Source: Patescibacteria group bacterium
GTDB taxonomy: Bacteria; Patescibacteriota; Patescibacteriia; UM-FILTER-42-10
Reading direction: 5' to 3'
DNA: 64,000 bases
NCBI GenBank assembly: GCA_041666845.1
Contig: JBAYGC010000003.1
Coordinates: forward strand, 25,007-89,006
Part shown: positions 1 through 64,000 of the stretch, one piece after another
How positions within the stretch are numbered: the first letter of the stretch is position 1
Layout of the letters: each line of letters opens with the position of its first letter
Program-made: the position numbers and the translations under genes
Notes under the pieces: model-generated
What the model saw: only the letters and a program-made list of their open reading frames with translations
What the model was told of the DNA's origin: nothing
The model's database searches: none

Positions 1-39
1 TACGAGGTTCGTTTCAAACTAAAATAAAATCGTTTGTAT

Positions 40-429
40 TTAATTAATCTCTAATCCCCTTTTCAGATTATCTAAAATTCTAAATATCATTTCAATAAAC
101 TTTGTATCTTTGCTATAATGCTGTGCAATATGTGGATAATATCTTGCATTACGACTTTTGTCTTTCAAACTTTTATAATTCTTATATATTACTGGTTTAC
201 TACTAAAACTACTGGCGATCTCCTTTTCAAATTGCATATAATTACTACAAATCTCTTTTCCAGGTGGCAATTTGGAATATATATAATGAAGTGCTGAATA
301 GAAAGAAATTGTAACAACCCAATCTAATTGGTTTGATCCAATAGTCACCAATGCATTAGCTAGACGTTCATTATGTCTTGCCTGAACAAGATGTTCATCT
401 GGTGTAAATGGATGTAGCTTTGCAACCAT
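40..429 (-). CDS. hypothetical protein; C-terminal R-x6-H (RNARYYPH) suggests a possible HEPN-like fold; in a very AT-rich islet
   Basis: Six-frame ORF of 129 aa. GC content of bases 1-800 (about 27%) is well below the window average of about 40%. No recognisable catalytic family beyond the Rx4-6H-like motif. Confidence 0.3.
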   Translation of the reverse strand: MVAKLHPFTPDEHLVQARHNERLANALVTIGSNQLDWVVTISFYSALHYIYSKLPPGKEICSNYMQFEKEIASSFSSKPVIYKNYKSLKDKSRNARYYPHIAQHYSKDTKFIEMIFRILDNLKRGLEIN

Positions 430-431
430 AT

Positions 432-722
432 TTACGCTGGCTTATATATAGTATAGTTACTTGGAACAATACTCTTAATTGGAAATTTGAATATTGGTGA
501 CAGTTTAAATTTAATATTATAAAGGGGATATTTCTTTATTGTTTTAAACTCTGCAGTGTAAATCTTATCCTCCAATTTTTCATCATAATCATCTATTAAT
601 GTAAATATTTCTATTGTATTAAAATCTATCTTATAATAAATACGAGGTCTTTTTGACCTAACAATATTACCAGAAATCTGGGTATAAAAATCTTTTAGAA
701 TTCTATTATTTTCCTCAGACAT
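432..722 (-). CDS. hypothetical small protein, probably co-transcribed with and upstream of 40..429 (2-bp gap)
   Basis: ORF of 96 aa, K/Y/I-rich, tightly coupled to the downstream ORF; together they form a two-gene module in AT-rich DNA. Confidence 0.3.
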   Translation of the reverse strand: MSEENNRILKDFYTQISGNIVRSKRPRIYYKIDFNTIEIFTLIDDYDEKLEDKIYTAEFKTIKKYPLYNIKFKLSPIFKFPIKSIVPSNYTIYKPA

Positions 723-813
723 AATTACCTCATACTCATTATACCATTAATAACTATCCACTTTATCCACAATCAAGTTATTTGTCAAATCATCCACCCT
801 AACACACATTTAT

Positions 814-1215
814 TTACTTGTTAACTTCCCTCTTCCACAAAACAGGGCCGATGGCGACACCGATAAATATCAAGTAAGCGCTCCACTGCCCGAACACCAC
901 CCCGGTCGTGCCGTTGCCGATCGTCACAACTAGTAGCATCACGACAATCATTAAAGACCAGATGATGCCGTAAGTCAGCGCGTGCCTGGCGGTTTCAATC
1001 GGCATTTTCCGGGAAACCCAGCCGGAGCAGAAAGTCATGGCGACAGCGATTACCAGTCCGACCCACCATGAATTTTCAAACGGCGTTTCCGACTGAGTGA
1101 TCATGGACATGATAAACAGCAGGACATTCACCAGAACATACAGTAATAATCCCCAGCCGAAAATTCTAAGAAATATTTTTCTGCGCATAGATATAGAGTT
1201 TAGTTGATTAATCAC
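814..1215 (-). CDS. hypothetical integral membrane protein (3-4 TM helices); GC-rich (~50%) relative to neighbours
   Basis: ORF of 133 aa with hydrophobic segments (LLLYVLVNVLLFIMSMI, VGLVIAVAMTF, WSLMIVVMLLVV). Its composition differs sharply from flanking DNA. Confidence 0.45.
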   Translation of the reverse strand: MINQLNSISMRRKIFLRIFGWGLLLYVLVNVLLFIMSMITQSETPFENSWWVGLVIAVAMTFCSGWVSRKMPIETARHALTYGIIWSLMIVVMLLVVTIGNGTTGVVFGQWSAYLIFIGVAIGPVLWKREVNK

Positions 1216-1372
1216 CTATTCCCCTATCTATGCTAATCATACGCCTAAATTGCCGAAAAAGAAAAATCTATCCAATTTGCCAAACCAAAAACCCAGCTAT
1301 TGCTGAAGTATCGGGACTCCTTCACCCGTATTCACGGGTTCGGAGTGGTTGCCGTTATTTTAGGGTTGCTGT

Positions 1373-1795
1373 TTATTTCAGTTCTTCCAGATAAGTTTTA
1401 ATAAAATTAGCGGTAGCCGTAATTGTTTCTGCTTTTGCCCCGCGCGGACTTTGTGCCACCCACATGGCAAAATTGTACAGTTCCGTATTATCCACCTTCA
1501 GCCACCTGTTGTTCATAAATAAGAAAGCCATCAATATTGTCATCGCTATTCTTTTATTGCCGTTTCTAAACGGATGATTCTTGATCAGTAAATAAAAAAG
1601 TACCGCCGCTTGCGTATTGATTCCTTTGTATAACGGCCTTTTGTTATATGTCTGAAAAGGCGTCTCCAAACAGCTCTCCAGGATATTGGGAAATCTGGTG
1701 GAAAATGCGGGTATCGGTTCATCATATGCCATCATTTCCTTCGCCAGTCTATAGGCGAGGTACTCTATTTCCATTAATGACAGTGTTTTGGTCAT
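1373..1795 (-). CDS. doc: Doc toxin (Fic/Doc family, death-on-curing type II toxin)
   Basis: Contains the Doc/Fic signature HPFRNGNKR (HxFx[DN][AG]NKR); ~140 aa, typical Doc length. Its ATG overlaps the TGA stop of the upstream HTH gene (ATGA at 1792-1795). Confidence 0.75.
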   Translation of the reverse strand: MTKTLSLMEIEYLAYRLAKEMMAYDEPIPAFSTRFPNILESCLETPFQTYNKRPLYKGINTQAAVLFYLLIKNHPFRNGNKRIAMTILMAFLFMNNRWLKVDNTELYNFAMWVAQSPRGAKAETITATANFIKTYLEELK

Positions 1796-2046
1796 GTGTT
1801 ACCAAGTAATCTTAATGTTTCACCATACTCTTTCACAACCTTCTTTACCGCTTTATTCACAACATCCTTTTCACTATCCTCTAAAGTATCTTTGAATACA
1901 CCCTTGAACTGATTTCTGCTTACCACAAAATTCCGGCCGATTTTTTCGGCCTTTATTTCACCCCTTTTGATCCGATTAAATACAGCTACCCGGCTAATCC
2001 CGAGCATTTCCGCAACTTCAGTAGTAGATAATAAGTCTTTATTCAT
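1792..2046 (-). CDS. HTH (excisionase/MerR-like helix-turn-helix) DNA-binding protein; putative antitoxin of the Doc module
   Basis: N-terminal motif TTEVAEMLGISRVAVFNRIKRGEIKAEKIGRNFVV is typical of HTH_17/excisionase-family binders. 84 aa, translationally coupled to doc. A palindromic operator sits just upstream. Confidence 0.6.
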   Translation of the reverse strand: MNKDLLSTTEVAEMLGISRVAVFNRIKRGEIKAEKIGRNFVVSRNQFKGVFKDTLEDSEKDVVNKAVKKVVKEYGETLRLLGNT

Positions 2047-2062
2047 AATATAATTTATTATT

Positions 2063-2103
2063 GTTAACTTAATAATATAATGTTAACATATGTTAATATT
2101 ATA
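2063..2103 (-). promoter_or_regulatory. putative promoter/operator of the HTH-doc operon: -10 TATAAT (2103->2098), 14-bp perfect palindrome TTAACATATGTTAA (2083-2096) and a second GTTAAC (2063-2068)
   Basis: Seen directly in sequence ~40-60 nt upstream of the HTH start (2046). TA antitoxins typically bind palindromic operators overlapping their own promoter. Confidence 0.45.
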
Positions 2104-2139
2104 GTCAATAGTTATCAATAATCTATACTCCCCCAAACC

Positions 2140-2168
2140 AAAAACCCATCCCGCGGACGCGGGACGGG
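2140..2168 (-). terminator. rho-independent terminator (stem CCCGCGTCCGCGGG + T-run on the minus strand)
   Basis: GC hairpin followed by a T-tract in minus orientation, downstream of rplL. Confidence 0.6.
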
Positions 2169-2189
2169 CATTGGCTTATTTCTTAATAG

Positions 2190-2213
2190 AAAAACACCCC
2201 TCGTAAGGGGCGT
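2190..2213 (-). terminator. rho-independent terminator (stem CCCCTTACGAGGGG + TTTTTCT on the minus strand)
   Basis: Second hairpin with T-tract downstream of rplL; together these form tandem terminators at the end of the rplJL operon. Confidence 0.6.
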
Positions 2214-2269
2214 CTTCCTTAGTTCTAAAAAGAGCAAACAATATAATATTAATTTCCGAGTTTCAGATA

Positions 2270-2366
2270 TTCCCTGAGCGAATCCCGTTCCCCGATCAAG
2301 TCGAGGACAAGTTTTGCGGGATGAGTCGAAGGGTGTAAACACTACAGTCCTTCGACGAGCTCAGGA
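2270..2366 (-). repeat. copy A of a ~90-100 bp palindromic repeat element (core: GTcCTGAGC..TCGAAGGAC..CTTCGA..CTCAGGGaATA), located in the rplL 3'UTR
   Basis: Shares termini and internal inverted repeats with copies at 3459-3544 and 13704-13804 in the same orientation (checked by eye). Confidence 0.6.
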
Positions 2367-2394
2367 CATATTACCTTTTCCCCAGTGACAGTAT

Positions 2395-2838
2395 CTATTT
2401 TAATGTTGCTGTTCCGCCAGCTGCTTCAATCTTCTTCTTGATTTCTTCTGCTTCTTCCTTTGGTACGCCTTCTTTAATAACCTTTGGCGCGCCGTCAACT
2501 AGATCCTTGGCTTCTTTCAAGCCTTTTTCTGTAACTTCTCTTACTACTTTGATTACGTTGATTTTGCTGTCACCGGTTGTGGTCAGTTCCACATCAAATG
2601 AAGATTTCTCTTCTGCTGCTTCGCCGGCTTCGGCTGCTGGCATTGCTCCCATCATCATTGGAGCGGCTGCGGATACGCCGAATTTCTCTTCCAGGATTTT
2701 GACCAGTTCGGCCAGATCCAGAGCAGTCATCTGCTCTACTTCTTCCACGAGTTTTTTAAACTTCGCAGGAACCTCTACTGCTTTTTTCTCTCCTGAAGCT
2801 GCCTCTGCTGGAGCTTCTTTCTTTACTTCTTCTGTCAT
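2395..2838 (-). CDS. rplL: 50S ribosomal protein L7/L12 (with ~20-aa N-terminal K/E/A-rich extension)
   Basis: Motifs [19 protein letters not shown] and the C-terminal domain [38 protein letters not shown] are diagnostic. Confidence 0.9.
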
Positions 2839-2890
2839 TTTTTTATTCCTTAATTAATGGCTTATTAAATAAATTGATTGATTACCATGG

Positions 2891-2918
2891 ATTCCCGCCT
2901 TCGCGGGAATGACATTTT
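2891..2918. repeat. REP-like small hairpin ATTCCCGC-CTTC-GCGGGAAT followed by GACATTT in the rplJ-rplL spacer
   Basis: Perfect 8-bp stem. Related GCGGGAATGAC / GAGAATGAC hairpins occur at 4440-4515 and 32153-32172. Confidence 0.45.
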
Positions 2919-2919
2919 A

Positions 2920-3444
2920 TTATGCTTTTTGCTCTTTAATGGCGTTTAGCGCATAGATGAACCCGCGCATATTGCCCTGCAGAACATTGACGATACCGAC
3001 CAGCGGTGCACGCAGACTACCGACGACCTGTGCCAATAGCTGTTCACGGCTCGGCAGGTTCGCCAGTTCCATTACTTTCGCCTGTTCTATATAACTGCCT
3101 TCCAGTATTCCGCCCAGGATCTGCAAAGTAACATTGTCTTTTTGGAATTTCTTCAGGATTCTGGCTGGAGCGACTTCGTCTTTGAAACCCATTGCAACTG
3201 CAATCTGCCCGTCCAAACCTTTGATATCCATTCCCTCAAGCTTCACTTCATCCAAAGCCCGCTTGATCAGGGTCTTTTTCGCGACATTGCATTCTACTTC
3301 TTCATCGCGGAGCAGTTGGCGCAAGTTTTCGAAACTCTTTACGTTTAAACCGGAATAGTTAATAAAAACAGCGGATTTCATTCCCGAAAGCCTCTCTACC
3401 AGTGTTTTTACTATTTCTTCCTTTTGTACTCGTGTTTTAGGCAT
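2920..3444 (-). CDS. rplJ: 50S ribosomal protein L10
   Basis: 174 aa, adjacent to and upstream of rplL in the conserved order; L10-like sequence (VFINYSGLNV..AKKTLIKRAL). Confidence 0.85.
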   Translation of the reverse strand: MPKTRVQKEEIVKTLVERLSGMKSAVFINYSGLNVKSFENLRQLLRDEEVECNVAKKTLIKRALDEVKLEGMDIKGLDGQIAVAMGFKDEVAPARILKKFQKDNVTLQILGGILEGSYIEQAKVMELANLPSREQLLAQVVGSLRAPLVGIVNVLQGNMRGFIYALNAIKEQKA

Positions 3445-3458
3445 GTTTTTTTCATTAT

Positions 3459-3544
3459 TCCCTGAGTGAAGTACCGCGCAAGCGGTACGTAATCGAAGGG
3501 TCTGGATTTTAATGTCCTTCGACTCACTTCGTTCGCTCAGGAAC
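3459..3544 (-). repeat. copy B of the palindromic repeat element, 15 nt upstream of the rplJ start codon (5'UTR)
   Basis: agttCCTGAGCGaacgaagtGAGTCGAAGGACatt..CCCTTCGAttac..cttcaCTCAGGGAATAATg in minus orientation. Termini are inverted repeats (ttccctgag / ctcaggaac). Confidence 0.6.
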
Positions 3545-3711
3545 TATTCATAATTAAAAAATCTGCGGTAATCACCACAGAAAAACAGCTTGTTTTGTAC
3601 CTCGGTAGGATTTACGGCCATTTTTGTGGCCACCTACTGTCTGTGGCGATATTTAGTTGTAATTCCCAGTTTACACTCTTAAAATAAATCGTCAAGTACC
3701 AATCAGGAAAT

Positions 3712-4395
3712 TTACCCGATTACCGTACCGGAAAACGGCTTTTTCTGCAAAAATCGTTTAAAGTTAGCCAAATTAGTGCCTTTCATCACCACCACCCGGA
3801 TCCCCGCTTTTTCTGCCCTCTTGGCAGCTACGGGATCAAACGGGGCGTTCATTCCCGGTACATATTTACCCCCGATTACTTTTTTGAACTCCTGCCAGGT
3901 CATCACTCCGATTCGCTTAGCGTCTTTGTATTTCCGGGGATCTTTGTCATAAACATGGGAAATATTGGAAAGATTGACCACGGTCTTGGCACCATACTGT
4001 TCCGCCAGAATCACCGCATCCAGATCGGAAGATGAGCCGGGTACATAGCCGGAGCCGATGATTATTTTCTTTTTGGTATTAATTTTCCGGTGGGGATTAT
4101 CTAATACTTTTTCGTAAGCCAGCGTGCCGAAGATTACCCTGATTAGTTCTGCATTCAACTTCGTGGCGGAGATTCCCAGCCAGTCCAGATTATCAGGAGA
4201 TACTTTAGTAACCTTTTCCGCGGCGGCGTTATATTTCCGGCAGACCTTCCCTCCTCCGGCTACAATAACGATCTTGGAATACTTGCTTTGATTTTTAATA
4301 ATCAGCTCACGGAATTTTTTCAGGAATACCCAGTTCACTTCATCAGGAACTATGATTGATCCGCCCAGGGAGATTATGACTGATTTTTTTTTCAT
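3712..4395 (-). CDS. pyrH: UMP kinase, archaeal-type amino-acid-kinase family
   Basis: 227 aa. Motifs VIISLGGSII..IVIVAGGGKVCRKY and GSGYVPGSSSDLDA match the glycine-rich loops of the aspartokinase/UMP-kinase fold. Confidence 0.6.
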   Translation of the reverse strand: MKKKSVIISLGGSIIVPDEVNWVFLKKFRELIIKNQSKYSKIVIVAGGGKVCRKYNAAAEKVTKVSPDNLDWLGISATKLNAELIRVIFGTLAYEKVLDNPHRKINTKKKIIIGSGYVPGSSSDLDAVILAEQYGAKTVVNLSNISHVYDKDPRKYKDAKRIGVMTWQEFKKVIGGKYVPGMNAPFDPVAAKRAEKAGIRVVVMKGTNLANFKRFLQKKPFSGTVIG

Positions 4396-4551
4396 AATTG
4401 TGTTTTTTAATTCATGGCAACTCTAAACAAATTCATCATTATTTACTTGTCATTCCGTACTTGATACGGAATCTAGTTGGAATGTAGATTCCCGGGTCAA
4501 GCCCGAGAATGACATTTTTGGGAAAACCGAATTTGTTTAGAGTAATGTTAA

Positions 4552-5601
4552 TCAATCTAAATATTTTGCTTTATTTTGCAGATGCTCGTCATAGGTCTTG
4601 CTGAATACTGTGGTGCCATCTTCTTTGGTTAAGAAATATAAATAGTCGCTGTCCTCTGGATAAATGGTAGCCACGATCGAATCCATCCCCGGATTGGAAA
4701 TCGGTCCCGGTGGCAGTCCCCGGTTCTCGTAAGTGTTGTATGGATTTTGAATTTCCGTATCGGCAAAAGTCGGTTGCAATGCACTTTTGCCCGTAATGTA
4801 GTTTACCGTCGCATCAGACTCCAGCGGAATTTCGTTTGCCATGCGCGTATAAAATATTCCGGCTGCTATTTTCTTATCCGCGGTCGTGCGCACTTCTTTT
4901 TCCACGATACTGGCTAAAGTAATAATATCATAAATAGTTTTTCCCTGACGTGAAATTTCGTCCCGCATCTCCTGTGTGAGCTTCACATCAAAGTTGTCCA
5001 GCATTTTTTCGATCAGGTGCGCCGGGTCAGAGTTTTTAAAAATACGGTAAGTGTCCGGAAAGAGAAATCCCTCCAGCCCCTGATCCACCGGCTTGCTCGA
5101 AAGGAAGTCGTAGGTTTTGTCCGGAATGATTGAATGTGAATCAACAGTATTCACGACCGTTAAAAATTCATCAATATATTCGCTTTTGGATATTTTTCCG
5201 TCAGCCTCGGCAAAATCCGCCATGTATGTCGCAATCTCGGTACTGGACCAGCCTTCCACAATTGTTACCAGTCGTTCCCTGGACAGTGCGTCGCCGGACA
5301 CCAGCAGATTTGCCAGCTCCATCATGTTCAGATTCTGCGGAATATAATAATCCCCTGCCTTCAACTTGCTTTCATAATGTTTGAGCCAGATATAAGTGCG
5401 GAATATAAAATCATTTCTGCTCAGACCCTCCGTCTCCAGATTAGCACTGATTTTTTTTACACCTTCGCCGGATTCAATGATAAAAAGTTTTGCCTCAGCA
5501 TCGCTGGTTGCTTTGGCATTGATCTGATAATTAAAATAAAACAAGCCGGCCAAGCCGATAAGTATTATGATGCTGATAATAAAGAGTACAATTTTTTTCA
5601 T
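4552..5601 (-). CDS. mltG: endolytic murein transglycosylase MltG (YceG family)
   Basis: N-terminal TM anchor, conserved GLPPGPISNPG block and YceG-like length (349 aa). Confidence 0.8.
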   Translation of the reverse strand: MKKIVLFIISIIILIGLAGLFYFNYQINAKATSDAEAKLFIIESGEGVKKISANLETEGLSRNDFIFRTYIWLKHYESKLKAGDYYIPQNLNMMELANLLVSGDALSRERLVTIVEGWSSTEIATYMADFAEADGKISKSEYIDEFLTVVNTVDSHSIIPDKTYDFLSSKPVDQGLEGFLFPDTYRIFKNSDPAHLIEKMLDNFDVKLTQEMRDEISRQGKTIYDIITLASIVEKEVRTTADKKIAAGIFYTRMANEIPLESDATVNYITGKSALQPTFADTEIQNPYNTYENRGLPPGPISNPGMDSIVATIYPEDSDYLYFLTKEDGTTVFSKTYDEHLQNKAKYLD

Positions 5602-5678
5602 CCCGTTAGAAATTCCTGTATTTAGTAATAAAATATATTCCCGTATCCCACCCGTTAGTAATGATAATTTCTAACGGG
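5602..5678 (-). promoter_or_regulatory. 5' leader of mltG carrying the inverted repeat CCCGTTAGAAATT ... AATTTCTAACGGG (plus an internal CCCGTTAG), ending directly at the ATG
   Basis: Half-sites at 5602-5614, 5651-5658 and 5666-5678; the same architecture is found at asnS (52565-52656). Confidence 0.45.
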
Positions 5679-5729
5679 ATTCATCCGATATTAATTTCTA
5701 GATTAATTATAAATGATATTCTCTAACGT

Positions 5730-6818
5730 TTATAGGTATTTTTCGTTCTCTTTGTTCTTCTGCAATTCTTCTACAATCTTCTTCGCTTCATCCGACCGTT
5801 CTCTGGGGCACACCAGCAGTGCGTCATCCGTATCAATAATCACCATGTCATCCAGACCAATGGTGGCAATAACTTTATCTTTATTTCCGTAGATCATGCA
5901 GTCGGTAGTGTCCATGGGTATTACATTTCCTTTTACTAAATTGTCACCCTGATTGTTTGGTAATAGATCTTTGATCGTATGCCATTTGCCCAGATCGCTC
6001 CAGCCGATTCGATTGGAAACACACATCGCTATTTTTTCTGCCTTGTCGGTGATGGCAGTTTCGATCGACATTTTTTCCAGCGCAGAATATATTTCAGCAA
6101 TCTTCTCTTCCTGTCCACCAAGTTTCAAAAGCTCCACAATCTCCCGGCACGCTTCCAGTATTGCCGGCTGGTATTTTTCAAATAATTTAATAATTGTTGA
6201 GAGTTGCCAGATGTACATGCCGGTGTGGTAGAAGTAACGGCCGGAAGCAATCAGCTCTTTGCAATAATCCAGATCCGGCTTCTCCACCCAGTCCGCAACT
6301 TTAAATATCGCTTCTTCCCCTTTTTCCTGCAGTACGTCTCCGGATTTAATATAACTGTATCCGGTGTCCGGGTAGTTCGGTTTGATCCCCGGCGTCATAA
6401 TGTATTCCGGATTTTCTTTCAGGAAAATTTCCGCGGTCTGAAGCAAAGTTCGGAAAGCTTCCGGGTCGGTGATGTAATCATCAGACGGCAAACTGGCGAC
6501 TACTTCATGATCCGAAAACCGCTCCGCGATCAGAACGCTCTCCAGACAAATCGCCGGTCCAGTATTCTTGCTGGCGGATTCCGGAATAATATTTTTTTCG
6601 GAAACATTCGGCAAATATTTTTTTACCAGATGCTTCACCGATTCATTGACTGAAATAAAAAGATCGTCCTCAATATTTATTAAAGGGGCGATTCTGTCTT
6701 GTGTGTCCTGAATTAAAGCTTTGTCGCTGGCGATTGCCTGAAACTGTTTCGGATTATTTTTTCTGCTGAGAGGCCACAGCCTGGTACCTACTCCGCCGGC
6801 GCGAATAACTATCTTCAT
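5730..6818 (-). CDS. manC: mannose-1-phosphate guanylyltransferase (sugar nucleotidyltransferase, GDP-mannose pyrophosphorylase-like)
   Basis: N-terminal IRAGGVGTRLWPLSR nucleotidyltransferase motif; 362 aa, ManC/CpsB-like. Confidence 0.7.
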   Translation of the reverse strand: MKIVIRAGGVGTRLWPLSRKNNPKQFQAIASDKALIQDTQDRIAPLINIEDDLFISVNESVKHLVKKYLPNVSEKNIIPESASKNTGPAICLESVLIAERFSDHEVVASLPSDDYITDPEAFRTLLQTAEIFLKENPEYIMTPGIKPNYPDTGYSYIKSGDVLQEKGEEAIFKVADWVEKPDLDYCKELIASGRYFYHTGMYIWQLSTIIKLFEKYQPAILEACREIVELLKLGGQEEKIAEIYSALEKMSIETAITDKAEKIAMCVSNRIGWSDLGKWHTIKDLLPNNQGDNLVKGNVIPMDTTDCMIYGNKDKVIATIGLDDMVIIDTDDALLVCPRERSDEAKKIVEELQKNKENEKYL

Positions 6819-6857
6819 GTGATTAGTTTAATTAGCAGTGAATAATTATTATTAATA

Positions 6858-6981
6858 AATTCTAAACCCTAAGCCCTAAATCCTAAATAAATTACAAACG
6901 GTATTGCTTTTCTCGATTTGTAAATTGCGATTTGAAATTTTGGATATTATTTGGAGTTTAGAATTTAGGATTTAGAATTTT
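6858..6981. repeat. imperfect ~30-bp inverted repeats built from degenerate CCCTAA/TCCTAAAT units flanking a nested palindrome (ATTACAAA..TTTGTAAT)
   Basis: aaattctaaaccctaagccctaaatcctaaat at 6858-6889 versus reverse complement of atttggagtttagaatttaggatttagaattt at 6950-6981. Lies in the intergenic region between pcm and manC. Confidence 0.4.
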
Positions 6982-6989
6982 TCAAAACA

Positions 6990-7616
6990 TTATCCTTCTC
7001 TATCAGAGATCAGCGGTACAAACTGGAAACCGGGATAACTTTTGGTTTTGATTTTATCCGGCGCCTGTTTTTCCACCACCACGATATCCTGCACGGCATC
7101 GCCGATCGGAATTACCAGTTTACCACCCACCTTCAATTGGTCAATCAGTGCCTGCGGAATTTCCCGCGCTGCCGCCGCCACGATTATTTTGTCATAAGGC
7201 GCGTATGCCCTCAGACCCTTCGACCCGTCACCGTACGTATGGGTGATATTGATAAATTTATATTTCTTAAGATTCTCTTCCCCGAATTTTTTCAGTTCTT
7301 CAATTCGCTCAATGGCGTACACGTGCCCCTGATCACCGACTATTTCAGCCAGTAGTGCGGTCTGCCAGCCGGACCCGGAACCCACATCCAGTATCCTTTC
7401 TCCTGCTTCCGGCTCCAAAACCTCCAACATAAAAGCCACCGTCATCGGCTGGGAGTTGGTTTGTCCATGCCCGATATGCAAAGGGGCGTTAACCGCCTCC
7501 TTGTCTTTCATGTTTTCCGGCAGAAAATCACGTCTTTTTACCCTATAAAAGGCATTAATTATCTCGGGATTACGCAAATAGCCCTGTCCAATCAGGTCTT
7601 TTACCAGGTTCTCCAT
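6990..7616 (-). CDS. pcm: protein-L-isoaspartate O-methyltransferase
   Basis: SAM-binding motif ILDVGSGSGWQTALLAEIVG and PCMT-like N-terminus (LIGQGYLRNPEI..FYRVKRRDFLP). The ORF extends to 7706, but the ATG at 7616 (MENLVKDL) fits PCMT family N-termini. Confidence 0.8.
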   Translation of the reverse strand: MENLVKDLIGQGYLRNPEIINAFYRVKRRDFLPENMKDKEAVNAPLHIGHGQTNSQPMTVAFMLEVLEPEAGERILDVGSGSGWQTALLAEIVGDQGHVYAIERIEELKKFGEENLKKYKFINITHTYGDGSKGLRAYAPYDKIIVAAAAREIPQALIDQLKVGGKLVIPIGDAVQDIVVVEKQAPDKIKTKSYPGFQFVPLISDREG

Positions 7617-7772
7617 GGTTGTTTTATGCATGAATATCATATTCATATGTATGCTTAGTTTATCATCTTTTCGTGAAAAATAGAAATAAAAGAAAAAGTT
7701 ATCCACAGGTCATCAATATTGGCTAATATATAGTTAAAATTAGCTATATTTATCCAGATCAAATCGATTATG

Positions 7773-7801
7773 TTGACATTTTATATATGTTGTGCCATAA
7801 T
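7773..7801 (+). promoter_or_regulatory. sigma70-like promoter P1 of the giant surface-protein gene (TTGACA-17-CATAAT)
   Basis: TTGACA 7773-7778, 17-nt spacer, CATAAT 7796-7801. Confidence 0.4.
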
Positions 7802-7804
7802 CTA

Positions 7805-7832
7805 TTGACAAATTTTGTAATTGTGCTATATA
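7805..7832 (+). promoter_or_regulatory. sigma70-like promoter P2 (TTGACA-16-TATATA with TG extension)
   Basis: TTGACA 7805-7810; tgcTATATA 7824-7832; about 100 nt upstream of the ATG at 7933. Confidence 0.4.
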
Positions 7833-7932
7833 TAGCATGTTACTAAAAATATAAAACTCTGCCTGGCGACCGCTAGAAGTTACCGGCAGTACTTGAAAAA
7901 TAAATAATCTAATCATTAGCACTAACCACACA

Positions 7933-10900
7933 ATGAACGCTAATCATTACAACTCGAACCCGAAGAAACGGGGGAAGTTTTATCGTGTCGTCAACATTAT
8001 TGTCATGACGGCTTTTTTATTTAATATGACCGCAACTCAGGGGCTTTTAATGCTGTCCCCTGCTCAAGCGCAGGCAACACAGGACAAATATACTCTGTGC
8101 CATGCTACAGGTAGCGATACTAACCCTTGGGTTAGGATTCATGTTCCAGAGTCTGCCTTACCCGCACACCTTGATGGAAATGGCACTCCCCTGGCAGGAC
8201 ATGAAGACGATGTATATTTAGGCTTGGATAATGCCGATCTACTGCAATGTCCCACACCACCAGTAAGCTGTCCGAATGTTTTTGGGGACAATTTTGAGAG
8301 TTATTCAGTAGGCACAATTCCATTACCCTGGTCGCAAAATTATGGGGTAACAATAGAAGATATAAATGGAACGCATGAAAAAATTGCAAAAATGAATTCC
8401 AGTGAAAGTCATGATGAAGAAAGAATGTGGACCACGATTGATACTTCAGGCCGTACTAATCTAAAACTGCGTTATGATCAAAAAACTGATGGTCTTGAAA
8501 GAAATGAGCAGGATGTTTTTACCTTAAAATACAAAATCAACAGTGAATCCAGTTGGAATGTATTGTACCAAACAGATGTTAATGACAGTTGGGATCATAT
8601 GGTCTTCAACTTACCTAATGCAAACCAAATCACTATTAGCTTTGGCCTACTAGGCACAAATGAAAACGATAAGGCGTTTGTTGATAATGTAACCTTATCC
8701 GGCTGTGTTGCAAACGTATGCGGTGACGAAACAGTTGGCGGTGACGAAGAATGCGATGATGGAAATGTAAATGACGGTGACGGATGCAGTGCAACTTGTA
8801 CTATTGAAACCTGCACTGACACAGATAATGATACAATCTGTGACGATATAGATAACTGCCCATCAATACCAAACCCAAGTCAAAACGATGCCGATGCTGA
8901 TGGTGTCGGTGATGCATGTGATATGTGCGCAGGTGCCGATGATGCATTAGATAATGAAGGTGATGGAATACCAAACGGTTGTGATAATTGTCCTTGGGAA
9001 CCAAACTGGGATCAAACAGACACAGATAACGATGGTGTAGGGGACGCGTGTGATGAACCGGTTTGCGGTGATGGCAATTTAGATGAACCACAAGAAGAAT
9101 GCGACGACGGAAATGGTGAAAATGGTGACGGATGTTCCGCACAATGTACATTAACCTATAATATCCAAGGACAGAAATGGAACGATGAAGACAATGACAG
9201 TTATTGGGATGATAATGAAAGTCCTCTTGCAGGAGTAGAGATAACATTAGATGGCGGAAATAGCGGAACAGTATACACAAATGCGAACGGTGAATACGAA
9301 TTTTCCGGTTTGCTTCCAAATAACTACACCGTTTGCGAAGTAGTTCAAGATGGATGGGAACAGTCGCTACCTGGCACGGGTTCAGGAGACTGTTACGAAA
9401 TAACACTGCCCGATGACGGTCAAACCACTTATAATTTTGGCAATCATCAGATAGATAATGTTACAATCGTCGCATATAAAATTGTCTGCACAGAAGAATC
9501 CGACCTACCTAACTGGGGAAATGGCGGAGAGAACATTACTGCGGCAACTGCCCAGAATTGGGTAGACAGCCACGATTCATGTGAATTTGAATCAGATTGG
9601 AATTTCCAATGGCGTGTAGATAGTGGCAACCCATACAATCCAGGCGATAATACTGGTGAATCTGTTGGCACCGATTGGACAACATTTGGTCTTACCGATG
9701 GAAATGGAATGACATCCACTGAAATTGATTTTGATCTCGCAGACAAATTTTGGTTCCGTGAAGTTATGCAGCCAGGATATATTCCTTTCACCTATAACGT
9801 TGCAGGAAATAACAGCAATAATGTTTCAGCCGAATTCTACTGCAGCTCAGATGTCTTAAACTATGACAACTTAGAATGGATTGATAATATGACTCCGGGC
9901 GAAACATATCATTGTGTTGCCTGGAACGTTCAAGCTCAACCGACTAAAGGTGACCTGACAATCTGTAAATACAATGATGTTGACAGCGATGGTGAATATT
10001 CCGACCTGATTGACACTCCTCTGCAATGGGAAATGAATGTTGAAGCTATGTCTGGAGTAGCGGATGGTAGTATTTGGGGTACCGGTACAAACAGCGAGAC
10101 CGGTTGTGTTACGCTTGCTGATATGTGGCTCGGAGAATATCGCGTCACTGAAACAGCTGTAGACGGTTGGTCACCAACCAATCCGGTAAGCGGAGATCAA
10201 TCAATAGAACTTACTGCCGAAAACCCAGATCAGACTGTTCGATTCCTAAACGAGCAGGTTTATGACCTGCATGGTTACAAATGGAATGATTTGGACGGTG
10301 ATAGATATCCTGATTGTAATCCGGTTAAAGGAGCTGAACTGACAACAGCCGCTACTCCCCCGCTGGATTGTGAACCAAGACTTTCAGGTTGGACAATCTT
10401 TATTGATGAAAATGAAAATGGAATTCTGGATGGCGAGGAACAGTCAACTATTACTTCAGATGATCCGGAACACTTAGGCTGGTATTGGTTCGAAGATCTC
10501 CCAGCCGGCGATTATCGTGTCTGTGAAGTACAGCAGTCTGACTGGGCACAAACCTATCCTCAAACCGCTGACGGCTGTCACACAGTAACACTCCCGACAA
10601 TGACCGAAGGTGACACCTGTATTTCAGAATATGCTCTCAATGGAGTAGATAACGCGCCTTCAATCTGTAACTTTGGTAATATTCACGACAAAGGCGATTT
10701 GACAATCGTTAAATACGATGATGATGAGAATCTGATGGCCGAAGTAGAATTCCAAATTGATGGTGAAACATACTGGACTAATGGTAATGGCGAAATCGTA
10801 CTAGAAGATATTTTGACCGGCTATCACATTGTAGAAGAAATGGGCATGGATAATTATACCTTTACATCTGTAACTGGTGATAATTGCACAAACAGCAATC

Positions 10901-13296
10901 CGTCAGCCGCAAATGTTGTGGAAGACGGAACAACCTGCACATTCACCAACACCCGCAATACTGGTGATGTGAGTGGTATGAAATATGAAGATTTGAACGG
11001 TAATGGAATCCGTGATTGCGCAATTCCTGCAAAAAGTCTTGGAATAATTAATGTAAATGATTCCGAAGATCCGGAAGTGTGTGAACCAGCGCTCCCCGGT
11101 TGGACAATCAATCTTGCTTTTAACGCATGTTCTGAAAACAGCTCTGACTACGACTTGAGCAATGATGGAGAACTAGATCTCTCAGACGTTGCTATGATGG
11201 CGCAGTATCTGGAAACACCAAATAATCCGCAGGGCGACATGAATGATGACGGTTTAACGAATCAAGCTGATTTCAATTGTTTTTCCGCCATATACACTGA
11301 CAGTTCTCTGCCGGCTATTGCTGATAAGTCTGACGTGACCGATGAAGATGGTACCTACAGCTTCAAAGGTCTGACCCCTGGATCTTACAACGTCTGGGAA
11401 ACACTAGATAATAATCCTGGCGATGCTCACGGGGGTTGGATTCAAACCAGTACGCCTGTTGTCCATACCGTATTAATCGGCGCCGGTGATGAAATAACCG
11501 GTGAAGACCAAAATTTCGGTAACCAATATGTCGGTTACTGCGGTGATGAGGTTGTGAACAATGGTGAAGAATGTGATTACAATAGTAGTTATGGAGTTCC
11601 TGAAAACTACCATTGTACTCAAGAGTGCCAATTGCAGGAAGATCCTTATTACTTAGTTGATGGTTATAAATATGAAGACTTAGATGGAAATGGCACTTGG
11701 AATGAAGCATATGAACAGCCACTAAACGGCTGGGAAATCTGTTATGCCTATGAACCATTGGACAGAGTAGAAGACATTGCATTCTCATTTGACTCCTTTG
11801 CGCTCGGAATTATGGAAGATACTGATAATTGCGTAATGACCGGCAGTGGCGAAGAATGGCCAGATGGTTATTATCAATTCAAATTCTACAACCCGGGGCA
11901 TGTTACTCTAACTGAAACACCACAGCCGGGATCTGGATATACCCAGACCGAACCTGTAGCCGGAGCACCTTGGGAAATAGAAATGGCGGAAAACCCTGAG
12001 TTACCGCAGTACAACTTCGGCAACCAGCCGGACTTCAGCGTTAATATTGAAAAATCAGCCAGCGTTACTACAATCGGACAAGCTGAGCAATTCGGTTATA
12101 CCATTAACTGGGGATTAACCGGGATAATAACTGCTGATCAAGTTATAATCACTGACACTCTACCCGCTGATGTTTCATTTGTCTCTGCAACAGACAGTGG
12201 AATTTATGACAGTGGTACGCATACCGTAGCTTGGACGCTCAATAATATTGCTCCGGGAACCACCGGTAGCTTCGGTGTAACTGTTCAAGCACTAAGTAAT
12301 GTGACTAACGGCGAGGAATTGTTAAATACCGTAGATATCTTGGGAACCAAATATCTGGAAGCTCCAGCCGAAGCCAGTGCATTAGCAGGTCCGGTACTTA
12401 CCAGAATTGACCGTTCCGACACAGCAAACGCAACTGTAACCGTAGTTGTTCCGGATGTTGCCGCTCCTCTACTGCAGATTACTAAAGATGCCAGCGTGGC
12501 TACGGCTGACGCCGGCGACACTGTAACCTATACTGTAGTCGTAACCAACGTTGGCTCTGCAAAAGCGGTAAATGTCATGGTTGATGATACCCTGCCTGCC
12601 GGAATGACCTTTGTGGACGGTGGCGGAACAACTGTGGCGTTAGTACTTGGTGATATTGAGATCGGGCAGTCCAAAACAACCACTTATGACGTGAAAATAG
12701 CGGATAACGCGACGTCCGGTTCTTATGAGAACTTAGCAGTCGCTTCTGCCGACAATCATGATGATATATCGGACTCCGCGATTGTCGAGGTTGAAAACCC
12801 GGTTGTTCTGGGTGAAACCACTGAAGCGGAATTGGCACTGATCAAAACCGCCGATGTTGAATACACCAACCCGGCCGGAACAGTGGAATACACGCTGACT
12901 GTAACCAATAACGGCACGGAAGACGCCCAAAATGTCGTCCTGACTGACCAATTACCGGACGGATTCGTATTTGAAGGCACAACTGATGTCGTAAAAGTGT
13001 GGAATTTCAGCACAATCGCTGTCGGTGCAGCCGAAACCGTTACCTATAAGGCAACCGTAAACGCTAACACTACAGCAGGAATGTACGAAAACGTGGCATT
13101 AGCCAAAGCGGACAATTCCGACGATGCCGGTGCTTCTGCTATAGTAGAAGTACGTGCCGTATCGGTCTTGGGTGCGCTGGTCGATACCGGTACCACCACC
13201 CGCGACTACCTCCTGTATATCGGCGGCGTGATGCTGGTGATCTCTGGAATCTGGTTTTTTACCAGAGAAAAGAACCTGTCACACCACTCCAAGTAG
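7933..13296 (+). CDS. giant secreted surface protein (1787 aa): signal peptide, Cys-rich repeat, TSP type-3 Ca-binding repeats, SdrD/Cna B-like domains, dockerin-like repeat, DUF11 repeats, C-terminal LVDTG sorting-like signal plus TM plus basic tail
   Basis: Signal peptide ..LLMLSPAQA; C-x-DGN-x-DGDGCS repeat; D-x-D-x-DG-x-x-D-x-C/DNCP repeats; multiple [14 protein letters not shown] SdrD-B-like modules; [16 protein letters not shown] dockerin-like; [29 protein letters not shown]11 repeats; C-terminus [32 protein letters not shown]. Confidence 0.8.
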
Positions 13297-13316
13297 GCTA
13301 GAATCTTCGGACTTTA

Positions 13317-13357
13317 AACACCCCCACACCCATTAATGGGTTTGGGGGTGTTTTGAT
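13317..13357 (+). terminator. rho-independent terminator of the first giant gene
   Basis: aaCACCCCCACACCC-atta-aTGGGTTTGGGGGTGtttt hairpin plus T-run, 20 nt after the stop. Confidence 0.7.
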
Positions 13358-13703
13358 TTACCGGATTAATCTACTTGCCAAAATTAGATGAAATATGGTC
13401 TAGCCTATTGACAAAAAAACTGTAAACTGTAAGATGTAGGAGCTATAAATAGTTCTTTAGGCGTTGCACATTATCATGGAGGAAGAACACGAGCTTATGC
13501 TAGTGTTTGGGGGGAATAGAAAACCAACAAAAGGTTATAAAAAAACCAAAATAAAAGAGTACTAGAAGCATACACCTTTGAAAATCGCTATATTTAGCGA
13601 ATTTGTAACTTGTTGTTGGTTTTTTGTATTCATAAAAAACCTTGCAAATTAGCACATTTAATATGAAATAATTCCCTCTTGATAGGGACTAGAAACAAGA
13701 ATA

Positions 13704-13804
13704 GTTCCTGAGCGCCTGTGGTGAGCACAGTCGAACCAAAGTCGAAGGACAATATAACAAATACTTCGACAGAGTTTATCCCGATGAATATCGGGACTCA
13801 GGGG
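13704..13804 (+). repeat. copy C of the palindromic repeat element, 30 nt upstream of the second giant gene
   Basis: aGTTCCTGAGCGcctgtgGTGAGcacaGTCGAAccaaaGTCGAAGGACaat..aCTTCGAcag..gACTCAGGGGATAATt. Confidence 0.6.
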
Positions 13805-13833
13805 ATAATTAAAAAATAATTTACCAAAATACA

Positions 13834-16800
13834 ATGAAAATTAATCTACTACCTAAGAAGAAAGCGGTATGGAAAATGACCTATAAATCATTCCATATTG
13901 TTGCGTTAATTGCCCTAATATTTAATATGTCTTCAGTTGGGGTATTTTTTACCCCGAATACAGCTCTTGCTGCCGAAAAAACATCGGAAACAGTTGATAA
14001 AACCACCTGTGCGGAAGGTGAAAAATGCGAAGATACCGGCACAATCCTGATCAAAAAATTCCTGGATCTGGATAGGGATGGCGTTCGTGATACCAATGAA
14101 ACATTACTGCCAAACTGGCATTTTACTATTGTAAACGGTGCATATAGTACTGAAGGTGCTACCAACAGTGAAGGTGTGCTGACTCTACTTGATATGCCAA
14201 TTGGTACCTACCAGGTAACTGAAACACTGCAGCCGGGCTGGACTAATACCACACCCCTGACCCAGTCAGCAGTTGTTACGAAGGACAACACAACTATTCT
14301 GCATTTCGGTAATATTGAGCAACATATTGGAAACCTCAGAATCAAGAAATATAACGACTTAAACAGTGATGGCGTCAAACAGACAAACGAACCGTATATG
14401 ACCGGCTGGCATTTTGACGTTACACAAAACGGCCAATTTATTGCTGACGGTAATACCGGAGAAGACGGTGATTGGCTGATTATTGAAAACCTGCCGGTTG
14501 GAATATATACAGTTACAGAAACCCAGCAGGACGGGTGGATAAATACTGATCCGGGCACCAACCCAATCAAGAAAGATGTTAATGTTACAGAAAATACTAT
14601 TACATATCCCACAAATGTGTGGTTCGGTAATGCTGAAATTCCAGGCGAATGCAAATTGGAAATAACAAAATCAGTAAATAAGACCGAAGCAGAGCCTGGC
14701 GATACGCTGGAATACACTTTGTCCTATGAAAACGTCGGAACAGCAGACTGCACCGGTGGTGGAGTACAGCTTTTTGACAATCTGGACAGCAGGCTGACAT
14801 ACAACGGCACTCACTCACAGGATAATACCGATCATGATATAACCTTTGAAGGTAATTTTGACGGAACTGATCCGGTAGCCAATGCACACGTGGTCAGTCC
14901 GGGCGAATCCGGTCATGTCACATTTCAGGCAACTATCACTGAAGATCTGAAGTGCGGTGAAAATAATATTCCGAATAAATACAGAATCTGGAGCAATGAA
15001 ACCGGTGATATCTGGAGCAATGAAGTGAACACAAGCGTTTACAAAGAATGCTACGGATCACTGAAAGTTATCAAGCATGTTGATTTCGGTGAAGCAACAC
15101 CTGATATGTGGGAATTTACAGTTCCGGGATACGGAACCCAGTCCCCTATTGACGGTCAAGATTATGTGATCTTCTCCCAGCTTCCTGAAGGACTATACTC
15201 AGCAACAGAAAGCACAATCCCCGGTTACCATCAGGTATCTTCTACCTGCAACAACGTACAGGTAAACCCGGGCGAACAGGCAGAATGCGTCTTCCACAAT
15301 ACCAAGGATACTTTCTGCAAAATGAATTTCACAAAATCTGTTGATAAAGAAAATGCATTACCAGGCGATGTCGTTACCTATACTCTGAATTATGAAAACA
15401 CCGGCGACGCAGACTGCACCGGTGGTGGCGTGAAAATATATGATGATCTGGATAATAAATTAACCTATGTCGATAATTCTCTTACCGGTAATGAATACAA
15501 CGGTAATGGCGACGGAATATCTCTGTTCGAAGAATTCGACGGCGTTAATCCGCTGGCCAACGCACATGAAGTAATCCCCGGTGAATCGGGTGTCATTACC
15601 TTCCAGGCAACAATTACCGATGATTTGGAATGCGGTGAAACCATCATCCCGAACAAAGCCAAACTCTGGAGTAATGAAACAGGGTATTTCTGGAGTAATG
15701 AAGTAAACACAACTGTCTTCAATCAATGCTACGGATCGTTGAAGGTAATCAAATACGTGGATGAAGGCGATGCAACTCCTGATATGTGGGACTTCACGAT
15801 TGCCGAACACGGGACACTGTCCCCTGCTGAAGGCGATAACTATGTTGTCTTCACACAGATGCCGGAAGGATTCTATGCGGCATCAGAGAGCAATCTGGCG
15901 GGCTACCACCAGGTATCCTCAACCTGCGATAATGTTGAAGTTATCACTGGCCAACAGGCGGTTTGCGAAATCCACAACACAGTTGATCACTATGATATTA
16001 ACGGATACAAATGGAACGATCTGAACGGCAACGGTGAATGGGATCAGAGTGAACCGGGAAAATCCGGTTGGACAATCAATCTGAATACTTTTGAAGGAAC
16101 CCTTCTGGATTCAACCGTTACCTCAGATAATAACGAAGATCTTGGTCACTATGAATTCTCCGATTTACTACCTGGCATCTACCAGGTTTGCGAAGCGCAA
16201 AGTGAAGGCTGGTACCAGACCTATCCGTCCGAAAACAACGGCTGCCATTTTATCTACCTCGGACCAAATGCCGATAATGAAGTAATGTCCTATAACTTCG
16301 GTAACACTGGTTATGGTGAAATTTCCGGAGCAAAATTTGACGATGCCAATGGTAATCACATCTGGGATACCGGCGAACCGGGACTGGAAGACTGGACCAT
16401 AGCGCTCCAATCCAGCTGTTCTGAAGTATTTGCTGACTACGACTTAGAATCTGATTCGGTAATCAACCTGTCAGATGTAAGCCTGTTTGCTGAAAAATAC
16501 GCCCTAGGCAATACACTAGTTGATCTAAACGGTGATGCGGTCGTGAATAACTATGACCTTAACTGCTTCAAAAACGTACTCAGCGCGACCCCGGAAACTA
16601 TGACGGAAAATCCGATCATTACAAAGACAACTGATGCTAGCGGTTATTATCAATTTACCGGTTTGGAAACAGGCGCGTACAATGTATCTGAAGTACAGCA
16701 GACCGGCTGGGCACAAACATTCCCAGAGAGTAACGGAGGCGCTTACGGACCGATTGTTATTACTTCCGGAAAAGTATCAACCGATAATGACTTCGGTAAC

Positions 16801-17691
16801 CGAAGAATCCCGACTAAAGTAAAAGACCCGATCCTGACGATTACCAAAGATGTCAATGTTGCATTCGCCAATCCAGAAGATACTGTTAAATACACCGTGG
16901 TTGTATCCAATATTGGTGAAGCGACAGCTATCAACGTAGTAATGACCGACGTCCTACCAAAAGGATTAACCTATCCGGAAGGCGGCACAACCAAAACTTT
17001 CTCACTGGGTGACATCGAACCGGGTAAATCCGTAACCAAGACTTACGACGCAGTTGTTGGTAAAGACACTAAAAAGGGAAATTATGTAAATACCGCCACT
17101 GCTAAAGCTGATAATCATGATGAAGTATCCGACGACGCTACGTTGGAAGTCAGGATTCCTGAAGTCAAAGGTGAAACCACGCCGGAACTGGAAATTACAA
17201 AAGAAGTAAATGTTGAATTCGCCAATCCCGGTGACGTAATCTCCTACACCATTACTGTAAAGAACGTTGGCGATGGCGAGGCAATCAATGTTATACTGAC
17301 TGACAGACTACCTGAAGGATTCGTCTATGACGGAACAGATGAAGTGGTTAAAGTATGGAACCTGGGCGATATGGCGCCGAATGCTGTAAAAACAATAACT
17401 TACGCGGTAAAAGTACAAAGCAATGTAACTGCCGGTGTCTACGAAAACCTGGCAGTAGTAGGAGCGGATAATGCTGCTGATAAATCAGCAAAAGCAGATG
17501 TGGAAGTAAGATTAATTTCAGTATTAGGCGCTGACTTGCCTGATACCGGAACCTCCACAATTGATTATCTGTACTACCTAATTGGAATAGTCACATTCAT
17601 TCTTGGCTTATGGACAATACAGCGAAAAAATTCCGGGAAATCAATCGGAAAGCAAATAAGCGCAATCCAAACTCTCGCAAGAAAGCGGTAA
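13834..17691 (+). CDS. giant LPXTG-anchored surface protein (1285 aa), paralogous to 7933..13296; contains a ~225-aa internal tandem duplication
   Basis: Signal peptide; SdrD/Cna B-like modules (NGYKWNDLNGNGEWD); dockerin-like DYDLESDSVINLSDVSLF; DUF11 repeats; canonical sorting signal LPDTG (17536-17550) plus hydrophobic segment plus QRKNSGK. Tandem units 14650-15315 and 15316-15987 share CKxxxTKSV..CTGGGV..GESG.TFQATIT..SNETG..WSNEVNT..CYGSLKVIK. Confidence 0.8.
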   Translation: MKINLLPKKKAVWKMTYKSFHIVALIALIFNMSSVGVFFTPNTALAAEKTSETVDKTTCAEGEKCEDTGTILIKKFLDLDRDGVRDTNETLLPNWHFTIVNGAYSTEGATNSEGVLTLLDMPIGTYQVTETLQPGWTNTTPLTQSAVVTKDNTTILHFGNIEQHIGNLRIKKYNDLNSDGVKQTNEPYMTGWHFDVTQNGQFIADGNTGEDGDWLIIENLPVGIYTVTETQQDGWINTDPGTNPIKKDVNVTENTITYPTNVWFGNAEIPGECKLEITKSVNKTEAEPGDTLEYTLSYENVGTADCTGGGVQLFDNLDSRLTYNGTHSQDNTDHDITFEGNFDGTDPVANAHVVSPGESGHVTFQATITEDLKCGENNIPNKYRIWSNETGDIWSNEVNTSVYKECYGSLKVIKHVDFGEATPDMWEFTVPGYGTQSPIDGQDYVIFSQLPEGLYSATESTIPGYHQVSSTCNNVQVNPGEQAECVFHNTKDTFCKMNFTKSVDKENALPGDVVTYTLNYENTGDADCTGGGVKIYDDLDNKLTYVDNSLTGNEYNGNGDGISLFEEFDGVNPLANAHEVIPGESGVITFQATITDDLECGETIIPNKAKLWSNETGYFWSNEVNTTVFNQCYGSLKVIKYVDEGDATPDMWDFTIAEHGTLSPAEGDNYVVFTQMPEGFYAASESNLAGYHQVSSTCDNVEVITGQQAVCEIHNTVDHYDINGYKWNDLNGNGEWDQSEPGKSGWTINLNTFEGTLLDSTVTSDNNEDLGHYEFSDLLPGIYQVCEAQSEGWYQTYPSENNGCHFIYLGPNADNEVMSYNFGNTGYGEISGAKFDDANGNHIWDTGEPGLEDWTIALQSSCSEVFADYDLESDSVINLSDVSLFAEKYALGNTLVDLNGDAVVNNYDLNCFKNVLSATPETMTENPIITKTTDASGYYQFTGLETGAYNVSEVQQTGWAQTFPESNGGAYGPIVITSGKVSTDNDFGNRRIPTKVKDPILTITKDVNVAFANPEDTVKYTVVVSNIGEATAINVVMTDVLPKGLTYPEGGTTKTFSLGDIEPGKSVTKTYDAVVGKDTKKGNYVNTATAKADNHDEVSDDATLEVRIPEVKGETTPELEITKEVNVEFANPGDVISYTITVKNVGDGEAINVILTDRLPEGFVYDGTDEVVKVWNLGDMAPNAVKTITYAVKVQSNVTAGVYENLAVVGADNAADKSAKADVEVRLISVLGADLPDTGTSTIDYLYYLIGIVTFILGLWTIQRKNSGKSIGKQISAIQTLARKR

Positions 17692-18260
17692 GAATTAGTG
17701 CGTTTATTGCGATTGGAGTTGGGGTAGTTATACTAGCTTATCCTTTTATCCCCTCCGTCCGGTTCCTACTGTTCCCGCCAAAAATCAATCCGCAAGTAAT
17801 TGATGATTCAAAAGAACTGGTTTCGGGACTACCGCTGTCAGCAGATAAACAAATCAGCGAAGACTATTCCGGCAATCGGCTAATTATTCCTAAGATAGGA
17901 GTAAATGCCAAGGTAGTCGAAGGCGAAAACGATCAGGCACTGCTTAGGGGCGCGTGGCGCATGCCACAGACCTCCACTCCTGATAAGGGGGGTAATACGG
18001 TCATTACCGGCCATCGTTTCCGTTTCCGGCCACCAAACAACACAACTTTCTATTTACTCGACAAGCTTGAGCAAGGCGACAAAATAGCTGTTGTTTGGGA
18101 AGGAAAAGAGTACTATTACCGGGTAATCGAAACCAAAGTAGTAACCCCGGACCAGGTGGAAGTGATTAACGCCACCAATGACCCGATCCTTACTCTATTT
18201 ACCTGTACTCCCCTGTTTACCTCCCAGAAAAGGCTGGTTGTCATCAGTGAGCTGATCTAA
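17610..18260 (+). CDS. srt: sortase (transpeptidase), membrane-anchored; overlaps the substrate gene by 82 nt
   Basis: N-terminal basic stretch plus TM; conserved His (VITGHRF), active-site TLFTC (TLxTC) motif and downstream Arg (KRLVV). Confidence 0.8.
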   Translation: MDNTAKKFREINRKANKRNPNSRKKAVRISAFIAIGVGVVILAYPFIPSVRFLLFPPKINPQVIDDSKELVSGLPLSADKQISEDYSGNRLIIPKIGVNAKVVEGENDQALLRGAWRMPQTSTPDKGGNTVITGHRFRFRPPNNTTFYLLDKLEQGDKIAVVWEGKEYYYRVIETKVVTPDQVEVINATNDPILTLFTCTPLFTSQKRLVVISELI

Positions 18261-18288
18261 TCTCAGCAAAATATTACCTAAATTACAA

Positions 18289-18320
18289 CAGTCCCGCATC
18301 CGCGGGACTGTTTTGGTTTT
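18289..18320 (+). terminator. rho-independent terminator after sortase (CAGTCCCGC-atc-CGCGGGACTG + TTTTGGTTTT)
   Basis: Perfect 9-bp GC-rich stem with T-run. Confidence 0.7.
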
Positions 18321-18360
18321 AGATCTTATCTCAACCTCAATTAATCGGTTCGGGGGTTGA

Positions 18361-18417
18361 CCCCGTTAGAGGATTTCCTCTAACGGGGTTGACAAATATT
18401 TTATTATATGGTAATAT
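18361..18417 (+). promoter_or_regulatory. perfect 12-bp inverted repeat CCCCGTTAGAGG-ATTT-CCTCTAACGGGG abutting a sigma70-like promoter (-35 TTGACA 18389-18394, 17-nt spacer, -10 TAATAT 18412-18417) of the receiver gene; flanked by direct GGGGTTGAC repeats
   Basis: Seen directly in sequence. The palindrome shares its CCCGTTAG/CTAACGGG half-sites with the mltG and asnS leaders. Confidence 0.5.
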
Positions 18418-18470
18418 TGATTGTTGAATCAAAATAACGTAATATTAAAGTACGTTAATAAATAACTTTA

Positions 18471-18848
18471 ATGTACATGGTCAAAAAAAAGATATTAGTT
18501 ATTGAAGACGAACGGCCGCTTTTAAATGCCCTTTCAGCAAAACTCCAAGTGGAAGGGTTCGAAGTAATTGAAGCGGAAAATGGGGAGTTGGGCCTAAAAC
18601 TAGCTCTGAGTAAACAGCCGGATCTGATTCTCTTAGATATAATTCTGCCGAAGATGGATGGTATAACAGTACTGGAGCATTTGCGAGAAAATACCTGGGG
18701 TAAAACCGCAAAAGTAATTATTCTTTCTAACTTGAATGACTGGAATAATACCAGTTCCGCAGTGAATCTCAATGTTCACGACTATCTGGTAAAGTCAGAC
18801 TGGCAGATAAAAGATGTCATTAAAAAGGTAAAAAGTAAACTTAAGTAA
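18471..18848 (+). CDS. stand-alone response-regulator receiver domain (CheY-like)
   Basis: KILVIEDE..DLILLDIILPKMDG..KVIILSN.. receiver motifs with phospho-acceptor Asp; no output domain (125 aa). Confidence 0.8.
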   Translation: MYMVKKKILVIEDERPLLNALSAKLQVEGFEVIEAENGELGLKLALSKQPDLILLDIILPKMDGITVLEHLRENTWGKTAKVIILSNLNDWNNTSSAVNLNVHDYLVKSDWQIKDVIKKVKSKLK

Positions 18849-18874
18849 TATATTTTTAGATCAAGCTGAACGTA

Positions 18875-20419
18875 ATGAGTAACTTAATTAAAGATTTTGC
18901 AAATAAGGCAAAAAACCGATTAACTTATCAGTCGGCAGTGTCTTTGCGTACCGCAAAAACTTATTTTATACCACATGAAGATAACGGACATAAACCGTAC
19001 ATCATCAGACCGGGAGCGTTACGATTCTACAGTATAGTATTAATCATTACCAAACTGGCGGTAACCGGGTTTATGTATGCTTCTTTCCCTTCGCCAGCAT
19101 ACTTTTCCAGCGCATCCTCGGCAAACATTATTAATCTGACCAACAGTTCACGCGAAGCAAGCGGTCTGAGTGATTTACAGATATCAGAAAAATTAAATAT
19201 TGCCGCCTATCAAAAAGCACAGGATATGGTTAAGAACAACTATTTCAGTCATGAGAGCCCTTCCGGTGCCCAATTTTGGAATTGGGTAATCGGCGCCGGA
19301 TATCAGTACACAACGGCCGGTGAAAACCTGGCGATGGATTTTAATTCCGCAGAAGCGGTTCATAATGCGTTAATGGCCTCCGCAACCCACCGAAAGAATA
19401 TACTTAATGACAAATTTTCGGAGATCGGAGTTTCAATAGTTTCTGGAAAGATTAACGGCAAAGACACAACTATCTTAGTCGAGATGTTTGGTAATCCAAA
19501 AGTGGCGGCAGTTGAACCAGTCGTCGTACCTCCTTCAGTTACCCCGACTACACCAAATGTTAATACTGCTGTTACCAACACGAATACGGCGCCAACTCCC
19601 CCACTCGCGCCCGTATACACCGGGGAGATTGTCAGCAAGATGAGTGATTCTTTGAATATAAAACCCGATGAAACAATTGACTATTGGGTTGATGTCAAGA
19701 ACACCGGCAACACTACTTGGCTTACTTCCGGTAGTAATTTTATCGCATTGAATGTCACCGATCCTGCCGGCAAGGAAAGTCAGTTTGCCAATTCCACCTG
19801 GCTGACAAAATACCGACCAACCAAAATTTCCGATAATATGGCACCCAACGGCATCGCAAGATTTTCCTTTAAATTGACCGCACCGAGCACTACGGGAACT
19901 TACGAAGAATCCTTTCAGTTGGTTGCGGAGAATATTACTTGGATTAACGGCAGTTATTTCAAACTACCCATTACAGTAACCAAGCCAGTTATAATAAACG
20001 CAAACACTGCTGCTCCGGTCAACAAGAATATCAATACTAATCTGAACACTAACACTGCTGCTCCAATAAATCAGAATACTAACGACGCGGTTATTGAGCC
20101 GAATTTTGTCGCTACGACAAACACGAACCTGTCGATCGAGCCTACTGATACGGATGTCACGCCATTTGTTGTTGCTGCCAATAATTCCGAAGAGGCTAAA
20201 GACTTCCTAAGTTTCCTTAATAAATATTCCAATATCATATTCTGGATAGTATTAATACTGGTGTCAATCTCCTTATTGATCAATACAATTGTCAAGATCA
20301 GGATACAGCATGCCAGCACCATCATTCCGAGTCTACTAGTAATCCTCCTGGCGTCCTTAATGCTGTTTATGAGATTCCACTTCATTCAGAATATCGGCAC
20401 ACATCCGATTATTATGTAA
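18875..20419 (+). CDS. membrane protein with CAP (SCP/PR-1, YkwD-like) domain, a beta-sandwich (NBR1-like) domain and Thr/Asn/Pro-rich linkers; C-terminal TM
   Basis: YkwD/CAP block REASGLSDLQISEKLNIAAYQKAQDMVKNNYFSHESPSG..GENLA..HNALMASATHRKNIL..FSEIGVSIV; two hydrophobic helices. Confidence 0.55.
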   Translation: MSNLIKDFANKAKNRLTYQSAVSLRTAKTYFIPHEDNGHKPYIIRPGALRFYSIVLIITKLAVTGFMYASFPSPAYFSSASSANIINLTNSSREASGLSDLQISEKLNIAAYQKAQDMVKNNYFSHESPSGAQFWNWVIGAGYQYTTAGENLAMDFNSAEAVHNALMASATHRKNILNDKFSEIGVSIVSGKINGKDTTILVEMFGNPKVAAVEPVVVPPSVTPTTPNVNTAVTNTNTAPTPPLAPVYTGEIVSKMSDSLNIKPDETIDYWVDVKNTGNTTWLTSGSNFIALNVTDPAGKESQFANSTWLTKYRPTKISDNMAPNGIARFSFKLTAPSTTGTYEESFQLVAENITWINGSYFKLPITVTKPVIINANTAAPVNKNINTNLNTNTAAPINQNTNDAVIEPNFVATTNTNLSIEPTDTDVTPFVVAANNSEEAKDFLSFLNKYSNIIFWIVLILVSISLLINTIVKIRIQHASTIIPSLLVILLASLMLFMRFHFIQNIGTHPIIM

Positions 20420-20589
20420 ACAGATAAGTGCAGATGAAAGTAGACTGCATCTTTACATTACCATTATCTCCCATGAAACAATTAAAGTGGCCGTTTTATT
20501 TATATTATTACGAATTTGATATAAATCAACGATTATTCAAATAATCTGAAGACTTGTTGTTTTAGCTTAATTTTTGCTATAATGCATTT

Positions 20590-21006
20590 ATGAATTTCGT
20601 TAAAATAGTTCTCATTCCACTAAGCATTGCTCTGGTGGTACAATTCTCAAAGACAATCCCGGATACTTTCCGTGGCAAATTTCGATGGAAGAATATTTTG
20701 AATTACGGCGGTATGCCATCGGGCCATGGAGCACTAGTTGCTTCACTATGTACAATGGTCGGTATCGTTATGGGTATTGACACAGTAGAATTCGGAATTG
20801 CATGCGTTATGTCCGTAATCGTCCTAAGGGATTCCGTAGGGCTCCGGAGAATAATCGGTAAACAGGGCGAAGCGATCAATGATTTAAATCAGATAAATAA
20901 AAAAGTTCCTGCTTTGGAGGAACGCGTCGGTCATACTCCGTTTGAAGTAATGATGGGAGTTATGGTCGGAATCGGATTGTCTTTCCTGCTGAATTCTGTT
21001 GTATAA
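20590..21006 (+). CDS. divergent PAP2-family protein (DUF212/YuiD-like acid phosphatase-related membrane protein)
   Basis: GGMPSGHGALV motif characteristic of divergent PAP2; 138 aa, 3-4 TM. Promoter TGcTATAAT ends 7 nt before the ATG, so the mRNA may be leaderless. Confidence 0.55.
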   Translation: MNFVKIVLIPLSIALVVQFSKTIPDTFRGKFRWKNILNYGGMPSGHGALVASLCTMVGIVMGIDTVEFGIACVMSVIVLRDSVGLRRIIGKQGEAINDLNQINKKVPALEERVGHTPFEVMMGVMVGIGLSFLLNSVV

Positions 21007-21020
21007 AGTATTTCGCGGGA

Positions 21021-21314
21021 TTACGAAGAGGTACTGCCTCTTTTTTTGTTTTTCTTAATCTCTGTTTCAATTTCGTGCGCAATCCTATTCCCTATTCCGT
21101 CAATTTTCTGGATACCTACTAACCACCCGCTGGCATAAATATCAATCAGTGATCTGTCCAACATCCTGATTGTTTTTGCTGCTTTATGATACGCCAGACC
21201 ACGGAATTTTTTCTTATCATCGGCAAAGAAAATTTGAGCCTTTCGCTCAAATTTATCGGCGATAACCTGGTTGAATTGTAACGATAAATGCTGATCGATA
21301 TTATTGGCTAACAT
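21021..21314 (-). CDS. small helix-hairpin-helix (HhH) DNA-binding protein
   Basis: GLAYHKAAKTIRML...LVGIQKIDGIGNRIAHEI contains a GIG-type HhH motif. Start chosen at MLANN (21314) to avoid overlap with the upstream membrane ORF. Confidence 0.35.
   Translation of the reverse strand: MLANNIDQHLSLQFNQVIADKFERKAQIFFADDKKKFRGLAYHKAAKTIRMLDRSLIDIYASGWLVGIQKIDGIGNRIAHEIETEIKKNKKRGSTSS
21027..21050 (+). terminator. rho-independent terminator (AGAGGTACTGCCTCT + T7)
   Basis: Hairpin plus T-run 20 nt after the PAP2 stop. Confidence 0.65.
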
Positions 21315-21633
21315 AGATACCGGCAAACAGTAAAATAACAAAAAATACTCCAAGCAGTGTCAGAAATGTCGTAACCATTACTCGGATCGCGTCTTTTACT
21401 CTCTTTTGGACAAACAGATAAATTGGTAATCCGAAAACCAGCACCCCGGATATGGATGCGCTAAATACCAACAGCATTAGCATTAGGCCCGCGGTAAAAA
21501 TCTCTGCCACATTAATCATCATAGAACTCATATTATTCATAATCAGCGCAACGGCAACCACATACAGCGATTCCAATAAGCCCATTAAAATTCCTGACCT
21601 TACCTGACTTGACTCCCCTTTTAATTCAAACAT
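21301..21633 (-). CDS. hypothetical membrane protein (3 TM)
   Basis: Hydrophobic ORF of 110 aa. Confidence 0.4.
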   Translation of the reverse strand: MFELKGESSQVRSGILMGLLESLYVVAVALIMNNMSSMMINVAEIFTAGLMLMLLVFSASISGVLVFGLPIYLFVQKRVKDAIRVMVTTFLTLLGVFFVILLFAGIYVSQ

Positions 21634-21644
21634 ATTTTTATAGT

Positions 21645-21980
21645 TTAATTATTGATATTTGAAAATTGATCAGCGTTCATTTCTTCCCAATCATCTAAAA
21701 TATCATTCCATTTATATGCAAATATTGTATCCACAGTTTCAGTATCTGAATATTGTAATTCCTCCGACACGCCGGAACCGATCCGTTTTGATGCCAGTAC
21801 TTTACGGCCGGTCACGAGAGGTTTTTTTTCTCTTTCCAGTTTAATCTTGCCAAGCGGGCCGTTAAAGATTATCCGTTCCACAGAACCCACACCTTCCATT
21901 ATATCCTCCGTTACGTGTTCTTCCACATCAAATTCTTCCTTTGCATATACTATTAAACTGTCCCATTTTTCCTGATTCAT
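21645..21980 (-). CDS. hypothetical acidic protein
   Basis: ORF of 111 aa with consistent codon usage; no recognisable motif. Confidence 0.35.
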   Translation of the reverse strand: MNQEKWDSLIVYAKEEFDVEEHVTEDIMEGVGSVERIIFNGPLGKIKLEREKKPLVTGRKVLASKRIGSGVSEELQYSDTETVDTIFAYKWNDILDDWEEMNADQFSNINN

Positions 21981-22087
21981 AGGGTTATTTCTTATTAAAT
22001 GACACCTATCAGTATTGTAGCAGAATTATGATAATTTAAAAACCCGTGTTTCATGTGGATATTTTGATCCCCTATTCAGTAAACATG

Positions 22088-22209
22088 GATTGCAAGGAAA
22101 GAGGTATAGACCCGAAACCAAAAACAACCAGCATGCAAACAAAAAACCGATATTCTATCGGCTTAATGGGGTCCCCAAAAATCGCAAAGCGGTTTTTGGG
22201 GAAAGCAAT
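22088..22209 (+). repeat. tRNA-associated repeat (family RptA), partial copy 1, with hairpins CCGATATtctATCGG and CCCCAAAAAtcgcaaagcggTTTTTGGGG
   Basis: ~85% identical to 22270-22390 of copy 2 and to the 31.6-kb and 32.0-kb copies. Confidence 0.55.
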
Positions 22210-22224
22210 ATTTTGAAAATATTA

Positions 22225-22390
22225 CCGAGCAAATCAGGAGCGCATCCTGAGCAAAGGCGAAGGATAGCACGGATTTGCGAGGAAAGGGGCACAGACCCGC
22301 AACCAAAAAATTGTTTCAGAAATGAAAAAACCGAGTTATACTCGGTTTCATCGGGCCCCCAAAAATCGCAAAGCGGTTTTTGGGGAAAGC
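22225..22390 (+). repeat. tRNA-associated repeat RptA, copy 2 (full length, begins CCGAGCAAATCAGGAGCGCA)
   Basis: Shared blocks CCGAGCAAATCAGG.GC.CA, GGATTTGC, GGGGCCCCCAAAAA.CGCA.AGCGGTTTTTGGGGAAAG. Confidence 0.55.
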
Positions 22391-22547
22391 GGGATATTCG
22401 TGAAAGGTGAAATCCTGAATAATAATTCAGGATGGAACCTGAAACGAATAATCACGCGTGGTCGGGGTGGCGGGACTTGCCCGCCAAAGGCGGGTCCGCC
22501 TCTGGCGGAAACCCTTTATAACTAATGGAAATTTGAAATGTTTTGAT

Positions 22548-22623
22548 TGGTCGGGGTGATCAGACTTGAACTGACGACCTCATCGTCCCGAACGATGCGC
22601 GCTACCAACTGCGCCACACCCCG
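22548..22623 (-). tRNA. tRNA-Pro (anticodon CGG), CCA encoded
   Basis: Cloverleaf folded by hand: acceptor CGGGGTG/CACCCCG, D-arm GCGC-AGTTGGTA-GCGC, anticodon stem CATCG/CGATG with loop TTCGGGA, T-arm GGTCG..TTCAAGT..; 76 nt. Confidence 0.85.
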
Positions 22624-22658
22624 ATTATTAACAAAAACTTTTTTCGCCTAAGATGTAG

Positions 22659-22717
22659 CCAACTGCCCGTCCGCCACGGCTATCGCCGCAGGCGTGCCGG
22701 GCGGGCGCCACACCCCG
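22659..22717 (-). other. partial duplicate of tRNA-Pro nt 1-12 + 40-nt insert + CAGTTGG (D-loop) located ~35 nt upstream of the intact tRNA-Pro
   Basis: Minus-strand reading: CGGGGTGTGGCG-[cccgcccggcacgcctgcggcgatagccgtggcggacggg]-CAGTTGG. Same architecture as 55080-55139 next to tRNA-Lys. Confidence 0.5.
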
Positions 22718-22755
22718 TTATAGTTCATATATCTTACAGAATTTCACCAAATTAA

Positions 22756-23487
22756 TCAATTACCTCCGAATCTCCTATTACGCCGGCTATATTCCTCAAT
22801 CGCATCATCAATATCTTCTTCAGTAAATTCCGGCCACGTCTTGTTAATAAACATTAATTCACTATACGCGGATTGCCAAGTCAGAAATCCGGAAAGCCGA
22901 TACTCACCTGACGTTCTGATAATTAAATCCGGATCGGGCAGGTCTGATGAGAATAAATTTTTACTAATCAATTCCTCTGTAATTTGAGCTGGTTTCACTT
23001 TTTGCTTCACAATTTTCTTCACCGCTTCAGTTATCTCCGACCTGCCACCGTAGTTCAATGCAATATTTAAGATTCCACGCTTATTATTCTTTGTCAGATT
23101 TTCTGCTTTGTTGATTGCCTTCTTAATCTCTAAAGAAAGACCTTTTTCAATTCCAATCACTCTAATTTGTATACCTTTGGCATGTAGGCTTTTTGTCTCA
23201 TTTGAAAGCGCGTGTTTAAGGAGGCGCATTAGATATGCTACTTCTTTTTTTGTGCGATTCCAATTCTCTGTAGAAAAAGCATAAATTGTAAGAATATTCA
23301 CACCACGATCAAGACACCACTCTCCTACTTTCATTGCGATATCATATCCCCGCTTATGTCCTGCGAAGGTCGGCAACCCTTTCTTTTTAGACCACCTCCG
23401 ATTACCATCCATAATTATACCAATATGTTTTGGTATTATTCTTGTTTCATCGCCGGTTTTTAACGATTTTTTGGCCATATAAATCAA
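22756..23487 (-). CDS. uppS: undecaprenyl diphosphate synthase (isoprenyl transferase)
   Basis: HIGIIMDGNRRWSKKKG, ..LTIYAFSTENWNR.., ..RTSGEYRLSGFL.. UppS signature blocks. Confidence 0.85.
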   Translation of the reverse strand: MIYMAKKSLKTGDETRIIPKHIGIIMDGNRRWSKKKGLPTFAGHKRGYDIAMKVGEWCLDRGVNILTIYAFSTENWNRTKKEVAYLMRLLKHALSNETKSLHAKGIQIRVIGIEKGLSLEIKKAINKAENLTKNNKRGILNIALNYGGRSEITEAVKKIVKQKVKPAQITEELISKNLFSSDLPDPDLIIRTSGEYRLSGFLTWQSAYSELMFINKTWPEFTEEDIDDAIEEYSRRNRRFGGN

Positions 23488-23568
23488 AAACCCATTATTA
23501 TTTAGAATTATTTGCTTCTATATTCTAATATTTTTAGCAACTTTCGTCAATTGTACATAGTGATAGTT

Positions 23569-24135
23569 CTATTCGGAAAACTCGACTGTCTGATATGTAA
23601 AAATATCGGTATCTTTTTTCCAGGCATCAGTCGGAAGACCGGCTTTATGGCACAAACTAGAAAGAAACTCTTCCTTATCGTTGATTTCCTTCCAGACACT
23701 GGGTAAGAAAGTAGCGCTGAAGCCGTTCTTTTTCAGTACGATTCCATCTTTACCTAAATTGATTTTAGCCAACAGATCCTGATAATCATAATAAGAAAGT
23801 GGTTGCGGAACAGCAAGAATTGAAATATCTATTTGCGTTTTTTTCAGTTCATCTTCCGCAAGCGCTGGAAATCTCAAATCACGAAACGCCGCGGCATATG
23901 CCTTATCAATAATCTCCTCATACAGTGGTAACTCCGGCTCCAGACTGCCGATACAACCGCGCAAAACGCCATTTTGAGTAAGTGTGACAAAAGCCGCGCG
24001 CTTTCGCATTAAGTTTTCTGAAATTACCGTGGACACATTAATTGTCAATTTGTCATGATTCGCGAAATAGAATTCGATAGTGTCCCGGGCTAATCTAAGT
24101 AAAAACTTTTTTTCTTCACGAGTATATTTCTCCAT
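23569..24135 (-). CDS. AMMECR1-domain protein
   Basis: AAFVTL..NGVLRGCIGSLEP motif of the AMMECR1 family; start set to MEKYT (ORF extends to 24195). Confidence 0.65.
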   Translation of the reverse strand: MEKYTREEKKFLLRLARDTIEFYFANHDKLTINVSTVISENLMRKRAAFVTLTQNGVLRGCIGSLEPELPLYEEIIDKAYAAAFRDLRFPALAEDELKKTQIDISILAVPQPLSYYDYQDLLAKINLGKDGIVLKKNGFSATFLPSVWKEINDKEEFLSSLCHKAGLPTDAWKKDTDIFTYQTVEFSE

Positions 24136-24139
24136 ATTT

Positions 24140-25219
24140 CTATTGCCAAACCCCCTCAATATTATAACCACACTCGGAACATTTGCCCTGAACAATTTCC
24201 ATGTTTGTCACCGCATGCCAGTCTCTTGTGATGTTCACATGATTGCATTTCGGACAATATGTGCTCTGATGTTCACTGTCCGCAACATTACCGGTATAAA
24301 CATATTTCAAACCCGCACTTTTTCCTGCACGGTAAGCCCGCAATAATGAATCCGGCGGGGTTGGTGGTTTCTGATTCATTTTATAGTTGGGGGAAAAAGC
24401 TGTCACATGCCATGGAATGGAGTTACTGACATCGGCAATGAATTTTGCTATTGAATTTAGCTCCTCGTCTGAATCGTTTTCTTCAGGGATAATTAATGTG
24501 GTTATCTCAAGCCAAATACCCATATCATGTGCTCTTTTGATGGTCCTCAATACCGGATCCAAATGTGCCTTGCATGTTTTTCGGTAAAAATCATCATTGA
24601 AAGATTTTAAATCTATATTCATCGCATCAAGGTAGGGGTGAATTTTATTCATCGCCTCTTCCGACTCATAACCGTTAGAAACAAAAACATTCTTAATCCC
24701 CTCGGTATGAGCCAGTTTTGAAGTATCATACAAGTATTCAAAAAAAATCACCGGTTCGTTATAGGTATAGGCAATAGATGGAATTTTATGCTGCAAACAA
24801 TATTCTACAATTTTATGCGGAGGCAGATCTTGTCCATAATCAACCAGTTTTCCCAAGCGCAACATTCTTTCATCTTTGTCTTTTATTTTTTTCTGAACCT
24901 CTTTTGCCGATTGTGATAGATCCCAGTTCTGGCAAAAATCACAGGCAAAATTGCAACCGACCGTTCCTATTGAAAATATTTCTGTTCCCGGCAGAAAATG
25001 AAAAAGCGGTTTTTTCTCAACTGGATCAACATTTACTGCGGAAGCTTTACCATAAACCATCAGATATAAATCACCCTGGTAATTCATACGCACACCGCAA
25101 ATTCCCGTCCTGCCGTCAACAATCCGGCAGTAATGAGCACAGGCAGTACATTCTACCTGATTCTGGGGTAGTTTTGTGTAAAGCTTGGCTTTGCTTAATA
25201 CTATTTTATTTCTATGCAT
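24140..25219 (-). CDS. radical SAM enzyme (AmmeMemoRadiSam-system type)
   Basis: CNFACDFCQNW (Cx3Cx2C) radical-SAM cluster motif and an N-terminal Cys-rich segment (CTACAHYCRI..GICGVR). Adjacent to the AMMECR1 gene, as in the described AmmeMemoRadiSam trio. Start set to MHRNK (ORF extends to 25279). Confidence 0.65.
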   Translation of the reverse strand: MHRNKIVLSKAKLYTKLPQNQVECTACAHYCRIVDGRTGICGVRMNYQGDLYLMVYGKASAVNVDPVEKKPLFHFLPGTEIFSIGTVGCNFACDFCQNWDLSQSAKEVQKKIKDKDERMLRLGKLVDYGQDLPPHKIVEYCLQHKIPSIAYTYNEPVIFFEYLYDTSKLAHTEGIKNVFVSNGYESEEAMNKIHPYLDAMNIDLKSFNDDFYRKTCKAHLDPVLRTIKRAHDMGIWLEITTLIIPEENDSDEELNSIAKFIADVSNSIPWHVTAFSPNYKMNQKPPTPPDSLLRAYRAGKSAGLKYVYTGNVADSEHQSTYCPKCNHVNITRDWHAVTNMEIVQGKCSECGYNIEGVWQ

Positions 25220-25275
25220 ATTATTTGTCACTAAAACTATGATTCCATTGTATTTGTTAATTGAACATACCAAAA

Positions 25276-26244
25276 TCAAAATGTATGATAGCGGGCATTT
25301 ATTTCATCAAATACTGACTTGGAAACATCTTGAATTACTTTTTCCATCTCATTCACATCAGTCCCCTTAGTCATAACACAAAGAAGATATGGATGATTCG
25401 GATAATAGATTATCCCACAATCATGTAGCTGTTGGTCTTTATTATCCTGCTCCGATCTGATTCCGAATTTATTTGCAATAATCAAATCCGTAGGAAGATC
25501 ATTGGCGATCCCAGAATCATAATTTGCTCTGGCCAAAAGAGCAAGCGCTTTTTCAGAATATTCCCTGTTCAAATATGAAGCGTTGTATAAAACCCTGAAC
25601 AATGATGAATACTGTTTAACTGTTATATAGTCATCAGCCAAATTTTCTTCGGGATATGGGATATCCATGACGTCATGCATTAAACGTATTTCATCAAAAT
25701 CAACAACATTTGATAATAAATCAAATGCGTAATTCTCTGAATTGATGATCATTTTTTCTATCAGCGCCTCAACCGTTTCACCGGCTTCTGAACCCTCCGG
25801 TACTAATACCAGCGAAAGAAATGTCGGATCTGTTTCTGCTTTTTTATACAGCGCAATCATCATCGGAACTTTTAATAGACTGGCTGGAGCAAAAAGAGTA
25901 TCCTGATTCACGCCATACCAGGGACCGTTATTCAGATTCCGATAATAGACAGAAATATCATGTATTGATTCTGTTTCTAATTTAACTTTTGTCATATTAG
26001 TGACAGTATTTTCCAAAGAAATAATTTCTTTATTCTGTAACCCATCTTCCGATTCGCATTCTAAAAGCGGGCTGATATACTGATATCCGCTCTGCCTGAT
26101 CTCCTGCGATTCCTTATTCTTGCCAAAAAATAAATATGAAATGCTAAAACCAATCACCCCACCGATCAATAGGAATACAAAAAGAGTAATAAAAACCTTT
26201 TTAGTGTTGATTTCCCTATATTCTTTGTTGGCAATTTCATTCAT
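25276..26244 (-). CDS. membrane-anchored serine-hydrolase (class A beta-lactamase/transpeptidase-like fold)
   Basis: SxxK (ASLLK), SxN-like (SEN) and K[TS]G-like (TKGT) motifs in the right order; N-terminal TM. Confidence 0.4.
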   Translation of the reverse strand: MNEIANKEYREINTKKVFITLFVFLLIGGVIGFSISYLFFGKNKESQEIRQSGYQYISPLLECESEDGLQNKEIISLENTVTNMTKVKLETESIHDISVYYRNLNNGPWYGVNQDTLFAPASLLKVPMMIALYKKAETDPTFLSLVLVPEGSEAGETVEALIEKMIINSENYAFDLLSNVVDFDEIRLMHDVMDIPYPEENLADDYITVKQYSSLFRVLYNASYLNREYSEKALALLARANYDSGIANDLPTDLIIANKFGIRSEQDNKDQQLHDCGIIYYPNHPYLLCVMTKGTDVNEMEKVIQDVSKSVFDEINARYHTF

Positions 26245-26341
26245 ATTTTCCTATTTCTATTATATTATACTGTTTTGTCAAAATAACGTCCAATCAAAAA
26301 CCCCTCGCATTTGAGGGGTCTTTATGATAATTACAATGAAA

Positions 26342-27430
26342 TTATAACGTATGGCTCATACACACAGCATAATCATTCGTCTGACTCCAAGCTGACTGGG
26401 GAATTATTGCATGGATACAACCCGGGCCGAATTTAATTTCCTTCTGTATTTCTACTTCAGAATATCCGCCATAAACTCTGCCATATGCCAAAACCAGCGA
26501 CCACGTTGCATCAATCCCCTTTCCGATACTAGTTAAATAATCCCCGACCCATTCCATCTGATTCCGTTCCTGCGAAAGTGTACCCACAGTTCTCCTGATA
26601 TTATATCGGTAACGGGAAGCGTTTAAGAGATAGCGGTATTCACCACCCTGATACCCGGACTCAATTGCCCGGTCAACATCAGTTTCGTCGGTAACTAGTT
26701 TGATAGAAATATCGGAATTATAATTACTTTCAGAAACAATTAAATTATCCAGATATAGTTTTCCTTCACTGATTTCCATTGCACTATTATATTCAGGAAC
26801 GGTAAATTCAATATATTTATTTGTCCAATCAGTTATCTCAAATTCATAACCGGAGTCTAGTTTTGATGCCGTATATTCATCTGAACCAAGACGGGCGATC
26901 TGACCGATCAAATCATCCGGGCCGTTACCAAGGCCTGTTCCATACAGTCTTACGGTATCGCCCGGCATCACATAGGTCTTATCTACAGATGTAAATCTGG
27001 CAGTTGTATTAACAGTGCTTGATTTATATACCACACTTTCTATTCTATCCAATGAAGCAACATAATCAAGATAACCAGATAGATTAGACCCCTTATATTT
27101 GATCCAAAACTGATAATCTGTTCCCTCGCTAAGTCCTATCATATCCCTACAATATTTTGTATCAGAAATTTTTTCATCTCCCCCTAATGAAAGTATAACA
27201 ATATAATCATCTGATAATAGATCACCATGACTAGTTTGAAATTGAGGATACGATGCATCTAGATCTTCAACAACATCTGCAATTGTCCAACATAATCTGA
27301 TTGAATTACTAGTCGTTTCATCCGTGTAGATATTAGTGACAAACTGTTCTGCCGCATTTGCCCGAGGAACAAAAAATAATAAACTAAAAAACACAATTAC
27401 CCCGATTGAGATAAGTAATTTACCTTTCAT
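26342..27430 (-). CDS. secreted hypothetical protein (signal peptide)
   Basis: N-terminal MKGKLLISIGVIVFFSLLFFVPRANA signal; followed by terminator CCCCTCaaatgcGAGGGG+T5 at ~26300-26330. Confidence 0.4.
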   Translation of the reverse strand: MKGKLLISIGVIVFFSLLFFVPRANAAEQFVTNIYTDETTSNSIRLCWTIADVVEDLDASYPQFQTSHGDLLSDDYIVILSLGGDEKISDTKYCRDMIGLSEGTDYQFWIKYKGSNLSGYLDYVASLDRIESVVYKSSTVNTTARFTSVDKTYVMPGDTVRLYGTGLGNGPDDLIGQIARLGSDEYTASKLDSGYEFEITDWTNKYIEFTVPEYNSAMEISEGKLYLDNLIVSESNYNSDISIKLVTDETDVDRAIESGYQGGEYRYLLNASRYRYNIRRTVGTLSQERNQMEWVGDYLTSIGKGIDATWSLVLAYGRVYGGYSEVEIQKEIKFGPGCIHAIIPQSAWSQTNDYAVCMSHTL

Positions 27431-27502
27431 AAGCTACTTTGTTTAATATTTAAACTAATAATCTACCTACAAATCATATCATATTTAAACAGCAACCCAA
27501 AA

Positions 27503-28009
27503 CTAACTGCTTAACTGCCCTTCCAGTATATGAACAGCGGGTGCCGGGTTACCGTCATCTGGTTCCAATGTCAATATAAAATAATCATGGTCCGTTAAAT
27601 CCTGATCTGCACTGAATGTATTCTGATACACATCATTTTCTTTAATCACTTTGCCGGTACTAATAAAGTTCTGGGGCGCATTAATAACGATCCAGCCCTC
27701 ATAATAATCAGTTCCTTCCGGGTCGGGGAGATTCTCAAAGGTTGCCGACAAATTGTATTCACCATTTTCAAAGTTTGCTTTTGCTTCACCAAAACCCGTT
27801 CCCCCACTGATATCAGTGAGTAATCCTGTAAATTTATAAAGCATTTCAACTGCAGTATTTGTATATACATGTTGGACAGTATCAGTATTTGCATTTGAAA
27901 CATTTAATATTGATTCTTCTTTCGGATCATTGCTAATAAATACCCAAGTCAATCCGCTTATAATAATTACCGTGATTGCTACAATAAATATTTTTATGTT
28001 TGAATGCAT
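27503..28009 (-). CDS. secreted/membrane-anchored hypothetical protein
   Basis: N-terminal hydrophobic anchor; 168 aa. Confidence 0.35.
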   Translation of the reverse strand: MHSNIKIFIVAITVIIISGLTWVFISNDPKEESILNVSNANTDTVQHVYTNTAVEMLYKFTGLLTDISGGTGFGEAKANFENGEYNLSATFENLPDPEGTDYYEGWIVINAPQNFISTGKVIKENDVYQNTFSADQDLTDHDYFILTLEPDDGNPAPAVHILEGQLSS

Positions 28010-28037
28010 CTATCGCAAAATTAATAGTTATTATTTG

Positions 28038-29120
28038 CTAAAACCACTTCTTTCTTTTAAAGTAAGCAACCATAGATACGGCAGTAATAATGATGACGAT
28101 CCACACCCCGTGATAACCGTAATGCCAATTAAGCTCCGGCAAATTGCGGAAATTCATGCCGTAAACACCCACTAAAAAAGTTAGCGGGATAAATATAGTG
28201 GAAATGACAGTTAGCACCTTCATAATCGCATTCATCCGGTTGCTGATGCTTGATAAATATATATCAACCATGCCGGACAATACATCGCGATAGGATTCAA
28301 TCGCTTCAATCGCCTGAATAGTATGATCATAAATATCACGGATATAAGGGCGGGTGGTACTTTTTATCAAAGATATTTCCTCACGTTCAAAACGGTTAAC
28401 TACGTCACGGAGTGGCCAGAGCGACCTACGGAGCAACATTGAGTCCTGCTTAATCTTATTCAATTTGTGCAGAGTCTCAGACGTCGGATTTGAAAGTAAT
28501 TCTTCTTCTATTGTTTCAATTCTATTCCCCAATTCTTCCAAAACCGTAAAATAATTGTCGACAATCGCATCCAATAGTTCATATATCAGATAATCACAAC
28601 CCGTTGATCTGATTCTCTTTCCGCCTTCTTTTATATTATTTCTGATAAAACCAAAAACGTCGCCCTCTGTTTCTTGAAATGTCGCCACCAATTCATTTTT
28701 GAATACGAAACTCACCTGCTCAGCATGAATCTCTTTATTGGAATCAAGAATAAACATTTTTACTACAATAAAAATTGTTTCATCATTCAATTCATATTTC
28801 GGGCGCTGGCGGGTATGTAAAACATCCTGAACCAGTAAATGATTCAGTTCAAATTCCTGGCCGATTTTGTTTATTTTTTGTACATCACGCAATCCAGTTA
28901 CATTAATCCAATTGCAGTATTTACTTTTAATAGAAGTATCAAGTTTTTCCAAATCCTCAACATATTCTTGAAAATAGTTTTCCTCATTATAAGAAATCAA
29001 CTCGACCTTAGTTTGAGTTGTTTCCTCATGCGGATGCGCAATCAAAACCCCCTCCGCGTGATCTGACTTTTTTATTGATCTCTGAAAAAATTTGGTTGGC
29101 GATATTTGTGATAATTTCAT
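28038..29120 (-). CDS. corA: magnesium/cobalt transporter CorA
   Basis: C-terminal two TM helices with the YGMNF (GMN) signature; 360 aa. Confidence 0.85.
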   Translation of the reverse strand: MKLSQISPTKFFQRSIKKSDHAEGVLIAHPHEETTQTKVELISYNEENYFQEYVEDLEKLDTSIKSKYCNWINVTGLRDVQKINKIGQEFELNHLLVQDVLHTRQRPKYELNDETIFIVVKMFILDSNKEIHAEQVSFVFKNELVATFQETEGDVFGFIRNNIKEGGKRIRSTGCDYLIYELLDAIVDNYFTVLEELGNRIETIEEELLSNPTSETLHKLNKIKQDSMLLRRSLWPLRDVVNRFEREEISLIKSTTRPYIRDIYDHTIQAIEAIESYRDVLSGMVDIYLSSISNRMNAIMKVLTVISTIFIPLTFLVGVYGMNFRNLPELNWHYGYHGVWIVIIITAVSMVAYFKRKKWF

Positions 29121-29280
29121 AAAACAATATTATTATTTACTATTATTTCACTATATATCTATTATACACCATTAATCGCATACTAAAAAACGAGATTTAC
29201 CTTGCTTTAAACCATTAAAAACCGAAAAACTAGGAAGTATTAACATTCCGGATAAGGAATAATCCTTGGTTCAAAATTAA

Positions 29281-31182
29281 TTATGTATTATAGGGGATTA
29301 TTGGTGGCTCGTATATTCTAGGAACCTTCTGCTTTAAATCACAATATTCGTTCACAAAGCCGTCACAGTCATCGTCGTATGGGGTGATGCATAATTCTCT
29401 GGCACCCGGGTTTACAGAACTCAAAGTATCGTCACAATCCGGTCCTAAAGTACAATCTGATCCATAACCGTCTAAATCATTGTCAACACAATGTTTTTCA
29501 TCAATCTGCCAATCACAATCATCGTCTAAATTATTATCTAATTCCGCAGCTCCCGGATAAACGTTAGCAGGATTTATGTAGTTACAGCTTAATGGCGCGA
29601 TTTTCCCTATGTTTATATCGTGATTTTCATCTATATCCACCCGCTTAAAATAAATATTACCCATCGAAACATAAGCAATAATGTCGAAGCCATCGCTGAT
29701 GTGCAACATTTCAGTGGCATACATATATGGGTCGGCAAGATCGATATTTCTCGATGCGGACCAACTTCCAGATTCAAGATCAGTCGTGTAGCTATATTTG
29801 ATCGAATCAACAGTCTGGTCTGGGCCGGAAGTCCAAACTAAATAGTAATAGTCATCTTTTTTGAAAATATGAGCCGACTCTGCCTTACCTCTGCCACCGG
29901 TAACACTTATCGGACCTAAATCTGTCCAGTCAATTAAATTACTTGATTTAGCTAAACCGATAACCATTTGATAAGTAAACGGGGTTGGCACAGTAGAATA
30001 AACCATATAGTAATATCCGTCATCATCCTTGAATACAAAGGGGTCTCTACATTGGTGACGCCAATCCCCTGATTCACCCCAGGCTGTCCAACTCAGATTA
30101 CAATCCCAGACACAACCATCACCAGTTGAATCATCACAATTATTGATCGGGTATCTGGTCCAAGTATTCAGATCTGAGGATGTCGCAATGCCGATTCTTT
30201 CCTTGTGCTCAGCCGGATCCGGAAGCGCATCAGTCACTCCGGTATAGAACATATAATACTTGTTGTCTTGATTATTATAAACAACTGATGGCGCCCAGAC
30301 ATGCTGATTATCCCAACCACCGCTAGTGGCAATGTTCAAAATCCCGGTTGCACTATTCCAATAATTCAGATTATTTCCTGATGCTTTTTGATAACCAAAG
30401 TCCATTGAATTAGCAGCGCAGGTTTGCCATAACGCACAACCAATCTCAGGGAATCTTATGTAATAACTATGTAAATAATTAGTCATACTATCATAATAAA
30501 TGGCAAAATCTTGAGCAAGATAACTTGGCGGGTTAAGCAAAAATGAGTTGTATGTCGAACAATATTCACCATTTAAAGAATTATAAAATTCTTTAGTATC
30601 ATTACAGTCCTGGCCAGGATCTGAATTATAACTTACAGGTAAACTGCCATTGGTACAAAGCTCAGAAGAGATATTAGTAGAAAAACCATCACCGTCCAAT
30701 TCGGAATAACCGATCATACTATACCAAGCAGAACTATCATAGTCATTACAGTCGTCGCCAATTTCTGCTGAATATCCAGAAGGCAAATCTTCACCAGAAC
30801 AAATATTTGTTAATAACTCAGTTGAAGAATAGTGACTGTCGCTATCTCTGTCCGGAAAACCAATCAAGATTCTCCAGATTTCTGGGTTAGCATCATCACA
30901 ATCATTACCATCATATAAACAACCATTGATTATGCCGCTATAAGGATATTCCCCGCGACCATCTCCATCCAGATCATCACACAAGACTGAAACTGACAAT
31001 TGCTCATTTAATATATTATTATCAGAAATACAGATATTAACTGCAGGGGTAGTCACATTTATTTCTGGATTTACAATTGCCAAAGCAAAGCCAGCAAAAT
31101 AAAAAATCGCCAACATCAAGGCGACAAAAACTGAAGTCCTCATCCATAAATTAATATAGTTTATATCTTTATATTTATTCAT
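29281..31182 (-). CDS. secreted protein with MopE-like Cys/Asp metal-binding motifs flanking a 5-bladed beta-propeller glycoside-hydrolase-like domain (GH43/GH32 clan-like)
   Basis: Signal/TM; repeats D-C-D-D-x-N-P-x-x-W / DGDG-x-G; WAPSVVY..YYMFYTGV, RDPFVFKDDDGYYYMVYST blocks reminiscent of GH-J/F propellers. Confidence 0.4.
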   Translation of the reverse strand: MNKYKDINYINLWMRTSVFVALMLAIFYFAGFALAIVNPEINVTTPAVNICISDNNILNEQLSVSVLCDDLDGDGRGEYPYSGIINGCLYDGNDCDDANPEIWRILIGFPDRDSDSHYSSTELLTNICSGEDLPSGYSAEIGDDCNDYDSSAWYSMIGYSELDGDGFSTNISSELCTNGSLPVSYNSDPGQDCNDTKEFYNSLNGEYCSTYNSFLLNPPSYLAQDFAIYYDSMTNYLHSYYIRFPEIGCALWQTCAANSMDFGYQKASGNNLNYWNSATGILNIATSGGWDNQHVWAPSVVYNNQDNKYYMFYTGVTDALPDPAEHKERIGIATSSDLNTWTRYPINNCDDSTGDGCVWDCNLSWTAWGESGDWRHQCRDPFVFKDDDGYYYMVYSTVPTPFTYQMVIGLAKSSNLIDWTDLGPISVTGGRGKAESAHIFKKDDYYYLVWTSGPDQTVDSIKYSYTTDLESGSWSASRNIDLADPYMYATEMLHISDGFDIIAYVSMGNIYFKRVDIDENHDINIGKIAPLSCNYINPANVYPGAAELDNNLDDDCDWQIDEKHCVDNDLDGYGSDCTLGPDCDDTLSSVNPGARELCITPYDDDCDGFVNEYCDLKQKVPRIYEPPIIPYNT

Positions 31183-31248
31183 GTTAATAAACTGGCCAGA
31201 TTATTTTAATCAACATTATTTTTGAACCAGCACATTTTACAAATGCTC

Positions 31249-31322
31249 TGGCGGGGGTGGAAGGTATCGAACCCTCGTCTCAGGTTTTGGAGACCTACAT
31301 TCTACCATTGAACTACACCCCC
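31249..31322 (-). tRNA. tRNA-Trp (anticodon CCA)
   Basis: GGGGGTG-TA-GTTC-AATGGTA-GAAT-G-TAGGT-CTCCAAA-ACCTG-AGAC-GAGGG-TTCGATA-CCTTC-CACCCCC-G-CCA; 74 nt. Confidence 0.85.
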
Positions 31323-31419
31323 ATTAGCCAAATTTTATTTTCTCTAAGTAACTGGGAAATGAAGTAATTCGGATTCTACCATTGCCACCGCCTTCGGCGG
31401 AAACGACACCCCCAACATT

Positions 31420-31551
31420 CTATTTGGTTTCCTTATGGACAGTATGTTTTTTGCACCATTTGCAATGCTTCTTGATCTCAAGTCTTTCCTTAAGAGTTTT
31501 TTTGTTCTTTTTGGAATGATAATTAATGCGCTTGCATTCTGTACATTCCAT
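31420..31551 (-). CDS. rpmG: 50S ribosomal protein L33 (43 aa)
   Basis: Translates to [43 protein letters not shown]; matches the L33 consensus (ECTECK..NY...KN.....LEL.KYC..C.KHT.HKE.K). Below the ORF-track length cut-off. Confidence 0.8.
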
Positions 31552-31619
31552 TTTTATTAGATTATCTTGTGACATCTGTATTTTCTAATATGATTAATTA
31601 ATTTATATATGAAGATCTA

Positions 31620-31736
31620 CCGAGCAAATCAGGAGCGCACCCAGGCAGTTGCGAAGCAAATGCATCGGGGAGCACAGATTTGCAAAGAATAATGGGGCCC
31701 CCAAAAAACGCACAGCGGTTTTTGGGGAAAGGGGCA
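31620..31736 (+). repeat. tRNA-associated repeat RptA, copy 3 (between tRNA-Thr(UGU) and the rpmG promoter)
   Basis: CCGAGCAAATCAGGAGCGCACCCAGGCAGTTGCgaaGCAAaTGCatcggggagcacagatttgcaaag..GGGGCCCCCAAAAAAcgcacagcggTTTTTGGGGAAAGGGGCA. Confidence 0.55.
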
Positions 31737-31801
31737 CAAATGCGGAAGGCGGAGTGAATGCAAATTTTGCATGCACGTAGCCTGAAGCATTTGATGACCC
31801 G

Positions 31802-31876
31802 TGGAGCCGAGAAGAGGATTCGAACCCCCGACCTGCTGTTTACAAAACAGCTGCTCTACCACTGAGCTATCTCGGC
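31802..31876 (-). tRNA. tRNA-Thr (anticodon UGU)
   Basis: GCCGAGA-TA-GCTC-AGTGGTA-GAGC-A-GCTGT-TTTGTAA-ACAGC-..TTCGAAT..-TCTCGGC-T-CCA; 75 nt. Confidence 0.8.
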
Positions 31877-31924
31877 ATCATTGGCGGGCAAAACAGATGC
31901 TCTGCCAGCTGAACTAGGTGGTCA

Positions 31925-32010
31925 TGGTGGGCCGGGAGGGATTCGAACCCCCGAAGGCTAAAGCCAACAGATTTACAGTCTGTCCCGTTTGACCGCTTCG
32001 GTACCGACCC
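31925..32010 (-). tRNA. tRNA-Tyr (anticodon GUA), long variable arm
   Basis: 86 nt; anticodon stem ACAGA/TCTGT with loop CTGTAAA; variable arm TTGGCTTTAGCCTTC; T-loop TTCGAAT; acceptor GGGTCGG/CCGGCCC. Confidence 0.8.
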
Positions 32011-32034
32011 ATGCATAGTTTTAACGAACCCAAA

Positions 32035-32151
32035 CCGAGCAAATCAGGGGCACACCCGGGCAGTTGCGAAGCAACTGCATCGGGGAGCACGGATTTCAAA
32101 ACAATAATGGAGCCCCCAAAAATCGCACAGCGGTTTTTGGGGAAAGGGGCA
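32035..32151 (+). repeat. tRNA-associated repeat RptA, copy 4 (between tRNA-Thr(GGU) and tRNA-Tyr); contains perfect hairpin GCAGTTGC-gaa-GCAACTGC (32061-32079)
   Basis: CCGAGCAAATCAGGGGCACACCCGGGCAGTTGCGAAGCAACTGCATCGGGGAGCACGGATTTCAAAACAATAATGGAGCCCCCAAAAATCGCACAGCGGTTTTTGGGGAAAGGGGCA. Confidence 0.55.
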
Positions 32152-32174
32152 TCCCGCTGAGCGGGAATGACCCG

Positions 32175-32250
32175 TGGAGCCCACCATCGGATTTGAACCG
32201 ATGACCTTTCCCTTACCATGGGAGTGCTCTACCAGCTGAGCTAGGTGGGC
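32175..32250 (-). tRNA. tRNA-Thr (anticodon GGU)
   Basis: GCCCACC-TA-GCTC-AGCTGGTA-GAGC-A-CTCCC-ATGGTAA-GGGAA-AGGTC-ATCGG-TTCAAAT-CCGAT-GGTGGGC-T-CCA; 76 nt. Confidence 0.85.
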
Positions 32251-32258
32251 ATGATATT

Positions 32259-33047
32259 TTAAATATGCATTTCCGAAATCTGCTTTTCCATCTCAGCCAG
32301 TTTCTGATTCTCGGGATTTACTCGTTTAAGCGTTCTAAAAGTCTCCTGAGCAGTGTATTTGTCTTTAGAGAGTATACTGATTTCAATCAAATAGTCAAGA
32401 TACTTGGGATTATTGGGATCCAGTTTGACCGCCTTTTTCACATACATTTTTGCTTTCTCCAAATCCCCTATTTCTTTATATACCATACCCAGGTCATGAT
32501 GCGTCAGACTGTTTTTTTCATCTAGCTTCAGCGCGTGTTGCAGAGCTTCAATCGCATGCTCATAATCCTTCTGCCCAGTATAAGTCTTACCCAGATTATC
32601 ATACGCAGAAATATTCATATGATCCATGCTGATTACCTGGATAAATTTCTTTTCAGCCTGGGCATATTCCTCTTCTTTGATCAATTTTTCTCCTTCTGAC
32701 ATCAGTACCAGCACTTTTTGCTGGTTAGTCGCCGATTTGTCGCTTTTTGACTGAGATTTTTCCTGATAATTTTTTTCCAGCTCGAGTGCTTTACGGTAGA
32801 TAAACCGGAAGAAACTACCTATGATTTTGATTAACGGTCTTACCACAATCATTATTTTATCGCGCAGCCACTCAAATTTTCTGCGCAACCGCATTTCAAT
32901 GATATCATCCTTCTTTTGATCCAATCGCTCCTGTGGAACAGTATCCACGTCAATCGTCGCCAGAATAGAGAACTTCTTAAAAATAATCACCAATAACACT
33001 ACTGAACTTACTACCACGAGAACAAGTGCTGTAATGTCTAAAATCAT
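32259..33047 (-). CDS. membrane-anchored tetratricopeptide-repeat (TPR) protein
   Basis: N-terminal TM; C-terminal TPR-like repeats (YDNLGKTYTGQKDYEHAIEALQHALKLDEKNSLTHHDLGMVYKEIGDLEKAKMYVKKAVKLDPNN). Confidence 0.55.
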   Translation of the reverse strand: MILDITALVLVVVSSVVLLVIIFKKFSILATIDVDTVPQERLDQKKDDIIEMRLRRKFEWLRDKIMIVVRPLIKIIGSFFRFIYRKALELEKNYQEKSQSKSDKSATNQQKVLVLMSEGEKLIKEEEYAQAEKKFIQVISMDHMNISAYDNLGKTYTGQKDYEHAIEALQHALKLDEKNSLTHHDLGMVYKEIGDLEKAKMYVKKAVKLDPNNPKYLDYLIEISILSKDKYTAQETFRTLKRVNPENQKLAEMEKQISEMHI

Positions 33048-33064
33048 TCTGGTTTAGTGACTTT

Positions 33065-33862
33065 TTAAATCGAGTACCTAATGAATTTCTCTATTACTAT
33101 CTCCTCGCCTGATTTAGCGCTTTCTTTTATCAAATCTTCAATCGTCTTCTTTTCATCTTGAAAAAAATGTTGTTTTAACAGGCACACTTCTGAATAATAC
33201 TTGTTCATTTTTCCTTCAACAATCTTTGCCATAACATTCTCAGGTTTATTTTCACCGGCAAGTTGTTCTTTGTAGATTTCCATCTCTTTTTGTTTCTCAT
33301 CTTCGGGAACATCGTTCGGAGAAAGATAAGGAGGATTCATTGCCGCAACCTGCATTGCGATACTGTGAGCTAGTTGTTCATCACCACTGGATAGAACAAT
33401 AATACTGGCAACCTTTTTGTTGATATGTAAGTAGCTATCTATTACATTACCTTCAATAATCTCAAATTTACCAAGCTGTAAATTCTCACCGACTTTAACG
33501 ATCAGGTTGTTTCTAATTTCATCCATCGCCCAGGATTCAAAGGAAGCTAAATCTGTGGTTAACAATTTTTTCGCCAGTGCATCAGCAGCAGCAATAAAGT
33601 CAGCATTGCGGGCTACAAAATCCGTCTCACAATACAGTTCAACAACGGCTATTTTATTTCCTTCGCGGGAAAATGCGATAACACCTTCTTTGGCCTCCCT
33701 GTCCTGTTTTTTTATCGATATCTTATCACCTTTTTTTCTTAGAAGTTCTATTGCCTTCTCCATATCCCCTTCCGCTTCTTTCAGCACTTCCTTTGCATCC
33801 ATAATTCCGGCACCGGTTTTTTCTCTTAGTTCTTTAATAAGTTCTAATGTTACTTCTGCCAT
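33065..33862 (-). CDS. tsf: translation elongation factor Ts
   Basis: N-terminal UBA-like ELREKTGAGIMDAKEVLKEAEGDMEKAIELLRKKG signature. Confidence 0.9.
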   Translation of the reverse strand: MAEVTLELIKELREKTGAGIMDAKEVLKEAEGDMEKAIELLRKKGDKISIKKQDREAKEGVIAFSREGNKIAVVELYCETDFVARNADFIAAADALAKKLLTTDLASFESWAMDEIRNNLIVKVGENLQLGKFEIIEGNVIDSYLHINKKVASIIVLSSGDEQLAHSIAMQVAAMNPPYLSPNDVPEDEKQKEMEIYKEQLAGENKPENVMAKIVEGKMNKYYSEVCLLKQHFFQDEKKTIEDLIKESAKSGEEIVIEKFIRYSI

Positions 33863-33893
33863 TATTTTGATTATTCAATATTAATTTCATTTA

Positions 33894-34634
33894 CTATTTC
33901 TTCGCCACAGGAATTGGCTTTGATGCTTTTTCCGCTACCGCGCCTTTTTCTCTCATCGTTTTACCCTCTGCGACTGCTTCGGCAATTAGACTGGTAATCA
34001 GTTCGATTGACTTGGTCGCATCGTCATTTCCCGGTATCGGATATTTGATGATGGAAGGATTAGTATTCGTATCGGTAATCGCGATTAAAGGAATTTTTTT
34101 CTTGATTGATTCTTTTACCGCTGTTTTCTCATCTTTAATATCTATAACATACACTGCTGACGGCAAAACATTCATATTCTTCATTCCTCCGACTAATTTC
34201 TCCAGTTTTTCAATTTCTTTGGTAAAATCCAGTTTCTCTTTCTTTGTGTATTTATCCAATTCACCTGATGCAGCCTGCCCTTCAAGCTTGATCAGTCTTT
34301 TTTGCAATTTGGAAACGTTGGCAAAGTTGGTAAACAAACCACCCAACCACCGCTCAGTAATAAAAGGCATGCCAACCGCTTGGGCATGTCTCTTTACAAT
34401 TTCTTTGGCCTGGCGTTTTGTTCCGACAAACAGGATGCTACCACCCTTCATAACTGTGTTGCGGACATACTCCCGAGCAATATTCAGGTGCTCAAGTGTC
34501 TTTTCCAGGTTAATAATATGCACCCCGTTTCGGACCGTGAAAATGTACGGTTCCATCTTGGGATGCCGACGCGACTTCTGATGCCCAAAATGGACACCAT
34601 TCTTGAGTAATTCAAGTACTTCTACCTCTTTCAT
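33894..34634 (-). CDS. rpsB: 30S ribosomal protein S2
   Basis: VHFGHQKSRRHPKM..IFTVRNGVHIINLEKT.. S2 signature. ORF extends to 34736, but the conserved N-terminus begins at MKEVEVLELLKNGVHFGH (ATG 34634). Confidence 0.85.
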   Translation of the reverse strand: MKEVEVLELLKNGVHFGHQKSRRHPKMEPYIFTVRNGVHIINLEKTLEHLNIAREYVRNTVMKGGSILFVGTKRQAKEIVKRHAQAVGMPFITERWLGGLFTNFANVSKLQKRLIKLEGQAASGELDKYTKKEKLDFTKEIEKLEKLVGGMKNMNVLPSAVYVIDIKDEKTAVKESIKKKIPLIAITDTNTNPSIIKYPIPGNDDATKSIELITSLIAEAVAEGKTMREKGAVAEKASKPIPVAKK

Positions 34635-34922
34635 CGTATTTGCCTTTCTTTCCTCTACTCTTCCATATTCTAGGCCTATAAATCCGTCCTGCGTATGCCT
34701 GACGGACAAGGGTAGGCTTAGGGCTAAAACGGCCAAATTCAGCTGTTTTAGGCCAAAAAGAGTATGTGAGATTACTTATTAATAAAGCGTAACAATAATA
34801 GCCTAAAAGCCCAAATAAAGCAAGTCATAGCACTTTTATAAAGCAAATGACCCGATATTTGCATAATATCAGGGTTTCTGGTAGGATAAAGCCGAGTTTA
34901 AGTAAATATCTATTAAAAAACA

Positions 34923-35204
34923 ATGAAAAAAGAAGGTCATCCGAAATACTATCCTGACGCAACTGTGACATGCGCATGTGGTAATACATTCACCGCCGGT
35001 TCAACCGTAAAGGAAATTAAGGTGGAAATTTGTGCTTCCTGCCATCCGTTTTATACCGGAAAGCAGAAGTTTATCGATACTGCGCGCAGAGTTGACCGTT
35101 TCAAACGTATTCAGGAAAAATCTGACGCTTTGAAAGCAAAAGCGCCCAAGAAAAAAGTTAAGGCAAAGAAAAAAAATACAGCGGAAAAACGGGATAAAAA
35201 ATAA
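34923..35204 (+). CDS. rpmE: 50S ribosomal protein L31 (with Lys-rich C-terminal tail)
   Basis: [10 protein letters not shown]..Cx[16 protein letters not shown]31 zinc-ribbon signature. Confidence 0.85.
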
Positions 35205-35268
35205 CTACTTTAACTTGCTCCCTATTTATTATTATTAAGAATAGGGAGCATTTTATTTAAAATTTAAA

Positions 35269-36339
35269 ATGGAAGAAAAAATCAAACAACTTACCGACCG
35301 TTTCGACGAATTAGAGCGGACCTTACAGGATCCGAATCTTGCTAATGACAATAATAAGTTGCAGTCGGTTGCCAAGGAATATAATGATTTAAAAGATACA
35401 ATTATCTTAACCAGAAAACTGAAGGAACTGCAAAAAGCTTACGAGGAAAACGAGGAGTTGATTAAAAATAACGACGAGCCGGAACTACTGCAGATCGCCG
35501 AAGAAGAGCGTTTGGAATTAAAGAAACAACTTGATGAAATAGAAAAGGAGCTTTCACTGGCGCTGCTGCCGAAAGATCCGATGGACGAAAAAGATATTAT
35601 TGTGGAAATCAGAGCCGGCGCCGGCGGTGATGAAGCTGCGCTGTTTGCCGGTGATCTATTCAGAATGTATTCGCGCTATGCTGAGAGAAAAGGATTCAAA
35701 ACACAGCTGATGAACGCCAACCGCAATGAAATCGGCGGGTTTAAGGAAATTGTATTTGAAATTATCGGTTCGCACGTTTACAGCGACCTGAAATATGAAA
35801 GCGGCGTACATCGAGTGCAGCGCATACCGGATACTGAAAAGAACGGTCGGGTACACACCTCAACCGCCACAGTCGCAATCCTGCCTGAGGCGGAAGATGT
35901 TGATATCGAAATCAAACCGGAAGATTTGCGCATCGATGTTTACCGATCATCCGGTAACGGCGGTCAGAGCGTTAACACTACCGATTCCGCAGTCCGCATC
36001 ACGCACATTCCTACCGACACAGTAGTTACCTGTCAGGATGAAAAATCGCAGATCAAAAATAAGGACAAGGCAATGAAAGTCTTAAGAGCCCGTTTGTTAA
36101 AAGTGAAAGAAGATGCGGAAAGCAAAAAACGCGGCGATGCAAGGCGGTCGCAAATCGGTAGCGGTGACCGGGCGGAAAAAATAAGAACATATAATATCCC
36201 CCAGGATCGGATTACCGACCACCGCATCAAACAGAGCTGGCATGAGATCAACTCCATACTTGACGGCGACATTGCTGAAATAATCGAAAGTTTGAGAAAC
36301 GAAGATCATAAAAGACTGCTGGAACATGCAAATAATTAA
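35269..36339 (+). CDS. prfA: peptide chain release factor 1
   Basis: GGQ motif ([24 protein letters not shown]) and RF1-type recognition loop ([17 protein letters not shown], PxT position). Confidence 0.85.
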
Positions 36340-37156
36340 CTGGCAAAGAGAAGCTACTCAAGAATTAGTAAATCATTCCATTACTTCTGCCACGCTTGAT
36401 GCAGAAGTTTTGTTATCATTTGTATTAAAAAAGCCTAAAGAATATATTTTAAGCCATCCGGAAATCATTCTGACACAAAAACAGCAGACGACTTTGGACA
36501 AGTTAATCAAAAGAAGAACCGAATTAGAACCGGTTGCCTATCTGACGAATAATAAAGAATTTTACGGTTTAGATTTTTATGTGGATAAAAATGTATTAAT
36601 CCCCCGCCCGGAGACAGAACTACTGGTAGAAACAGTACTAAAAGAAATAAAAAATGATTTAACAATTACAATAGCGGATATTGGGACCGGATCCGGCTGT
36701 ATCGCCATCGCTATCGCAAAAAATCTTCCGCAAGCAAAAATAATCGCTGTAGATATTTCAAACCCCGCGCTGACTGTAGCCAAGAAAAACGCAAAAAAAT
36801 ACGGCGTGAAGAAACAAATCCGCTTTGTGTGCGGAGATTTATTAAAAAAACTGAACGATCCGGTAGATATTATTATCGCAAATCTTCCATACGTACCAAA
36901 AAACGAAGCAAAAAAAGAAATATCTTTTGAGCCAAAAGAAGCTTTGTTCGGCGAAAATGACGGAATGGAGTTTTTGGAAAAAATAATCACACAGTCAAAA
37001 ACCAAGCTAAATGAAAACGGTGTGATACTACTTGAAATTCACCCGCCTCAAGCGGATAAAATAAGTTCATTTGCCAGGAATACATTTCCAGATGCAGATA
37101 TTATTATACTAAAAGATCTGGCCAATAAAGAAAGGATCCTATCAATTAAATTGTAG
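36326..37156 (+). CDS. prmC: release-factor glutamine N5-methyltransferase PrmC/HemK
   Basis: SAM motif [12 protein letters not shown] and NLPY (NPPY-type) catalytic motif; follows prfA as usual. Confidence 0.8.
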
Positions 37157-37186
37157 AATCCTTTCGCCTATTTTCTTTACAAATAT

Positions 37187-38455
37187 TTATTCGGTAGTAT
37201 ATTCCTGCGTGCTGGGAATAATGTGAATCCAGGTACTACCCCGACCCAGATCAATCTCCTGACCATTTGAGTCAAAATATCTTGTTTTAGTCGTCCGGTC
37301 GGGCTTCTTCCAAGTACCCTCAATCACTTCCCCGTGGCGGGCAACCAGCGCACGTCCTTCGCCCTGTATATCAAAAGTTAATCTGCCTTTTTCACCGATT
37401 GAAACCACCGGCGGAATCTCCACTACAATAACATTCTTTGCACGGATTTGTTGATCAGTGTTCCGGTCTTTATGTGCCACCCCTGCATTAAAACGCAAAT
37501 ACTCATCAGTCTCCCGATCATATTGATATTCCACTTCATAATTATATCCTGAAAAACGGATAATAACTTTTTTTGCGTCAACCGGACGGTCTGCAAGTTC
37601 CGGATCACTACTATAGATACCTAATTCAAATTGTGGCTGCTCTGTTTCAAGTCCTAAATCCCTTAATGCGTATCCCAATAATTCTTTTGAAGTGTACAGG
37701 TTATGCGGAGCCGACTGGGTGTTGTCCCGCCAAAAATATTGACCCTTCCGTAATGCATCCAAATCTCTGAGTCCTAAGCCTTGGATTGCTCCCAGAGCCT
37801 CCGGACTACCACCAGCATGTGTATAGAGCCCGTTGTATTCTGATATCCATTCCAAATAATACGGCCGTGCGGAACGCACCGGTCCTATTTTATCCGGCAG
37901 TTCTTTCGGATCAAACACAACTAAAAATCGGGTAGAGAAACCTTCTACCAGCGCTTCGTAAACAACCTGCGCCTTGGAAAGCCCGGACTGCGGACGAACG
38001 GAAGGGAGATTTTCAATCATCACCCCGACCGGCAGTAAAGAAGAATCTTCGTTAGCTACTATTCTTCCGTCGATTAATCTTGCTTTAGTTAAAGACGCCT
38101 CTTCCGTGCTTTTATTGGTATTCACAACACTGGAATTAGCGTCACCAGATGTAAAAATATCTTTGACTTCACCCGCCATGGCACTGATTAAAATCCAGCT
38201 GACAACCGCTCCGACTAACAGAAACATTCCGATAACTAACACGGGTTTTTTACTGAATAAATTCTTTAACGGATTATTACTGTTTGTATTCTTTTTTTCA
38301 GCAGTTTTGTCTTCTCTTCCAGAATCGTCAGCTTTTTTCTCAACCTCTTTTTTACTTTCAACTTTTACGTCATTTTTCTTGTCTACATCTTCCGGAATAT
38401 TCTGTTGCTTCTCCTGATCGTTATTTTTTTTATTTTTCTTTTTTGTCTTACTCAT
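37187..38455 (-). CDS. DUF3048 (YerB-like) extracytoplasmic protein with Lys/Glu-rich N-terminal tail and TM anchor
   Basis: VMIENLPSVRPQSGLSKAQVVYEALVEGFSTRFLVVF..GPVRSARPYYLEWISEYNGLYTHAGGSPEAL block; paralog of 39113..40180. Confidence 0.5.
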   Translation of the reverse strand: MSKTKKKNKKNNDQEKQQNIPEDVDKKNDVKVESKKEVEKKADDSGREDKTAEKKNTNSNNPLKNLFSKKPVLVIGMFLLVGAVVSWILISAMAGEVKDIFTSGDANSSVVNTNKSTEEASLTKARLIDGRIVANEDSSLLPVGVMIENLPSVRPQSGLSKAQVVYEALVEGFSTRFLVVFDPKELPDKIGPVRSARPYYLEWISEYNGLYTHAGGSPEALGAIQGLGLRDLDALRKGQYFWRDNTQSAPHNLYTSKELLGYALRDLGLETEQPQFELGIYSSDPELADRPVDAKKVIIRFSGYNYEVEYQYDRETDEYLRFNAGVAHKDRNTDQQIRAKNVIVVEIPPVVSIGEKGRLTFDIQGEGRALVARHGEVIEGTWKKPDRTTKTRYFDSNGQEIDLGRGSTWIHIIPSTQEYTTE

Positions 38456-38544
38456 TTTTTATTATGATAAATATTACAGAACGCTAGCTAAGCATAATAG
38501 AACTTAAGGTCTGAAGCAATTTCCTTAGCTTGCAAAGTTTATGA

Positions 38545-39096
38545 TTACAGAGGCAACATGTCACCCTGATGATAACATATAAACTGCTGTGGCAGTCCTA
38601 ATCCAACTAGAATTGGGCAATCATTTTTCCCGCTGGCTGCATTTCCTTCAAGGTATGAAATTAAATAATAGCCTTTGAGCGCACTACCTGATGGATAAGA
38701 TATGGAAGTATAACCGTAACATAAAAGCGGGGTCATTCTATATAGTGGATCGTTTGGAGTTGTTGCCATAATCCCTGTTTGCGTCAATGGAGATAAAAAA
38801 ACGTCCTTACTGCCACCCTCCAAACAACTGAGATCCCAATTGAATCCGTATATATTTGTTATATCCTCTTCCCCATAGCCCGTTGCCGTAGAATTATCCG
38901 GATATCTGCCATACCGATCATAATATATCTCTAAAGCATTTGCTATTTGCGAAAGATCAGCTTTACGTTTCACATTTCTGGCATCGGTTCGCGCGCTATT
39001 CAAAGCAACCACCGCGATTGTTGCCAGCAGACCGATTATGGCAATGACAACCAACAGCTCAATTAATGTGAAGCCATTGGGGTGTTTTGATTTCAT
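38545..39096 (-). CDS. type IV pilin-like protein (prepilin N-terminal cleavage/methylation domain)
   Basis: MKSKHPNG|FTLIELLVVIAIIGLLATIAV class III signal peptide (start chosen at 39096; ORF extends to 39126). Confidence 0.75.
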   Translation of the reverse strand: MKSKHPNGFTLIELLVVIAIIGLLATIAVVALNSARTDARNVKRKADLSQIANALEIYYDRYGRYPDNSTATGYGEEDITNIYGFNWDLSCLEGGSKDVFLSPLTQTGIMATTPNDPLYRMTPLLCYGYTSISYPSGSALKGYYLISYLEGNAASGKNDCPILVGLGLPQQFICYHQGDMLPL

Positions 39097-39112
39097 CAAA
39101 GTAGAATAAAAT

Positions 39113-40180
39113 TTAGTTATATTCAACTGTTCGATCCGTCGGTACTATCTGAATCCAAGTTGGACCCGGATTCAGTTCAATTTCCTTACCGTCGGATGTA
39201 TTATAAAACCTTGTCCTTCCCGCCTGATCTTTTTTCTCCCAAGTCGCATTAATCATTTCACCGTCCTGGAACAACAGAGCTCCCCCCTCCCCGATTGTAT
39301 CCATCGCCAGTCTTGAAGAGTCCGCCATACTCGTTTTAACATATTGGACAATAACATTTTTGGCAAACAACTGATTACCCGTAACATAGTCGGTATGCGG
39401 TTCATCTCCATCTTCTCTCAGGTAACGATTATTCTCGAAATCATACTGATAACTGACTTTATAACTGAACGTTGAATAATCGATGGTAATTTTTTTGGTT
39501 TCATTTACTCTCTGCGATGCCGTCTTTTCTTTCTTAAACAACCACGGCTCATAATCCCCATCCCCGGTAATCCCCTTGTCTCTCAGCGCGAAAGCCAGGA
39601 GTTCTGAAGACGTAAACAGCGTATGTTCACTGGCTGTTGATCGGGAAGGATCACGCCAAAAATACGCGTGTTGTCCGCCGATTTGATCCAGATTGGTAAT
39701 GTTATCAATCTTCGGTATCAGCCTAATCGCATCCGGACTACCCCCTGCATGCGCGTAAAGCGGATTGTATTCAGCCACCCAATCCAAATAGTAGGGGCGG
39801 GCGCTTCTAACAGGTCCAATCTCTTTTATTTCATCATATGTCGCATATATTGCCAGGAATCGGGTGATACCGCCTTCTGCTAATGCTTCATATACCACGC
39901 CTGCTTTATCCAATCCTGACTGCGGACGGACTGTAGCAAGGTTCTCCACCATTACAGCAATTGGATAATGATTTTCCTCCCCCTTTGTGACCGGCACACC
40001 ATCCAGAACGCGTGGAGCCTGTTTCCCGGTGGCGTTTGAATTTATTTCTATGTTCTGATCCATTGAACCGCCACTAAAAACAAAATAACTGATCATTACA
40101 ACAAAACCTACTACCACGACAACCAGTAAAGTAATTTTAGTGGACTTTTTGTTAAAAAACTTCTTTATTTTTTCAGACAT
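39113..40180 (-). CDS. DUF3048 (YerB-like) extracytoplasmic protein, paralog
   Basis: VMVENLATVRPQSGLDKAGVVYEALAEGGITRFLAIY..GPVRSARPYYLDWVAEYNPLYAHAGGSPDAI. Start set to MSEKIKKFF (40180); the upstream extension (to 40297) overlaps rplY. Confidence 0.5.
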   Translation of the reverse strand: MSEKIKKFFNKKSTKITLLVVVVVGFVVMISYFVFSGGSMDQNIEINSNATGKQAPRVLDGVPVTKGEENHYPIAVMVENLATVRPQSGLDKAGVVYEALAEGGITRFLAIYATYDEIKEIGPVRSARPYYLDWVAEYNPLYAHAGGSPDAIRLIPKIDNITNLDQIGGQHAYFWRDPSRSTASEHTLFTSSELLAFALRDKGITGDGDYEPWLFKKEKTASQRVNETKKITIDYSTFSYKVSYQYDFENNRYLREDGDEPHTDYVTGNQLFAKNVIVQYVKTSMADSSRLAMDTIGEGGALLFQDGEMINATWEKKDQAGRTRFYNTSDGKEIELNPGPTWIQIVPTDRTVEYN

Positions 40181-40205
40181 ATTTTTATTTCCAGGATAAG
40201 ATGGT

Positions 40206-40907
40206 TTATTTATCTTTGGTTTCTGCTTTCTTTTCCTTGCCCTTTTCCGCTTCAGTACCTTCAGCTTCAGCACCTTCAGCTTTAACTTCCTCCGCACCTT
40301 CCGGTACCTTGACGGTTATTTCTTCATTCAGTGCTTCCAGTTCCGCATCGGTCCTTGGCGCCTCTACCAATACGACTGCTTCATCTGGCTTGTCCATAAT
40401 TGTTACGTTTTCTGGAACATTCAAGTCTTTGACGTGAATAACAGTTTCAAAATCGGTAATTTTCGATATATCAACTTCTAATTCATGGATTAAGTCGCTT
40501 GGCAAACACTGGATCTCTAAATGATCAATGCTCTTAACCAATACCCCACCCATTTCTTTTACTGCCGGTGATTCGCCGATGAATTTAATATGCACTTCCG
40601 CGGTTACCTTCTCTTTCATATTGATTTGCCTGAAATCAACGTGAATCGGCAGATCCGTTTCTGGATCAAACTGGACATCCTGCACGAGAACCTTAATCGT
40701 GCTCCCATCATCAACCTTAAGATCAACCAATGTGCTACTACCAGCTTCTTCAAATACTTTTTTAAACGTCAAAAAATCAAGCTCTAATGATTGAGTTTCA
40801 ATACTGGGTCCATATACAACCGCCGGAATAATTTTTTGCTCGCGCAGTTTTTTTACGTCTTTCCCCGTTAGTGTTCTTTTTTTTGCATTTAGAATCAAGG
40901 TGTCCAT
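40206..40907 (-). CDS. rplY: 50S ribosomal protein L25 / general stress protein Ctc (with acidic-Lys C-terminal tail)
   Basis: L25-type N-terminal beta-barrel (LNAKKRTLTGKDVKKLREQKIIPAVVYG) plus a Ctc-type second domain. Confidence 0.75.
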   Translation of the reverse strand: MDTLILNAKKRTLTGKDVKKLREQKIIPAVVYGPSIETQSLELDFLTFKKVFEEAGSSTLVDLKVDDGSTIKVLVQDVQFDPETDLPIHVDFRQINMKEKVTAEVHIKFIGESPAVKEMGGVLVKSIDHLEIQCLPSDLIHELEVDISKITDFETVIHVKDLNVPENVTIMDKPDEAVVLVEAPRTDAELEALNEEITVKVPEGAEEVKAEGAEAEGTEAEKGKEKKAETKDK

Positions 40908-40941
40908 CTTATTCCTTTCGTGATTATGATTACATTATTAT

Positions 40942-41289
40942 TTATTCAGCTTTTTGAATGTGTTCAAGTAATTGACCACTTGAAAGCTCCAAATGAAGAT
41001 CAAGCACATCATTGGATGTTACTTCATCACCATCTTTAAATTTCAAAACGTCATCACTAGTTAGATCTGTAATTAATCCTACCGAACTGATGCCGATTGC
41101 CCCATTCAAAACAAGGGCAACAATCGAACTGTTGCAGCTTTTGCATTTGATATGAACCAAATGCGCATCCTCGCGTTCATCCAGTATTCTCGCCGACAGC
41201 GGGTTATACTGGGTGTTGCACAGAGGACAATACGATATTAGTTTAATCCCCTCTCCCTGGAGATAAGGATCATTGGGTGATTTCATCAT
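40942..41289 (-). CDS. hypothetical zinc-ribbon protein (CPLC...CKSC)
   Basis: Two CxxC pairs; 115 aa. Confidence 0.4.
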   Translation of the reverse strand: MMKSPNDPYLQGEGIKLISYCPLCNTQYNPLSARILDEREDAHLVHIKCKSCNSSIVALVLNGAIGISSVGLITDLTSDDVLKFKDGDEVTSNDVLDLHLELSSGQLLEHIQKAE

Positions 41290-41393
41290 TCTGTATTTTT
41301 TATGTATTCCGATTATATCACAAATTTTGTGATAAAGTCAACCCCGTTTTAGACGGGGTATAAGGGTGTTTGGTATCACTTTTAGTGAAGTAA

Positions 41394-41885
41394 TTATCCC
41401 AAGATTTGGAGGACTTCAGCAAATGGCATAATCATACCGTCAACAAGGGGTTGCAACCCCTTGTTGCATGGCAAATTGTGCTTCTCTCTATTATATTGGA
41501 TGTACTCTATAGTATTCATCATTTGCTCATCACTTTCTATGGGCGTATAGCTATATTTCTGTGCCCAAAGGTGAAATTCTTCCTTGTAACCATGCTTGTG
41601 TTTATAGAGCTGGGCTGATTTTCCTTTAAACTTCCTAATAATATTGTCTTTCTCTAACTCAGTACATAACAAAATCATATGGACATGATCGCGACAAATA
41701 TTATAGGCAATCACTCGCAGTTCTTCTTCGTGTACCATGTGAGCAATATATCTAGTTATCTCAACCTCATCATCATTATTCAATACCACCGGCTCACCTC
41801 TCTTTACACCAAATTGAACCATCCTTTCGCTCACTCGGCTATTATGAGTTACCCAGGTTATGTGATAAGGCAATAAATCTTCCAT
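41394..41885 (-). CDS. tnpA: IS200/IS605-family Y1 (HuH) transposase TnpA / RAYT-like
   Basis: YHITWVTHNSR N-terminus, HuH motif DHVHMILL, C-terminal FKGKSAQLY..HGY..EFHLWAQKYSYT..IEYIQYN matching the TnpA catalytic-Tyr region; 163 aa. Confidence 0.75.
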   Translation of the reverse strand: MEDLLPYHITWVTHNSRVSERMVQFGVKRGEPVVLNNDDEVEITRYIAHMVHEEELRVIAYNICRDHVHMILLCTELEKDNIIRKFKGKSAQLYKHKHGYKEEFHLWAQKYSYTPIESDEQMMNTIEYIQYNREKHNLPCNKGLQPLVDGMIMPFAEVLQILG

Positions 41886-41949
41886 CTCTTTGTTTTTGAT
41901 AAAACTTCTCGATAATCATACAGTCAACAAGGGGTTGCAACCCCTTGTT
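41429..41949 (-). mobile_element. minimal IS200/IS605-like element (tnpA only) bounded by 37-bp direct repeats, each containing the perfect hairpin CAACAAGGGGTTGCAACCCCTTGTTG; abuts the 3' end of tRNA-Glu
   Basis: ataatcatacCgtcaacaaggggttgcaaccccttgtt (41429-41465) versus ataatcatacAgtcaacaaggggttgcaaccccttgtt (41913-41949). Confidence 0.65.
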
Positions 41950-41953
41950 ACTC

Positions 41954-42028
41954 TGGTACCGCCTAGGGGAATCGAACCCCTGTTGCCAGGATGAGAACCT
42001 GGCGTCCTAACCACTAGACGAAGGCGGC
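41954..42028 (-). tRNA. tRNA-Glu (anticodon CUC)
   Basis: GCCGCCT-TC-GTCT-AGTGGTT-AGGAC-G-CCAGG-TTCTCAT-CCTGG-CAAC-AGGGG-TTCGATT-CCCCT-AGGCGGT-A-CCA; 75 nt. Confidence 0.85.
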
Positions 42029-42078
42029 ACAAAAGGCAGGGAGTAGTTTAACACACCCTGCCTTATAATTTCAAGTTT

Positions 42079-43086
42079 TTACAATTTCTTTCCCACTCTT
42101 TCAGCCATATCAACGAGACGGCTGGTGTATCCCCATTCATTGTCATACCAGGTTACTACTTTAACCAAATCACCGGCCACTACTTTAGTCAGGCTCAAAT
42201 CAACAATTGTAGAATGTGTATTACCAATAAAATCGGTTGATACCAGCGGTTCTTCAGTCACTCCCAAGATTCCCTTATACTGTTCCGTCTCCGATGCTGC
42301 TTTCAAGGCATTATTAACTTCTTCTTCAGTCACCTCTTTTTTTAACAGGATTGTTAAATCAGAAAGTGAAACGTCCATGGTTGGGACACGAACTGCGTAG
42401 CCGTCAAAAATACCTTTCAGATCCGGGATTGTGTTTCCCGTTGCCTTCGCGGCGCCGGTCGTTGTGGGTACAATATTTTCCGCAGCGGAACGTGCCCGAC
42501 GCAGATCTTTGTGCGGAGCATCAACCAGATTCTGATCAGCGGTATAGGAATGAATAGTCGTCAACATCGCCTTTTTAATCCCGAACACTCTGTGCAGCAC
42601 TTCCATAACCGGCGCAACTGAATTTGTCGTACACGATGCATTGTCAATTACGCAATCTTTTGTCGGGTCGTAGTCTCCGTCATTGACACCAATCACACAG
42701 CTTTTTACTCCATCCCCTTTTCCCGGAGCGGAAAGAATCACCTGTTTCGCACCGGCCTTGATATGCAGTTCGGCCTCTTCTTCCTTTCGAAATCTTCCCG
42801 TGCATTCCAAAACAATATCCACACCTAAATCTTTCCAAGGCAATTTAGATGGATCCTTTTCTTCATAAACTTTATAGTGCTTACCATCAACCGTAATTCC
42901 ATCTGCATCACCCTTTACCTTTCTATCATATGTACGATAAACCGTATCATGTTTTAAAAGATGAGCTAGTGTCTCATTATCGGCAAGATCGTTGATTGCA
43001 ACGACTTCTACCCCTTTTCTTTCCAGTGCTATTTTAAAAGCTGCACGGCCGATCCGGCCAAAACCATTAATAGCTATTTTAATCAT
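42079..43086 (-). CDS. gap: glyceraldehyde-3-phosphate dehydrogenase
   Basis: NGFGRIGR Rossmann motif and active-site SCTTNS. Confidence 0.9.
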   Translation of the reverse strand: MIKIAINGFGRIGRAAFKIALERKGVEVVAINDLADNETLAHLLKHDTVYRTYDRKVKGDADGITVDGKHYKVYEEKDPSKLPWKDLGVDIVLECTGRFRKEEEAELHIKAGAKQVILSAPGKGDGVKSCVIGVNDGDYDPTKDCVIDNASCTTNSVAPVMEVLHRVFGIKKAMLTTIHSYTADQNLVDAPHKDLRRARSAAENIVPTTTGAAKATGNTIPDLKGIFDGYAVRVPTMDVSLSDLTILLKKEVTEEEVNNALKAASETEQYKGILGVTEEPLVSTDFIGNTHSTIVDLSLTKVVAGDLVKVVTWYDNEWGYTSRLVDMAERVGKKL

Positions 43087-43096
43087 TTTTTATATA

Positions 43097-43891
43097 TTAA
43101 GAATTAAGCTTGGAATTAATAAACTTTTTTGCCAGGTTATAAATCATCCCGATGAATACTTCCGGTTTAAGACTGGAGCCACCGACTAGCACACCGTGAA
43201 TATTTTCATTATCAACAAAATCAGTAATGTTTTTATCATCAACACTGCCTCCATATAGAATCCTGATTTTTTCATCAATTGTTTTTTGCGGATATATATC
43301 TTTCAGCGTGTATTTGATCAATCCAATTGCGGAATGTGCTTCATTTGGATCAATCGCTTCTCCCCTGCCGATTACCCATACTGGTTCATAGGCGATGATC
43401 AGCTGGTTGAAACAGTCAATACCCTTTAAGGCGTTGGCAATTTCATTCATAATCACAATGTCTCTTTTGCCATCCTGGCGCTCTTCATATTTCTCACCGA
43501 CGCAGATAATCGGAACCAAACCGTACTGTAGTGCTAGCTTTACTTTCTTATTGATTTCAACATCGGTTTCGCATAAATGAATGCGTCGTTCGGAATGTCC
43601 CAAAATTACGTAATGACACCCCATATCTTTCAGCATACGCACCGATACTTCTCCGGTATAAGAACCGTCCTCCTTCCAGAACATATTTTGTGATCCCAAA
43701 GATATGCTGGTTTTTGCAATCACTCTCTGTACTCTTTCCATTGCCGGATATGAAGGACAAATACCAATTTCAACCGGCAAACCTTCTGGTGGCAGACCGG
43801 CAACAACTTTTTTGGCAATTGTTTCCGACTCATAAGGAGTCAGATTCATCTTCCAGTTACCAATAACGAAAGGAAAGTTTAGTTCAGGCAT
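43097..43891 (-). CDS. tpiA: triosephosphate isomerase
   Basis: GNWKMN, ILGHSERR, and the IAYEPVWVIG.G active-site blocks. Confidence 0.9.
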   Translation of the reverse strand: MPELNFPFVIGNWKMNLTPYESETIAKKVVAGLPPEGLPVEIGICPSYPAMERVQRVIAKTSISLGSQNMFWKEDGSYTGEVSVRMLKDMGCHYVILGHSERRIHLCETDVEINKKVKLALQYGLVPIICVGEKYEERQDGKRDIVIMNEIANALKGIDCFNQLIIAYEPVWVIGRGEAIDPNEAHSAIGLIKYTLKDIYPQKTIDEKIRILYGGSVDDKNITDFVDNENIHGVLVGGSSLKPEVFIGMIYNLAKKFINSKLNS

Positions 43892-43970
43892 ATGTATAAA
43901 AAATAATAATTGATATTAGCTCTTAGCCGAACGTTAAGTTCAGCATACAATAATGGTTACCTTTTGTAAA

Positions 43971-44900
43971 TTAATTTGACCATTCGAAATTATCAAATGC
44001 CCAGGTCGTTAATGCTTTGACTTCCTCAAATCTGGTATCGCTGGAATAGCTTCCTAGCACCACGACAATCACTTCGTTCCCATTTTCATTTTCTGCCTGT
44101 GCCACCATACAGTATCCGGCATCATACGTGAATCCGGTTTTTGCACCTTTAATATTCAGATAACTGTCGAGCAAAACATTCTGAGAAATTTGCTTATGGA
44201 ATTCTTTATTATCAAGTGTTATAAAAGAATGTTCCTTGCGGGTTGTCGCATCACTGATTTTCGGCTGAGCAAAAGCCACCTTGCCCAATTTTGCCAGGTC
44301 AGCAACTGTTGAAACATTTTCCGGATTTAAACCCGTAGGTTCTACATACTTGGTATTCCCCATTCCCAGACTAGCGGCTTTTTTATTCATTTCCGAAACA
44401 AATTCTTCTCCGCTCATCCCAGTTGCATGGACCAACGCCTGCGTCGCATTATTAGCTGATCCGACTAAACTTGCGTAAAACAGATCTTCCACAGTCATAT
44501 GGTCATTGCTTTTTACCTGCACCCGAGATCCTTCCAGGCCGTTTTCGCCAACACCAATCTGACCGACCTGATCAAACCCGGGGTTATGCTCCAAAAAAAC
44601 AAGCGCAGTCATTAGTTTGGTAACGCTGGCAATTGAGTGCTGGCGGTTCGGTTCCTTCTGAAATAATATTTTTCCGGTATCCTTGTCCATTACCAATGCC
44701 GAACTGGAGGTAAGATAAATGCCGGAGCTGTCGGAAATTTTTTCCGGAAGCAGATCAGCGGGTACTGCTGACTCCTGGACATTTAGCTGTACAGTATTAT
44801 TTTCATTTAATGAAGGCACTAACTCGCCGTTCGCACCTTGAATTATCGGTGGAAACAGCTGTCCAAAAAAAACAATTCCAATTATCAGATAGTAAACCAT
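43971..44900 (-). CDS. D-alanyl-D-alanine carboxypeptidase (peptidase S11, PBP5/6-like)
   Basis: SxxK (SIASVTK), SxN (SANN), KTG (GAKTGFT) motifs; N-terminal TM. Confidence 0.75.
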   Translation of the reverse strand: MVYYLIIGIVFFGQLFPPIIQGANGELVPSLNENNTVQLNVQESAVPADLLPEKISDSSGIYLTSSSALVMDKDTGKILFQKEPNRQHSIASVTKLMTALVFLEHNPGFDQVGQIGVGENGLEGSRVQVKSNDHMTVEDLFYASLVGSANNATQALVHATGMSGEEFVSEMNKKAASLGMGNTKYVEPTGLNPENVSTVADLAKLGKVAFAQPKISDATTRKEHSFITLDNKEFHKQISQNVLLDSYLNIKGAKTGFTYDAGYCMVAQAENENGNEVIVVVLGSYSSDTRFEEVKALTTWAFDNFEWSN

Positions 44901-44902
44901 AC

Positions 44903-45481
44903 TTATGCCTGTTCTTCTTTTACCTTTTCAACACTCTCTTCCTCATCATCTTCATGCAATAGCGCTTCCAGATTGTTATCGCTGTTTAACTTTTCATAAT
45001 CCGGCAATTCTTTTACATCATTTATCCCCAAGAATCTCATGAAATCAAAAGTAATCCGATAGTATGTCAGCTTGTCCTTGCTATTCTCTTCACCTTCGAT
45101 CAAACCCTTGATCAATAAATTGCGCAAAATCAAACTGCAATTAACTCCACGGATCATTTCCAGTTCCCCCTTGGTAACCGGCGCCCGGTAAGCGATGATG
45201 GTTAACGTTTCAAGCGACGGCTTGGTTAACTCGCCCGTTTGTTCGTCTTTCAGGTATTCTCGTACAACACCGGCATTATCGGGACTTGATACCAGCTCAA
45301 ATTTACTGCCATCACGCATCAGAGCAATTCCCTGCTTCCCTCCGTTATATTTTGCCATCAGCTCATGCAATGCTTCTTCAACATCTTTTTTTTCTTTTTT
45401 TACAATTTCTGCCAGTTTGTTGGCAGTGAGCGGTTTGTTCGCAATGAATAATAGGCTCTCAATCTCCGAAGATAGTGACAT
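44903..45481 (-). CDS. scpB: segregation and condensation protein B
   Basis: Tandem winged-helix pattern (ESLLFIANKPLT.. / ETLTIIAYRAPVTKGELEMIRGVN). Confidence 0.75.
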   Translation of the reverse strand: MSLSSEIESLLFIANKPLTANKLAEIVKKEKKDVEEALHELMAKYNGGKQGIALMRDGSKFELVSSPDNAGVVREYLKDEQTGELTKPSLETLTIIAYRAPVTKGELEMIRGVNCSLILRNLLIKGLIEGEENSKDKLTYYRITFDFMRFLGINDVKELPDYEKLNSDNNLEALLHEDDEEESVEKVKEEQA

Positions 45482-45498
45482 TCTATTAATATTAATAT

Positions 45499-46215
45499 TT
45501 ATATGTCTTCTAAATTATTATTTTGTTCAATATATATTTCCTCAAACACACTTTCCTGCATAACAACCACTGAACGCTGTTTTACTAATTCAAGTAACGC
45601 TAAAAAAGTAACAATCACTTCTGTTTTATTCTTCGACTGAGTTAGCAAATTTTTAAAACTCAACCTGGCTTCCGTAGAAATCGCGGTTTTGATTTGAGAA
45701 ATTTTTTCCTGGATGGAAACAGTTCTTTTAATCATTTCCTGTGGCAGTTTCACAATCGGCTCTATTCTTTCCAGCACTTCTTTAAAATAATCGCGTAGAT
45801 CTTTTGCGCTAATGCCTTGCGGAGGATTAAAAATCGGTTCAACTGTACGGACGCGGGAAGACTCTCTGAAATATGAGAATTTCTTTTTGCCGATCATTTT
45901 CTGGATATGTTTCGAAGCATCATAATATATCCGGTAGATTTTCAACTGCTTTTCCAAATCACCGGCTTCTTCTTCACCGTCTAATTGCAGTGACGGTAAT
46001 AATAACTTCGATTTGATCAGCAACAGCTTGGCAGCCACCACTAAAAAATCAGCCAGATCACCCGGTGGCAGATCCTGTACTTGTTCAATATATGCCAGAT
46101 ATTGTTCCGCAATATTGGCCAGTGATACTTCCGTTATGTCCAGCTCCTCTTTTTCGATCAATTGCAATAAAAGCGGTAACGGCCCCTGAAATTGTTCTAA
46201 TTCTATTTTATACAT
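45499..46215 (-). CDS. scpA: segregation and condensation protein A
   Basis: N-terminal FQGPLPLLLQLIEKEELDITEVSLANIAEQYLAYI ScpA signature; upstream of scpB. Confidence 0.8.
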   Translation of the reverse strand: MYKIELEQFQGPLPLLLQLIEKEELDITEVSLANIAEQYLAYIEQVQDLPPGDLADFLVVAAKLLLIKSKLLLPSLQLDGEEEAGDLEKQLKIYRIYYDASKHIQKMIGKKKFSYFRESSRVRTVEPIFNPPQGISAKDLRDYFKEVLERIEPIVKLPQEMIKRTVSIQEKISQIKTAISTEARLSFKNLLTQSKNKTEVIVTFLALLELVKQRSVVVMQESVFEEIYIEQNNNLEDI

Positions 46216-46267
46216 TTCTGAATTTACTAAATAAAAAACCCGAAGTACGATTCTTCAAACCTGTGAA

Positions 46268-46843
46268 TCATCTTTTCTTTTTGGTTTTGCCTTTTTTAGG
46301 AGCCTTTTTTGCCACTCTTTTTTTCTTGGCTTTCTTTTTGTTTTTAGACTGCTTCGGTTTTATAATGATATCGGACATGAATCTTTTGGCAAAAATTCCC
46401 TGAATCGGATCAACCATTTTTACATAATCTTTCACTTTCATCGCAATCGATTCTTTGAAAGAACCGGACCCCAATAAAACTCTAGTGGATTTATTCAGCG
46501 ATTTATCCATTACTACTTTTGTTTTATGGATAAAACCAAACGGGGTGATTGCTCCCGGTTTTACCTTGAATACTTTCTGCATCACATTTTCTTTGGCAAT
46601 TGTGATCTTTTTTGCATTCAATATTTTTTTCAGTTTGGTAAGATCCAGACGGTAATGCGCTGGCAGAACAACTAGGTAATATTCTTTTTCTGTTTTCACC
46701 AGCAATGTCTTGGCAATTTCACTTAATTTCAGTTTTAGCGTATTAGCCAAGTCAAAAGCAGTATAAACTTTTTTGTGTTCTATGATTTCGTATTTTGTCT
46801 TATTCTCATCCAGAGATCCAAGCAACTTTTTTGAAATTGGCAT
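46268..46843 (-). CDS. YbaK/ProX-type aminoacyl-tRNA deacylase domain protein with Lys-rich C-terminal tail
   Basis: YbaK-like core (..HKKVYTAFDLANTL....AKTLLVK......VVLPA..RLDLTKL) plus a KKKAKKKRVAKKAPKKGKTKKKR tail. Confidence 0.5.
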   Translation of the reverse strand: MPISKKLLGSLDENKTKYEIIEHKKVYTAFDLANTLKLKLSEIAKTLLVKTEKEYYLVVLPAHYRLDLTKLKKILNAKKITIAKENVMQKVFKVKPGAITPFGFIHKTKVVMDKSLNKSTRVLLGSGSFKESIAMKVKDYVKMVDPIQGIFAKRFMSDIIIKPKQSKNKKKAKKKRVAKKAPKKGKTKKKR

Positions 46844-46861
46844 ATTATTAATTTGTTATTA

Positions 46862-47170
46862 TTATTTTTCTTCTACCAGATTAATCTCAATTTCAATCCC
46901 CTTCTGATGTTCAGCAATCCAATTATAGATGAAGGCCATAACAAATCCAGAAACCATCCCCATTACGTACGACATTAAGATAAATCCAAAGAATCCTGCG
47001 ACACCAAAGATCATCCAGGACGAACCGGAATCGATATAACCGAACCCACCGGAAAATAGTAGCATCATTCCAAAATAAGGTACGCTCACAACGATAGAAA
47101 GTGCAACTGTTATCAAGCTGGTCATTCTAGCCAGGGACCAGGGATTAATTTTAGATACTTCGTATTTCAT
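46862..47170 (-). CDS. hypothetical membrane protein (3 TM)
   Basis: 102-aa hydrophobic ORF. Confidence 0.4.
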   Translation of the reverse strand: MKYEVSKINPWSLARMTSLITVALSIVVSVPYFGMMLLFSGGFGYIDSGSSWMIFGVAGFFGFILMSYVMGMVSGFVMAFIYNWIAEHQKGIEIEINLVEEK

Positions 47171-47181
47171 TTGATTTTGGA

Positions 47182-47775
47182 TTATGAATTGTTTCTGTTG
47201 ACTACCCTCTTTTGCATAAATACGGTCAGTGAGGTAAATATTACCACCAAAACACCCAAAATTATGTAGATCGCACTATTCGGGAACTGATAACTGATTA
47301 CGACCATGATTTCGATTAACAAATGGAATAGCATCCAGAACGCAAACACCATATAACCGTACGTAACGACAAACCAATTGGGCTGCCTCTTTTTCACGTT
47401 AAACATATAATACATCAGGAATGTCAGCAGAAATACCGGGATAATGAAGGCGGAATGAATTAACAATTTGTACATGATATAATCCGCTTTCTGGGTTGTC
47501 GGATAGTAAATCTTTGCTTGAGAAAGCCCGGAACGTTCATAGGACAAACTTGCATTATAATAATTCGTGCCGGTTGTACCACTTGAATATTCAGAGACAA
47601 TCGGGTTGGCAGCTTTATTTAAGTCAAAGATTATTCGCTCGCCAAGCAGAATAATTACGATTGCCATAATAATCGTAAATACAACACCTAGGGCAGAAAC
47701 TGATTTTTGCTTTTTCTGCTTAATGTTTGCCGCTTTTGGCTTTGCGGTTTCTTTTAAAATATCTTTTGGAGTCAT
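47182..47775 (-). CDS. hypothetical membrane protein (4-5 TM)
   Basis: 197-aa hydrophobic ORF. Confidence 0.4.
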   Translation of the reverse strand: MTPKDILKETAKPKAANIKQKKQKSVSALGVVFTIIMAIVIILLGERIIFDLNKAANPIVSEYSSGTTGTNYYNASLSYERSGLSQAKIYYPTTQKADYIMYKLLIHSAFIIPVFLLTFLMYYMFNVKKRQPNWFVVTYGYMVFAFWMLFHLLIEIMVVISYQFPNSAIYIILGVLVVIFTSLTVFMQKRVVNRNNS

Positions 47776-47795
47776 ATATTCCCCCGTATGATTAG

Positions 47796-49544
47796 TTAAT
47801 TTTTAAATTTTGATTGATTGTTCAATAAGAATAAAATTAAAAACGTCAGGACTAGACCAATGGCAGTCACAATATAAAATACCACTTTTCGTCCGCTGTC
47901 TTCAGTGCCCGGCGCGTTAACCGGATCATTATTGTCCGCATTTCTGAAAAAAAGATCTTCCGTCATTGCATCATATGCCATTGTACTGCTTAGTTTGGTA
48001 AGGAAATATTTATCCGCGGAAGGATTAATCCAGTAATTACCCTGGTCATTCAAAGCCAGAGCTTCTATTTCTGACTTTTTAATCCAACCCGCGTAGTCCG
48101 TATTAAAGTTTGGCAATTCTTTTTTACTGCTGTCTATAACATAAAGGATAATCGACGCTGTATTGCTGTAATATTGGTCATAAGCCAGATAATCACTGCC
48201 TGCGTAAACTAAATAGTCACCAGATACCTCGTCTGCTAATGATGAATCAAAATGCGCAAGGAACATTGTGCTATTTTCCACTGCTAACGCTTCTCCGGCG
48301 TTCATTTTATTGTAATTATCATTAATCAAATCAACAGAATTGGCAACATTATAGATCGCGAACTCATCAACAATAGAATCAATCGAACGGTTGTCGTATT
48401 CCCCGGAACCGATATATAGATTATCTCCGGAAAAATTACTGATACCAAATTGCTTGGTGCTTTCTGCGGTAAGCGGTACAGATGATCCGTTTAAGTAGAA
48501 AGATGGAAGCTTGTCCTTTTGCCAGGTTAAGGCGACTTGTTGCCAGCTATTTACATCCAGAGCAAAGTTGCCGGAAATCCAGGTATCAGTCGTATAATCC
48601 GCATCATTATATGTTGAAAGAGTATAGTGGTATCCGTCAGCTGTAATATTGGAGTTCAGATCAAAACGGAAAAGAAGGCTATTGCTGTCACCACCCCTAA
48701 CTGTTGCGATGTTTACTGTCTTAGTTTCTTCAGCAGACCAATTTGGTTTGATCCAAGCTTCCAATGTTCCGCCGTTACTGCTGATCGCATTATCTGCGGT
48801 CATAGTTAACTTATCTTCATTTTCTAATAGTACCCCTTCGTTGACAACACCGGCAGTATATTCAACACCGACATTATTTTCCGGACTACTGGTTACTGAA
48901 GAAATCTTCATTGGATAAACTAAATTCTCTGTCTCAAAAGAAATGGCGACCGGCACAGCATGACCGGTTTTCAATTGCTGAATAACACTGTCCGACTGCA
49001 GGCTTTTGGTATCAATCTTCATTGCCACAAAATACCACCCGTTATCAATATAACTGTTCAATATGTAGCTGGCCGATTCCGGGTAGCTATAACCGTTATC
49101 ATTCAGCCATGTCGTAAGTGCATCCTTGTCTGTTGCTGAAATTGTAGTTACTTCATAATACTCAATCTGTTGTGTGTCGATAATCGTCACCTGCTTCTCA
49201 GCATCTGTTCCGCTTAAAGGCATCCCGCCGGACATCATATTATCATCATATCCGTAGTAAATCTGGGTCAGCTGATCCAATGACGTAAACAACTCGTCTG
49301 ATCCTTTAGTAATCGTCGGTTTGGACGGTGTCGGAATTACCCAACCAAAATTGTCCGCATCGCCCTGAAAGGTAATAGACACCACCATTGTTTCCACCCC
49401 ACCGTCATAAAAAATAACTGCTTTTTGGGCAGTTTCTTGAACCCAATAATCAGGCTGTGGCATTACCATACCGTCAGCTGTCGAAAGCTGTGGCAGGAAT
49501 AAGGATAATACGACCAATACATTGAAAATCTTTTTTAGAAACAT
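47796..49544 (-). CDS. secreted protein with concanavalin/LamG-like lectin domain and C-terminal TM anchor
   Basis: Signal peptide; AISSNGGTLEAWIKPNW...LNGSSV resembles LamG-like jelly-roll; C-terminal hydrophobic helix. Confidence 0.35.
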   Translation of the reverse strand: MFLKKIFNVLVVLSLFLPQLSTADGMVMPQPDYWVQETAQKAVIFYDGGVETMVVSITFQGDADNFGWVIPTPSKPTITKGSDELFTSLDQLTQIYYGYDDNMMSGGMPLSGTDAEKQVTIIDTQQIEYYEVTTISATDKDALTTWLNDNGYSYPESASYILNSYIDNGWYFVAMKIDTKSLQSDSVIQQLKTGHAVPVAISFETENLVYPMKISSVTSSPENNVGVEYTAGVVNEGVLLENEDKLTMTADNAISSNGGTLEAWIKPNWSAEETKTVNIATVRGGDSNSLLFRFDLNSNITADGYHYTLSTYNDADYTTDTWISGNFALDVNSWQQVALTWQKDKLPSFYLNGSSVPLTAESTKQFGISNFSGDNLYIGSGEYDNRSIDSIVDEFAIYNVANSVDLINDNYNKMNAGEALAVENSTMFLAHFDSSLADEVSGDYLVYAGSDYLAYDQYYSNTASIILYVIDSSKKELPNFNTDYAGWIKKSEIEALALNDQGNYWINPSADKYFLTKLSSTMAYDAMTEDLFFRNADNNDPVNAPGTEDSGRKVVFYIVTAIGLVLTFLILFLLNNQSKFKN

Positions 49545-49558
49545 ATTTTTGAAATAAA

Positions 49559-49867
49559 TTATTTTTTATTCTTAAATGGCAAAGACTGCTGTTCACCTAA
49601 AAGCTTCATAGTTTCTTTCTTGCCTTTTCTGGTCAGCTGCACTTCTTCAATAAACCATTTCTTCGGCGTTCTCCTACCGTAGCCGATTAACAGACCCTTA
49701 TCAATCAGACGTTCAATGCTTTTTGTCACTATCCCCTGCCGGTCAATTGTCTTGGGGGCGTTTTTTTTCTTTTCATAAAACTTCAAGAGATGTTTGCGCT
49801 TACTTCTCCCCTTGATATTGAGCAAGCTTAGAAGTATATACCTTTGAAGTTGAGATACTCTCATCAA
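49559..49867 (-). CDS. hypothetical basic protein (possible winged-helix)
   Basis: 102 aa, K/R-rich. Confidence 0.3.
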   Translation of the reverse strand: MMRVSQLQRYILLSLLNIKGRSKRKHLLKFYEKKKNAPKTIDRQGIVTKSIERLIDKGLLIGYGRRTPKKWFIEEVQLTRKGKKETMKLLGEQQSLPFKNKK

Positions 49868-51268
49868 TCACTTTTTTAAATTCAATTTAATATGCAGGTC
49901 ATCCAACTGCTGTTCACTGACCGCTGATGGTGAGTTCATGAGCAGGTCACGATTATCACCTGTTTTCGGAAATGCTACTACCTCCCGGACATTGGTCCGG
50001 TTAAGTAGAATCATCAACAGCCGGTCAATACCCGGAGCAATTCCGCCGTGTGGAGGTACACCGTACTGAAAAGCTTCTAATAGATGCCCGAATTGTTCGT
50101 GAGCTTCTGCATTGGAAATTCCAACTAATTCCAGAATTTTTTCCTGTATTTTATGGTCATAAATCCTCAAACTGCCACCGCCGACTTCATATCCGTTTAG
50201 AACCAAATCATGCTGCCAGGAACGCGCTTTCAGCGGTTCATACTCCAGTAATGGTAAATCTTCTGTCCGCGGTGCGGTAAAAATATGATGAAACGGTACA
50301 TGCTTTCCGTCTTTCAGCTCCGGTTCAAAATACGGCCAGTCGACAATAAAGCAAAACGCCAGCTCGTTTGGATCATTTTTATTTGTTCTAATGTCCGGCT
50401 TATCGTTTCCGTATTTTTCCATTGCTTCTTTATAAGTAATGCGCGGCCATGGAGAAAAGGTAATCTTTTTTTCCGGAAACAATTCCGTAACCAGCTTAGT
50501 AAACATTCTTTCCGTCAGATTCAGTATCTCATCCTGACTCATAAAAGACATTTCCATATCCAGCTGGTAAAACTGGTCTGGGGCGCGGTCGGAACGTGAA
50601 TCTTCATCACGAAAACACGGAGCAATTTGGAAATACTTTTCAAATCCGGCCACCATTAGTAATTGCTTGTATTGTTGTGGCGATTGCGGTAGAGCGTAAA
50701 ACTTGCCCGGATACACTCTGGAAGGAACCAGATAATCCCTAGCACCTTCAGGAGTAGATTTACCCATAATCGGCGTTTCTATTTCGATAAACCCTTCTGT
50801 ATGCAAGAAATCCCTGATATATTTATTGAATTTGGAACGCATAATCACCATCTTTTTGTTTGAATCTCTGCGCAGATCCAAGTATCGGTATTTATAACGA
50901 ATTTCCTCCGCCACTTCCTCTTTATCATTTTCCACTATTTCAAACGGAGGGGTCTTTGATTCGGTAAGAATATTTAATTCCAACGCTTCTATCTCAACTT
51001 TGCCGGTCGGCATATTTTTGTTGACCAGTTTCTCCGGTCGCTCATTAACCTGTCCGATTATTTCCACCACAAATTCCGGTCGAAGCTCTTTCGCCTTATC
51101 CACTAATTCATCATTGCCCGGCAGAAAAACCACCTGTACGATTCCTGATACGTCGCGCAAATCAACAAAGACCATTTTACCCATGCGGCGCGCCGATTGA
51201 ACCCAGCCGTTAAGTTTTACTTTCTTGCCGATATGACCAGCAGTTTCCACGGTTAAAATGCGTTTCAT
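49868..51268 (-). CDS. aspS: aspartyl-tRNA synthetase, short archaeal/eukaryal-type (no GAD insertion domain)
   Basis: N-terminal OB fold; class II motif 2 FRDEDSRSDRAPDQFYQLDME (FRDEDLRADRQPEFTQ-like) and motif 3 GGGSLRIY..HGGIAPGIDRLLM; only 466 aa. Confidence 0.75.
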   Translation of the reverse strand: MKRILTVETAGHIGKKVKLNGWVQSARRMGKMVFVDLRDVSGIVQVVFLPGNDELVDKAKELRPEFVVEIIGQVNERPEKLVNKNMPTGKVEIEALELNILTESKTPPFEIVENDKEEVAEEIRYKYRYLDLRRDSNKKMVIMRSKFNKYIRDFLHTEGFIEIETPIMGKSTPEGARDYLVPSRVYPGKFYALPQSPQQYKQLLMVAGFEKYFQIAPCFRDEDSRSDRAPDQFYQLDMEMSFMSQDEILNLTERMFTKLVTELFPEKKITFSPWPRITYKEAMEKYGNDKPDIRTNKNDPNELAFCFIVDWPYFEPELKDGKHVPFHHIFTAPRTEDLPLLEYEPLKARSWQHDLVLNGYEVGGGSLRIYDHKIQEKILELVGISNAEAHEQFGHLLEAFQYGVPPHGGIAPGIDRLLMILLNRTNVREVVAFPKTGDNRDLLMNSPSAVSEQQLDDLHIKLNLKK

Positions 51269-51271
51269 ATG

Positions 51272-52564
51272 CTATGGTTTTAATCTATTTAATAATCTCG
51301 GAAAAGGAATAGTTTCACGAACATGGTCCAGTCCGCAGATCCAGGCGACAGTCCGTTCCAGACCGATGCCGAAACCGGCGTGCGGTACGGAACCGAAGCG
51401 GCGCAGATCTACATACCATTCGAAATCTTTTTGAGACAGTTTATGTTCCTTTATTCTTTGTTCCAACAATTCGAGATCCCAGATTCTTTCCGACCCGCCG
51501 ATAATCTCACCGTACCCTTCAGGAGCCAACATATCGTCACACAATACTACATTTGGATCTTCCGGATCCGGTTGCATATAAAAAGCTTTGATCTTGGTCG
51601 GATAATGAGTGACAAACACCGGCATATCAAATTGTTTCATCAGCATCGTTTCATCATCCGCTCCCAAGTCCTCCCCCGCTTTGATGTCTGAACCCAATTC
51701 CTGCAATTTTTTCACCACCTCCGAATAACGCATCCGGGGGAAAGGCGCTTTAACTTTTTCCAGGAATTTTGTATCTCTCTCCAAAAGTGCCAGTTCAGTT
51801 TGCATGGATTTTAGAATATTGGATACCACGTAGGAAACCAATTTTTCCTGTACATTCAAATTTTCTTCGTGTTGCATAAAAGCGACCTCGGCATCCAACA
51901 TCCAGAATTCCATCATGTGCCTCCGGGTTTTGGATTTTTCCGCGCGGAATGTCGGTCCAAAATCATAAACCTTTCCCAGCGACATCGCCATCGCTTCCAA
52001 ATAAAGCTGACCGGATTGAGAAAGATATGCCGTCTCTTCAAAATACTGGGTTGAAAACAGAGTAGTAGTCCCTTCACATGCGGTAGGCGTCAGAATCGGG
52101 CTGTCGGTCAGGGTAAATCCTTCATTTCTGAAAAATTCCCGCATCAACCAGATTATTTCATTACGCACCTTCATGATTGCTACCTGCCTTTCGGATCTCA
52201 GCCACAGATGGCGATTATCCAGAAGAAAATCAACCCCGTGTTCTTTCTTGGAAATTGGGTATTCCAGAGCCACTTGCAGTACCTTAATGTCTTTCACCTG
52301 CATTTCGTAGCCGTATGGTGAACGTTTATCTTCATTAACCACCCCGGTAACCACCACACTTGATTCCATTGTCAGCTTTTCACAGGCTACCCAAGCTTCT
52401 TCCGAAACCTCATTTTTACTGATAACCGCCTGAATCCGGCCGGTTCCGTCTCTTAACTGCAAAAAGAATATCTTGCCGGATGAGCGAAAATTAAAAACCC
52501 AGGACTGTAGTTGCACGTCCTGACCCAGATACTTTGAAACTTCCGATATACTGATTTTTTTCAT
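51272..52564 (-). CDS. asnS: asparaginyl-tRNA synthetase
   Basis: Motif 2 [24 protein letters not shown] (AsnRS-specific FRAE.S.T.RH) and motif 3 [16 protein letters not shown]. Start at ATG 52564 (MKKISIS); the ORF-track start at 52585 corresponds to a GTG. Confidence 0.85.
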
Positions 52565-52656
52565 CCCGTTAGAAATTATTGCCACAATATTTCTGAAATT
52601 TTTCCCCTTTTCTCCCCTTAAATATATCCCGTTTTTGCTTTTTAATTTCTAACGGG
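52565..52656 (-). promoter_or_regulatory. 5' leader of asnS with inverted repeat CCCGTTAGAAATT (52644-52656, minus orientation) ... AATTTCTAACGGG (52565-52577) ending at the ATG
   Basis: Identical half-sites and geometry to the mltG leader (5602-5678). Confidence 0.45.
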
Positions 52657-52758
52657 ATCCATAATTCAGCCCCTACTATAGCATTTTTATTGGACAATTG
52701 CAAACATCTTAATAACAAAATACGGGCCGATCATCCCGTATTGTAGAATCCTGATGAT

Positions 52759-53343
52759 TTACGAATTATTACTCCTTTTTACCACCCTATTTCCTACCAA
52801 AACAACTATTAAAGCGCCCAAGAAATCGTAGGTCAAATCTGATGATGTATCATACCTTGCCCCCACTCTCTGCATTTCAAATATTAAATCTCCAAAATAT
52901 TCTGTTAATTCATACAACACTGTCACAAGTACTGCCACAGAAACAACATAGGTTTGAAAATGGAAATTCGACAGATTAATTATTCTCCTTTCTCTCAGAA
53001 TTATAAAGATGTTGTAAACCAATACTGCGACCGCCAATGAACCAAAAAAATGCGCTAAATCATCCCACCAGGCAAATTTTGTATATAGATACATGAAATT
53101 ACCGACAGCGTCTAACCACACACTCGAAGCAATTACAAAAATTACAAACCACGGCAAGGTAGTCTGGTACTTTTTCTTAATATAATTGTTTACAACCAGA
53201 TATGCACCGCCGGCAATAATTGCGGTAAGCGACAATGCGATTCTACGATCAAAAGCATCATAGTCAATAATTAATTCAATGCCGACTAAAATAACAATAC
53301 TTAAGAGTAAAATATTAACCAGTACTTTGTTACTTGATTTCAT
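52759..53343 (-). CDS. hypothetical membrane protein (5 TM)
   Basis: 194-aa hydrophobic ORF. Confidence 0.4.
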   Translation of the reverse strand: MKSSNKVLVNILLLSIVILVGIELIIDYDAFDRRIALSLTAIIAGGAYLVVNNYIKKKYQTTLPWFVIFVIASSVWLDAVGNFMYLYTKFAWWDDLAHFFGSLAVAVLVYNIFIILRERRIINLSNFHFQTYVVSVAVLVTVLYELTEYFGDLIFEMQRVGARYDTSSDLTYDFLGALIVVLVGNRVVKRSNNS

Positions 53344-53352
53344 ATTGTGTTA

Positions 53353-54009
53353 TTAGTCAATCTGCTCTTGGAGTAAATCAATCCCCTGCTGCACACTATT
53401 CTTTGCCTTTGCTTTTATAGTATTTTTTGTAGACTCAAAACTGTCCTGTGATGTTTTCTTTGCCTGTTCAATAATCGCCTTCGCTTCATCCGGGATACTG
53501 TTTGATATCTGACCAAATGTAATCTGGTGTTTTACTCTATTCTCCTCCAACAAGCGGTATATACTTTCCAGATCCTTGCCCTTTGCCTTTGCTTTTTCAA
53601 TATAAGTGTTTGCTTTTACCATCTGCTCATTAAACCGGTCAGTCGTTTCACCGATGACTTCTGTTTTTTGCTTTTGGGCCAGTACCTCTATTTCTTCCAA
53701 TCTGCGGTTGGCCAGCATAATCCGGTATTCCGCTTTTTTTACCACATCAATCATAAACCATCCGCGTGCTGTTTCCCACCATGTTTTCAGAAAATACAGC
53801 GGGCTGGAAGGAACCCATTTAAGATCCGGCAGGTCAATTTCCACATTTACAATCGTTACATCATTATTGGCAATATTAGTATTGGTAATGGTCTCGGGGA
53901 CAGTAATCACTTCCTCATTAGTATTATCAGACACAGGACGCAACATTGGCTCTGCCAGTACTGAAACAGGCACCAATAGAATAATTAATGATATTATTAT
54001 TATTTTCAT
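53353..54009 (-). CDS. secreted hypothetical coiled-coil protein
   Basis: Signal peptide; K/E/A-rich heptad-like C-terminal half. Confidence 0.35.
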   Translation of the reverse strand: MKIIIISLIILLVPVSVLAEPMLRPVSDNTNEEVITVPETITNTNIANNDVTIVNVEIDLPDLKWVPSSPLYFLKTWWETARGWFMIDVVKKAEYRIMLANRRLEEIEVLAQKQKTEVIGETTDRFNEQMVKANTYIEKAKAKGKDLESIYRLLEENRVKHQITFGQISNSIPDEAKAIIEQAKKTSQDSFESTKNTIKAKAKNSVQQGIDLLQEQID

Positions 54010-54062
54010 ATACTTTTCAGCATTAACTGAATTAAGTATATCAGATATATGTGAAAATAAAA

Positions 54063-54090
54063 AAACCGCCGGATATGGCGGTTTTAATGG
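54063..54090 (-). terminator. rho-independent terminator (AAAAACCGCCggatatGGCGGTTTT), bidirectional-looking
   Basis: Hairpin flanked by A- and T-runs, downstream of 54109..54462. Confidence 0.6.
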
Positions 54091-54108
54091 TTGAATAGTA
54101 ATGTCCCC

Positions 54109-54462
54109 TTACAATTTACTCTCAATTCTTGTTACAGCTTCATTTATTTGATCAGCCATTTGTGGATCAATAATATCTTGTATTGCCTCGAATAATTCTT
54201 TGAATGCGTCTATCTTCCCCCGATCAAACTCCTTTCCTTCATCAATTCCACGCTCACACATATTCAGATAATGTAATAAATTCCTTAAGTTACCATCAAA
54301 AGACTGACTCTCTGGATCCTCTGAAGTCAGAATTGTTATTGCATCATCAATATCATTATTAGGACTGTCCGATCCAACACGATTATCATATTCTCCATCA
54401 GGATCTAATTCTTGAGATTCCATTCCTTCTCCTGGTTGTGACATTTCTCGTTCACCTGCCAT
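54109..54462 (-). CDS. small highly acidic protein (paralog 1)
   Basis: 117 aa, about 30% D/E; pattern DIDDAI..LT.E.....L..L..C..GI..GKEFD..KIDAFKELFEAIQDIIDPQMADQINEAVTRIESK shared with 54594..54905. Confidence 0.45.
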   Translation of the reverse strand: MAGEREMSQPGEGMESQELDPDGEYDNRVGSDSPNNDIDDAITILTSEDPESQSFDGNLRNLLHYLNMCERGIDEGKEFDRGKIDAFKELFEAIQDIIDPQMADQINEAVTRIESKL

Positions 54463-54556
54463 AAAATTTGTAGTTAATTTTTATATAAACCAACTTGATA
54501 AGATTTTATCATAAATTCACTGATTTGTCAATTTAGTTAGTACGATTAAAAATAAA

Positions 54557-54585
54557 AGCCGCCAAATATGGCGGCCTTTTCTAAT
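54557..54585 (-). terminator. rho-independent terminator (AAAAGCCGCCaaatatGGCGGCCTTTTCT), paralogous to 54063-54090
   Basis: Same stem-loop consensus CCGCC-(g/a)(g/a)ATAT-GGCGG. Confidence 0.6.
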
Positions 54586-54593
54586 AAATTTTT

Positions 54594-54905
54594 CTATTCT
54601 CCGATATTCATTTTACTGTCTATTCTTCCTAGTATTTCATCAAATGCTCCGAGTGTTTCCGCGTCCAAATCATCCCTCACTTCATCCAAAGCTTGTCTGA
54701 ATTCACTTAGTTTTTCCGGATCGAGCTCGTTTCCACCCGAAATCTGAGCATCGCATATCTGCAAACAACTGACTGCTTCATCATAATTACCCTCGTCCGT
54801 TAAAGCCTCAATTGCCCTGTCAATATCTCTGTTTGGATCAGATACTTCGAATTGCACATCATCCATTTGCCCATCCAAATCTGGCATTGTTGGTTCACCC
54901 ATCAT
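54594..54905 (-). CDS. small highly acidic protein (paralog 2)
   Basis: DIDRAIEALTDEGNYDEAVSCLQICDAQISGGNELDPEKLSEFRQALDEVRDDLDAETLGAFDEILGRIDSK. Start set to MMGEPT (54905), because the ORF-track extension to 55013 runs through tRNA-Lys. Confidence 0.45.
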   Translation of the reverse strand: MMGEPTMPDLDGQMDDVQFEVSDPNRDIDRAIEALTDEGNYDEAVSCLQICDAQISGGNELDPEKLSEFRQALDEVRDDLDAETLGAFDEILGRIDSKMNIGE

Positions 54906-54952
54906 AATTTTATGATCAATGATTAATACTGTCGATGCACGAATATACAATG

Positions 54953-55028
54953 TGGTGCGCCGTGAGGGATTCGGACCCCCGACCATCAGCTTAAAAGGCT
55001 GCTGCTCTACCAACTGAGCTAACGGCGC
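54953..55028 (-). tRNA. tRNA-Lys (anticodon UUU), CCA encoded
   Basis: GCGCCGT-TA-GCTC-AGTTGGTA-GAGC-A-GCAGC-CTTTTAA-GCTGA-..GGGGG-TCCGAAT-CCCTC-ACGGCGC-A-CCA; 76 nt. Confidence 0.85.
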
Positions 55029-55079
55029 ATGTTCTTATTTAATCAGATTTTTAATGAATTTAATCCGTCAGCGGAATCA

Positions 55080-55139
55080 CCAACTGCCTGTCCGCCATAG
55101 CATCACTGTAAGCGATGCGTAGGAGGAAGCTAACGGCGC
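55080..55139 (-). other. partial duplicate of tRNA-Lys nt 1-12 + 41-nt insert + CAGTTGG, ~50 nt upstream of intact tRNA-Lys
   Basis: Minus-strand reading: GCGCCGTTAGCT-[tcctcctacgcatcgcttacagtgatgctatggcggacagg]-CAGTTGGTG. The insert ends ..TGGCGGACAGG, as in the tRNA-Pro copy (..TGGCGGACGGG). Confidence 0.5.
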
Positions 55140-55284
55140 ATGAATAACTACCTGATATTAGCAAAAAGCGCTTTAAAAAGCAAGGCTTATGGGGTAGGTT
55201 AACAAAAAGTGGAAAAAATGTAGAAAAAGAGGCTTGTTTATGGCAGGTTATAGTGATAAGATGATATAGCTAAATCAAATAAAT

Positions 55285-56700
55285 ATGGCTAAACAAAACA
55301 CAGAATTAACCGAAAAAATACCCCCTCAAAACCTTGAGGCGGAAAAGGCAGTATTAGGCTCCATGCTGATCGACAAAGATGCAATTATTAAGATTGCCGA
55401 CATTATTAACCCGGATGATTTCTATCAGGACAGCCATCGCCTCATATTTGAAACCATGCTGGAACTCTATAACCAGCGCGAACCAATCGATATATTAAAC
55501 CTTGCCAACCGGCTTAACGAACGAAAGCTCCTGGAATCAATCGGTGGTAGAGCAAGTCTGATGAATCTGGCAAATGCCGTACCGACTGCCAGTAATGTGG
55601 TAAATTATGCCAACATTGTACAAAAAAAAGCCACATTAAGAAGGTTGATCCAAACCGCCTCTGAAATAACCAGCATGGGCTATCAGGAAACGGAAGATGT
55701 CAGCCATGTTTTGGATAAAGCCGAGCAGTCTTTATTCAAAGTATCACAAAAACATTTGCGCACTAATTTCGTTCCGATCCGCAGCGCCTTAACCGAAGCA
55801 TTTGACCGGATTGACGAACTGCACCGGGAAGGCGGAAAGTTAAGAGGAGTGCCGACCGGGTTTACCCAATTGGATAATAAGCTGGCCGGACTACAGAAAT
55901 CTGATTTGATAATTATTGCCGCCAGACCGAGCGTCGGTAAGACTTCCCTAGCGCTGGATATTGCTAGACAGGTTGCCACAAAAGCAAAAGTTGCCGTCGG
56001 CGTATTCAGCTTGGAAATGAGTAAAGAACAGTTGGTAGACCGCATGCTCTGCGCCGAAGCCAATGTTGATTTATGGAAAATGCGCACCGGTAATCTTTCT
56101 GACCGCGAAGAAGATGACGACTTTCCCCGCATCGGCAATGCAATGGGTATTCTTTCGGAAGCGCCGATTTTCATAGATGACTCGGCGACCGCCAATGTAA
56201 TGGAAATCCGAACTAAGGCCCGCCGCCTGCAATCAGAACATAATCTGGGATTACTGGTAATCGACTATTTACAGCTGATGGAGGGTACGTCAAAAACAGA
56301 AAACAGAGTTCAGGAAATATCGGAAATAACCCGTGCGCTCAAAGCAATTGCCCGCGAACTGAATATCCCGGTTATTGCGCTATCACAGCTTTCCCGTGCG
56401 GCAGAAATGCAGTCCGGCGCATCAATCCCCCGCCTTGCTCATCTCAGAGAGTCCGGATCAATCGAACAGGACGCGGATGTGGTTATGTTTATTTACCGCG
56501 AGGTCATGGATAAAAATTCCGGCGTAGATGTGGAAGAAGACCGTAAGAATATTGCACAGGTAATTATCGCTAAACATCGTAACGGCCCGACCGGCGTGAT
56601 TGAGCTGTATTTTGAGGAAGAAAAAGCCAGCTTCAGAAATCTGGATAAAACATTTGATAAAAATGAAGCATTACCCGAAGAAGAAAAAGCACCTTTTTAA
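55285..56700 (+). CDS. dnaB: replicative DNA helicase DnaB
   Basis: Walker A (ARPSVGKTSLAL), Walker B (LLVIDYLQLM), DnaB N-terminal domain; 471 aa, no intein. Confidence 0.9.
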   Translation: MAKQNTELTEKIPPQNLEAEKAVLGSMLIDKDAIIKIADIINPDDFYQDSHRLIFETMLELYNQREPIDILNLANRLNERKLLESIGGRASLMNLANAVPTASNVVNYANIVQKKATLRRLIQTASEITSMGYQETEDVSHVLDKAEQSLFKVSQKHLRTNFVPIRSALTEAFDRIDELHREGGKLRGVPTGFTQLDNKLAGLQKSDLIIIAARPSVGKTSLALDIARQVATKAKVAVGVFSLEMSKEQLVDRMLCAEANVDLWKMRTGNLSDREEDDDFPRIGNAMGILSEAPIFIDDSATANVMEIRTKARRLQSEHNLGLLVIDYLQLMEGTSKTENRVQEISEITRALKAIARELNIPVIALSQLSRAAEMQSGASIPRLAHLRESGSIEQDADVVMFIYREVMDKNSGVDVEEDRKNIAQVIIAKHRNGPTGVIELYFEEEKASFRNLDKTFDKNEALPEEEKAPF

Positions 56701-56703
56701 TCA

Positions 56704-57021
56704 TTGATTCAAAATAAAATGTCCATGTTCAACAAATTAAAAGAAGTAAAAGATCTGCGTGACCAGGCCAAACAACTGCAGAACCAGCTGTCTGAAGAAT
56801 CAGTAATGACGTCAGCTGAAAACGGAAAAATAAACTTAGTGATGGACGGCAATCAGACTGTCGTTAGTCTAGATATAAATCCGGAGTTATTGACACCTGA
56901 TAAAAAAGAGACGCTGGAAAAAGGTCTGCGTAATGCTTTCAACGATGCGGTTAAAAAAATACAACGGGTAATCGCACAAAAAATGCAGGCCGGAAATTTT
57001 AAAATGCCGAATTTAGGATAG
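56704..57021 (+). CDS. ybaB: nucleoid-associated protein YbaB/EbfC
   Basis: 105 aa, MFNKLKEVKDLRDQAKQLQNQL.. typical YbaB start; lies between dnaB and recR. Confidence 0.75.
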   Translation: MIQNKMSMFNKLKEVKDLRDQAKQLQNQLSEESVMTSAENGKINLVMDGNQTVVSLDINPELLTPDKKETLEKGLRNAFNDAVKKIQRVIAQKMQAGNFKMPNLG

Positions 57022-57025
57022 CACT

Positions 57026-57628
57026 ATGGGAACCCTGCCACCGTCAATCCAAAACCTAATCGCTGAATTTAATAAACTGCCGGGTATCGGCCCTAAGACC
57101 TCCGAACGGTTTATTTTTCATTTGCTGAAAAGACCAAAGAGTGATTTGGAACAGATGGCAAACAGCTTGAGAGATCTGAAAGATAAAATAGCAATCTGCT
57201 CAATCTGTTATGATTTTACAGAAAAATCCCCGTGCAGTATTTGTTCCAGTTCGCAAAGAGATAAAACAACAATCTGCGTTGTTGCCGAAAGTCCCGATCT
57301 GATGGCAATTGAAAAGTCAGGTACTTATAAAGGTTTATATCATGTTCTGGGCGGAGTGATCAATCAGATTGAAGGCATCGGACCGGATCAATTAAAAATC
57401 AATGAACTAGTGGATAGAATTAAAAAAGACGGCATTAAAGAAATAATTCTGGCCACCGACCCTGACATGGAAGGTGAATCGACCGCCTTATATTTAATCC
57501 GGGTATTGAAACCTCTGGGAATAAAAATCACCAGAATCGGTAAAGGCTTGCCGATGGGTAGCAATATTGAATACGCCGATGAAGTAACCCTGGCCAATGC
57601 AATGGAAGGAAGAGGCGAAGTAAAATAA
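57026..57628 (+). CDS. recR: recombination protein RecR
   Basis: HhH (LPGIGPKTSERF), C4 zinc finger (CSICYDFTEKSPCSIC), Toprim domain. Confidence 0.9.
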   Translation: MGTLPPSIQNLIAEFNKLPGIGPKTSERFIFHLLKRPKSDLEQMANSLRDLKDKIAICSICYDFTEKSPCSICSSSQRDKTTICVVAESPDLMAIEKSGTYKGLYHVLGGVINQIEGIGPDQLKINELVDRIKKDGIKEIILATDPDMEGESTALYLIRVLKPLGIKITRIGKGLPMGSNIEYADEVTLANAMEGRGEVK

Positions 57629-57644
57629 ATATACAAAACAAAAA

Positions 57645-57668
57645 AGCGCTTATAAGCGCTTTTTTAAT
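57645..57668. terminator. bidirectional rho-independent terminator (AAAAAAGCGCTTATAAGCGCTTTTTT) between convergent recR and rplU
   Basis: Perfect 8-bp palindromic stem flanked by A6 and T6. Confidence 0.75.
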
Positions 57669-57674
57669 TTATTA

Positions 57675-57992
57675 TTATCCGGTAATTTTCTGAATTTGTA
57701 ATTTAGTATACCATTGACGATGACCCTTAGTTCTGTGATAACGGGTCTTGGATTTATATTTTACTACCATTACCTTCTTTGCCTGCTTTTCTTCCAGCAC
57801 TTTACACACAACTTGAGCTCCTTTGACATTCGGGGTTCCTAATGATATTTTCTTGCCCGTATCATCGGAAACAAGCAATACATCCTTAAGTGTCACTTCA
57901 TCCCCTTCTTTTTTACCAAGTTTTTCGACTTTAAGAACGTCGTTTTCCTTTACTTTATACTGTTTTCCCCCGGTTTTGATTACTGCGATCAT
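57675..57992 (-). CDS. rplU: 50S ribosomal protein L21
   Basis: MIAVIKTGGKQYKVKENDVLKVEKL... L21 signature; 105 aa. Confidence 0.85.
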   Translation of the reverse strand: MIAVIKTGGKQYKVKENDVLKVEKLGKKEGDEVTLKDVLLVSDDTGKKISLGTPNVKGAQVVCKVLEEKQAKKVMVVKYKSKTRYHRTKGHRQWYTKLQIQKITG

Positions 57993-58047
57993 AAATTTAT
58001 TCTTTAATTAAAAATCCTCATAAGTGTAAGCTTTCCGATAGCTTCTG

Positions 58048-59154
58048 TCAAGACGCCCTTGAGCTCCTCTTTTTATAGATAATCACCAAAGATAAGCCCA
58101 AAATAACCATTGCCATAACCAGTACAATCAGTGAAATCAGCTTTCCTTTTGTCGATAAAAACAGGGACGTAGCCCCAAAAGCACCGGTCACTATATACAA
58201 GAAGATCACTGCCTGTCTATGTGAAAGACCGATGTCCAGAAGTCGGAAATGCAGATGTCTTTTGTCCCCCCAGAATGGTGAATGCTTTTCTTTAAAAACT
58301 CTTCTGAAAATTACCCAGGCCACATCCAAAAGTGGAACACCCATGATCAAAAGTGCGGTAGCAATTTTTGCTCCACTAATGATTGCTAAGACGCCTAATA
58401 CAAACCCGATAAACGTAGAACCGCCCTCCCCCAAGAATATGCGCGCGGGATGAAAACTGTAAATTAGAAAACCAGCTAACGCACCGGCAAAAATAATTGA
58501 AAGCAATGCTGTCTCCGGCTGGGCAACATTACTCGTGAGACTGAGTGCAAATATTACAACCGCGCCGATCGTCCCAATCCCCGGTACCAATCCGTCCAGT
58601 CCGTCTAAAAATTTTGTAGTATAAACCATAACCATTATCCAAATGAATGCGATCAGATCCGCCCAAAGCGTAATTGAATAAGGAGTATTACCGATTCTGA
58701 AAACTTCCAGCCTAATCGTATCAAGTTGCAGTGTACCACCAAATGGACTGGAAATATACGGGATACCGACACCAACCGCGATGATTACCAGCCCTGCCAA
58801 CGCCGGCCAGATCAACTGTAGATGCGGTTTTAACCTGTATTTATCATCCAAATATCCCCCGATCATTAACAAAGTTCCGGCTACCAGAATTCCAATGATA
58901 TGTTTCTGCAACATATAACCACCCAGCATTTGATCCGTAAATAAAGTATAATAAAGCAGGACAACCGCAAAACCGATGAAGACAGCAAGCCCACCTAATA
59001 GAGGCACGGGAGTTTTTTGAATTTTTCTCTCGGGATCTGTTTCGGGATTATCCAATATATTGTTTTTGACAGCAAACTTTCTAACCAGTGGAGTAATTAA
59101 TACCACGGCCAGGAAAGACAGAATAAATGGGATAATATATGAAGTGTAATTCAT
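58048..59154 (-). CDS. glycosyltransferase family 4 polyprenyl-phosphate N-acetylhexosamine-1-phosphate transferase (MraY/WecA superfamily; WecA/TagO-like)
   Basis: 10-11 TM; DDKYRLKP, DGLDGL, FLGEGGSTFIGF and RHLHFRLLDIGLSH blocks resemble WecA (MGDAGSTLIG / HIHHRLL) more than MraY (HHHYEL). Confidence 0.6.
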   Translation of the reverse strand: MNYTSYIIPFILSFLAVVLITPLVRKFAVKNNILDNPETDPERKIQKTPVPLLGGLAVFIGFAVVLLYYTLFTDQMLGGYMLQKHIIGILVAGTLLMIGGYLDDKYRLKPHLQLIWPALAGLVIIAVGVGIPYISSPFGGTLQLDTIRLEVFRIGNTPYSITLWADLIAFIWIMVMVYTTKFLDGLDGLVPGIGTIGAVVIFALSLTSNVAQPETALLSIIFAGALAGFLIYSFHPARIFLGEGGSTFIGFVLGVLAIISGAKIATALLIMGVPLLDVAWVIFRRVFKEKHSPFWGDKRHLHFRLLDIGLSHRQAVIFLYIVTGAFGATSLFLSTKGKLISLIVLVMAMVILGLSLVIIYKKRSSRAS

Positions 59155-59558
59155 CGTTTATTTTTTCCCATATAACTTTCTAAGATCAGTATTGCTGCCT
59201 GCCGGTCAATATTTCCCTTCGGTTTCCTTCTGCCCGGGATATCCCTCAATAAACGCTCGGCAAATTGGCTGGTTAAACGTTCATCCTCCAACACGACAGG
59301 AATCTTAATTCTGCCTCCTAATGTATCCGCAAATCTTTTTATTTTTTCGGACTGCGCATTTTCCTCTCCGCGCATATTAACCGGAAAACCGACAATGACT
59401 TTTTCAATACTTTCTTTTTCTATAAAATCACAAATCTTCTGAATAATATTGGCAGAATTATCCATTGTATCACCTGGGAAAATATAATCCTGCTTTTCAT
59501 CAGAAGTAGCAATACCTATCCTTTTATCTCCATAATCAATTCCCAAGAGTTTTCCCAT
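59151..59558 (-). CDS. ruvX: Holliday-junction resolvase-like RNase YqgF/RuvX
   Basis: MGKLLGIDYGDKRIGIATSD RNase-H-fold N-terminus (start chosen at 59558; ORF extends to 59585). Confidence 0.75.
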   Translation of the reverse strand: MGKLLGIDYGDKRIGIATSDEKQDYIFPGDTMDNSANIIQKICDFIEKESIEKVIVGFPVNMRGEENAQSEKIKRFADTLGGRIKIPVVLEDERLTSQFAERLLRDIPGRRKPKGNIDRQAAILILESYMGKNKR

Positions 59559-59560
59559 AT

Positions 59561-60331
59561 TTATTCCTCGGTTATTATTGTGCATCCGTTTTTGGTAACC
59601 ACGACTGTATGTTCAAAATGGGCGGAAAGACTCTTATCAACCGTGCTGATTGTCCATTGGTCATCCTCGGTTTGTACCAATTCATCACCCACGTTGACCA
59701 TCGGTTCTATTGCGATCGTCATCCCTTCTTCCAGTTCAATACCGGTTTTTGGTTTACCGTAATTAGGAATTCTGGGATCCTCATGTATTTCCTTACCCAC
59801 ACCATGGCCGACTAACTGCTTTACAACTGAGAATCCTTCATTCTCAACATACAGCTCTATAGCTGATCCGATATCACCGACCCTAGCCCCGCTTTTAACT
59901 TTGGCAATTCCTTTCCGCAACGCCTTTGCCGTAACATCCAACAACCTCTGTTTATCATCAGAAATCTCACCCACTCCGACCGTAACCGCCGTATCAGTAC
60001 AGAGCCCTTTATAAAACATCCCGATATCCAACCCAATAATATCTCCTTCTTTCAGGATCATATTCTTACTAGGGATTCCGTGTACCACCTCATTATTGAC
60101 TGAAGTACAGAGTGTCGCAGGATACGGATTGTCTTCATCGCCTTCCACTGTATAATTCAAAAAGGCCGGTACACCGCCGGCAGCACGAATCAGTTTTTCC
60201 GCTAAACTGTCCAGTTCAAAAGTAGAAATACCTGGCTTTGCGGCGTTGGCAACTTGATTTAATATGCCTGCCAGAAGTTTCCCACATTCTTTCATGATTG
60301 CTATTTCTTCCGGAGTTTTGATGATTATCAT
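59561..60331 (-). CDS. map: methionine aminopeptidase type I
   Basis: Metal ligands in DIIGLDIG..., HGVGKEIHEDP, and pita-bread fold length (256 aa). Confidence 0.85.
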   Translation of the reverse strand: MIIIKTPEEIAIMKECGKLLAGILNQVANAAKPGISTFELDSLAEKLIRAAGGVPAFLNYTVEGDEDNPYPATLCTSVNNEVVHGIPSKNMILKEGDIIGLDIGMFYKGLCTDTAVTVGVGEISDDKQRLLDVTAKALRKGIAKVKSGARVGDIGSAIELYVENEGFSVVKQLVGHGVGKEIHEDPRIPNYGKPKTGIELEEGMTIAIEPMVNVGDELVQTEDDQWTISTVDKSLSAHFEHTVVVTKNGCTIITEE

Positions 60332-60996
60332 TGTTTTGCGAATTCACTGTTATTTAATTTGGAAACAATTTCATCTGCCACATCTTTGATCCGCTGCTCA
60401 CCGTTAATCCTAATCAGCACGCCTTGATTCAGATACATGTCCAACACCGGCTCCGTATCGTGATGATATATTGCTAGCCTTTCTTTAATTACCGGCTCCG
60501 TATCATCCTCCCGATGAATCAACTGCCTGCCACATTTATCACAGACACCTTCTTTCTTCGGAGGATTATATTTAACGTGATATGTCATCCCGCATGAACA
60601 GATTCTCCGTCCAGTGATCCTTCTGACTGCTTCTTCATCCGAAATAGCAATTTCTAATGCAACATCAATTTTTACAATTTCATTAAGAAACTTCGCTTGT
60701 ACAATATTGCGTGGGTACCCATCGAAAACAAAACCGGCTCGGGCATCAAGCTCCATAAGTCGTTCCGCTACCAGTTTATTGGTAATATCATCCGGCACAA
60801 GTCTTCCATTCTTAATGAATTGCTCTACAATCTTCCCCAAGTCTGTCCTCTTCTGAATATGCTGGCGGTAAATATTACCGGTGGAGATCCAAGGTAGATG
60901 AAGATCTTCAGCGATTATTTCTGCCTGAGTTCCCTTACCTGAACCCTGGGGGCCGAAAACCACCACTCTTTTTATCAAATTATTTGATATTATCAT
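60328..60996 (-). CDS. adk: adenylate kinase (zinc-lid type)
   Basis: P-loop GPQGSGKGTQA; lid CSCGMTYHV..CDKCG CxxC-x-CxxC. Confidence 0.9.
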   Translation of the reverse strand: MIISNNLIKRVVVFGPQGSGKGTQAEIIAEDLHLPWISTGNIYRQHIQKRTDLGKIVEQFIKNGRLVPDDITNKLVAERLMELDARAGFVFDGYPRNIVQAKFLNEIVKIDVALEIAISDEEAVRRITGRRICSCGMTYHVKYNPPKKEGVCDKCGRQLIHREDDTEPVIKERLAIYHHDTEPVLDMYLNQGVLIRINGEQRIKDVADEIVSKLNNSEFAKQ

Positions 60997-61078
60997 ATAT
61001 TCATTATAGAATCTCTTCTCAAAAAAGAAAACCCGAGGTTATTCCTCGGTACTGTCCTTAGATCAGAATATTTGTTTA

Positions 61079-62383
61079 TTAAAACCCTTCATAATCACGC
61101 ATTACGAGTTTTGACTCAATCTGTTTAACAGTTTCCAATACAACACTTACCACGATTAACAAACTAGTTCCGCCAAGCACCAATGATTTAATTCCGGTAG
61201 CAGCCTGGATAATAAAAGGTAAAACGGCAATCGCGCCAAGAAATAAAGCTCCGGTTAACAGAATACGGTTCGACACATATCCCAGATATTCAGTAGTTGG
61301 TTTTCCCGGTCTGATCCCAGGGACAAACCCTCCCTGTTTCTGCAGATTTTCCGATATCTGATCAGGATGAAAAATCACTGCTGTATAAAAATATGTAAAC
61401 GCCACTACAAAAGTAAAATACGTAATTCCGTAGAAAAGCTGGTTATTAAATATGTTAACAACCCACTGCGCAAAATTTGCAATCCAAGCGGTATCTGATC
61501 CGATAAAATATTGAGCGATAATCGGCGGAATCAAAACGATGGAAATTGCAAAGATAATTGGAATAACTCCGGCCTGATTAACACGTAACGGGAGATGGGT
61601 GCTAACCCCACCATATACCTTATTACCCCTGATTCTTCTTGCATAAGAAACCGGGATATTTCTTTGCCCCTCAGTAATAATAACCACTCCGGTAATGGTA
61701 ATGATTCCGATGACAATAAATGCTAAGTATGTAAATATCTGACTTGGATCAAACACGGCAAAAGTCTGCTGGATTGATCTGGGCAGGGCGGCAACGATAC
61801 CGGCAAAGATTAAGACTGATATTCCGTTCCCGATACCCTTTTCGGTAATCAATTCTCCCAGCCACATTAACATTATACTTCCGGCCGTAATCATAATTAT
61901 TGCCGATGCCCACTGGAAAGACGTTAAATTGCCGATTATTCCCTGCGCAGTGGCGCCTACGGCCGACCCTCCGGTTCTTTGTAGAATAGTAATAGTGCTA
62001 TAAGCCTGCAATGCGGCTAAAGGCACTGCCAGCAGTCTTTGGTATTGATTAATTTTCGCCTGACCCGCTTCACCATCTTTCTGGATTTCCTGCAAGCGCG
62101 GAATGATCATTACCAATAATTGGAAAATAATGGAAGCCGTAATATAAGGCCCCAATCCAAGCATGACCACTGAAAAGTTTTCCAGCGCTCCGCCGGAAAA
62201 CATATTCAAAAGACCCAGTACCTGATTGGAACTGAAAAAATTCTTTAGGTTTTCAACATCAACTCCCGGGACTGGAACATGTGCCGCAATTCTGAAAACC
62301 AAGAGCAGACCTAAAACATATAGGATCTTATTCCGGATATCTTTCACCTTCCATAATTGGAGCACTTTTTCAAATGCGGACAT
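61079..62383 (-). CDS. secY: preprotein translocase subunit SecY
   Basis: 10 TM; conserved ..KIRNKILYVLGLLLVFRI.. and ..GIRPG..T..YL... blocks. Confidence 0.9.
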   Translation of the reverse strand: MSAFEKVLQLWKVKDIRNKILYVLGLLLVFRIAAHVPVPGVDVENLKNFFSSNQVLGLLNMFSGGALENFSVVMLGLGPYITASIIFQLLVMIIPRLQEIQKDGEAGQAKINQYQRLLAVPLAALQAYSTITILQRTGGSAVGATAQGIIGNLTSFQWASAIIMITAGSIMLMWLGELITEKGIGNGISVLIFAGIVAALPRSIQQTFAVFDPSQIFTYLAFIVIGIITITGVVIITEGQRNIPVSYARRIRGNKVYGGVSTHLPLRVNQAGVIPIIFAISIVLIPPIIAQYFIGSDTAWIANFAQWVVNIFNNQLFYGITYFTFVVAFTYFYTAVIFHPDQISENLQKQGGFVPGIRPGKPTTEYLGYVSNRILLTGALFLGAIAVLPFIIQAATGIKSLVLGGTSLLIVVSVVLETVKQIESKLVMRDYEGF

Positions 62384-62386
62384 GCC

Positions 62387-62899
62387 TTATTTTCCTTTTT
62401 CTTTTTTTTCTTTTCTTTCCTGCTCTATTTTTTGTTGATGAGAAGGTTGGCGCTCAATAACGATTACATTACCTCCTGCTTTTTTTATAGCATCTTCTGC
62501 TGTTTTAGAAAAGCGGTGGGCAGAGACCGTTACTTTCTTTTTGATTGATCCGTTACTCAGAATTTTAATGCCAGGATAGATTTCCGGAACCAGCTTAGCC
62601 TTCAAGATCTTAGCGGGTGTAATATTTGCACCCTCCTCAAAAGTGGCATTCAACTGGCCCAAATTTACAATATGCATTTGTAGTTTAAAACTCTTGAATC
62701 CTCTGGTTTTGGCAACCTGTCTGATAAATGAAGGTGCTTTTTTACCATGATGGACCGCTTTGCGTCTGCCACCTGAACGGGAACGCTGTCCTTTCAATCC
62801 CCTTCCGCCATAAGTACCACCCTTACCGGAATCACCGCGAGCGATTCTTTTCCGTTTCTGTTTATTAGAGTTCTTTAATTGTGAGAGTTGTAATGTCAT
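62387..62899 (-). CDS. rplO: 50S ribosomal protein L15 (with C-terminal K/E-rich extension)
   Basis: KRIARGDSGKGGTYGGRGLKGQRSRSGG glycine-rich L15 signature. Confidence 0.85.
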   Translation of the reverse strand: MTLQLSQLKNSNKQKRKRIARGDSGKGGTYGGRGLKGQRSRSGGRRKAVHHGKKAPSFIRQVAKTRGFKSFKLQMHIVNLGQLNATFEEGANITPAKILKAKLVPEIYPGIKILSNGSIKKKVTVSAHRFSKTAEDAIKKAGGNVIVIERQPSHQQKIEQERKEKKEKGK

Positions 62900-62905
62900 A
62901 ATTGA

Positions 62906-63418
62906 TTATGATTTTTTTAATTGTTCTATTTCCTCTTTCGTTCTCATTTTCTTCAAAGCCTGAATAGTAGCACGAACATTACTTATCTTGTTTTTAGAAG
63001 CAAGCATTTTACTGACAACGTTTTTAATACCGGACAATTCCAGTACCGCTCGAACCGGTCCGCCGGCAATAATTCCCCTACCTTGTGTTGCCGGTTTTAG
63101 TAAAACCTGCGCGCCACAATTTTTTTCCAGCACCACATGAGGAATCGAGTCTTTAACAATTTTTACAGTGAATAAATCTTTCTTGGCCAAGGTAATCGCT
63201 TTGTTTACAGCCGTTGCAACATCCGCGCCTTTACTGACGCCCATTCCCACCTTACCCTTACGATCCCCGACAACGACACAAGCTCTAAAACGCATACGTT
63301 TTCCGCCGGCCTGAACCCTAGTTACGCGAGTAATCTCGATAACTTTCTGGTCAAATTCATCCTTTTCTCTTTCTTCCCTTTTTGGAAATCTTTTTGATGT
63401 ATTTTGTGGCATTGACAT
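62906..63418 (-). CDS. rpsE: 30S ribosomal protein S5
   Basis: S5 dsRBD and C-terminal domain (..RVTRVQAGGKRMRFRACVVVGD..GMGVSKGADVATAVNKA..). Confidence 0.85.
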   Translation of the reverse strand: MSMPQNTSKRFPKREEREKDEFDQKVIEITRVTRVQAGGKRMRFRACVVVGDRKGKVGMGVSKGADVATAVNKAITLAKKDLFTVKIVKDSIPHVVLEKNCGAQVLLKPATQGRGIIAGGPVRAVLELSGIKNVVSKMLASKNKISNVRATIQALKKMRTKEEIEQLKKS

Positions 63419-63426
63419 GTATATTG

Positions 63427-63807
63427 TTAGAATTTAAGTCCGCCTTCTCGGGCGCCTTCCGCTACCGCTTTAACTCTGCCGTGATATCTGACTCCAGCTC
63501 TGTCAAAAACAACTTCCGTTACTTTCTTTGCAACCGCCTGCTGAGCAATCAGTTTACCGACTTCGCGAGCAACATCAACTTTCTTTCCGGACTGTTTCGC
63601 TTTTGGCAGTTTTAAATCATTGGTGCTGGTAATTGTATTACCGGCCTTATCATCAATAACCTGAACATAAATATGTTTAAGACTCCGATGCACGGCTAAA
63701 CGTGGTCGTTCCGCGTTGCCTTGAATCTTAGCGCGTGTACGAGCCTTTCTTCTTTTCCTTGTTATTCTTTTTTGGATCAGTATGTTTTTCATGATTCTTC
63801 CAAACAA
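63427..63807 (-). CDS. rplR: 50S ribosomal protein L18
   Basis: ..RLAVHRSLKHIYVQVIDD..GN..LAAGKLIAQ..AVAKKVTEVVFDRAG..YHGRVKA.AEGAREGGLKF. Confidence 0.85.
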   Translation of the reverse strand: MFGRIMKNILIQKRITRKRRKARTRAKIQGNAERPRLAVHRSLKHIYVQVIDDKAGNTITSTNDLKLPKAKQSGKKVDVAREVGKLIAQQAVAKKVTEVVFDRAGVRYHGRVKAVAEGAREGGLKF

Positions 63808-63823
63808 TTAATATTTCTAAATA

Positions 63824-64000
63824 TTATTTCTCTGAGCTTTTAACAACTTTGCCAGCTTTTCGGCGTATCTTCTCATCCATATATTTCATTCCCTTACCCT
63901 TGTATGGTTCAGGTACTTTAATATGTCTTATTTCAGCGGCTGTCTGGCCGACTTTCTGTTTATCAATACCGGATATGGTCAGTACGTTTTTTTCAATTTT
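63824..64000 (-). CDS. rplF: 50S ribosomal protein L6, C-terminal fragment (gene runs off the window)
   Basis: Reverse translation gives ..[47 protein letters not shown], the L6 C-terminal consensus; upstream of rplR in the spc order. Confidence 0.7.

Follow-up and report, generated by a model that had tools for sequence, protein, structure and literature searches.

A sortase-associated locus for the predicted display of giant fibrillar adhesins in a Patescibacteria bacterium

A block of five genes within a 64-kb stretch of DNA from a Patescibacteria (CPR) bacterium (64,000 nucleotides, hereafter the window) probably serves sortase-dependent surface display, in which wall-anchored, Ca-binding fibrillar adhesins would bind through variable heads (Table 1). 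Giant surface proteins accompanied by a sortase are a familiar kind of system, and sortases have previously been reported from over half of CPR genomes (PMC6744442); what is mildly new is limited to a conserved leader RNA and to the repeated occurrence of this sortase beside a membrane CAP protein. The five open reading frames named in the original prediction are all present on the plus strand, and the block is indeed the sole long plus-strand stretch, the remaining plus-strand runs being about 2 kb each. A CPR genome had also been correctly surmised: identical proteins have been deposited from Patescibacteria MAGs under the names "class E sortase" and "CAP domain-containing protein". The window further holds the wall-synthesis genes YceG, UppS and an MraY-type transferase.

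Table 1. Features of the locus, in window coordinates.
Feature	Position	Strand	Details
Promoter-like site 5' of G1	7773-7801	+	TTGACA-17-CATAAT with TG extension; consensus match only, 11/12, the region's best
G1 ORF	7933-13296	+	1787 aa
G1 variable N-terminal head	8083-8706	+	residues 51-113, CHATGS..NPW module; residues ~103-258, rare beta-rich domain
Two DUF4215/Myxococcus-type Cys-rich repeats flanking thrombospondin type-3 Ca-binding repeats, G1	8701-9156	+	HMM
Dockerin-like double EF-hand Ca loop inside SdrD_B-type module, G1	11110-11307	+	Dockerin_1 26.6 bits, cut-off 22.9
Three CLIPPER (DUF11) stalk domains, G1	12004-13158	+	Pfam, repeat profile
G1 sorting signal	13177-13293	+	LVDTG, hydrophobic helix, basic tail
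Terminator-like hairpin 3' of G1	13317-13359	+	15-bp stem, one mismatch, 6-nt loop, T-rich tail
Conserved non-coding leader of G2-sortase unit	13400-13700	+	alignment of window, L003, L004
Promoter-like site in G2 leader	13408-13435	+	consensus match
G2 ORF	13834-17691	+	1285 aa
Dockerin-like insert in one G2 SdrD_B module	16435-16608	+	Dockerin_1 on segment 22.3 bits, just under cut-off 22.9
Two CLIPPER domains, G2	16810-17517	+	
G2 sorting signal	17536-17688	+	LPDTG, hydrophobic helix, basic tail
G2/sortase overlap	17610-17691	+	82 nt
Sortase ORF	17610-18260	+	216 aa
Two strong terminator-like hairpins 3' of sortase	18287-18312, 18356-18393	+	automatic scan
Promoter-like site 5' of receiver-CAP pair	18389-18417	+	10/12 consensus with TG
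Receiver ORF	18471-18848	+	125 aa
CAP protein ORF	18875-20419	+	514 aa
DUF212 (divergent PAP2) membrane protein	20590-21006	+	loosely associated envelope neighbour

The two giant proteins, G1 and G2, are paralogs as had been proposed, their C-terminal ~300 residues being 48% identical (E = 6e-75), and both carry signal-peptide-like N-termini through which they would be exported by Sec. Profile HMMs recovered every domain type assigned across the locus, namely CLIPPER/DUF11, SdrD_B/SpaA, the Myxococcus Cys-rich repeat, TSP-3, dockerin-like, sortase, receiver and CAP. Whole-protein searches with Pfam and NCBIfam profiles matched DUF11/CLIPPER (1.8e-44 and 2.3e-45 in the two giants), SdrD_B (1e-14 and 3e-26) and SpaA; TSP_3 and Dockerin_1 pass on isolated segments only, TSP_3 scoring 21.5 bits on the whole protein (cut-off 25) and 32.7 bits on its segment. 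G1 is acidic and Cys-rich (17% D+E, 3.4% K+R, 46 Cys), and its signal peptide is followed by a 'CHATGS..NPW' module, a rare all-beta head, a Cys-rich/TSP-3 Ca-binding block (DUF4215, 36.7 bits; TIGR02232 Myxococcus Cys-rich repeat, 5.5e-15), and CnaB/SdrD_B-type modules, of which one holds a dockerin-like insert. Three CLIPPER domains and the sorting signal complete the protein. G2 proceeds from its signal peptide through two CnaB/SpaA modules, two units each combining a CLIPPER-like and a SpaA_2 domain, two SdrD_B modules and two CLIPPER domains to its own sorting signal. CnaB-type E-box motifs (Y.V.E...GW) are present in six copies. This mixture had been regarded as a rare combination, a view that is not supported, as stalk, Ca-binding and adhesive domains occur together typically in fibrillar adhesins (PMC12617251).

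The CLIPPER domain has been described as a stalk of such adhesins (PMC12617251), and the repeat profile built here matches the crystal structure 9IFR at 1.3e-5. This structure belongs to the Acinetobacter silvestris adhesin B9T28_05395 (PMC12617251), which likewise places a tandem CLIPPER stalk beside its anchor. The invariant Lys of the window repeats and the Asp of their 'tDxLP' motif align with the isopeptide Lys and the LNDTL Asp of 9IFR, respectively; no alignment was obtained for the isopeptide Asn. Sequence similarity is low (28 bits), and the A. silvestris protein is held by an OmpA-like anchor in a diderm, whereas the window giants bear a sortase signal. Once outside the cell, G1 and G2 would fold into long, acidic, Ca2+-binding stalks of CnaB/SdrD_B-type and CnaA-like CLIPPER modules, probably stabilised by intramolecular isopeptide bonds. 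Their overall plan recalls the MSCRAMM-type adhesins of Gram-positive bacteria, such as SdrD and Cna of S. aureus, which share the Sec signal peptide, the repetitive Ca-binding stalk of SdrD_B/CnaB type, the LPxTG-type signal with hydrophobic helix and basic tail, and an adjacent or dedicated sortase. Unlike them, the giants of this CPR bacterium lack a DEv-IgG 'A' ligand-binding region and a Ser-Asp repeat (36 bits with the SdrD model NF012181, whose cut-off is 2500), add CLIPPER domains to the stalk, carry orphan domains with Cys-rich/TSP-3 blocks as heads, and in one case end in LVDTG.

The binding end would be the variable N-terminal head, comprising in G1 the CHATGS module, the rare beta domain and the Cys-rich/TSP-3 block. 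A search with the G1 head matched 321 representative proteins, nearly all through the CHATGS..NPW module alone, and P0128, P0164 and P0241 are among the few that match query residues 55-210. The G1 ortholog at the related locus L004 is without the head, where the G1 stalk is 60% and the sortase 82% identical to those of the window. Alternatively, G1 and G2 could build a Ca2+-cross-linked coat or a matrix between cells, with Ca sites of the Cys-rich, TSP-3 and dockerin-like types serving self-assembly rather than the binding of a host ligand. The highly acidic composition and many Ca-binding motifs would suit this role, and the domain and homology searches recovered no ligand-binding domain of known specificity, and no recognisable lectin or host-binding domain, in the heads. 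It is nonetheless unlikely: the match to the Myxococcus cell-cohesion protein MtsC that would favour it (9e-4) reaches 18 bits against a cut-off of 350, fibrillar adhesins show the same succession of signal peptide, head, repetitive stalk and anchor (PMC12617251), and the fast turnover of heads among close relatives is more typical of partner-specific adhesins. Such exchange of the G1 head would fit adhesion to a partner cell or surface.

That both giants are secreted sortase substrates, as originally predicted, is supported by their C-termini. Tripartite sorting tails occur within the 64-kb window in G1 and G2 only, and they are recognised as predicted signals from their pattern and from their conservation in relatives, LV[D/E]TG being kept in L003, L004 and L010; the NCBIfam matches listed for the giants include none to an LPXTG-anchor model. 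The LVDTG of G1 is a non-canonical sorting motif. Across the Patescibacteria loci, the substrates of this sortase family carry LAETG (16), LATTG (9), LAATG (8), LPxTG (~17) and xV[D/E]TG (~11). The hydrophobic helix and basic tail would retain each giant in the membrane until the sortase cuts after the Thr of LPDTG or LVDTG and transfers the protein to a peptidoglycan precursor, giving a covalently wall-anchored fibril.

The sortase itself (Pfam Sortase, 3.8e-30) consists of a basic N-terminal tail, one transmembrane helix and a catalytic domain with His135, Cys199 (within TLFTC) and Arg208, which are invariant across 20 homologs and would perform this cleavage. Its substrate preference cannot be read from class membership, because it falls below every class-specific NCBIfam cut-off (~80 bits against 140-165). 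It resembles the class E sortases of Actinobacteria (Streptomyces SrtE1/SrtE2, LAxTG) in its N-terminal membrane anchor, in the mostly LAxTG signals of its family's substrates and in the NCBI name of the identical protein. It differs in scoring 79 bits with NF033747 (cut-off 160), in belonging to a family that also takes LPxTG and xV[D/E]TG and is often paired with a membrane CAP protein, and in its weaker sequence relationship to SrtE1 (5CUW, 9e-8) than to class C structures (8T28, 2e-16); solved sortases are its sole sequence relatives in the PDB.

This closeness to class C, also the top NCBIfam class score, raises a further alternative, in which G1 and G2, along with the multiple CLIPPER or VWA proteins at related loci, are pilins that a class C-like sortase polymerises head to tail into a covalent fibre instead of anchoring them singly. 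SpaA-type pilus clusters do share tandem isopeptide-domain substrates with an accompanying sortase, G2 weakly matches the SpaH/EbpB major-pilin model (2.8e-7), and related loci hold 2-4 substrates, including VWA-domain proteins that recall tip pilins. A pilus is quite improbable, however, given that a YPK-type pilin motif is absent from both giants, that the sortase has neither a DP[FWY] lid motif nor, as its chain stops right after the catalytic Arg, a C-terminal membrane anchor, and that the class C score is about half the cut-off (83.5 against 160 bits). No second, housekeeping sortase was found in the 64-kb window, and the dominant LAxTG signals resemble those of housekeeping class E substrates. 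Known pilins are far smaller than proteins of 1285-1787 aa.

Wall-anchored adhesins remain the preferred reading, which is also supported by retention of the gene overlap and operon layout in relatives. The 82-nt overlap reported in the original prediction is genuine: ATG 17610 is the sole start codon 5' of the sortase membrane helix, and L003, L004 and the P0007 contig keep overlaps of 79-85 nt. The shared segment is read in one frame as the basic cytoplasmic tail of G2 and in the other as the sortase's basic N-terminal tail, and the two genes would be co-transcribed and probably translationally coupled. Upstream, the leader (z = -3.5) contains a long hairpin (~13516-13626) with a U run on its 3' side, and is ~90% identical across the window, L003 and L004, the flanking proteins of which are 60-85% identical; no Rfam family was found for it. 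The terminator-like hairpin preceding the leader, 3' of G1, was read by eye at 13317-13352 and is absent from the automatic scan list, and it is kept in the alignment of L003 and L004.

The original prediction treated all five genes as one undescribed system and proposed a synteny comparison, in which the block proved conserved in close relatives. A survey of 80 species-representative Patescibacteria sortase loci nevertheless speaks against that proposal. In 45 of 62 species-level loci the gene directly 5' of the sortase encodes a CLIPPER/SdrD-type substrate, an order that is classical and the rule in Patescibacteria here, whereas a receiver is found at only 3 of 80, adjoining the sortase in close relatives and L079 only; the receiver is therefore best read as a lineage-specific neighbour or insert. 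A single regulated system, in which the receiver governs how the adhesins, sortase and CAP protein are expressed or how active they are, is improbable. In its favour, gene order is shared with relatives whose sortases are as little as 62% identical and also with the more remote L079, the receiver (Response_reg, 2.3e-21) has an intact acidic phospho-acceptor pocket (E12/D13, D56, S85, K108), and only 27 nt separate it from the CAP gene, with which it would share one transcription unit. Against it, the close relatives retain unrelated flanking genes too (PCMT, DUF212, HHH, UppS, AMMECR1), so conservation of the block reflects general synteny. The stand-alone, CheY-like receiver also lacks an output domain and a nearby kinase, no histidine kinase having been found among the 10 largest other ORFs of the window. 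Finally, two terminator-like hairpins and a promoter-like site of its own lie between the receiver and the sortase.

Membership of the CAP protein in the system stands in part. Among 73 loci, 35 encode it directly 3' of the sortase, and it commonly accompanies this sortase family, but CAP paralogs occur without a sortase; the reverse link is weaker, with a sortase directly 5' of CAP in only 9 of 51 CAP-anchored loci. From its N-terminus, the protein comprises a conserved cytoplasmic motif, a transmembrane helix (53-71) and the CAP/SCP domain (80-206; Pfam CAP, 3.1e-17), followed by a Pro/Thr/Asn linker, an NBR1-type FW Ig domain (249-368, matched by N_BRCA1_IG), a second linker and two transmembrane helices bearing a conserved RIQH...FHF motif. 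The CAP fold is confirmed by Foldseek matches to 4IFA of B. anthracis and 4D53 (BB0689) of Borrelia. In contrast to these and other bacterial CAP/SCP proteins, such as YkwD and Rhodobacter DalA, the window protein spans the membrane several times and carries conserved motifs in its cytoplasmic and membrane parts, and it scores below the cut-offs for YkwD (111 against 171 bits) and DalA (43 against 200 bits), although the NCBIfam DalA model does match its CAP domain (4.4e-11). DalA binds peptidoglycan and has been proposed as a scaffold for transpeptidases (PMC10470522). The window protein could attach to wall material or hold the sortase in place. Beyond it, a DUF212 gene also recurs 3' of the sortase, in 18 of the 50 loci having at least 6 kb of flank.

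The locus comprises six consecutive open reading frames on the plus strand between 7933 and 21006, encoding two giant paralogous surface proteins (G1 and G2), a sortase, a stand-alone receiver, a CAP-domain protein and a DUF212/PAP2-like membrane protein. Its flanks on the opposite strand are housekeeping and envelope genes (PCMT, a mannose-1-P guanylyltransferase-like protein, YceG, UppS and AMMECR1), and the remaining plus-strand runs of the window are of about 2 kb each. The window belongs to a JGI metagenome contig of 265 kb. The genes and domains named in the original prediction were confirmed, and its motif reading proved right throughout in whole-protein Pfam and NCBIfam scans and in isolated-segment scans for TSP_3 and Dockerin_1. 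The placement of the DNA in a CPR genome was likewise correct, as proteins identical to the sortase and the CAP protein are deposited as Patescibacteria MAG proteins, the former titled "MAG: class E sortase [Patescibacteria group bacterium]" and the latter "CAP domain-containing protein". The transcription signals, which are consensus-scan predictions only, together with the gap of 27 nt between the receiver and CAP genes, suggest four likely transcription units, namely G1, G2 with the sortase, the receiver with the CAP gene, and DUF212.

Positions of the locus genes, signals and other features within the window
Feature	Position	Strand	Size or basis
Promoter-like site before G1	7773-7801	+	consensus scan; best of region
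G1	7933-13296	+	1787 aa
CHATGS..NPW module of G1	8083-8271	+	G1 residues 51-113
Hairpin with T-rich tail after G1	13317-13359	+	by-eye reading of sequence
Leader in G1-G2 spacer	13400-13700	+	
Promoter-like site before G2	13408-13435	+	consensus scan
Long hairpin in leader	13516-13626	+	
G2	13834-17691	+	1285 aa
G2/sortase overlap	17610-17691	+	82 nt
Sortase	17610-18260	+	216 aa
Two strong hairpins after sortase	18287-18312, 18356-18393	+	consensus scan
Promoter-like site before receiver	18389-18417	+	consensus scan
Stand-alone receiver	18471-18848	+	125 aa
CAP-domain protein	18875-20419	+	514 aa
DUF212/PAP2-like membrane protein	20590-21006	+	
RNA and synthetase features	3547-3664; 31252-32250; 49868-52585	-	
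Probable envelope/secreted proteins	29281-31182; 37187-38455; 39113-40297; 47796-49544	-	

The sortase passes the family models PF04203 (104.6 bits; cut-off 26.6) and TIGR01076 (84.3 bits; cut-off 39.35) and is built from a basic N-terminal tail, one membrane helix and a catalytic domain in which His135, Cys199 (within TLFTC) and Arg208 are invariant among 20 homologs and align to class C structures. Its assignment to a class is less straightforward. The class-specific NCBIfam models, with cut-offs of 140-165, all give about 80 bits, including those for class E (NF033747; 79.1 bits against 160) and class C (NF033745; 83.5 bits against 160). Among solved structures its best relatives belong to class C, which would point to a pilus polymerase, but this reading is ruled out as the main explanation: the DP[FWY] lid motif was not found in the sortase, nor a pilin motif in its substrates, and the protein ends 8 residues past Arg208, without a C-terminal membrane anchor. 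Among the substrates adjacent to sortases of this family a class E-like LAxTG dominates, while those of the window bear LPDTG and LVDTG. On these combined grounds we file the enzyme in no defined class, and it would behave as an anchoring sortase, either housekeeping or dedicated, rather than a pilus polymerase.

The substrates themselves are recognizable by their C-terminal ends, in which LPDTG (G2) or LVDTG (G1) precedes a hydrophobic helix and a basic tail. By pentapeptide, helix and tail these are cell-wall sorting signals of the LPXTG type, for which cleavage and covalent linkage to peptidoglycan are predicted. Orthologs retain LPDTG in G2 and LV[D/E]TG in G1; no credible signal of this type was found in the other open reading frames of the 64-kb window, and no LPXTG-anchor model appeared among the NCBIfam matches listed at E <= 0.01. 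Since xV[D/E]TG recurs among the substrates adjoining the sortase in the surveyed family, after the prevailing LAETG, LATTG and LAATG and then LPxTG, the odd LVDTG of G1 belongs to a recurrent variant. The overlap of G2 with the sortase gene is real, because the ATG at 17610 is the sole start codon ahead of the sortase membrane helix, and relatives with 62-85% sortase identity have overlaps of 79-85 nt. Read in two frames, this one stretch specifies basic tails for both proteins, cytoplasmic in G2 and N-terminal in the sortase, an arrangement conserved in relatives. The homologous protein entry P0034 and a reading frame from position 1169 of the relative locus L078 hold CLIPPER (DUF11 stalk) and sortase domains in a single ORF of 365-390 aa, through either true fusion or the merging of gene calls across the overlap.

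Both giant proteins are assembled from stalk modules. DUF11/CLIPPER (PF01345) reaches 151 and 154 bits (cut-off 24.6) in three and four stretches of tandem copies, accompanied by SdrD_B (PF17210; 55 and 92 bits, cut-off 29.7) and SpaA (PF17802; 73 and 63 bits, cut-off 23.1). The DUF4215/Myxococcus Cys-rich repeat is matched by TIGR02232 at 5.5e-15; TSP_3 (PF02412; cut-off 25) rises from 21.5 bits in the whole protein to 32.7 bits in the isolated segment, and isolated segments score 26.6 bits in G1 and 22.3 bits in G2 for Dockerin_1 (PF00404; cut-off 22.9). CLIPPER has been described as the commonest stalk domain among fibrillar adhesins (PMC12617251). A profile of five repeats matches 9IFR, a crystal structure of CLIPPER, at 1.3e-5 and alone reached it, a phmmer search of the PDB with the G2 CLIPPER pair giving no match. 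The Lys and the Asp (tDxLP) invariant in these five repeats align to the isopeptide Lys and the LNDTL Asp of 9IFR, with the Asn falling outside the aligned stretch, and six E-box-like Y.V.E...GW motifs occur in the CnaB-type stalk modules. The two proteins are paralogs, 48% identical over the final 300 residues and about 38% over the SdrD-type modules.

G1 is very acidic (17% D+E), contains 46 Cys residues and begins with a variable head composed of a CHATGS..NPW module, a rare β-rich domain with a handful of relatives and a Cys-rich/TSP-3 block. The first of these, 'CHATGS..NPW.RI.V....A..H.....[10 protein letters not shown]...CP', is a short secreted module without a Pfam family; it is present in 321 representative proteins, often as the sole domain of secreted proteins of 100-250 aa and sometimes in up to six copies per protein, and a word-index search for its relatives returned only four short proteins. 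A single-sequence AlphaFold model of head residues 100-262 had a pLDDT of 41.7 and was not taken into the fold search. The G1 ortholog of the relative locus L004 is without this head, stalk identity is only 60% where that of the sortase is 82%, and G2 orthologs have some 300 extra residues. This modular, fast-evolving pattern is what partner-binding adhesins would be expected to show, and it points to no particular ligand.

Close relatives (62-96% sortase identity) keep the whole block, but they keep the unrelated flanks too, so that conservation at this distance reflects general synteny. A more distant sample of 80 loci from GTDB species representatives (37-59% sortase identity) was also surveyed; it is labelled Parcubacteria, Falkowbacteria, Kerfeldbacteria, Portnoybacteria, Dojkabacteria, Saccharibacteria and Microgenomates, with some loci evidently mislabelled "Gammaproteobacteria", and its ORFs were searched with the domains of the window. 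A CLIPPER/SdrD-type protein ends at the sortase start in 45 of the 62 loci with enough upstream DNA, and a same-strand CAP gene starts no more than 800 nt downstream of the sortase in 35 of 73 (44 of 73 when counted anywhere within 10 kb). Substrate, sortase and CAP gene stand together in 24 of 58 loci, DUF212 lies downstream in 18 of 50, and the receiver is present in only 3 of 80. Label-free clustering of all ORFs returned the same ranking, with the CAP family in 45 of the 80 loci, DUF212 in 21 and a TM/BIG-like/TM family in 20. The new five-gene system put forward in the original prediction is not supported: the core is a standard sortase-substrate locus common in the lineage, and the receiver is a passenger. 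What goes beyond the ordinary is that sortase and CAP gene are repeatedly paired, that the sortase clade, with its LAxTG and xVDTG signals, falls in no defined class, and that G2 is preceded by a strongly conserved leader of about 300 nt with a long hairpin.

The pairing was also examined from the other side. Among 80 fetched CAP-anchored metagenome loci, 51 had enough upstream DNA, and a sortase lies directly upstream in nine of these and within 6 kb in 19. Six of the seven long CAP+Ig forms nearest the window protein have an upstream sortase, and shorter paralogs are mostly without one. The sortase-CAP linkage is real and not exclusive; as the CAP family extends beyond the members linked to a sortase, no dedicated partnership is claimed.

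The second membrane family in the survey (N-terminal TM, BIG-like Ig region, Pro/Thr linker and C-terminal TM helices) has no member in the window. Where the CAP gene is missing, it occupies the position immediately behind the sortase (L013 10600-11688, L016, L035, L038, L064 and L074); in other loci it follows the CAP gene directly (L037, L041, L052, L059 and L073). A C-terminal hairpin common to it and the CAP family was sought and is not shared. Typical Patescibacteria sortase loci are carried by many 'binchicken' TPA MAG contigs (L011, L015, L023, L028, L033 and others) under the title 'uncultured Gammaproteobacteria bacterium', which looks like a placeholder or error.

The window CAP protein matches PF00188 (63.9 bits; cut-off 21.1) and scores 111 bits against a cut-off of 171 for YkwD (TIGR02909), and the scans also recovered an NBR1-type Ig domain. 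Sortase-adjacent members share a common architecture, in which a conserved cytoplasmic motif, KHYFIPHEGNxHxP, and a single TM helix precede the CAP domain, itself usually accompanied by an FW/NBR1 Ig domain. Low-complexity linkers and two C-terminal TM helices, in which RIQH...FHF residues are conserved, complete the protein. An alignment-based AlphaFold model (mean pLDDT 70.9, both globular domains above 85) drew Foldseek matches that include the Bacillus anthracis SCP protein (4IFA), Borrelia BB0689 (4D53) and Staphylococcus aureus SAV1118 (4H0A), as well as the FW domains of NBR1 and ILRUN; the modelled fold is thus confirmed as CAP, but gives no function. The NCBIfam model for DalA matches the CAP domain at 4.4e-11, far under its cut-off. 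DalA binds peptidoglycan and is a proposed scaffold for L,D-transpeptidases (PMC10470522), and by analogy the CAP protein may have a wall-binding or sortase-positioning role. In the related metagenomic proteins P0314, P0315, P0320, P0326 and P0328 an FW/NBR1-type Ig domain is fused to SpoIID (PF08486), which hints at a cell-wall context for that of the CAP protein.

A tentative and rather improbable reading would join these parts into a three-part surface-anchoring module conserved across Patescibacteria, in which one or more CLIPPER-type substrates, a sortase of a clade outside the described classes A-F and a polytopic CAP protein follow one another. The CAP protein, with its cytoplasmic motif, its extracellular CAP and FW Ig domains and its conserved two-helix membrane hairpin, would be a cofactor that binds wall precursor or peptidoglycan and positions or gates the sortase, much as the CAP-like DalA would scaffold L,D-transpeptidases, with the receiver and a conserved structured leader RNA added in this lineage for regulation.

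The receiver has a Response_reg domain (PF00072; 76.5 bits, cut-off 30.2) with the Asp pocket (E12/D13, D56), Ser/Thr (S85) and Lys (K108) residues present in its translation, and a scan of the ten largest remaining ORFs of the window showed no partner histidine kinase. The leader, which lies between G1 and G2 in the spacer, shows about 90% identity in relatives where that of the flanking proteins is only 60-85%, with counterparts at about 4970-5270 in L003 and 4990-5300 in L004. It contains a promoter-like site and the long hairpin (z = -3.5), followed by a U run; the frame of an internal ORF of 22-29 codons is not kept in L004. Rfam at gathering thresholds gave no family in the locus, and on the spacer only chance-level microRNA matches. 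The spacer may serve the G2-sortase unit as an attenuator or leader.

A life attached to other cells is presumed for Patescibacteria, and mechanistic work on this attachment is, to our knowledge, nearly all on type IV pili. Partner specificity could plausibly be determined by giant adhesins that are anchored to the wall and have fast-changing heads, and the locus provides concrete candidates in its two substrates, their sorting motifs and the enzyme. The bacterial CAP-domain family has, as far as we know, almost no known function; the sortase-CAP pairing, if functional, would offer a role for one of its proteins and an accessory factor for sortase biology. Current understanding is not overturned, the core being a textbook sortase-substrate locus in a lineage already known for sortases. 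More than half of CPR genomes are reported to carry them (PMC6744442), and single-genome papers mention them as well (PMC7143001). In the searchable literature on CPR and Patescibacteria sortases only passing mentions of the genes were found, and nothing on a CAP(YkwD)-sortase link, an absence that is not proof of novelty.

Elsewhere in the window lie four probable envelope or secreted proteins, none with a sortase signal: one combines a GH43 domain and a MopE-type metal-binding motif, another joins DUF2330 to a laminin-G domain, and the other two are DUF3048 paralogs. Rfam identified an L10 leader and four tRNA genes clustered within 1 kb, and two class II tRNA synthetase paralogs of the Asp/Asn/Lys type lie adjacent to one another.

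Follow-up and report, generated by a model that had tools for sequence, protein, structure and literature searches.

Bacterial rRNA processing stems and rRNA intervening sequences (IVS) are removed by RNase III. The REP/BIME, ERIC and Neisseria Correia elements and the Rickettsia RPEs are transcribed palindromic repeats, some of them RNase III substrates, which are restricted to a genus or family, occur as near-identical copies and often carry terminal repeats or target duplications. Integron attC sites, with their R''-L''...L'-R' boxes and GTTRRRY core, belong to ORF-cassette arrays and are associated with IntI. HDV-like theta ribozymes are found immediately downstream of phage tRNAs (PMC10879173). 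Here we describe repeats from a window of 64,000 nucleotides, the whole stretch of Patescibacteria DNA that was analysed, which belong to a two-hairpin element family that appears to be undescribed so far. The canonical element is ~130–190 nt long and consists of a distal hairpin (P1), a linker and a proximal hairpin (P2).

Like rRNA stems and IVS, the element is a double-stranded, structured flank at the end of a mature stable RNA, co-transcribed with it and putatively removed from it, and it places inverted sequences on either side of a gene at the DNA level. Two loci carry both a leader and a trailer copy on one tRNA (L042 and L087), and at the former the leader P1 and the trailer P1' are predicted to pair over long range. 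Unlike rRNA stems and IVS, each flank usually folds alone, as two hairpins, the flanked genes are tRNAs and 5S rather than 16S or 23S, and the invariant internal-loop core is conserved over a superphylum, with RNase III as a candidate enzyme. The theta ribozymes share with the element a structured RNA that begins right after the tRNA 3' end and is placed to define that end, but the element is made of two sequential hairpins, and half of its members are found upstream of tRNAs, with the sense reversed. As in REP/BIME, ERIC, Correia and RPE repeats, the copies are multiple, imperfectly palindromic and located in transcribed intergenic DNA in either orientation, with tandem and decayed examples; unlike these repeats, the family spans CPR classes, combines a frozen core with compensatory variation at other positions, and strictly has its P2 end against a stable-RNA end. 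To the eye, P1 also resembles a folded attC site in that its outer arms are conserved (YYYAAAAA / TTTTTRRR), its central bases are unpaired, some bases are bulged and the terminal hairpin varies, but the element lacks cassette arrays, a nearby integrase and the GTTRRRY core, and is linked to tRNA ends.

An earlier note on this DNA had described four plus-strand repeats next to tRNA genes, and all four are found at the positions it gave, far in excess of chance expectation. The hairpin CCCCAAAAA-N11-TTTTTGGGG has exactly four matches in the window, all on the plus strand (22173, 22357, 31699 and 32114), compared to 0.11 expected from shuffles, none of 100 of which reaches 8; CCGAGCAAATCAGG has three (22225, 31620 and 32035) versus 0.33 expected. 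A repeat search of the window recovers the same families, including a 118-nt pair with 92% identity (31619–31736 and 32034–32151). Similarly, a covariance model of the family (R1, built on 19 canonical copies) yields seven matches in the window, all on the plus strand and all within the four copies. The core hairpins score 49.4, 28.5 and 26.1 bits, the A/T-clamped 'shell' hairpins 28.2, 26.6, 22.6 and 20.7 bits, and no other position in the window exceeds 15 bits. The window version is derived, its core and shell hairpins being the halves of one canonical hairpin. All window copies border on a minus-strand tRNA at its 3' CCA, or else on a 3' fragment of tRNA-Pro. The limits first proposed locate the copies correctly but fall short of their extent: the elements reach the tRNA ends at 31801, 32174 and 22458.

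Copy A (32034–32174, plus strand; R1 26.1 and 28.2 bits) lies between tRNA-Thr(ggt) (32175–32250) and tRNA-Tyr(gta) (31925–32010), both on the minus strand, the latter 24 nt downstream of the copy's P1 end. Its plus-strand parts are a core hairpin (32041–32096), a shell hairpin (32113–32142), the linker GGGGAAAGGGGCA (32139–32151), a shortened P2 hairpin (32152–32166) and a terminal ATGACCCG (32167–32174), which adjoins the TGG (anti-CCA) at 32175, where the CCA of tRNA-Thr(ggt) is encoded. On the minus-strand transcript copy A is the 3' trailer of this tRNA, and in its ortholog L141_A P2 is full-length. Copy B (31619–31801, plus strand; R1 28.5 and 26.6 bits) lies between tRNA-Thr(tgt) (31802–31876, minus strand), whose encoded CCA adjoins it, and rpmG, the minus-strand gene for ribosomal protein L33 (31420–31599), which follows immediately downstream. 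It contains a core hairpin (31624–31683), a shell hairpin (31698–31727), a linker (31724–31737) and a P2 (31733–31801), all on the plus strand, the last terminating in ...ATGACCCG right before the TGG at 31802 and forming one row of the P2 alignment A4. The called ORF of rpmG covers 31420–31575, and Pfam Ribosomal_L33 is on record for this exact protein; a conserved in-frame upstream ATG suggests that the true start lies near 31599, and the upstream in-frame stretch is identical in L001, a relative. A perfect hairpin GCAGTTGC-gaa-GCAACTGC, which had been ascribed to all copies, is present in the copy at 32035 only, the copy at 31620 being mismatched and that at 22225 having a different hairpin. 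The proposed conserved tRNA trailer CGGGTCAT comes after the CCA at the two Thr genes and at no other tRNA of the set.

Copy C (22215–22458, plus strand) is the best R1 match in the window (49.4 bits, E = 3e-12). It has a full canonical P1 (22215–22298, plus strand; ACCGAGC-AAATCAGGAGCGCA-hairpin-AGCACGGATTT-GCGAGG), the remnant of a decayed P2, a terminator for the minus strand (22327–22349), a plus-strand shell hairpin (22356–22385) and a plus-strand P2 (22388–22458) that terminates in ...AATCACGCG before the TGG at 22459. Copy D (22084–22213, plus strand; repeat family D10; R1 20.7 bits for 22163–22213) is a partial tandem copy, composed of the 3' half of a decayed P1 and its linker, then a minus-strand terminator (22144–22164), then a plus-strand shell hairpin (22172–22201). 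The extra hairpin insertions previously seen in this pair are identified by the intrinsic-terminator scan as minus-strand intrinsic terminators, reading 22349–22327 and 22164–22144. The statement that each copy directly follows a tRNA holds for the Thr genes but not for the 22-kb pair, which follows the tRNA-Pro 3' fragment (22459–~22525) with the trailer CGCGTGAT. This minus-strand fragment (22459–22525; repeat D5) comprises a hairpin resembling a T-arm, the 3' strand of the acceptor stem and CCA, has GC-rich hairpins, and separates the intact tRNA-Pro(cgg) (22548–22623, minus strand) from copy C, which adjoins the fragment. Neither ARAGORN nor Rfam calls a tRNA within it, and L001 carries the same fragment with a compensatory change in the first hairpin. 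As every window copy is a trailer, its transcript would be the complement of the plus-strand motif, carried in one of two predicted precursors from the minus strand: Thr-[A]-Tyr-Thr-[B]-rpmG or Pro-[Pro 3' fragment]-[C]-[D].

The repeats do constitute a family, but a Patescibacteria-wide one rather than the local, four-copy family of the earlier note. By pattern scan and covariance model, it is confined to Patescibacteria (CPR) genomes and metagenomes, spans Saccharibacteria to Kerfeld-, Doudna- and Peribacteria, and reaches at least 7–9 copies in one ~0.7-Mb genome. The P1 core is an invariant, purine-rich internal loop AAAUCAGGAGCGCA...GAGCACGGAUUU, and the apical hairpin varies freely; as defined for R1, the core reads AAAUCAGGNGCNCA...(G)AGCACGGAUUU with an A/U-clamped outer stem, and the window copies conform to this definition. 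The purine-rich linker GGGAAGAGGRGCA joins P1 to P2, a ~70-nt hairpin with the closing helix GGGGCA.../...UGACCC. With non-canonical pairs counted, the helices measure ~22 bp (P1) and ~25–28 bp (P2), and ~26 core positions are invariant between distant CPR classes. In the P1 alignment of 44 copies, 96% of cells are paired, compared to only 24–55% in slid controls, and double-change cells number 138 versus 34 ± 6 in shuffles, with none of 500 shuffles reaching 138. Compensatory changes occur in 20 of the 23 P2 pairs of the trailer type (alignment A4), and the leader-type closing helix likewise covaries. The earlier claim of a structured repeat family associated with tRNA genes holds. Leader-type and trailer-type copies are distinct, long-diverged subfamilies; in relatives, orthologous positions are retained and hairpin sequences replaced wholesale. 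In the window lineage, L149_B is missing the core and copy A has its shortened P2, with no obvious consequence.

The association with tRNAs is kept by copies elsewhere. ARAGORN places a tRNA edge 51–67 nt past the P1 match in 24 of 51 copies, 14 times as a 5' edge on the same strand and 10 times as a 3' edge on the opposite strand, and most of the others adjoin tRNA fragments, 5S or a 16S exon. The P2-side end adjoins the mature stable RNA, at 0–2 nt if upstream of it and 1 nt after the CCA if downstream. Copies of the upstream kind share the strand of the RNA that they precede (tRNA +1, 5S or a 16S exon) and form its 5' leader, often behind a sigma70-like promoter; downstream copies are the mirror image (inverted), forming a 3' trailer or inter-tRNA spacer. 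A 5S gene (57 nt) and 16S exon 2 (60 nt), the latter behind a group I intron, show the same spacing from an element upstream of them. Against this P2 spacing of ~51–67 nt, copy B has its tRNA edge 58 nt past the P1 match, copy C adjoins the tRNA-Pro 3' fragment, and copy A is only 16 nt from the tRNA edge because its P2 is shortened. Leader-type promoters are strong and sigma70-like, with a -10 ending 24–40 nt upstream of the core (for example TTGCCA-17-TAAAAT). No such promoters were found at trailer-type copies, after which intrinsic terminators come next on the tRNA strand (L042, L130 and copies C and D of the window). Also, stand-alone copies with their own promoter and terminator, without a neighbouring stable RNA, occur at L018, L061 and L078/L155.

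Comparison with known RNAs agrees with the initial impression that the element is not RNase P, SRP, tmRNA or 6S RNA. In a Rfam 15 scan of the whole window, only tRNAs and one L10 leader exceed the gathering threshold, and at E <= 10 nothing credible appears in the two repeat regions or in canonical copies; the single weak match is AS-pc01 (39.7 bits versus a gathering score of 79), in a part of copy C that resembles a terminator. Nor did Rfam match any small self-cleaving ribozyme (HDV-like/theta, hatchet, pistol, twister or hammerhead), even at E <= 10, and the covariation-supported structure is two independent hairpins as opposed to the nested double pseudoknot of the HDV fold, in which P1 begins where cleavage occurs.

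We tentatively favour the explanation that the element acts in cis, as a structured leader/trailer module which processing removes from stable-RNA precursors. Among the functions listed in the earlier note, processing or a co-transcribed flank fits best, the element is not a canonical terminator, and the case for mobility is weak. The observed part of this explanation consists of the family membership, the structure, the rule of placement and the promoter/terminator context; we infer that the element is cleaved, by which kind of enzyme, and that cleavage is its purpose. The two irregular helices, of about two turns each, would fold independently and so prevent flank sequence from disturbing tRNA folding. 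An endonuclease of the RNase III type, specific for double strands or for structure, may also enter at these helices, after which the ends would be finished by RNase P on the 5' side and by a 3' endo- or exonuclease; the module would in this way part tRNAs from one another and from the L33 mRNA. The helix lengths of P1 and P2 fit the substrate length of RNase III (at least 20 bp, about two turns, mostly double-stranded). Against this explanation, the invariant internal-loop nucleotides are complementary, not identical, between leader RNA and trailer RNA, so that one sequence-specific RNA-binding factor could not read both. The non-Watson-Crick P1 cells also favour the plus-strand (leader-sense) reading even in the trailer type, with 14 G·U versus 5 A·C and 11 G·A versus 1 C·U mismatches among copies that are phylogenetically non-independent. 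Stand-alone copies and module losses in the window lineage count against a processing module as well.

These strand preferences would be accommodated if the product were instead a discrete small RNA, read from the window's plus strand (the purine-rich 'R' sense) and probably forming part of an RNP, an account that we consider unlikely but give some weight. The gene would adjoin a tRNA so that RNase P cuts the RNA's 3' end in same-strand copies, and in the window its transcript would run antisense to the trailers of the tRNAs. Consistent with this, mismatch types favour the R sense in both placement classes, the purine-rich loops (GNA/GNA, GNAA/GNAA, AGGA) exist in the R sense only, and the predicted folding energy is lower in that sense in ~30 of 31 copies. 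The stand-alone loci (L018, L078/L155 and L061) each read as promoter, R array and R-strand intrinsic terminator, leader-type copies begin a few nucleotides past a strong promoter, with RNase P expected to release them, and in the Saccharibacteria Met cluster an inverted copy of the tRNA 3' end is found upstream of R together with a promoter-like site, an arrangement that could close an R-strand transcript. However, about half of all copies, including all window copies, are convergent with the tRNA and lack a recognisable promoter, often lying 7–25 nt away from a further antisense tRNA or immediately after a terminator; an R transcript would enter the antisense tRNA directly, with no terminator between. 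Copies C and D contain opposite-strand terminators, and the G·U asymmetry, counted over whole elements, is not significant.

Equally doubtful is the idea of a selfish repeat, palindromic and either akin to MITE, REP, RPE or IVS or retro-mobile, which would accumulate at tRNA and rRNA borders because normal RNA processing removes it harmlessly, with the mirror orientation reflecting recognition of palindromic acceptor-stem ends. The family is multi-copy with tandem and decayed members, mirror-oriented copies lie on either side of tRNAs, related genomes differ in position (Met1-E...Met2 versus Met1...R-Met2), many copies adjoin tRNA end fragments, one is contained in a 16S group I intron, and close relatives show loss of modules. 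Yet ~26 core positions do not vary even between distant CPR classes, and the copies of a single genome (DAIMCS01) differ from one another by compensatory changes, whereas recently transposed copies would be near-identical. Neither terminal inverted repeats nor target-site duplications were seen, and the neighbourhoods share no recurring transposase, integrase or reverse transcriptase, the sole recurrent neighbour being a small GIY-YIG gene whose position relative to the element varies. The long divergence of the leader and trailer subfamilies speaks against this view too, as does the lack of family matches on viral contigs.

Two more novel readings can be proposed. In the first, which we regard as improbable, a single frozen sequence would serve a dedicated, superphylum-wide 'end-module' system both as 5' leader (in sense) and as 3' trailer (in antisense). 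Perfect duplexes of ~24–27 bp would then form among leaders, trailers (of the same or different transcripts) and stand-alone R RNAs, and would direct endonucleolytic release of tRNA, 5S and rRNA-exon ends. If true, the logic of such end-module maturation would be unlike the RNase E, RNase Z or exonuclease routes of model bacteria. Alternatively, the element could still be an RNA-spread element that joins onto the termini of abundant stable RNAs.

A transcription terminator downstream of tRNAs, or an attenuator upstream of them, is very unlikely: although P1 is a GC-rich hairpin with an A5/U5 clamp like that of a bidirectional intrinsic terminator, its outer stem reads AAAAAUC...GAUUUUU in both senses and the weak AS-pc01 match falls in a terminator-like region, the terminator scan calls no P1 or shell hairpin and nothing in copies A and B (only the hairpins inserted in C and D), separate canonical terminators come after trailer-type copies (L042, L130), copies A and B lie within an apparent polycistronic tRNA-rpmG unit with no space for new promoters, leader-type copies sit between promoter and tRNA, and invariant internal loops are foreign to terminators.

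CPR/Patescibacteria make up a large share of bacterial diversity and have tiny genomes with reduced repertoires of RNases and ribosome-biogenesis factors; to our knowledge, almost nothing is known of how they mature tRNA and rRNA. The element is present in many copies per ~1-Mb genome, and its ~26 invariant positions, strong covariation and strict end-abutting rule make neutrality unlikely. The family is a candidate for Rfam under either reading. If it represents a stand-alone RNA or a mobile element, it would be a new lineage-specific RNA class, also useful as a marker for CPR contigs and tRNA-gene boundaries. If it is a processing module, it would open RNA maturation in CPR to direct experiment, given that some Saccharibacteria can be cultivated.

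The repeat blocks claimed for this stretch were all found in the window. The A/T-clamped hairpin CCCCAAAAA-N11-TTTTTGGGG occurs four times (22173, 22357, 31699 and 32114), on the plus strand only, against 0.11 expected from shuffles, and the block CCGAGCAAATCAGG is present three times (22225, 31620 and 32035), where shuffles predict 0.33; a repeat search of the window recovered the same families, including a 118-nt pair with 92% identity. All seven tRNA genes in the window lie on the minus strand. Read in the direction of those genes, copy A (32174 to 32034) begins 1 nt past the CCA of tRNA-Thr(ggt) and copy B (31801 to 31619) 1 nt past that of tRNA-Thr(tgt), both trailers starting with CGGGTCAT, in the order tsf – TPR protein – tRNA-Thr – A – tRNA-Tyr – tRNA-Thr – B – rpmG. 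The earlier note had placed every copy directly after a tRNA, which is true of A and B; copies C and D (22458 to 22084), in the order uppS – tRNA-Pro – fragment – C – D – ORF, are preceded instead by a tRNA-Pro 3' fragment (22525 to 22459) situated 22 nt downstream of the intact tRNA-Pro. This pair is indeed tandem and carries the additional hairpins ascribed to it, but a terminator scan shows these to be minus-strand intrinsic terminators.

Other features were seen around these genes. A copy of the first ~13 nt and the D-loop of tRNA-Pro (CGGGGTGTGGCGC...CAGTTGGCTAC; 22650–22722, minus strand), interrupted by a 39-nt GC-rich hairpin, lies about 25 nt upstream of the intact gene and is missing from L001, a contig of the 'Patescibacteria group bacterium' MAG GCA_041666485.1 that encodes an identical L33 protein. 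Between rpmG and the intact tRNA-Trp, a tRNA-Trp 5' fragment (GGGGGTGT...AATGGTAGAAT; ~31360–31412, minus strand) contains the GC hairpin insert CCGCCGAAGGCGG; since the same fragment in L001 carries different and larger hairpin insertions, the fragment is conserved and its insert variable. An upstream in-frame ATG for rpmG (31576–31599, minus strand), with a coding stretch that is 100% conserved in L001, is probably the true start, the L001 gene call using a later ATG. A ribosomal protein L10 leader (Rfam RF00557, 57.9 bits; 3547–3664, minus strand) places the rplJ region about 18 kb from tRNA-Pro and about 28 kb from tRNA-Trp/rpmG, whereas in many bacteria it adjoins the latter locus.

The view of the repeats as a four-copy local family proved far too narrow, for they are derived-form members of a Patescibacteria-wide family used in both orientations. 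Scanning one genome per species with a pattern from the most conserved block, AAATCYGTGCT-N8-38-GCNCCTGATTT, returned 48 loci. About 24 of them are true homologues, carried by Saccharibacteria, by Doudna-, Kerfeld- and Peribacteria, and by Patescibacteria MAGs that are unclassified; another two are labelled only 'bacterium', and one is a 2.4-kb contig that had been binned as Gammaproteobacteria. DAIMCS01, a genome of about 0.7 Mb in two contigs, has seven pattern matches, to which the covariance model R1, built from 19 canonical copies, adds more. A metagenome scan yielded about 30 additional distinct copies, and the viral contigs scanned gave zero matches. We discarded 24 of the 48 genome matches and most metagenome matches as chance or a Lachnospiraceae sequence. 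Orthologous copies are present in L001, with whole hairpins swapped for different ones. Run on the window with filters off, R1 gave seven matches, all on the plus strand and within copies A–D, and none near tRNA-Glu, tRNA-Lys or tRNA-Trp.

In the window plus-strand sense, hereafter R (its complement being E), the element consists in order of 5'-(A/U-rich)GGGNN, the distal hairpin P1, CCCAAAAAUC-AGGA-GC-GCA-(variable hairpin)-(C)GA-GC-ACG-GAUUUUUGGG, then AAGAGGRGCA, the proximal hairpin P2, and UUGACCCG or UUGCGAC-3'. P2 is about 70 nt long with symmetric purine loops (GNA/GNA or GNAA/GNAA). Across 44 copies aligned to R1, 96% of P1 cells are paired, against just 24–55% in slid controls, and double-change cells number 138 against 34 ± 6 in column shuffles, a value reached in none of 500. 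Compensatory changes affect 20 of 23 predicted P2 pairs in the trailer-type subfamily, with copy B among the alignment rows, and covariation is also found in the leader-type closing helix, G-GA-GCAAC / GUUGC-GA-C, with its tandem G.A. The window lineage has the core in a separate hairpin, ACCGAGC-AAAUC...GAUUU-GCGAGG, and the A/U-clamped 'shell' as a second hairpin with a short filler. This form is derived; in a relative (L081) the two-domain form is still undivided, the copy B core is gone from another (L149), and copy A has lost most of P2, which its L141 ortholog retains.

ARAGORN calls over all loci put a tRNA edge 51–67 nt past the P1 match, one P2 length, in 24 of 51 copies. For 14 of these it is the 5' edge of a tRNA on the same strand, with R a 5' leader ending 0–2 nt before +1; for the other 10 it is the 3' edge of a tRNA on the opposite strand, with E a 3' trailer starting 1 nt past CCA. 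A further 11 copies have a tRNA at 146–379 nt; the greater distance is due to tandem arrays, to an inserted gene, or to a tRNA or fragment directly at the junction that is not annotated. R also lies 57 nt ahead of the point where a 5S rRNA gene begins (L031) and, at a group I intron's 3' end, 60 nt ahead of 16S exon 2 (L115). The rule that the P2 end abuts a stable-RNA end is strict in the family. A few copies abut nothing: in L018, L061 and L078/L155 a stand-alone array is served by a promoter-like site of its own, and an intrinsic terminator on the R strand comes directly after P2. In the Saccharibacteria Met1–Met2 spacer, the element is either Met1 trailer or Met2 leader, with P1 toward the spacer middle either way.

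Several of these loci have further peculiarities. The L115 gene (10467–12516, minus strand) is a CPR 16S rRNA gene with a group I intron close to E. coli position 516/517; the flank element takes up the final ~170 nt of this insertion and ends in a G directly before exon 2 (CCAGCAGC). A conserved ATCGTGGATAACTCGG, with a near-consensus DnaA-box-like motif (TGGATAA) inside, follows the array terminator in L018 (~4170–4230), L155 and L061. In the Saccharibacteria Met cluster (L005/L006/L086/L102), an inverted copy of the junction between the tRNA-Met 3' end and the element start, TCGCAACCACGGACCAAC, lies beyond P1 (L006, ~6780–6800), so that inverted repeats of ~18 bp enclose the element; nearby is a conserved terminator, AAAATCGTGACAGATTTTACCCTCTGTCGAGGG. 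In L004 (~1725–1810, plus strand), a tRNA-like 3' end (T-arm GTAGGTTCGAATCCTAC, acceptor strand, CCA) without an ARAGORN call directly precedes the element, in the tRNA-Gly slot of a classical Thr-Tyr-Gly-Thr cluster.

Leader-type copies have strong sigma70-like promoters, TTGCCA-17-TAAAAT (twice), TTGATA-17-TAAAAT, TTGAAA-17-TAAAAT (twice) and TCGACA-18-TAAAAT, with the -10 ending 24–40 nt before the core, and are therefore read as transcribed in the R sense. On the R strand of trailer-type copies there is no such promoter, and upstream of R lies an antisense tRNA 7–40 nt off or a terminator; on their tRNA strand a canonical terminator follows the element (L042, L130, window C and D). From this context, trailer-type copies, the four window copies among them, would be read as E within tRNA precursors. 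This picture is at odds with the structure, which seems native to R: its loops are purine-rich in R, about 30 of 31 copies have a lower predicted folding energy as R than as E, and non-Watson-Crick cells in the P1 helix favour G.U over A.C (23 versus 8) and, among copies with a placement class, G.A/A.G over C.U (14 versus 2), counts that come from phylogenetically non-independent copies. The bias persists among trailer-type copies alone, which are likewise non-independent (G.U 14 versus A.C 5; G.A 11 versus C.U 1), and the whole-element G.U count is not significant. Loops, folding energy and mismatch types led us to drop E, the tRNA sense, as the motif sense, and we rejected a replication-linked single-stranded DNA function because element strand has no consistent relation to GC skew or gene strand.

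The element is unlikely to be an R-sense small RNA or RNP component, and it matches no known RNA family. At Rfam 15 gathering thresholds the window yielded tRNAs and the L10 leader only, and at E <= 10 nothing credible over the repeats, the top sub-threshold match there being AS-pc01 (39.7 bits versus a gathering threshold of 79) over a terminator-like stretch; the canonical copies matched no family at either level. The earlier description of a structured, tRNA-linked repeat unlike known RNAs is thus borne out. Compared by eye, the core fits none of K-turn, loop E/sarcin-ricin, SRP domain IV, C/D and H/ACA guides, T-box, boxA, Y RNA/Ro site, CsrA sponge or group II domain V, and an HDV-like fold with P1 = GGGUCAA was rejected since the P2 partner is absent and what lies in between folds as a hairpin of its own. 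A search of the literature found no description of the motif, and a Patescibacteria-wide element obeying the P2-end rule is apparently undescribed.

A selfish element of palindromic or retro-mobile type, which processed flanks would tolerate, is equally unlikely. Neighbour-ORF clustering revealed no transposase, integrase or reverse transcriptase. The sole recurrent neighbour is a small GIY-YIG nuclease gene (Pfam PF01541, E = 1e-16), directly upstream of tRNAs in 9 of 44 CPR loci (L006 6310–6564; L011 1902–2099; L069 1658–1870; L081 4186–4383; and L102, L135, L150, L153 and L163). The gene has no fixed place with respect to the element: in L011, L069 and L150 it sits between R and the tRNA, the first two having a duplicated tRNA 5' fragment that precedes the ORF and adjoins R, and in L081 it is upstream of tRNA-Tyr, where the window has none. 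The gene looks like a mobile tRNA-targeting homing-endonuclease cassette, which probably accounts for the stray tRNA fragments at these loci; it targets tRNA upstream regions itself and does not explain the element, and we rejected it as the mobilising enzyme. A terminator or attenuator is highly improbable; trailer-type copies have separate canonical terminators after them.

We infer, tentatively, that the element acts in cis as a flank module in the precursors of stable RNAs, for which rRNA processing stems and IVS are the closest precedents; our confidence is modest mainly because the R-native structure conflicts with the transcription context. Leader and trailer copies flank one tRNA in two cases, L042 and L087. 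For the full L042 precursor, leader P1 is predicted to pair with trailer P1' (cofold -135 versus -116 kcal/mol for separate folds), but almost no cofold gain is predicted in L087, and universal leader–trailer pairing conflicts with the compensatory changes that individual copies show in the outer stem; it is retained only as a more novel and improbable reading. In a flank module, two self-contained irregular helices of roughly two turns each would abut the mature end, where they may shield the folding of the tRNA and offer a double-strand- or structure-specific endonuclease a place to enter, with RNase P and 3' trimming then completing the ends. In the window, such a module would divide Thr, Tyr and the second Thr from one another and from the L33 mRNA.

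Follow-up and report, generated by a model that had tools for sequence, protein, structure and literature searches.

GC-rich hairpins between nucleotides 12 and 13 of partial tRNA gene copies in a CPR bacterium and in other bacterial genomes

In several bacterial phyla there are tRNA gene copies that carry a very small conserved hairpin at one fixed internal position. A replacement copy always accompanies them, and the copies are sometimes nested two deep around an intact tRNA. Two of these units were studied in a 64-kb stretch of DNA (hereafter the window) from a CPR bacterium, on a Patescibacteria contig close to Kerfeldbacteria, where they lie upstream of a tRNA-Pro and a tRNA-Lys gene. They are probably relics of a recurrent process of insertion and replacement that acts at the DNA level and targets tRNA genes. 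This reading draws on the anatomy of the units, their recurrence before many tRNAs in several phyla, the compensatory changes in their stems, the target-derived flanks, the empty sites in relatives and the rapid decay, from which we infer a position-specific insertion or replacement of the homing or integration kind acting on tRNA genes. On this reading the units of the window, although they belong to the pre-tRNA leader, serve no purpose in their own right.

Results

Anatomy of the two units in the window

Both units are on the minus strand (22717-22659 for Pro and 55139-55080 for Lys) and have the same layout, in which nucleotides (nt) 1-12 of the adjacent tRNA are followed by a hairpin of 40 or 41 nt and by CAGTTGG, i.e. 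tRNA nt 13-19 (Table 1). A preliminary description of this DNA had reported exact 12-nt copies of the adjacent tRNA, in tRNA orientation, inserts with similar 3' ends and a hairpin, and CAGTTGG followed by a gap before the intact tRNA. Our analysis agrees on each of these points: the copies are identical to the tRNA over their full length, and both inserts end in GGCGGAC(G/A)GG and fold as hairpins, the outer stem of the Lys insert already containing one T.C mismatch. The full 40-nt Pro insert is CCCGCCCGGCACGCCTGCGGCGATAGCCGTGGCGGACGGG. The breakpoint, described as falling exactly between nt 12 and 13, does so at Lys; at Pro it is ambiguous by one base, because the insert begins with C, which is also tRNA nt 13 (13-mer match).

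Table 1. Positions of the tRNA genes, remnants and hairpins at the Pro and Lys loci of the window.
Feature	Coordinates	Strand	Remarks
Pro stump, copy of tRNA-Pro nt 1-12	22706..22717	(-)	CGGGGTGTGGCG; 12/12 identical to tRNA at 22623..22612
Pro hairpin insert, 40 nt, GC-rich	22666..22705	(-)	CCCGCC...GGCGGACGGG; between tRNA nt 12 and 13; R1 37.2 bits
Pro resumed segment CAGTTGG	22659..22665	(-)	Identical to tRNA-Pro nt 13-19; copy breaks off after it
Pro spacer, 35 nt, AT-rich	22624..22658	(-)	Not conserved; different 52-nt spacer in L190
Intact working tRNA-Pro(CGG)	22548..22623	(-)	ARAGORN and Rfam, 64.6 bits; nested between remnants
Pro double-hairpin module	22480..22514	(-)	GGGTT TCCGCC-AGA-GGCGGA CCCGCC-TTT-GGCGGG; directly precedes displaced 3' end
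Displaced resident tRNA-Pro 3' end	22459..22479	(-)	T-loop C56 to CCA, CAAGTCCCGCCACCCCGACCA
Lys stump, copy of tRNA-Lys nt 1-12	55128..55139	(-)	GCGCCGTTAGCT; 12/12 identical, 15 nt with flank
Lys hairpin insert, 41 nt	55087..55127	(-)	TCCTCC...GGCGGACAGG; between nt 12 and 13; R1 56.4 bits
Lys resumed segment CAGTTGG, tRNA nt 13-19	55080..55086	(-)	Partly deleted in L203
Lys spacer, 51 nt	55029..55079	(-)	63% identical with indels, window vs L203
Intact working tRNA-Lys(TTT)	54953..55028	(-)	ARAGORN and Rfam, 69.1 bits; 100% identical in L203

The 18-mer shared by the two units, TGGCGGACRGGCAGTTGG, occurs at exactly two sites in the 64 kb even when three mismatches are tolerated (chance expectation 0.07). 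Among the seven tRNAs of the window only those for Pro and Lys have a second copy of their 5' 12-mer; the match had been said to be specific to the adjacent tRNA, and indeed the five other tRNAs are without one. A covariance model made from natural units in other genomes (R1) retrieved only these two sites from the window, with the scores given in Table 1, and its next-best matches, at 16 bits or less, were ordinary tRNA 5' ends.

A GC-rich block downstream of the working tRNA-Pro (22514..22459), consisting of the double hairpin and a second tRNA-Pro 3' end, had not been noticed in the preliminary description. Eleven nucleotides of this displaced end match the 3' end of the working tRNA exactly.

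Rfam 15 returned intact tRNAs only, both in a gathering-score scan of the whole window and in scans of both kinds of loci at relaxed E-values, the best non-tRNA match having an E-value of 0.65 or worse. Readings of the unit as a tmRNA-like, T-box-like or YrlA-like RNA were rejected for want of supporting features (best YrlA match, E = 2).

Occurrence in other genomes

The arrangement of tRNA nt 1-12, insert and CAGTTGG noted earlier in the window precedes tRNAs of nine isotypes at no fewer than 33 distinct loci, in CPR, Omnitrophota and Kiritimatiellaeota MAGs (loci outside the window are designated here by L numbers). At least 31 distinct unit sequences were collected upstream of Lys, Pro, Arg, Gly, Val, Thr, Met, Ala and Ile tRNAs, a sample skewed to tRNAs with a CAGTTGG D-loop, since the collection scans demanded this motif. 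The scan of reference genomes gave at least four units that proved genuine, the MAGs in question bearing the labels Omnitrophota (L009), Buchananbacteria (L013), 'Gammaproteobacteria' (L115, whose locus is syntenic with the CPR locus of the window) and Kiritimatiellaeota (L118); the remaining motif matches were discarded as chance occurrences, in high-GC genomes or in one conserved coding sequence. When the hairpin arms were also required, in the scan of metagenomes, at least 69 loci were found, about half of them real. The hairpin-plus-motif pattern had no match in 2.9 million viral contigs, and a phage origin was rejected. The recurrence of the same junction and hairpin before nine isotypes in many genomes, together with the empty orthologous sites, bears out the earlier suggestion of a site-specific footprint at the D-arm.

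R1 recovered all 31 units as well as further ones outside the reach of the text pattern. Five of six such pattern-independent units are in sense orientation, and given this proportion and a single inverted copy (see below) an orientation-specific RNA role of the hairpin keeps a small probability.

Structure of the hairpin and covariation

The consensus unit consists of tRNA nt 1-12, YCCGCC, a 3-nt loop, a variable stem and loop, 3 nt, GGCGGA, CRGG, and the tRNA from nt 13 onward. The outer stem of the hairpin is thus conserved and the inner stem covaries, with a 3x3 mismatch loop between the two, and the length of the insert at nt 12/13 ranges from 26 to 62 nt across units. Pairing was evaluated on an anchored alignment of 31 units: paired bases were present in 92% of cells, compared with 33-50% when the partners were slid, and the covariation score was 0.185, compared with 0.084 for shuffled alignments, none of 500 shuffles reaching 0.185. 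All three pairs of the inner stem vary on both sides (CG17/UA10; UA13/CG8/AU2), and the unit of L013 has a compensatory change from C-G to T-A in its outer stem. The hairpin is therefore kept by compensatory change. The conservation of the outer stem and of CRGG across phyla requires either a recent horizontal spread or some constraint.

A strand-specific RNA signal in the form of an excess of G.U pairs was sought in the stems of the 31 units and was absent. G.U pairs are no commoner than C.A mismatches, so that the tRNA-sense strand is not marked as the strand that folds.

The hairpin as an insertion into tRNA sequence

The segment that follows the hairpin is the D-loop of the neighbouring tRNA itself, even where this is not CAGTTGG (L013: CAGGGGTTA, as in tRNA-Ile(TAT); L133: CAGCCAGG and CAGCCAGGTAGA; L172: CAGCTGG), and in L159 a complete tRNA-Thr(CGT) body continues beyond the hairpin. 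Since this segment tracks the D-loop of the neighbouring tRNA, the hairpin is an insertion at 12/13. L159 encodes a sigma-70 region-4 protein and is bacterial, so that the idea of its belonging to an archaeon, which would have explained 'introns', was abandoned.

The extent of the tRNA sequence after the hairpin varies from nt 13-19 in the window to nt 13-21, 13-37, 13-52 or 13-76 elsewhere. Partial copies reach about nt 37 in L183 and L133, with hairpins at 12/13 and 21/22, and about nt 52 in L131 and L139. A nearly full-length tRNA-Met copy in L155 has three hairpins, one at 12/13 and one each in the anticodon loop and the T-arm, and two of three tandem tRNA-Ile copies in L137 are disrupted. 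The additional hairpins of the longer copies share the YCCGCC...GGCGGR type, and the places where hairpins of this type were seen include nt 21/22, anticodon loops, T-loops and 3' remnants. In this series of decay the units of the window, which end at nt 19, are the most eroded.

In L133 a hairpin of the Pro type is inverted at the 12/13 junction of a tRNA-Lys fragment. Its reverse complement is identical to the Pro hairpin at 37 of 39 positions, compared with 31 in the same orientation, where the baseline of the palindrome against itself is 30. Only one such inverted copy was found; it speaks for an event at the level of DNA.

The Pro locus in related genomes

Uninterrupted sites in relatives, which the preliminary description had proposed to look for, exist at both loci. 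At the uppS-tRNA-Pro locus, the sites of L193 (UppS 82% identical) and L206 (73%) are empty and contain a plain tRNA-Pro. L190 (UppS 81%) has a single intact tRNA-Pro whose nt 1-50 are those of the inner tRNA of the window and whose 3' end is the displaced piece CAAGTCCCGCCACCCCGACCA of the window (21/21); the T-stem differs on both strands (GTCAG/CTGAT in the window, GTGGG/CCCGC in L190). The flank cgcgtgattattcgtttcagg (cgcgtgat...) that follows the displaced 3' end in the window is also present in L190 and L193. Upstream of the L190 tRNA the unit is reduced to a stub, ACGGGCAGTTGGCT, which has lost the nt 1-12 part and is consistent with a deletion of 47 nt between ACGGG repeats.

In L204 (UppS 81%) the 5' part of the resident tRNA-Pro is fused to a foreign 3' part, and this chimeric tRNA is followed by a double hairpin, the displaced resident 3' end and the flank. 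The double hairpin (ATAAGGTTT CAGCC-AAA-GGCTG A CCAGCC-TCT-GGCTGG) is homologous to the module of the window, lies at the same junction and differs from it by compensatory changes in both stems. At the Pro locus of the window, the junction with the displaced 3' end falls at a CAAGTC repeat in the T-loop. Comparison of the two modules shows that the GGGTT preceding the double hairpin of the window is part of a conserved module, ATAA(A)GG(G)TTT-hairpin-A-hairpin; its interpretation as tRNA nt 51-55 was dropped because L204 places GGGTT within this module. With the same 3' end or flank carried by the orthologues in L190, L193 and L204, the outer 3' piece of the window is the end of the resident gene itself, and the working tRNA-Pro is nested between the remnants.

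Other loci are nested as well. In L196 (UppS 79%) the anticodon loop of a tRNA-Pro-like gene contains another, complete tRNA-Pro. L172 is concentric in two layers: two 5' stumps precede an intact tRNA, and their two 3' counterparts follow it. In L115 the 5' unit and the 3' block form an acceptor stem of their own plus ACCA, and this outer acceptor (GGTCGCA/TGCGACC) is unlike that of the inner tRNA. A split, two-piece tRNA-like RNA around a tRNA was considered on the basis of L115 and rejected, because orthologues show the outer pieces to be ends of the ancestral gene and most units have no 3' partner.

The Lys locus in related genomes

L198 (DnaB 89% identical) and L115 have a plain tRNA-Lys and an empty site. 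The Lys unit of the window is 145 nt from the start of dnaB, and the tRNA itself is 166 nt from it in L198 and 183 nt in L115; by this measure the stump keeps roughly the ancestral spacing to dnaB. In L203, whose DnaB is 99% identical, identity to the window amounts to 93% in the upstream flank and 100% in the tRNA, compared with 66% for the hairpin and 63% for the spacer. The L203 hairpin has a 10-column deletion, and its conserved motif GGACAGGCAGTT is gone. This decay of hairpin and spacer beside a conserved flank and tRNA indicates that the unit is not under purifying selection in this lineage.

Coupling with tRNA duplication

The real loci and the window together have 24 duplicates of the 5' 12-mer among 64 distinct tRNAs, and no tRNA in unrelated control loci has a nearby copy, since L124 and L188, to which the four duplicates listed among the controls belong, are themselves copies of real loci. 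Every partial copy contains at least one GC hairpin and intact tRNAs contain none. The repeat measures 12-71 nt (12-15 nt in the window) and often runs upstream of tRNA nt 1, so that the promoter flank is duplicated as well. In all cases the repeats are separated by 0-220 nt of DNA. Four loci (L118, L121, L139 and L137) contain tandem arrays, and in several loci the 12-mer differs from the next tRNA.

Search for an enzyme

Clustering of the 293 ORFs located within 4 kb of units at 30 loci gave no recurrent integrase, recombinase or transposase, and the Pfam-annotated 20 kb around the Pro site contain no recombinase; an integrase or recombinase, for which the preliminary description had proposed to look, is thus lacking near both sites of the window. 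ORFs of the GIY-YIG family (PF01541; E-values down to 1e-17) are present in L013, L131, L133, L144 and L183. Small GIY-YIG ORFs adjoining tRNAs or remnants number five in 287 kb of real loci and none in 853 kb of control loci, an enrichment that may be partly taxonomic, as the real loci are mostly from CPR-like genomes and the controls are not. In L133 the GIY-YIG ORF begins immediately behind the stump with the hairpin and precedes the intact tRNA-Lys. The window contains no GIY-YIG gene, nor do most of the loci, and GIY-YIG nucleases are only a lead as candidate enzyme.

Discussion

Proposed origin of the units

In the process that we favour, an older copy of a tRNA gene would be split exactly between nt 12 and 13, in the D-stem, by a GC-rich imperfect palindrome of 30-60 bp and would decay to a 5' stump. 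A complete copy of the same tRNA just downstream does the work. At Pro the other end of the old gene has survived too, as nt 56-76 and the original flank behind the double hairpin. A disrupted copy would presumably be tolerated only because the replacement segment, or a whole tRNA, arrives or is selected with the event, and the enzyme would act in trans, a small GIY-YIG nuclease being a candidate. The hairpin may come first and the rescue follow, a cassette may carry both, or hairpins may colonise copies that are already dead.

More tentatively, and with the balance in our opinion somewhat against it, one may envisage an active cross-phylum system that invades tRNA genes, in which the YCCGCC...GGCGGR hairpin would be the recombination or insertion site and would bring or trigger the replacement copy. 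Its targets would be nt 12/13, nt 21/22, the anticodon loop and 55/56. If this were true, resident tRNA genes would be serially overwritten, giving rise to tRNA-in-tRNA nests, possibly driven by tRNA-associated GIY-YIG nucleases, and the system would constitute a selfish element of a new class, carrying as its cargo the very essential gene that it destroys.

Alternative explanations

The repeats could also be att remnants of an element with a tyrosine integrase that inserted at the 5' end of tRNA genes (at Pro also at the 3' end), carried the replacement segment and later lost its body by deletion. Integration-derived tRNA gene fragments are pervasive (PMC9897764), and there is an archaeal precedent in Caldiarchaeum, where a 5' fragment of tRNA-Thr, a recombinase element and an intact tRNA lie together (PMC3293823). 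Here, too, foreign DNA is bordered by a directly repeated tRNA end and the tRNA is reconstituted, the displaced resident 3' end is joined at the CAAGTC repeat of the T-loop, and in L204 the foreign 3' part of the chimeric tRNA-Pro is followed by the displaced resident end. Such an origin accounts for the repeats and the displaced ends, but not for the internal hairpin, the resumption of the target, the multiple hairpins or the lack of an integrase, and we regard it as unlikely. The hairpin lies inside the fragment and target sequence continues beyond it (nt 13-21), an arrangement not expected of a crossover junction; one fragment may have two or three hairpins, each at another position of the tRNA; the repeats vary from 12 to 71 nt and take in the host promoter flank; only 0-220 nt separate them; and no integrase or recombinase recurs in about 30 loci or in the 20 kb around the Pro site. 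The remnants of a tiny integrative element and the homing-type insertion with target duplication envisaged in the preliminary description come near the data, and part from them at the hairpin inside the fragment and the missing crossover junction and integrase.

A functional cis-acting leader, in which a half-tRNA decoy and a hairpin would regulate the processing or transcription of the downstream tRNA, for example by competition for RNase P or by alternative pairing with the tRNA 3' strand, is improbable. The preserved pairing and the conserved outer stem would suit a leader, as would the constant position of the unit, always on the tRNA strand and upstream, after a promoter-like flank common to relatives; the 12-mer is identical to the tRNA in about 20 loci, and the Pro leader folds more stably than shuffled sequence (z = -3.96). 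Against this, orthologous sites are empty in the closest relatives, with a stub only in L190, and in L203 the unit decays far faster than the neighbouring non-coding DNA and has lost the conserved motif. One hairpin copy is inverted (L133), identical hairpins are present at other places (nt 21/22, anticodon loops, T-loops, 3' remnants), G.U pairs are not in excess over C.A, and the 12-mer mismatches the next tRNA in several loci. The promoter-proximal decoy half-tRNA proposed earlier is contradicted by these absences and decay in the nearest relatives, by the inverted copy and by the hairpins at other positions.

That the hairpins are introns of bacterial tRNAs and are spliced out of the RNA, the interrupted copies being functional now or once, is very hard to believe: the full-length interrupted tRNA-Thr(CGT) of L159 and the almost full-length tRNA-Met of L155 would fit, and the insertion points (12/13, 21/22, anticodon loop, 55/56) lie in or beside loops and resemble archaeal non-canonical intron positions, but the copies of the window stop at nt 19 and cannot yield a tRNA, and nearly every interrupted copy is truncated and beside an intact one. 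By inspection, the 6-bp stem and symmetric 3x3 loop showed no bulge-helix-bulge geometry. The loci are bacterial, as judged from the sigma-70 region-4 protein of L159 and the bacterial L10 leader and DnaB of the window, and bacteria are not known to encode the splicing endonuclease. With 26-62 nt the inserts fall short of the core of a group I or II ribozyme (at least 200 nt), lie at nt 12/13 and not in the anticodon loop, and have no Rfam intron match. RNA-level splicing thus fails for the truncated copies of the window; for the rare full-length copies it may apply.

Comparison with known systems

Transfer RNA genes are classic landing sites of mobile DNA, and the known footprints are plain 3'-end repeats beside kilobase-scale islands. 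The insertion and replacement proposed here share with tRNA fragments left by integrating elements a partial tRNA end beside a reconstituted tRNA, a locus that varies between close relatives and, at the Pro locus and in L204, a displaced resident 3' end downstream. They differ in the 0-220 nt of intervening DNA, the lack of an integrase, the fixed internal hairpin after which the tRNA resumes, the possibility of several hairpins per fragment and the predominance of 5' fragments.

Rickettsia palindromic elements and bacterial REP/REPIN sequences are short mobile palindromes of a comparable kind. The hairpins described here are likewise short imperfect palindromes with a conserved stem, but the many dispersed extragenic copies typical of REP/REPIN or IS200/IS605-derived elements are lacking, as the 64 kb contain four such hairpins, each within tRNA remnants. 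Mobile GC-rich hairpins are also known as the GC clusters of yeast mitochondria (PMC4478555) and as the repetitive or double hairpin elements of sponges and fungi (PMC2800124). Common to these and to our units are short imperfect palindromes in a lower-GC genome with constrained stems and variable loops, presence/absence polymorphism in close relatives, insertion into structural RNA genes and the absence of an encoded enzyme. Those mobile hairpins are mostly intergenic, present in high copy number and not tied to one gene class, whereas here defined tRNA positions, a coupled replacement tRNA and a sequence family common to several phyla are found.

Free-standing GIY-YIG homing endonuclease genes are located near tRNA genes, as exemplified by segB in the tRNA cluster of phage T4, and in five of the related loci small ORFs of this family similarly adjoin tRNAs or stumps. 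Homing with co-conversion could account for replacement segments and chimeric tRNAs; however, it normally involves neither a hairpin nor a tandem partial duplication, and the window and most loci have no GIY-YIG gene. The attC sites of integrons also have a conserved outer stem, an unpaired spacer and a variable inner stem and loop, but this is a resemblance only, since the outer stem is YCCGCC/GGCGGA and not the GTTRRRY core and there is no integrase.

No description of the element in bacteria was found in the literature searched, and it has no Rfam match. None of the close analogues discussed here (tRNA fragments of integrating elements, mobile GC-rich hairpins of organelle genomes, disrupted archaeal tRNA genes) unites, in bacteria, a conserved hairpin specific to a tRNA position and a replacement tRNA that is adjacent or nested; this combination appears to be undescribed. 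R1 and the 12-mer-repeat signature provide a direct means to survey complete genomes and to seek the responsible enzyme. If the process is active, it would offer a mechanism by which tRNA genes turn over and are horizontally replaced in the streamlined genomes of CPR bacteria, and it would be a source of the tRNA fragments by which annotation is confused.

The disrupted tRNA genes of archaea likewise have short inserts at the D-arm, anticodon and T-loop, related between different tRNAs and with a proposed link to the integration of mobile elements; an intron has been reported at 24/25 (PMC3293823). The archaeal inserts are spliced via a bulge-helix-bulge and the genes are functional, whereas the hosts here are bacterial and the copies truncated and redundant. 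An active process of insertion and replacement would then be a bacterial counterpart to the disrupted archaeal tRNA genes.

A conserved non-coding stretch downstream of tRNA-Pro

The stretch of about 130 nt that directly follows the resident tRNA-Pro 3' end (the displaced nt 56-76 of an older gene copy) is near-invariant across the window and the orthologous uppS-tRNA-Pro loci L190 and L193, whereas UppS is only ~80% identical there. A hairpin with compensatory changes (CCCCAAAAA...TTTTTGGGG) lies within the stretch, which has a terminator at its end. The stretch looks like a conserved small RNA; no Rfam family was found above threshold. A diverged second copy lies nearby (see the table), and the ORFs 22090-22410 and 22322-22525 are probably not genuine but translations of the two copies.

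Features in the window and in loci of other genomes and metagenomes (L-numbers) compared with it
Feature	Location	Strand	Context
Non-coding stretch, ~130 nt	window 22327-22458	minus	directly 3' of resident tRNA-Pro 3' end
Diverged second copy of this stretch	window about 22090-22206		184 nt from first copy
Small GIY-YIG nuclease-domain ORF (PF01541)	L013 4045-4293		adjoins tRNA or hairpin-bearing stump
Same	L131 968-729		as above
Same	L133 about 9945-9688		as above
Same	L144 176-1		as above
Same	L183 about 6804-6538		as above
Second tRNA-Thr(CGT)-like gene	L159 6391-6511	minus	adjoins hairpin-interrupted tRNA-Thr(CGT)
Chimeric tRNA-Pro	L204 1929-2070
Nested tRNA-Pro pair	L196 3716-3918 (GCA_018813665.1, JAHJBG010000096.1)

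GIY-YIG ORFs and the hairpin element

PF01541 ORFs numbered 5 per 287 kb of loci bearing the unit (tRNA nt 1-12, hairpin insert and D-loop resumption), versus 0 per 853 kb of unrelated loci. At two of these loci (L133 and L144) the ATG of the ORF lies immediately 3' of a truncated tRNA copy.

When the hairpins of L121, L133, L144 and L169 were set against the 5' end of the window tRNA-Glu(CTC), the commonest hairpin 5' half, TCCGCCTTCGTC, was identical to nt 2-12 of this gene (5' end at 42017-42028; GCCGCCTTCGTCTAG), and the inner stem GTC/GAC matched a tRNA-Glu D-stem. One speculative reading takes the hairpin as a miniaturised tRNA-Glu-like acceptor plus D-arm.

The near-motif GGCGGACTGGCAGTTGG recurs within conserved protein-coding sequence of unrelated bacteria (L050, about 4212; L098, about 7718), and such occurrences are chance matches for any scan using the motif alone. 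The MAG that holds L115 (CAYRIU010000039.1), which has a plain tRNA-Lys, is labelled 'uncultured Gammaproteobacteria', probably through an error of binning or classification; its contig has 41% GC and shares synteny with the Patescibacteria locus of the window (dnaB-ybaB-recR-L21, tRNA-Lys).

Interrupted, chimeric and nested tRNA genes

An insert of about 46-53 nt interrupts the anticodon region of the second tRNA-Thr(CGT)-like gene of L159, which leaves this bacterial contig without an uninterrupted tRNA-Thr(CGT) copy. At a distance of 2 kb, a tRNA-Thr(TGT) has a unit of its own upstream.

The tRNA-Pro of L204, a uppS-tRNA-Pro locus, joins the resident-type 5' acceptor strand CGGGCTG to a foreign 3' part ending in GTCCTCGACCA, so that its acceptor stem has three mismatches. 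The resident 3' end that does match, CAGCCCGACCA, is found 38 nt further downstream. This chimera is still called by ARAGORN and may be non-functional.

At the orthologous L196, the anticodon loop of an outer tRNA-Pro-like gene (acceptor CGGGGAC/GTCCCCG) holds a complete tRNA-Pro(CGG). The two GC-rich arms that flank this inner gene, CCTGCCCGCC... and ...GGCGATGGCAGG CGGG, are complementary to each other and resemble the hairpin element.
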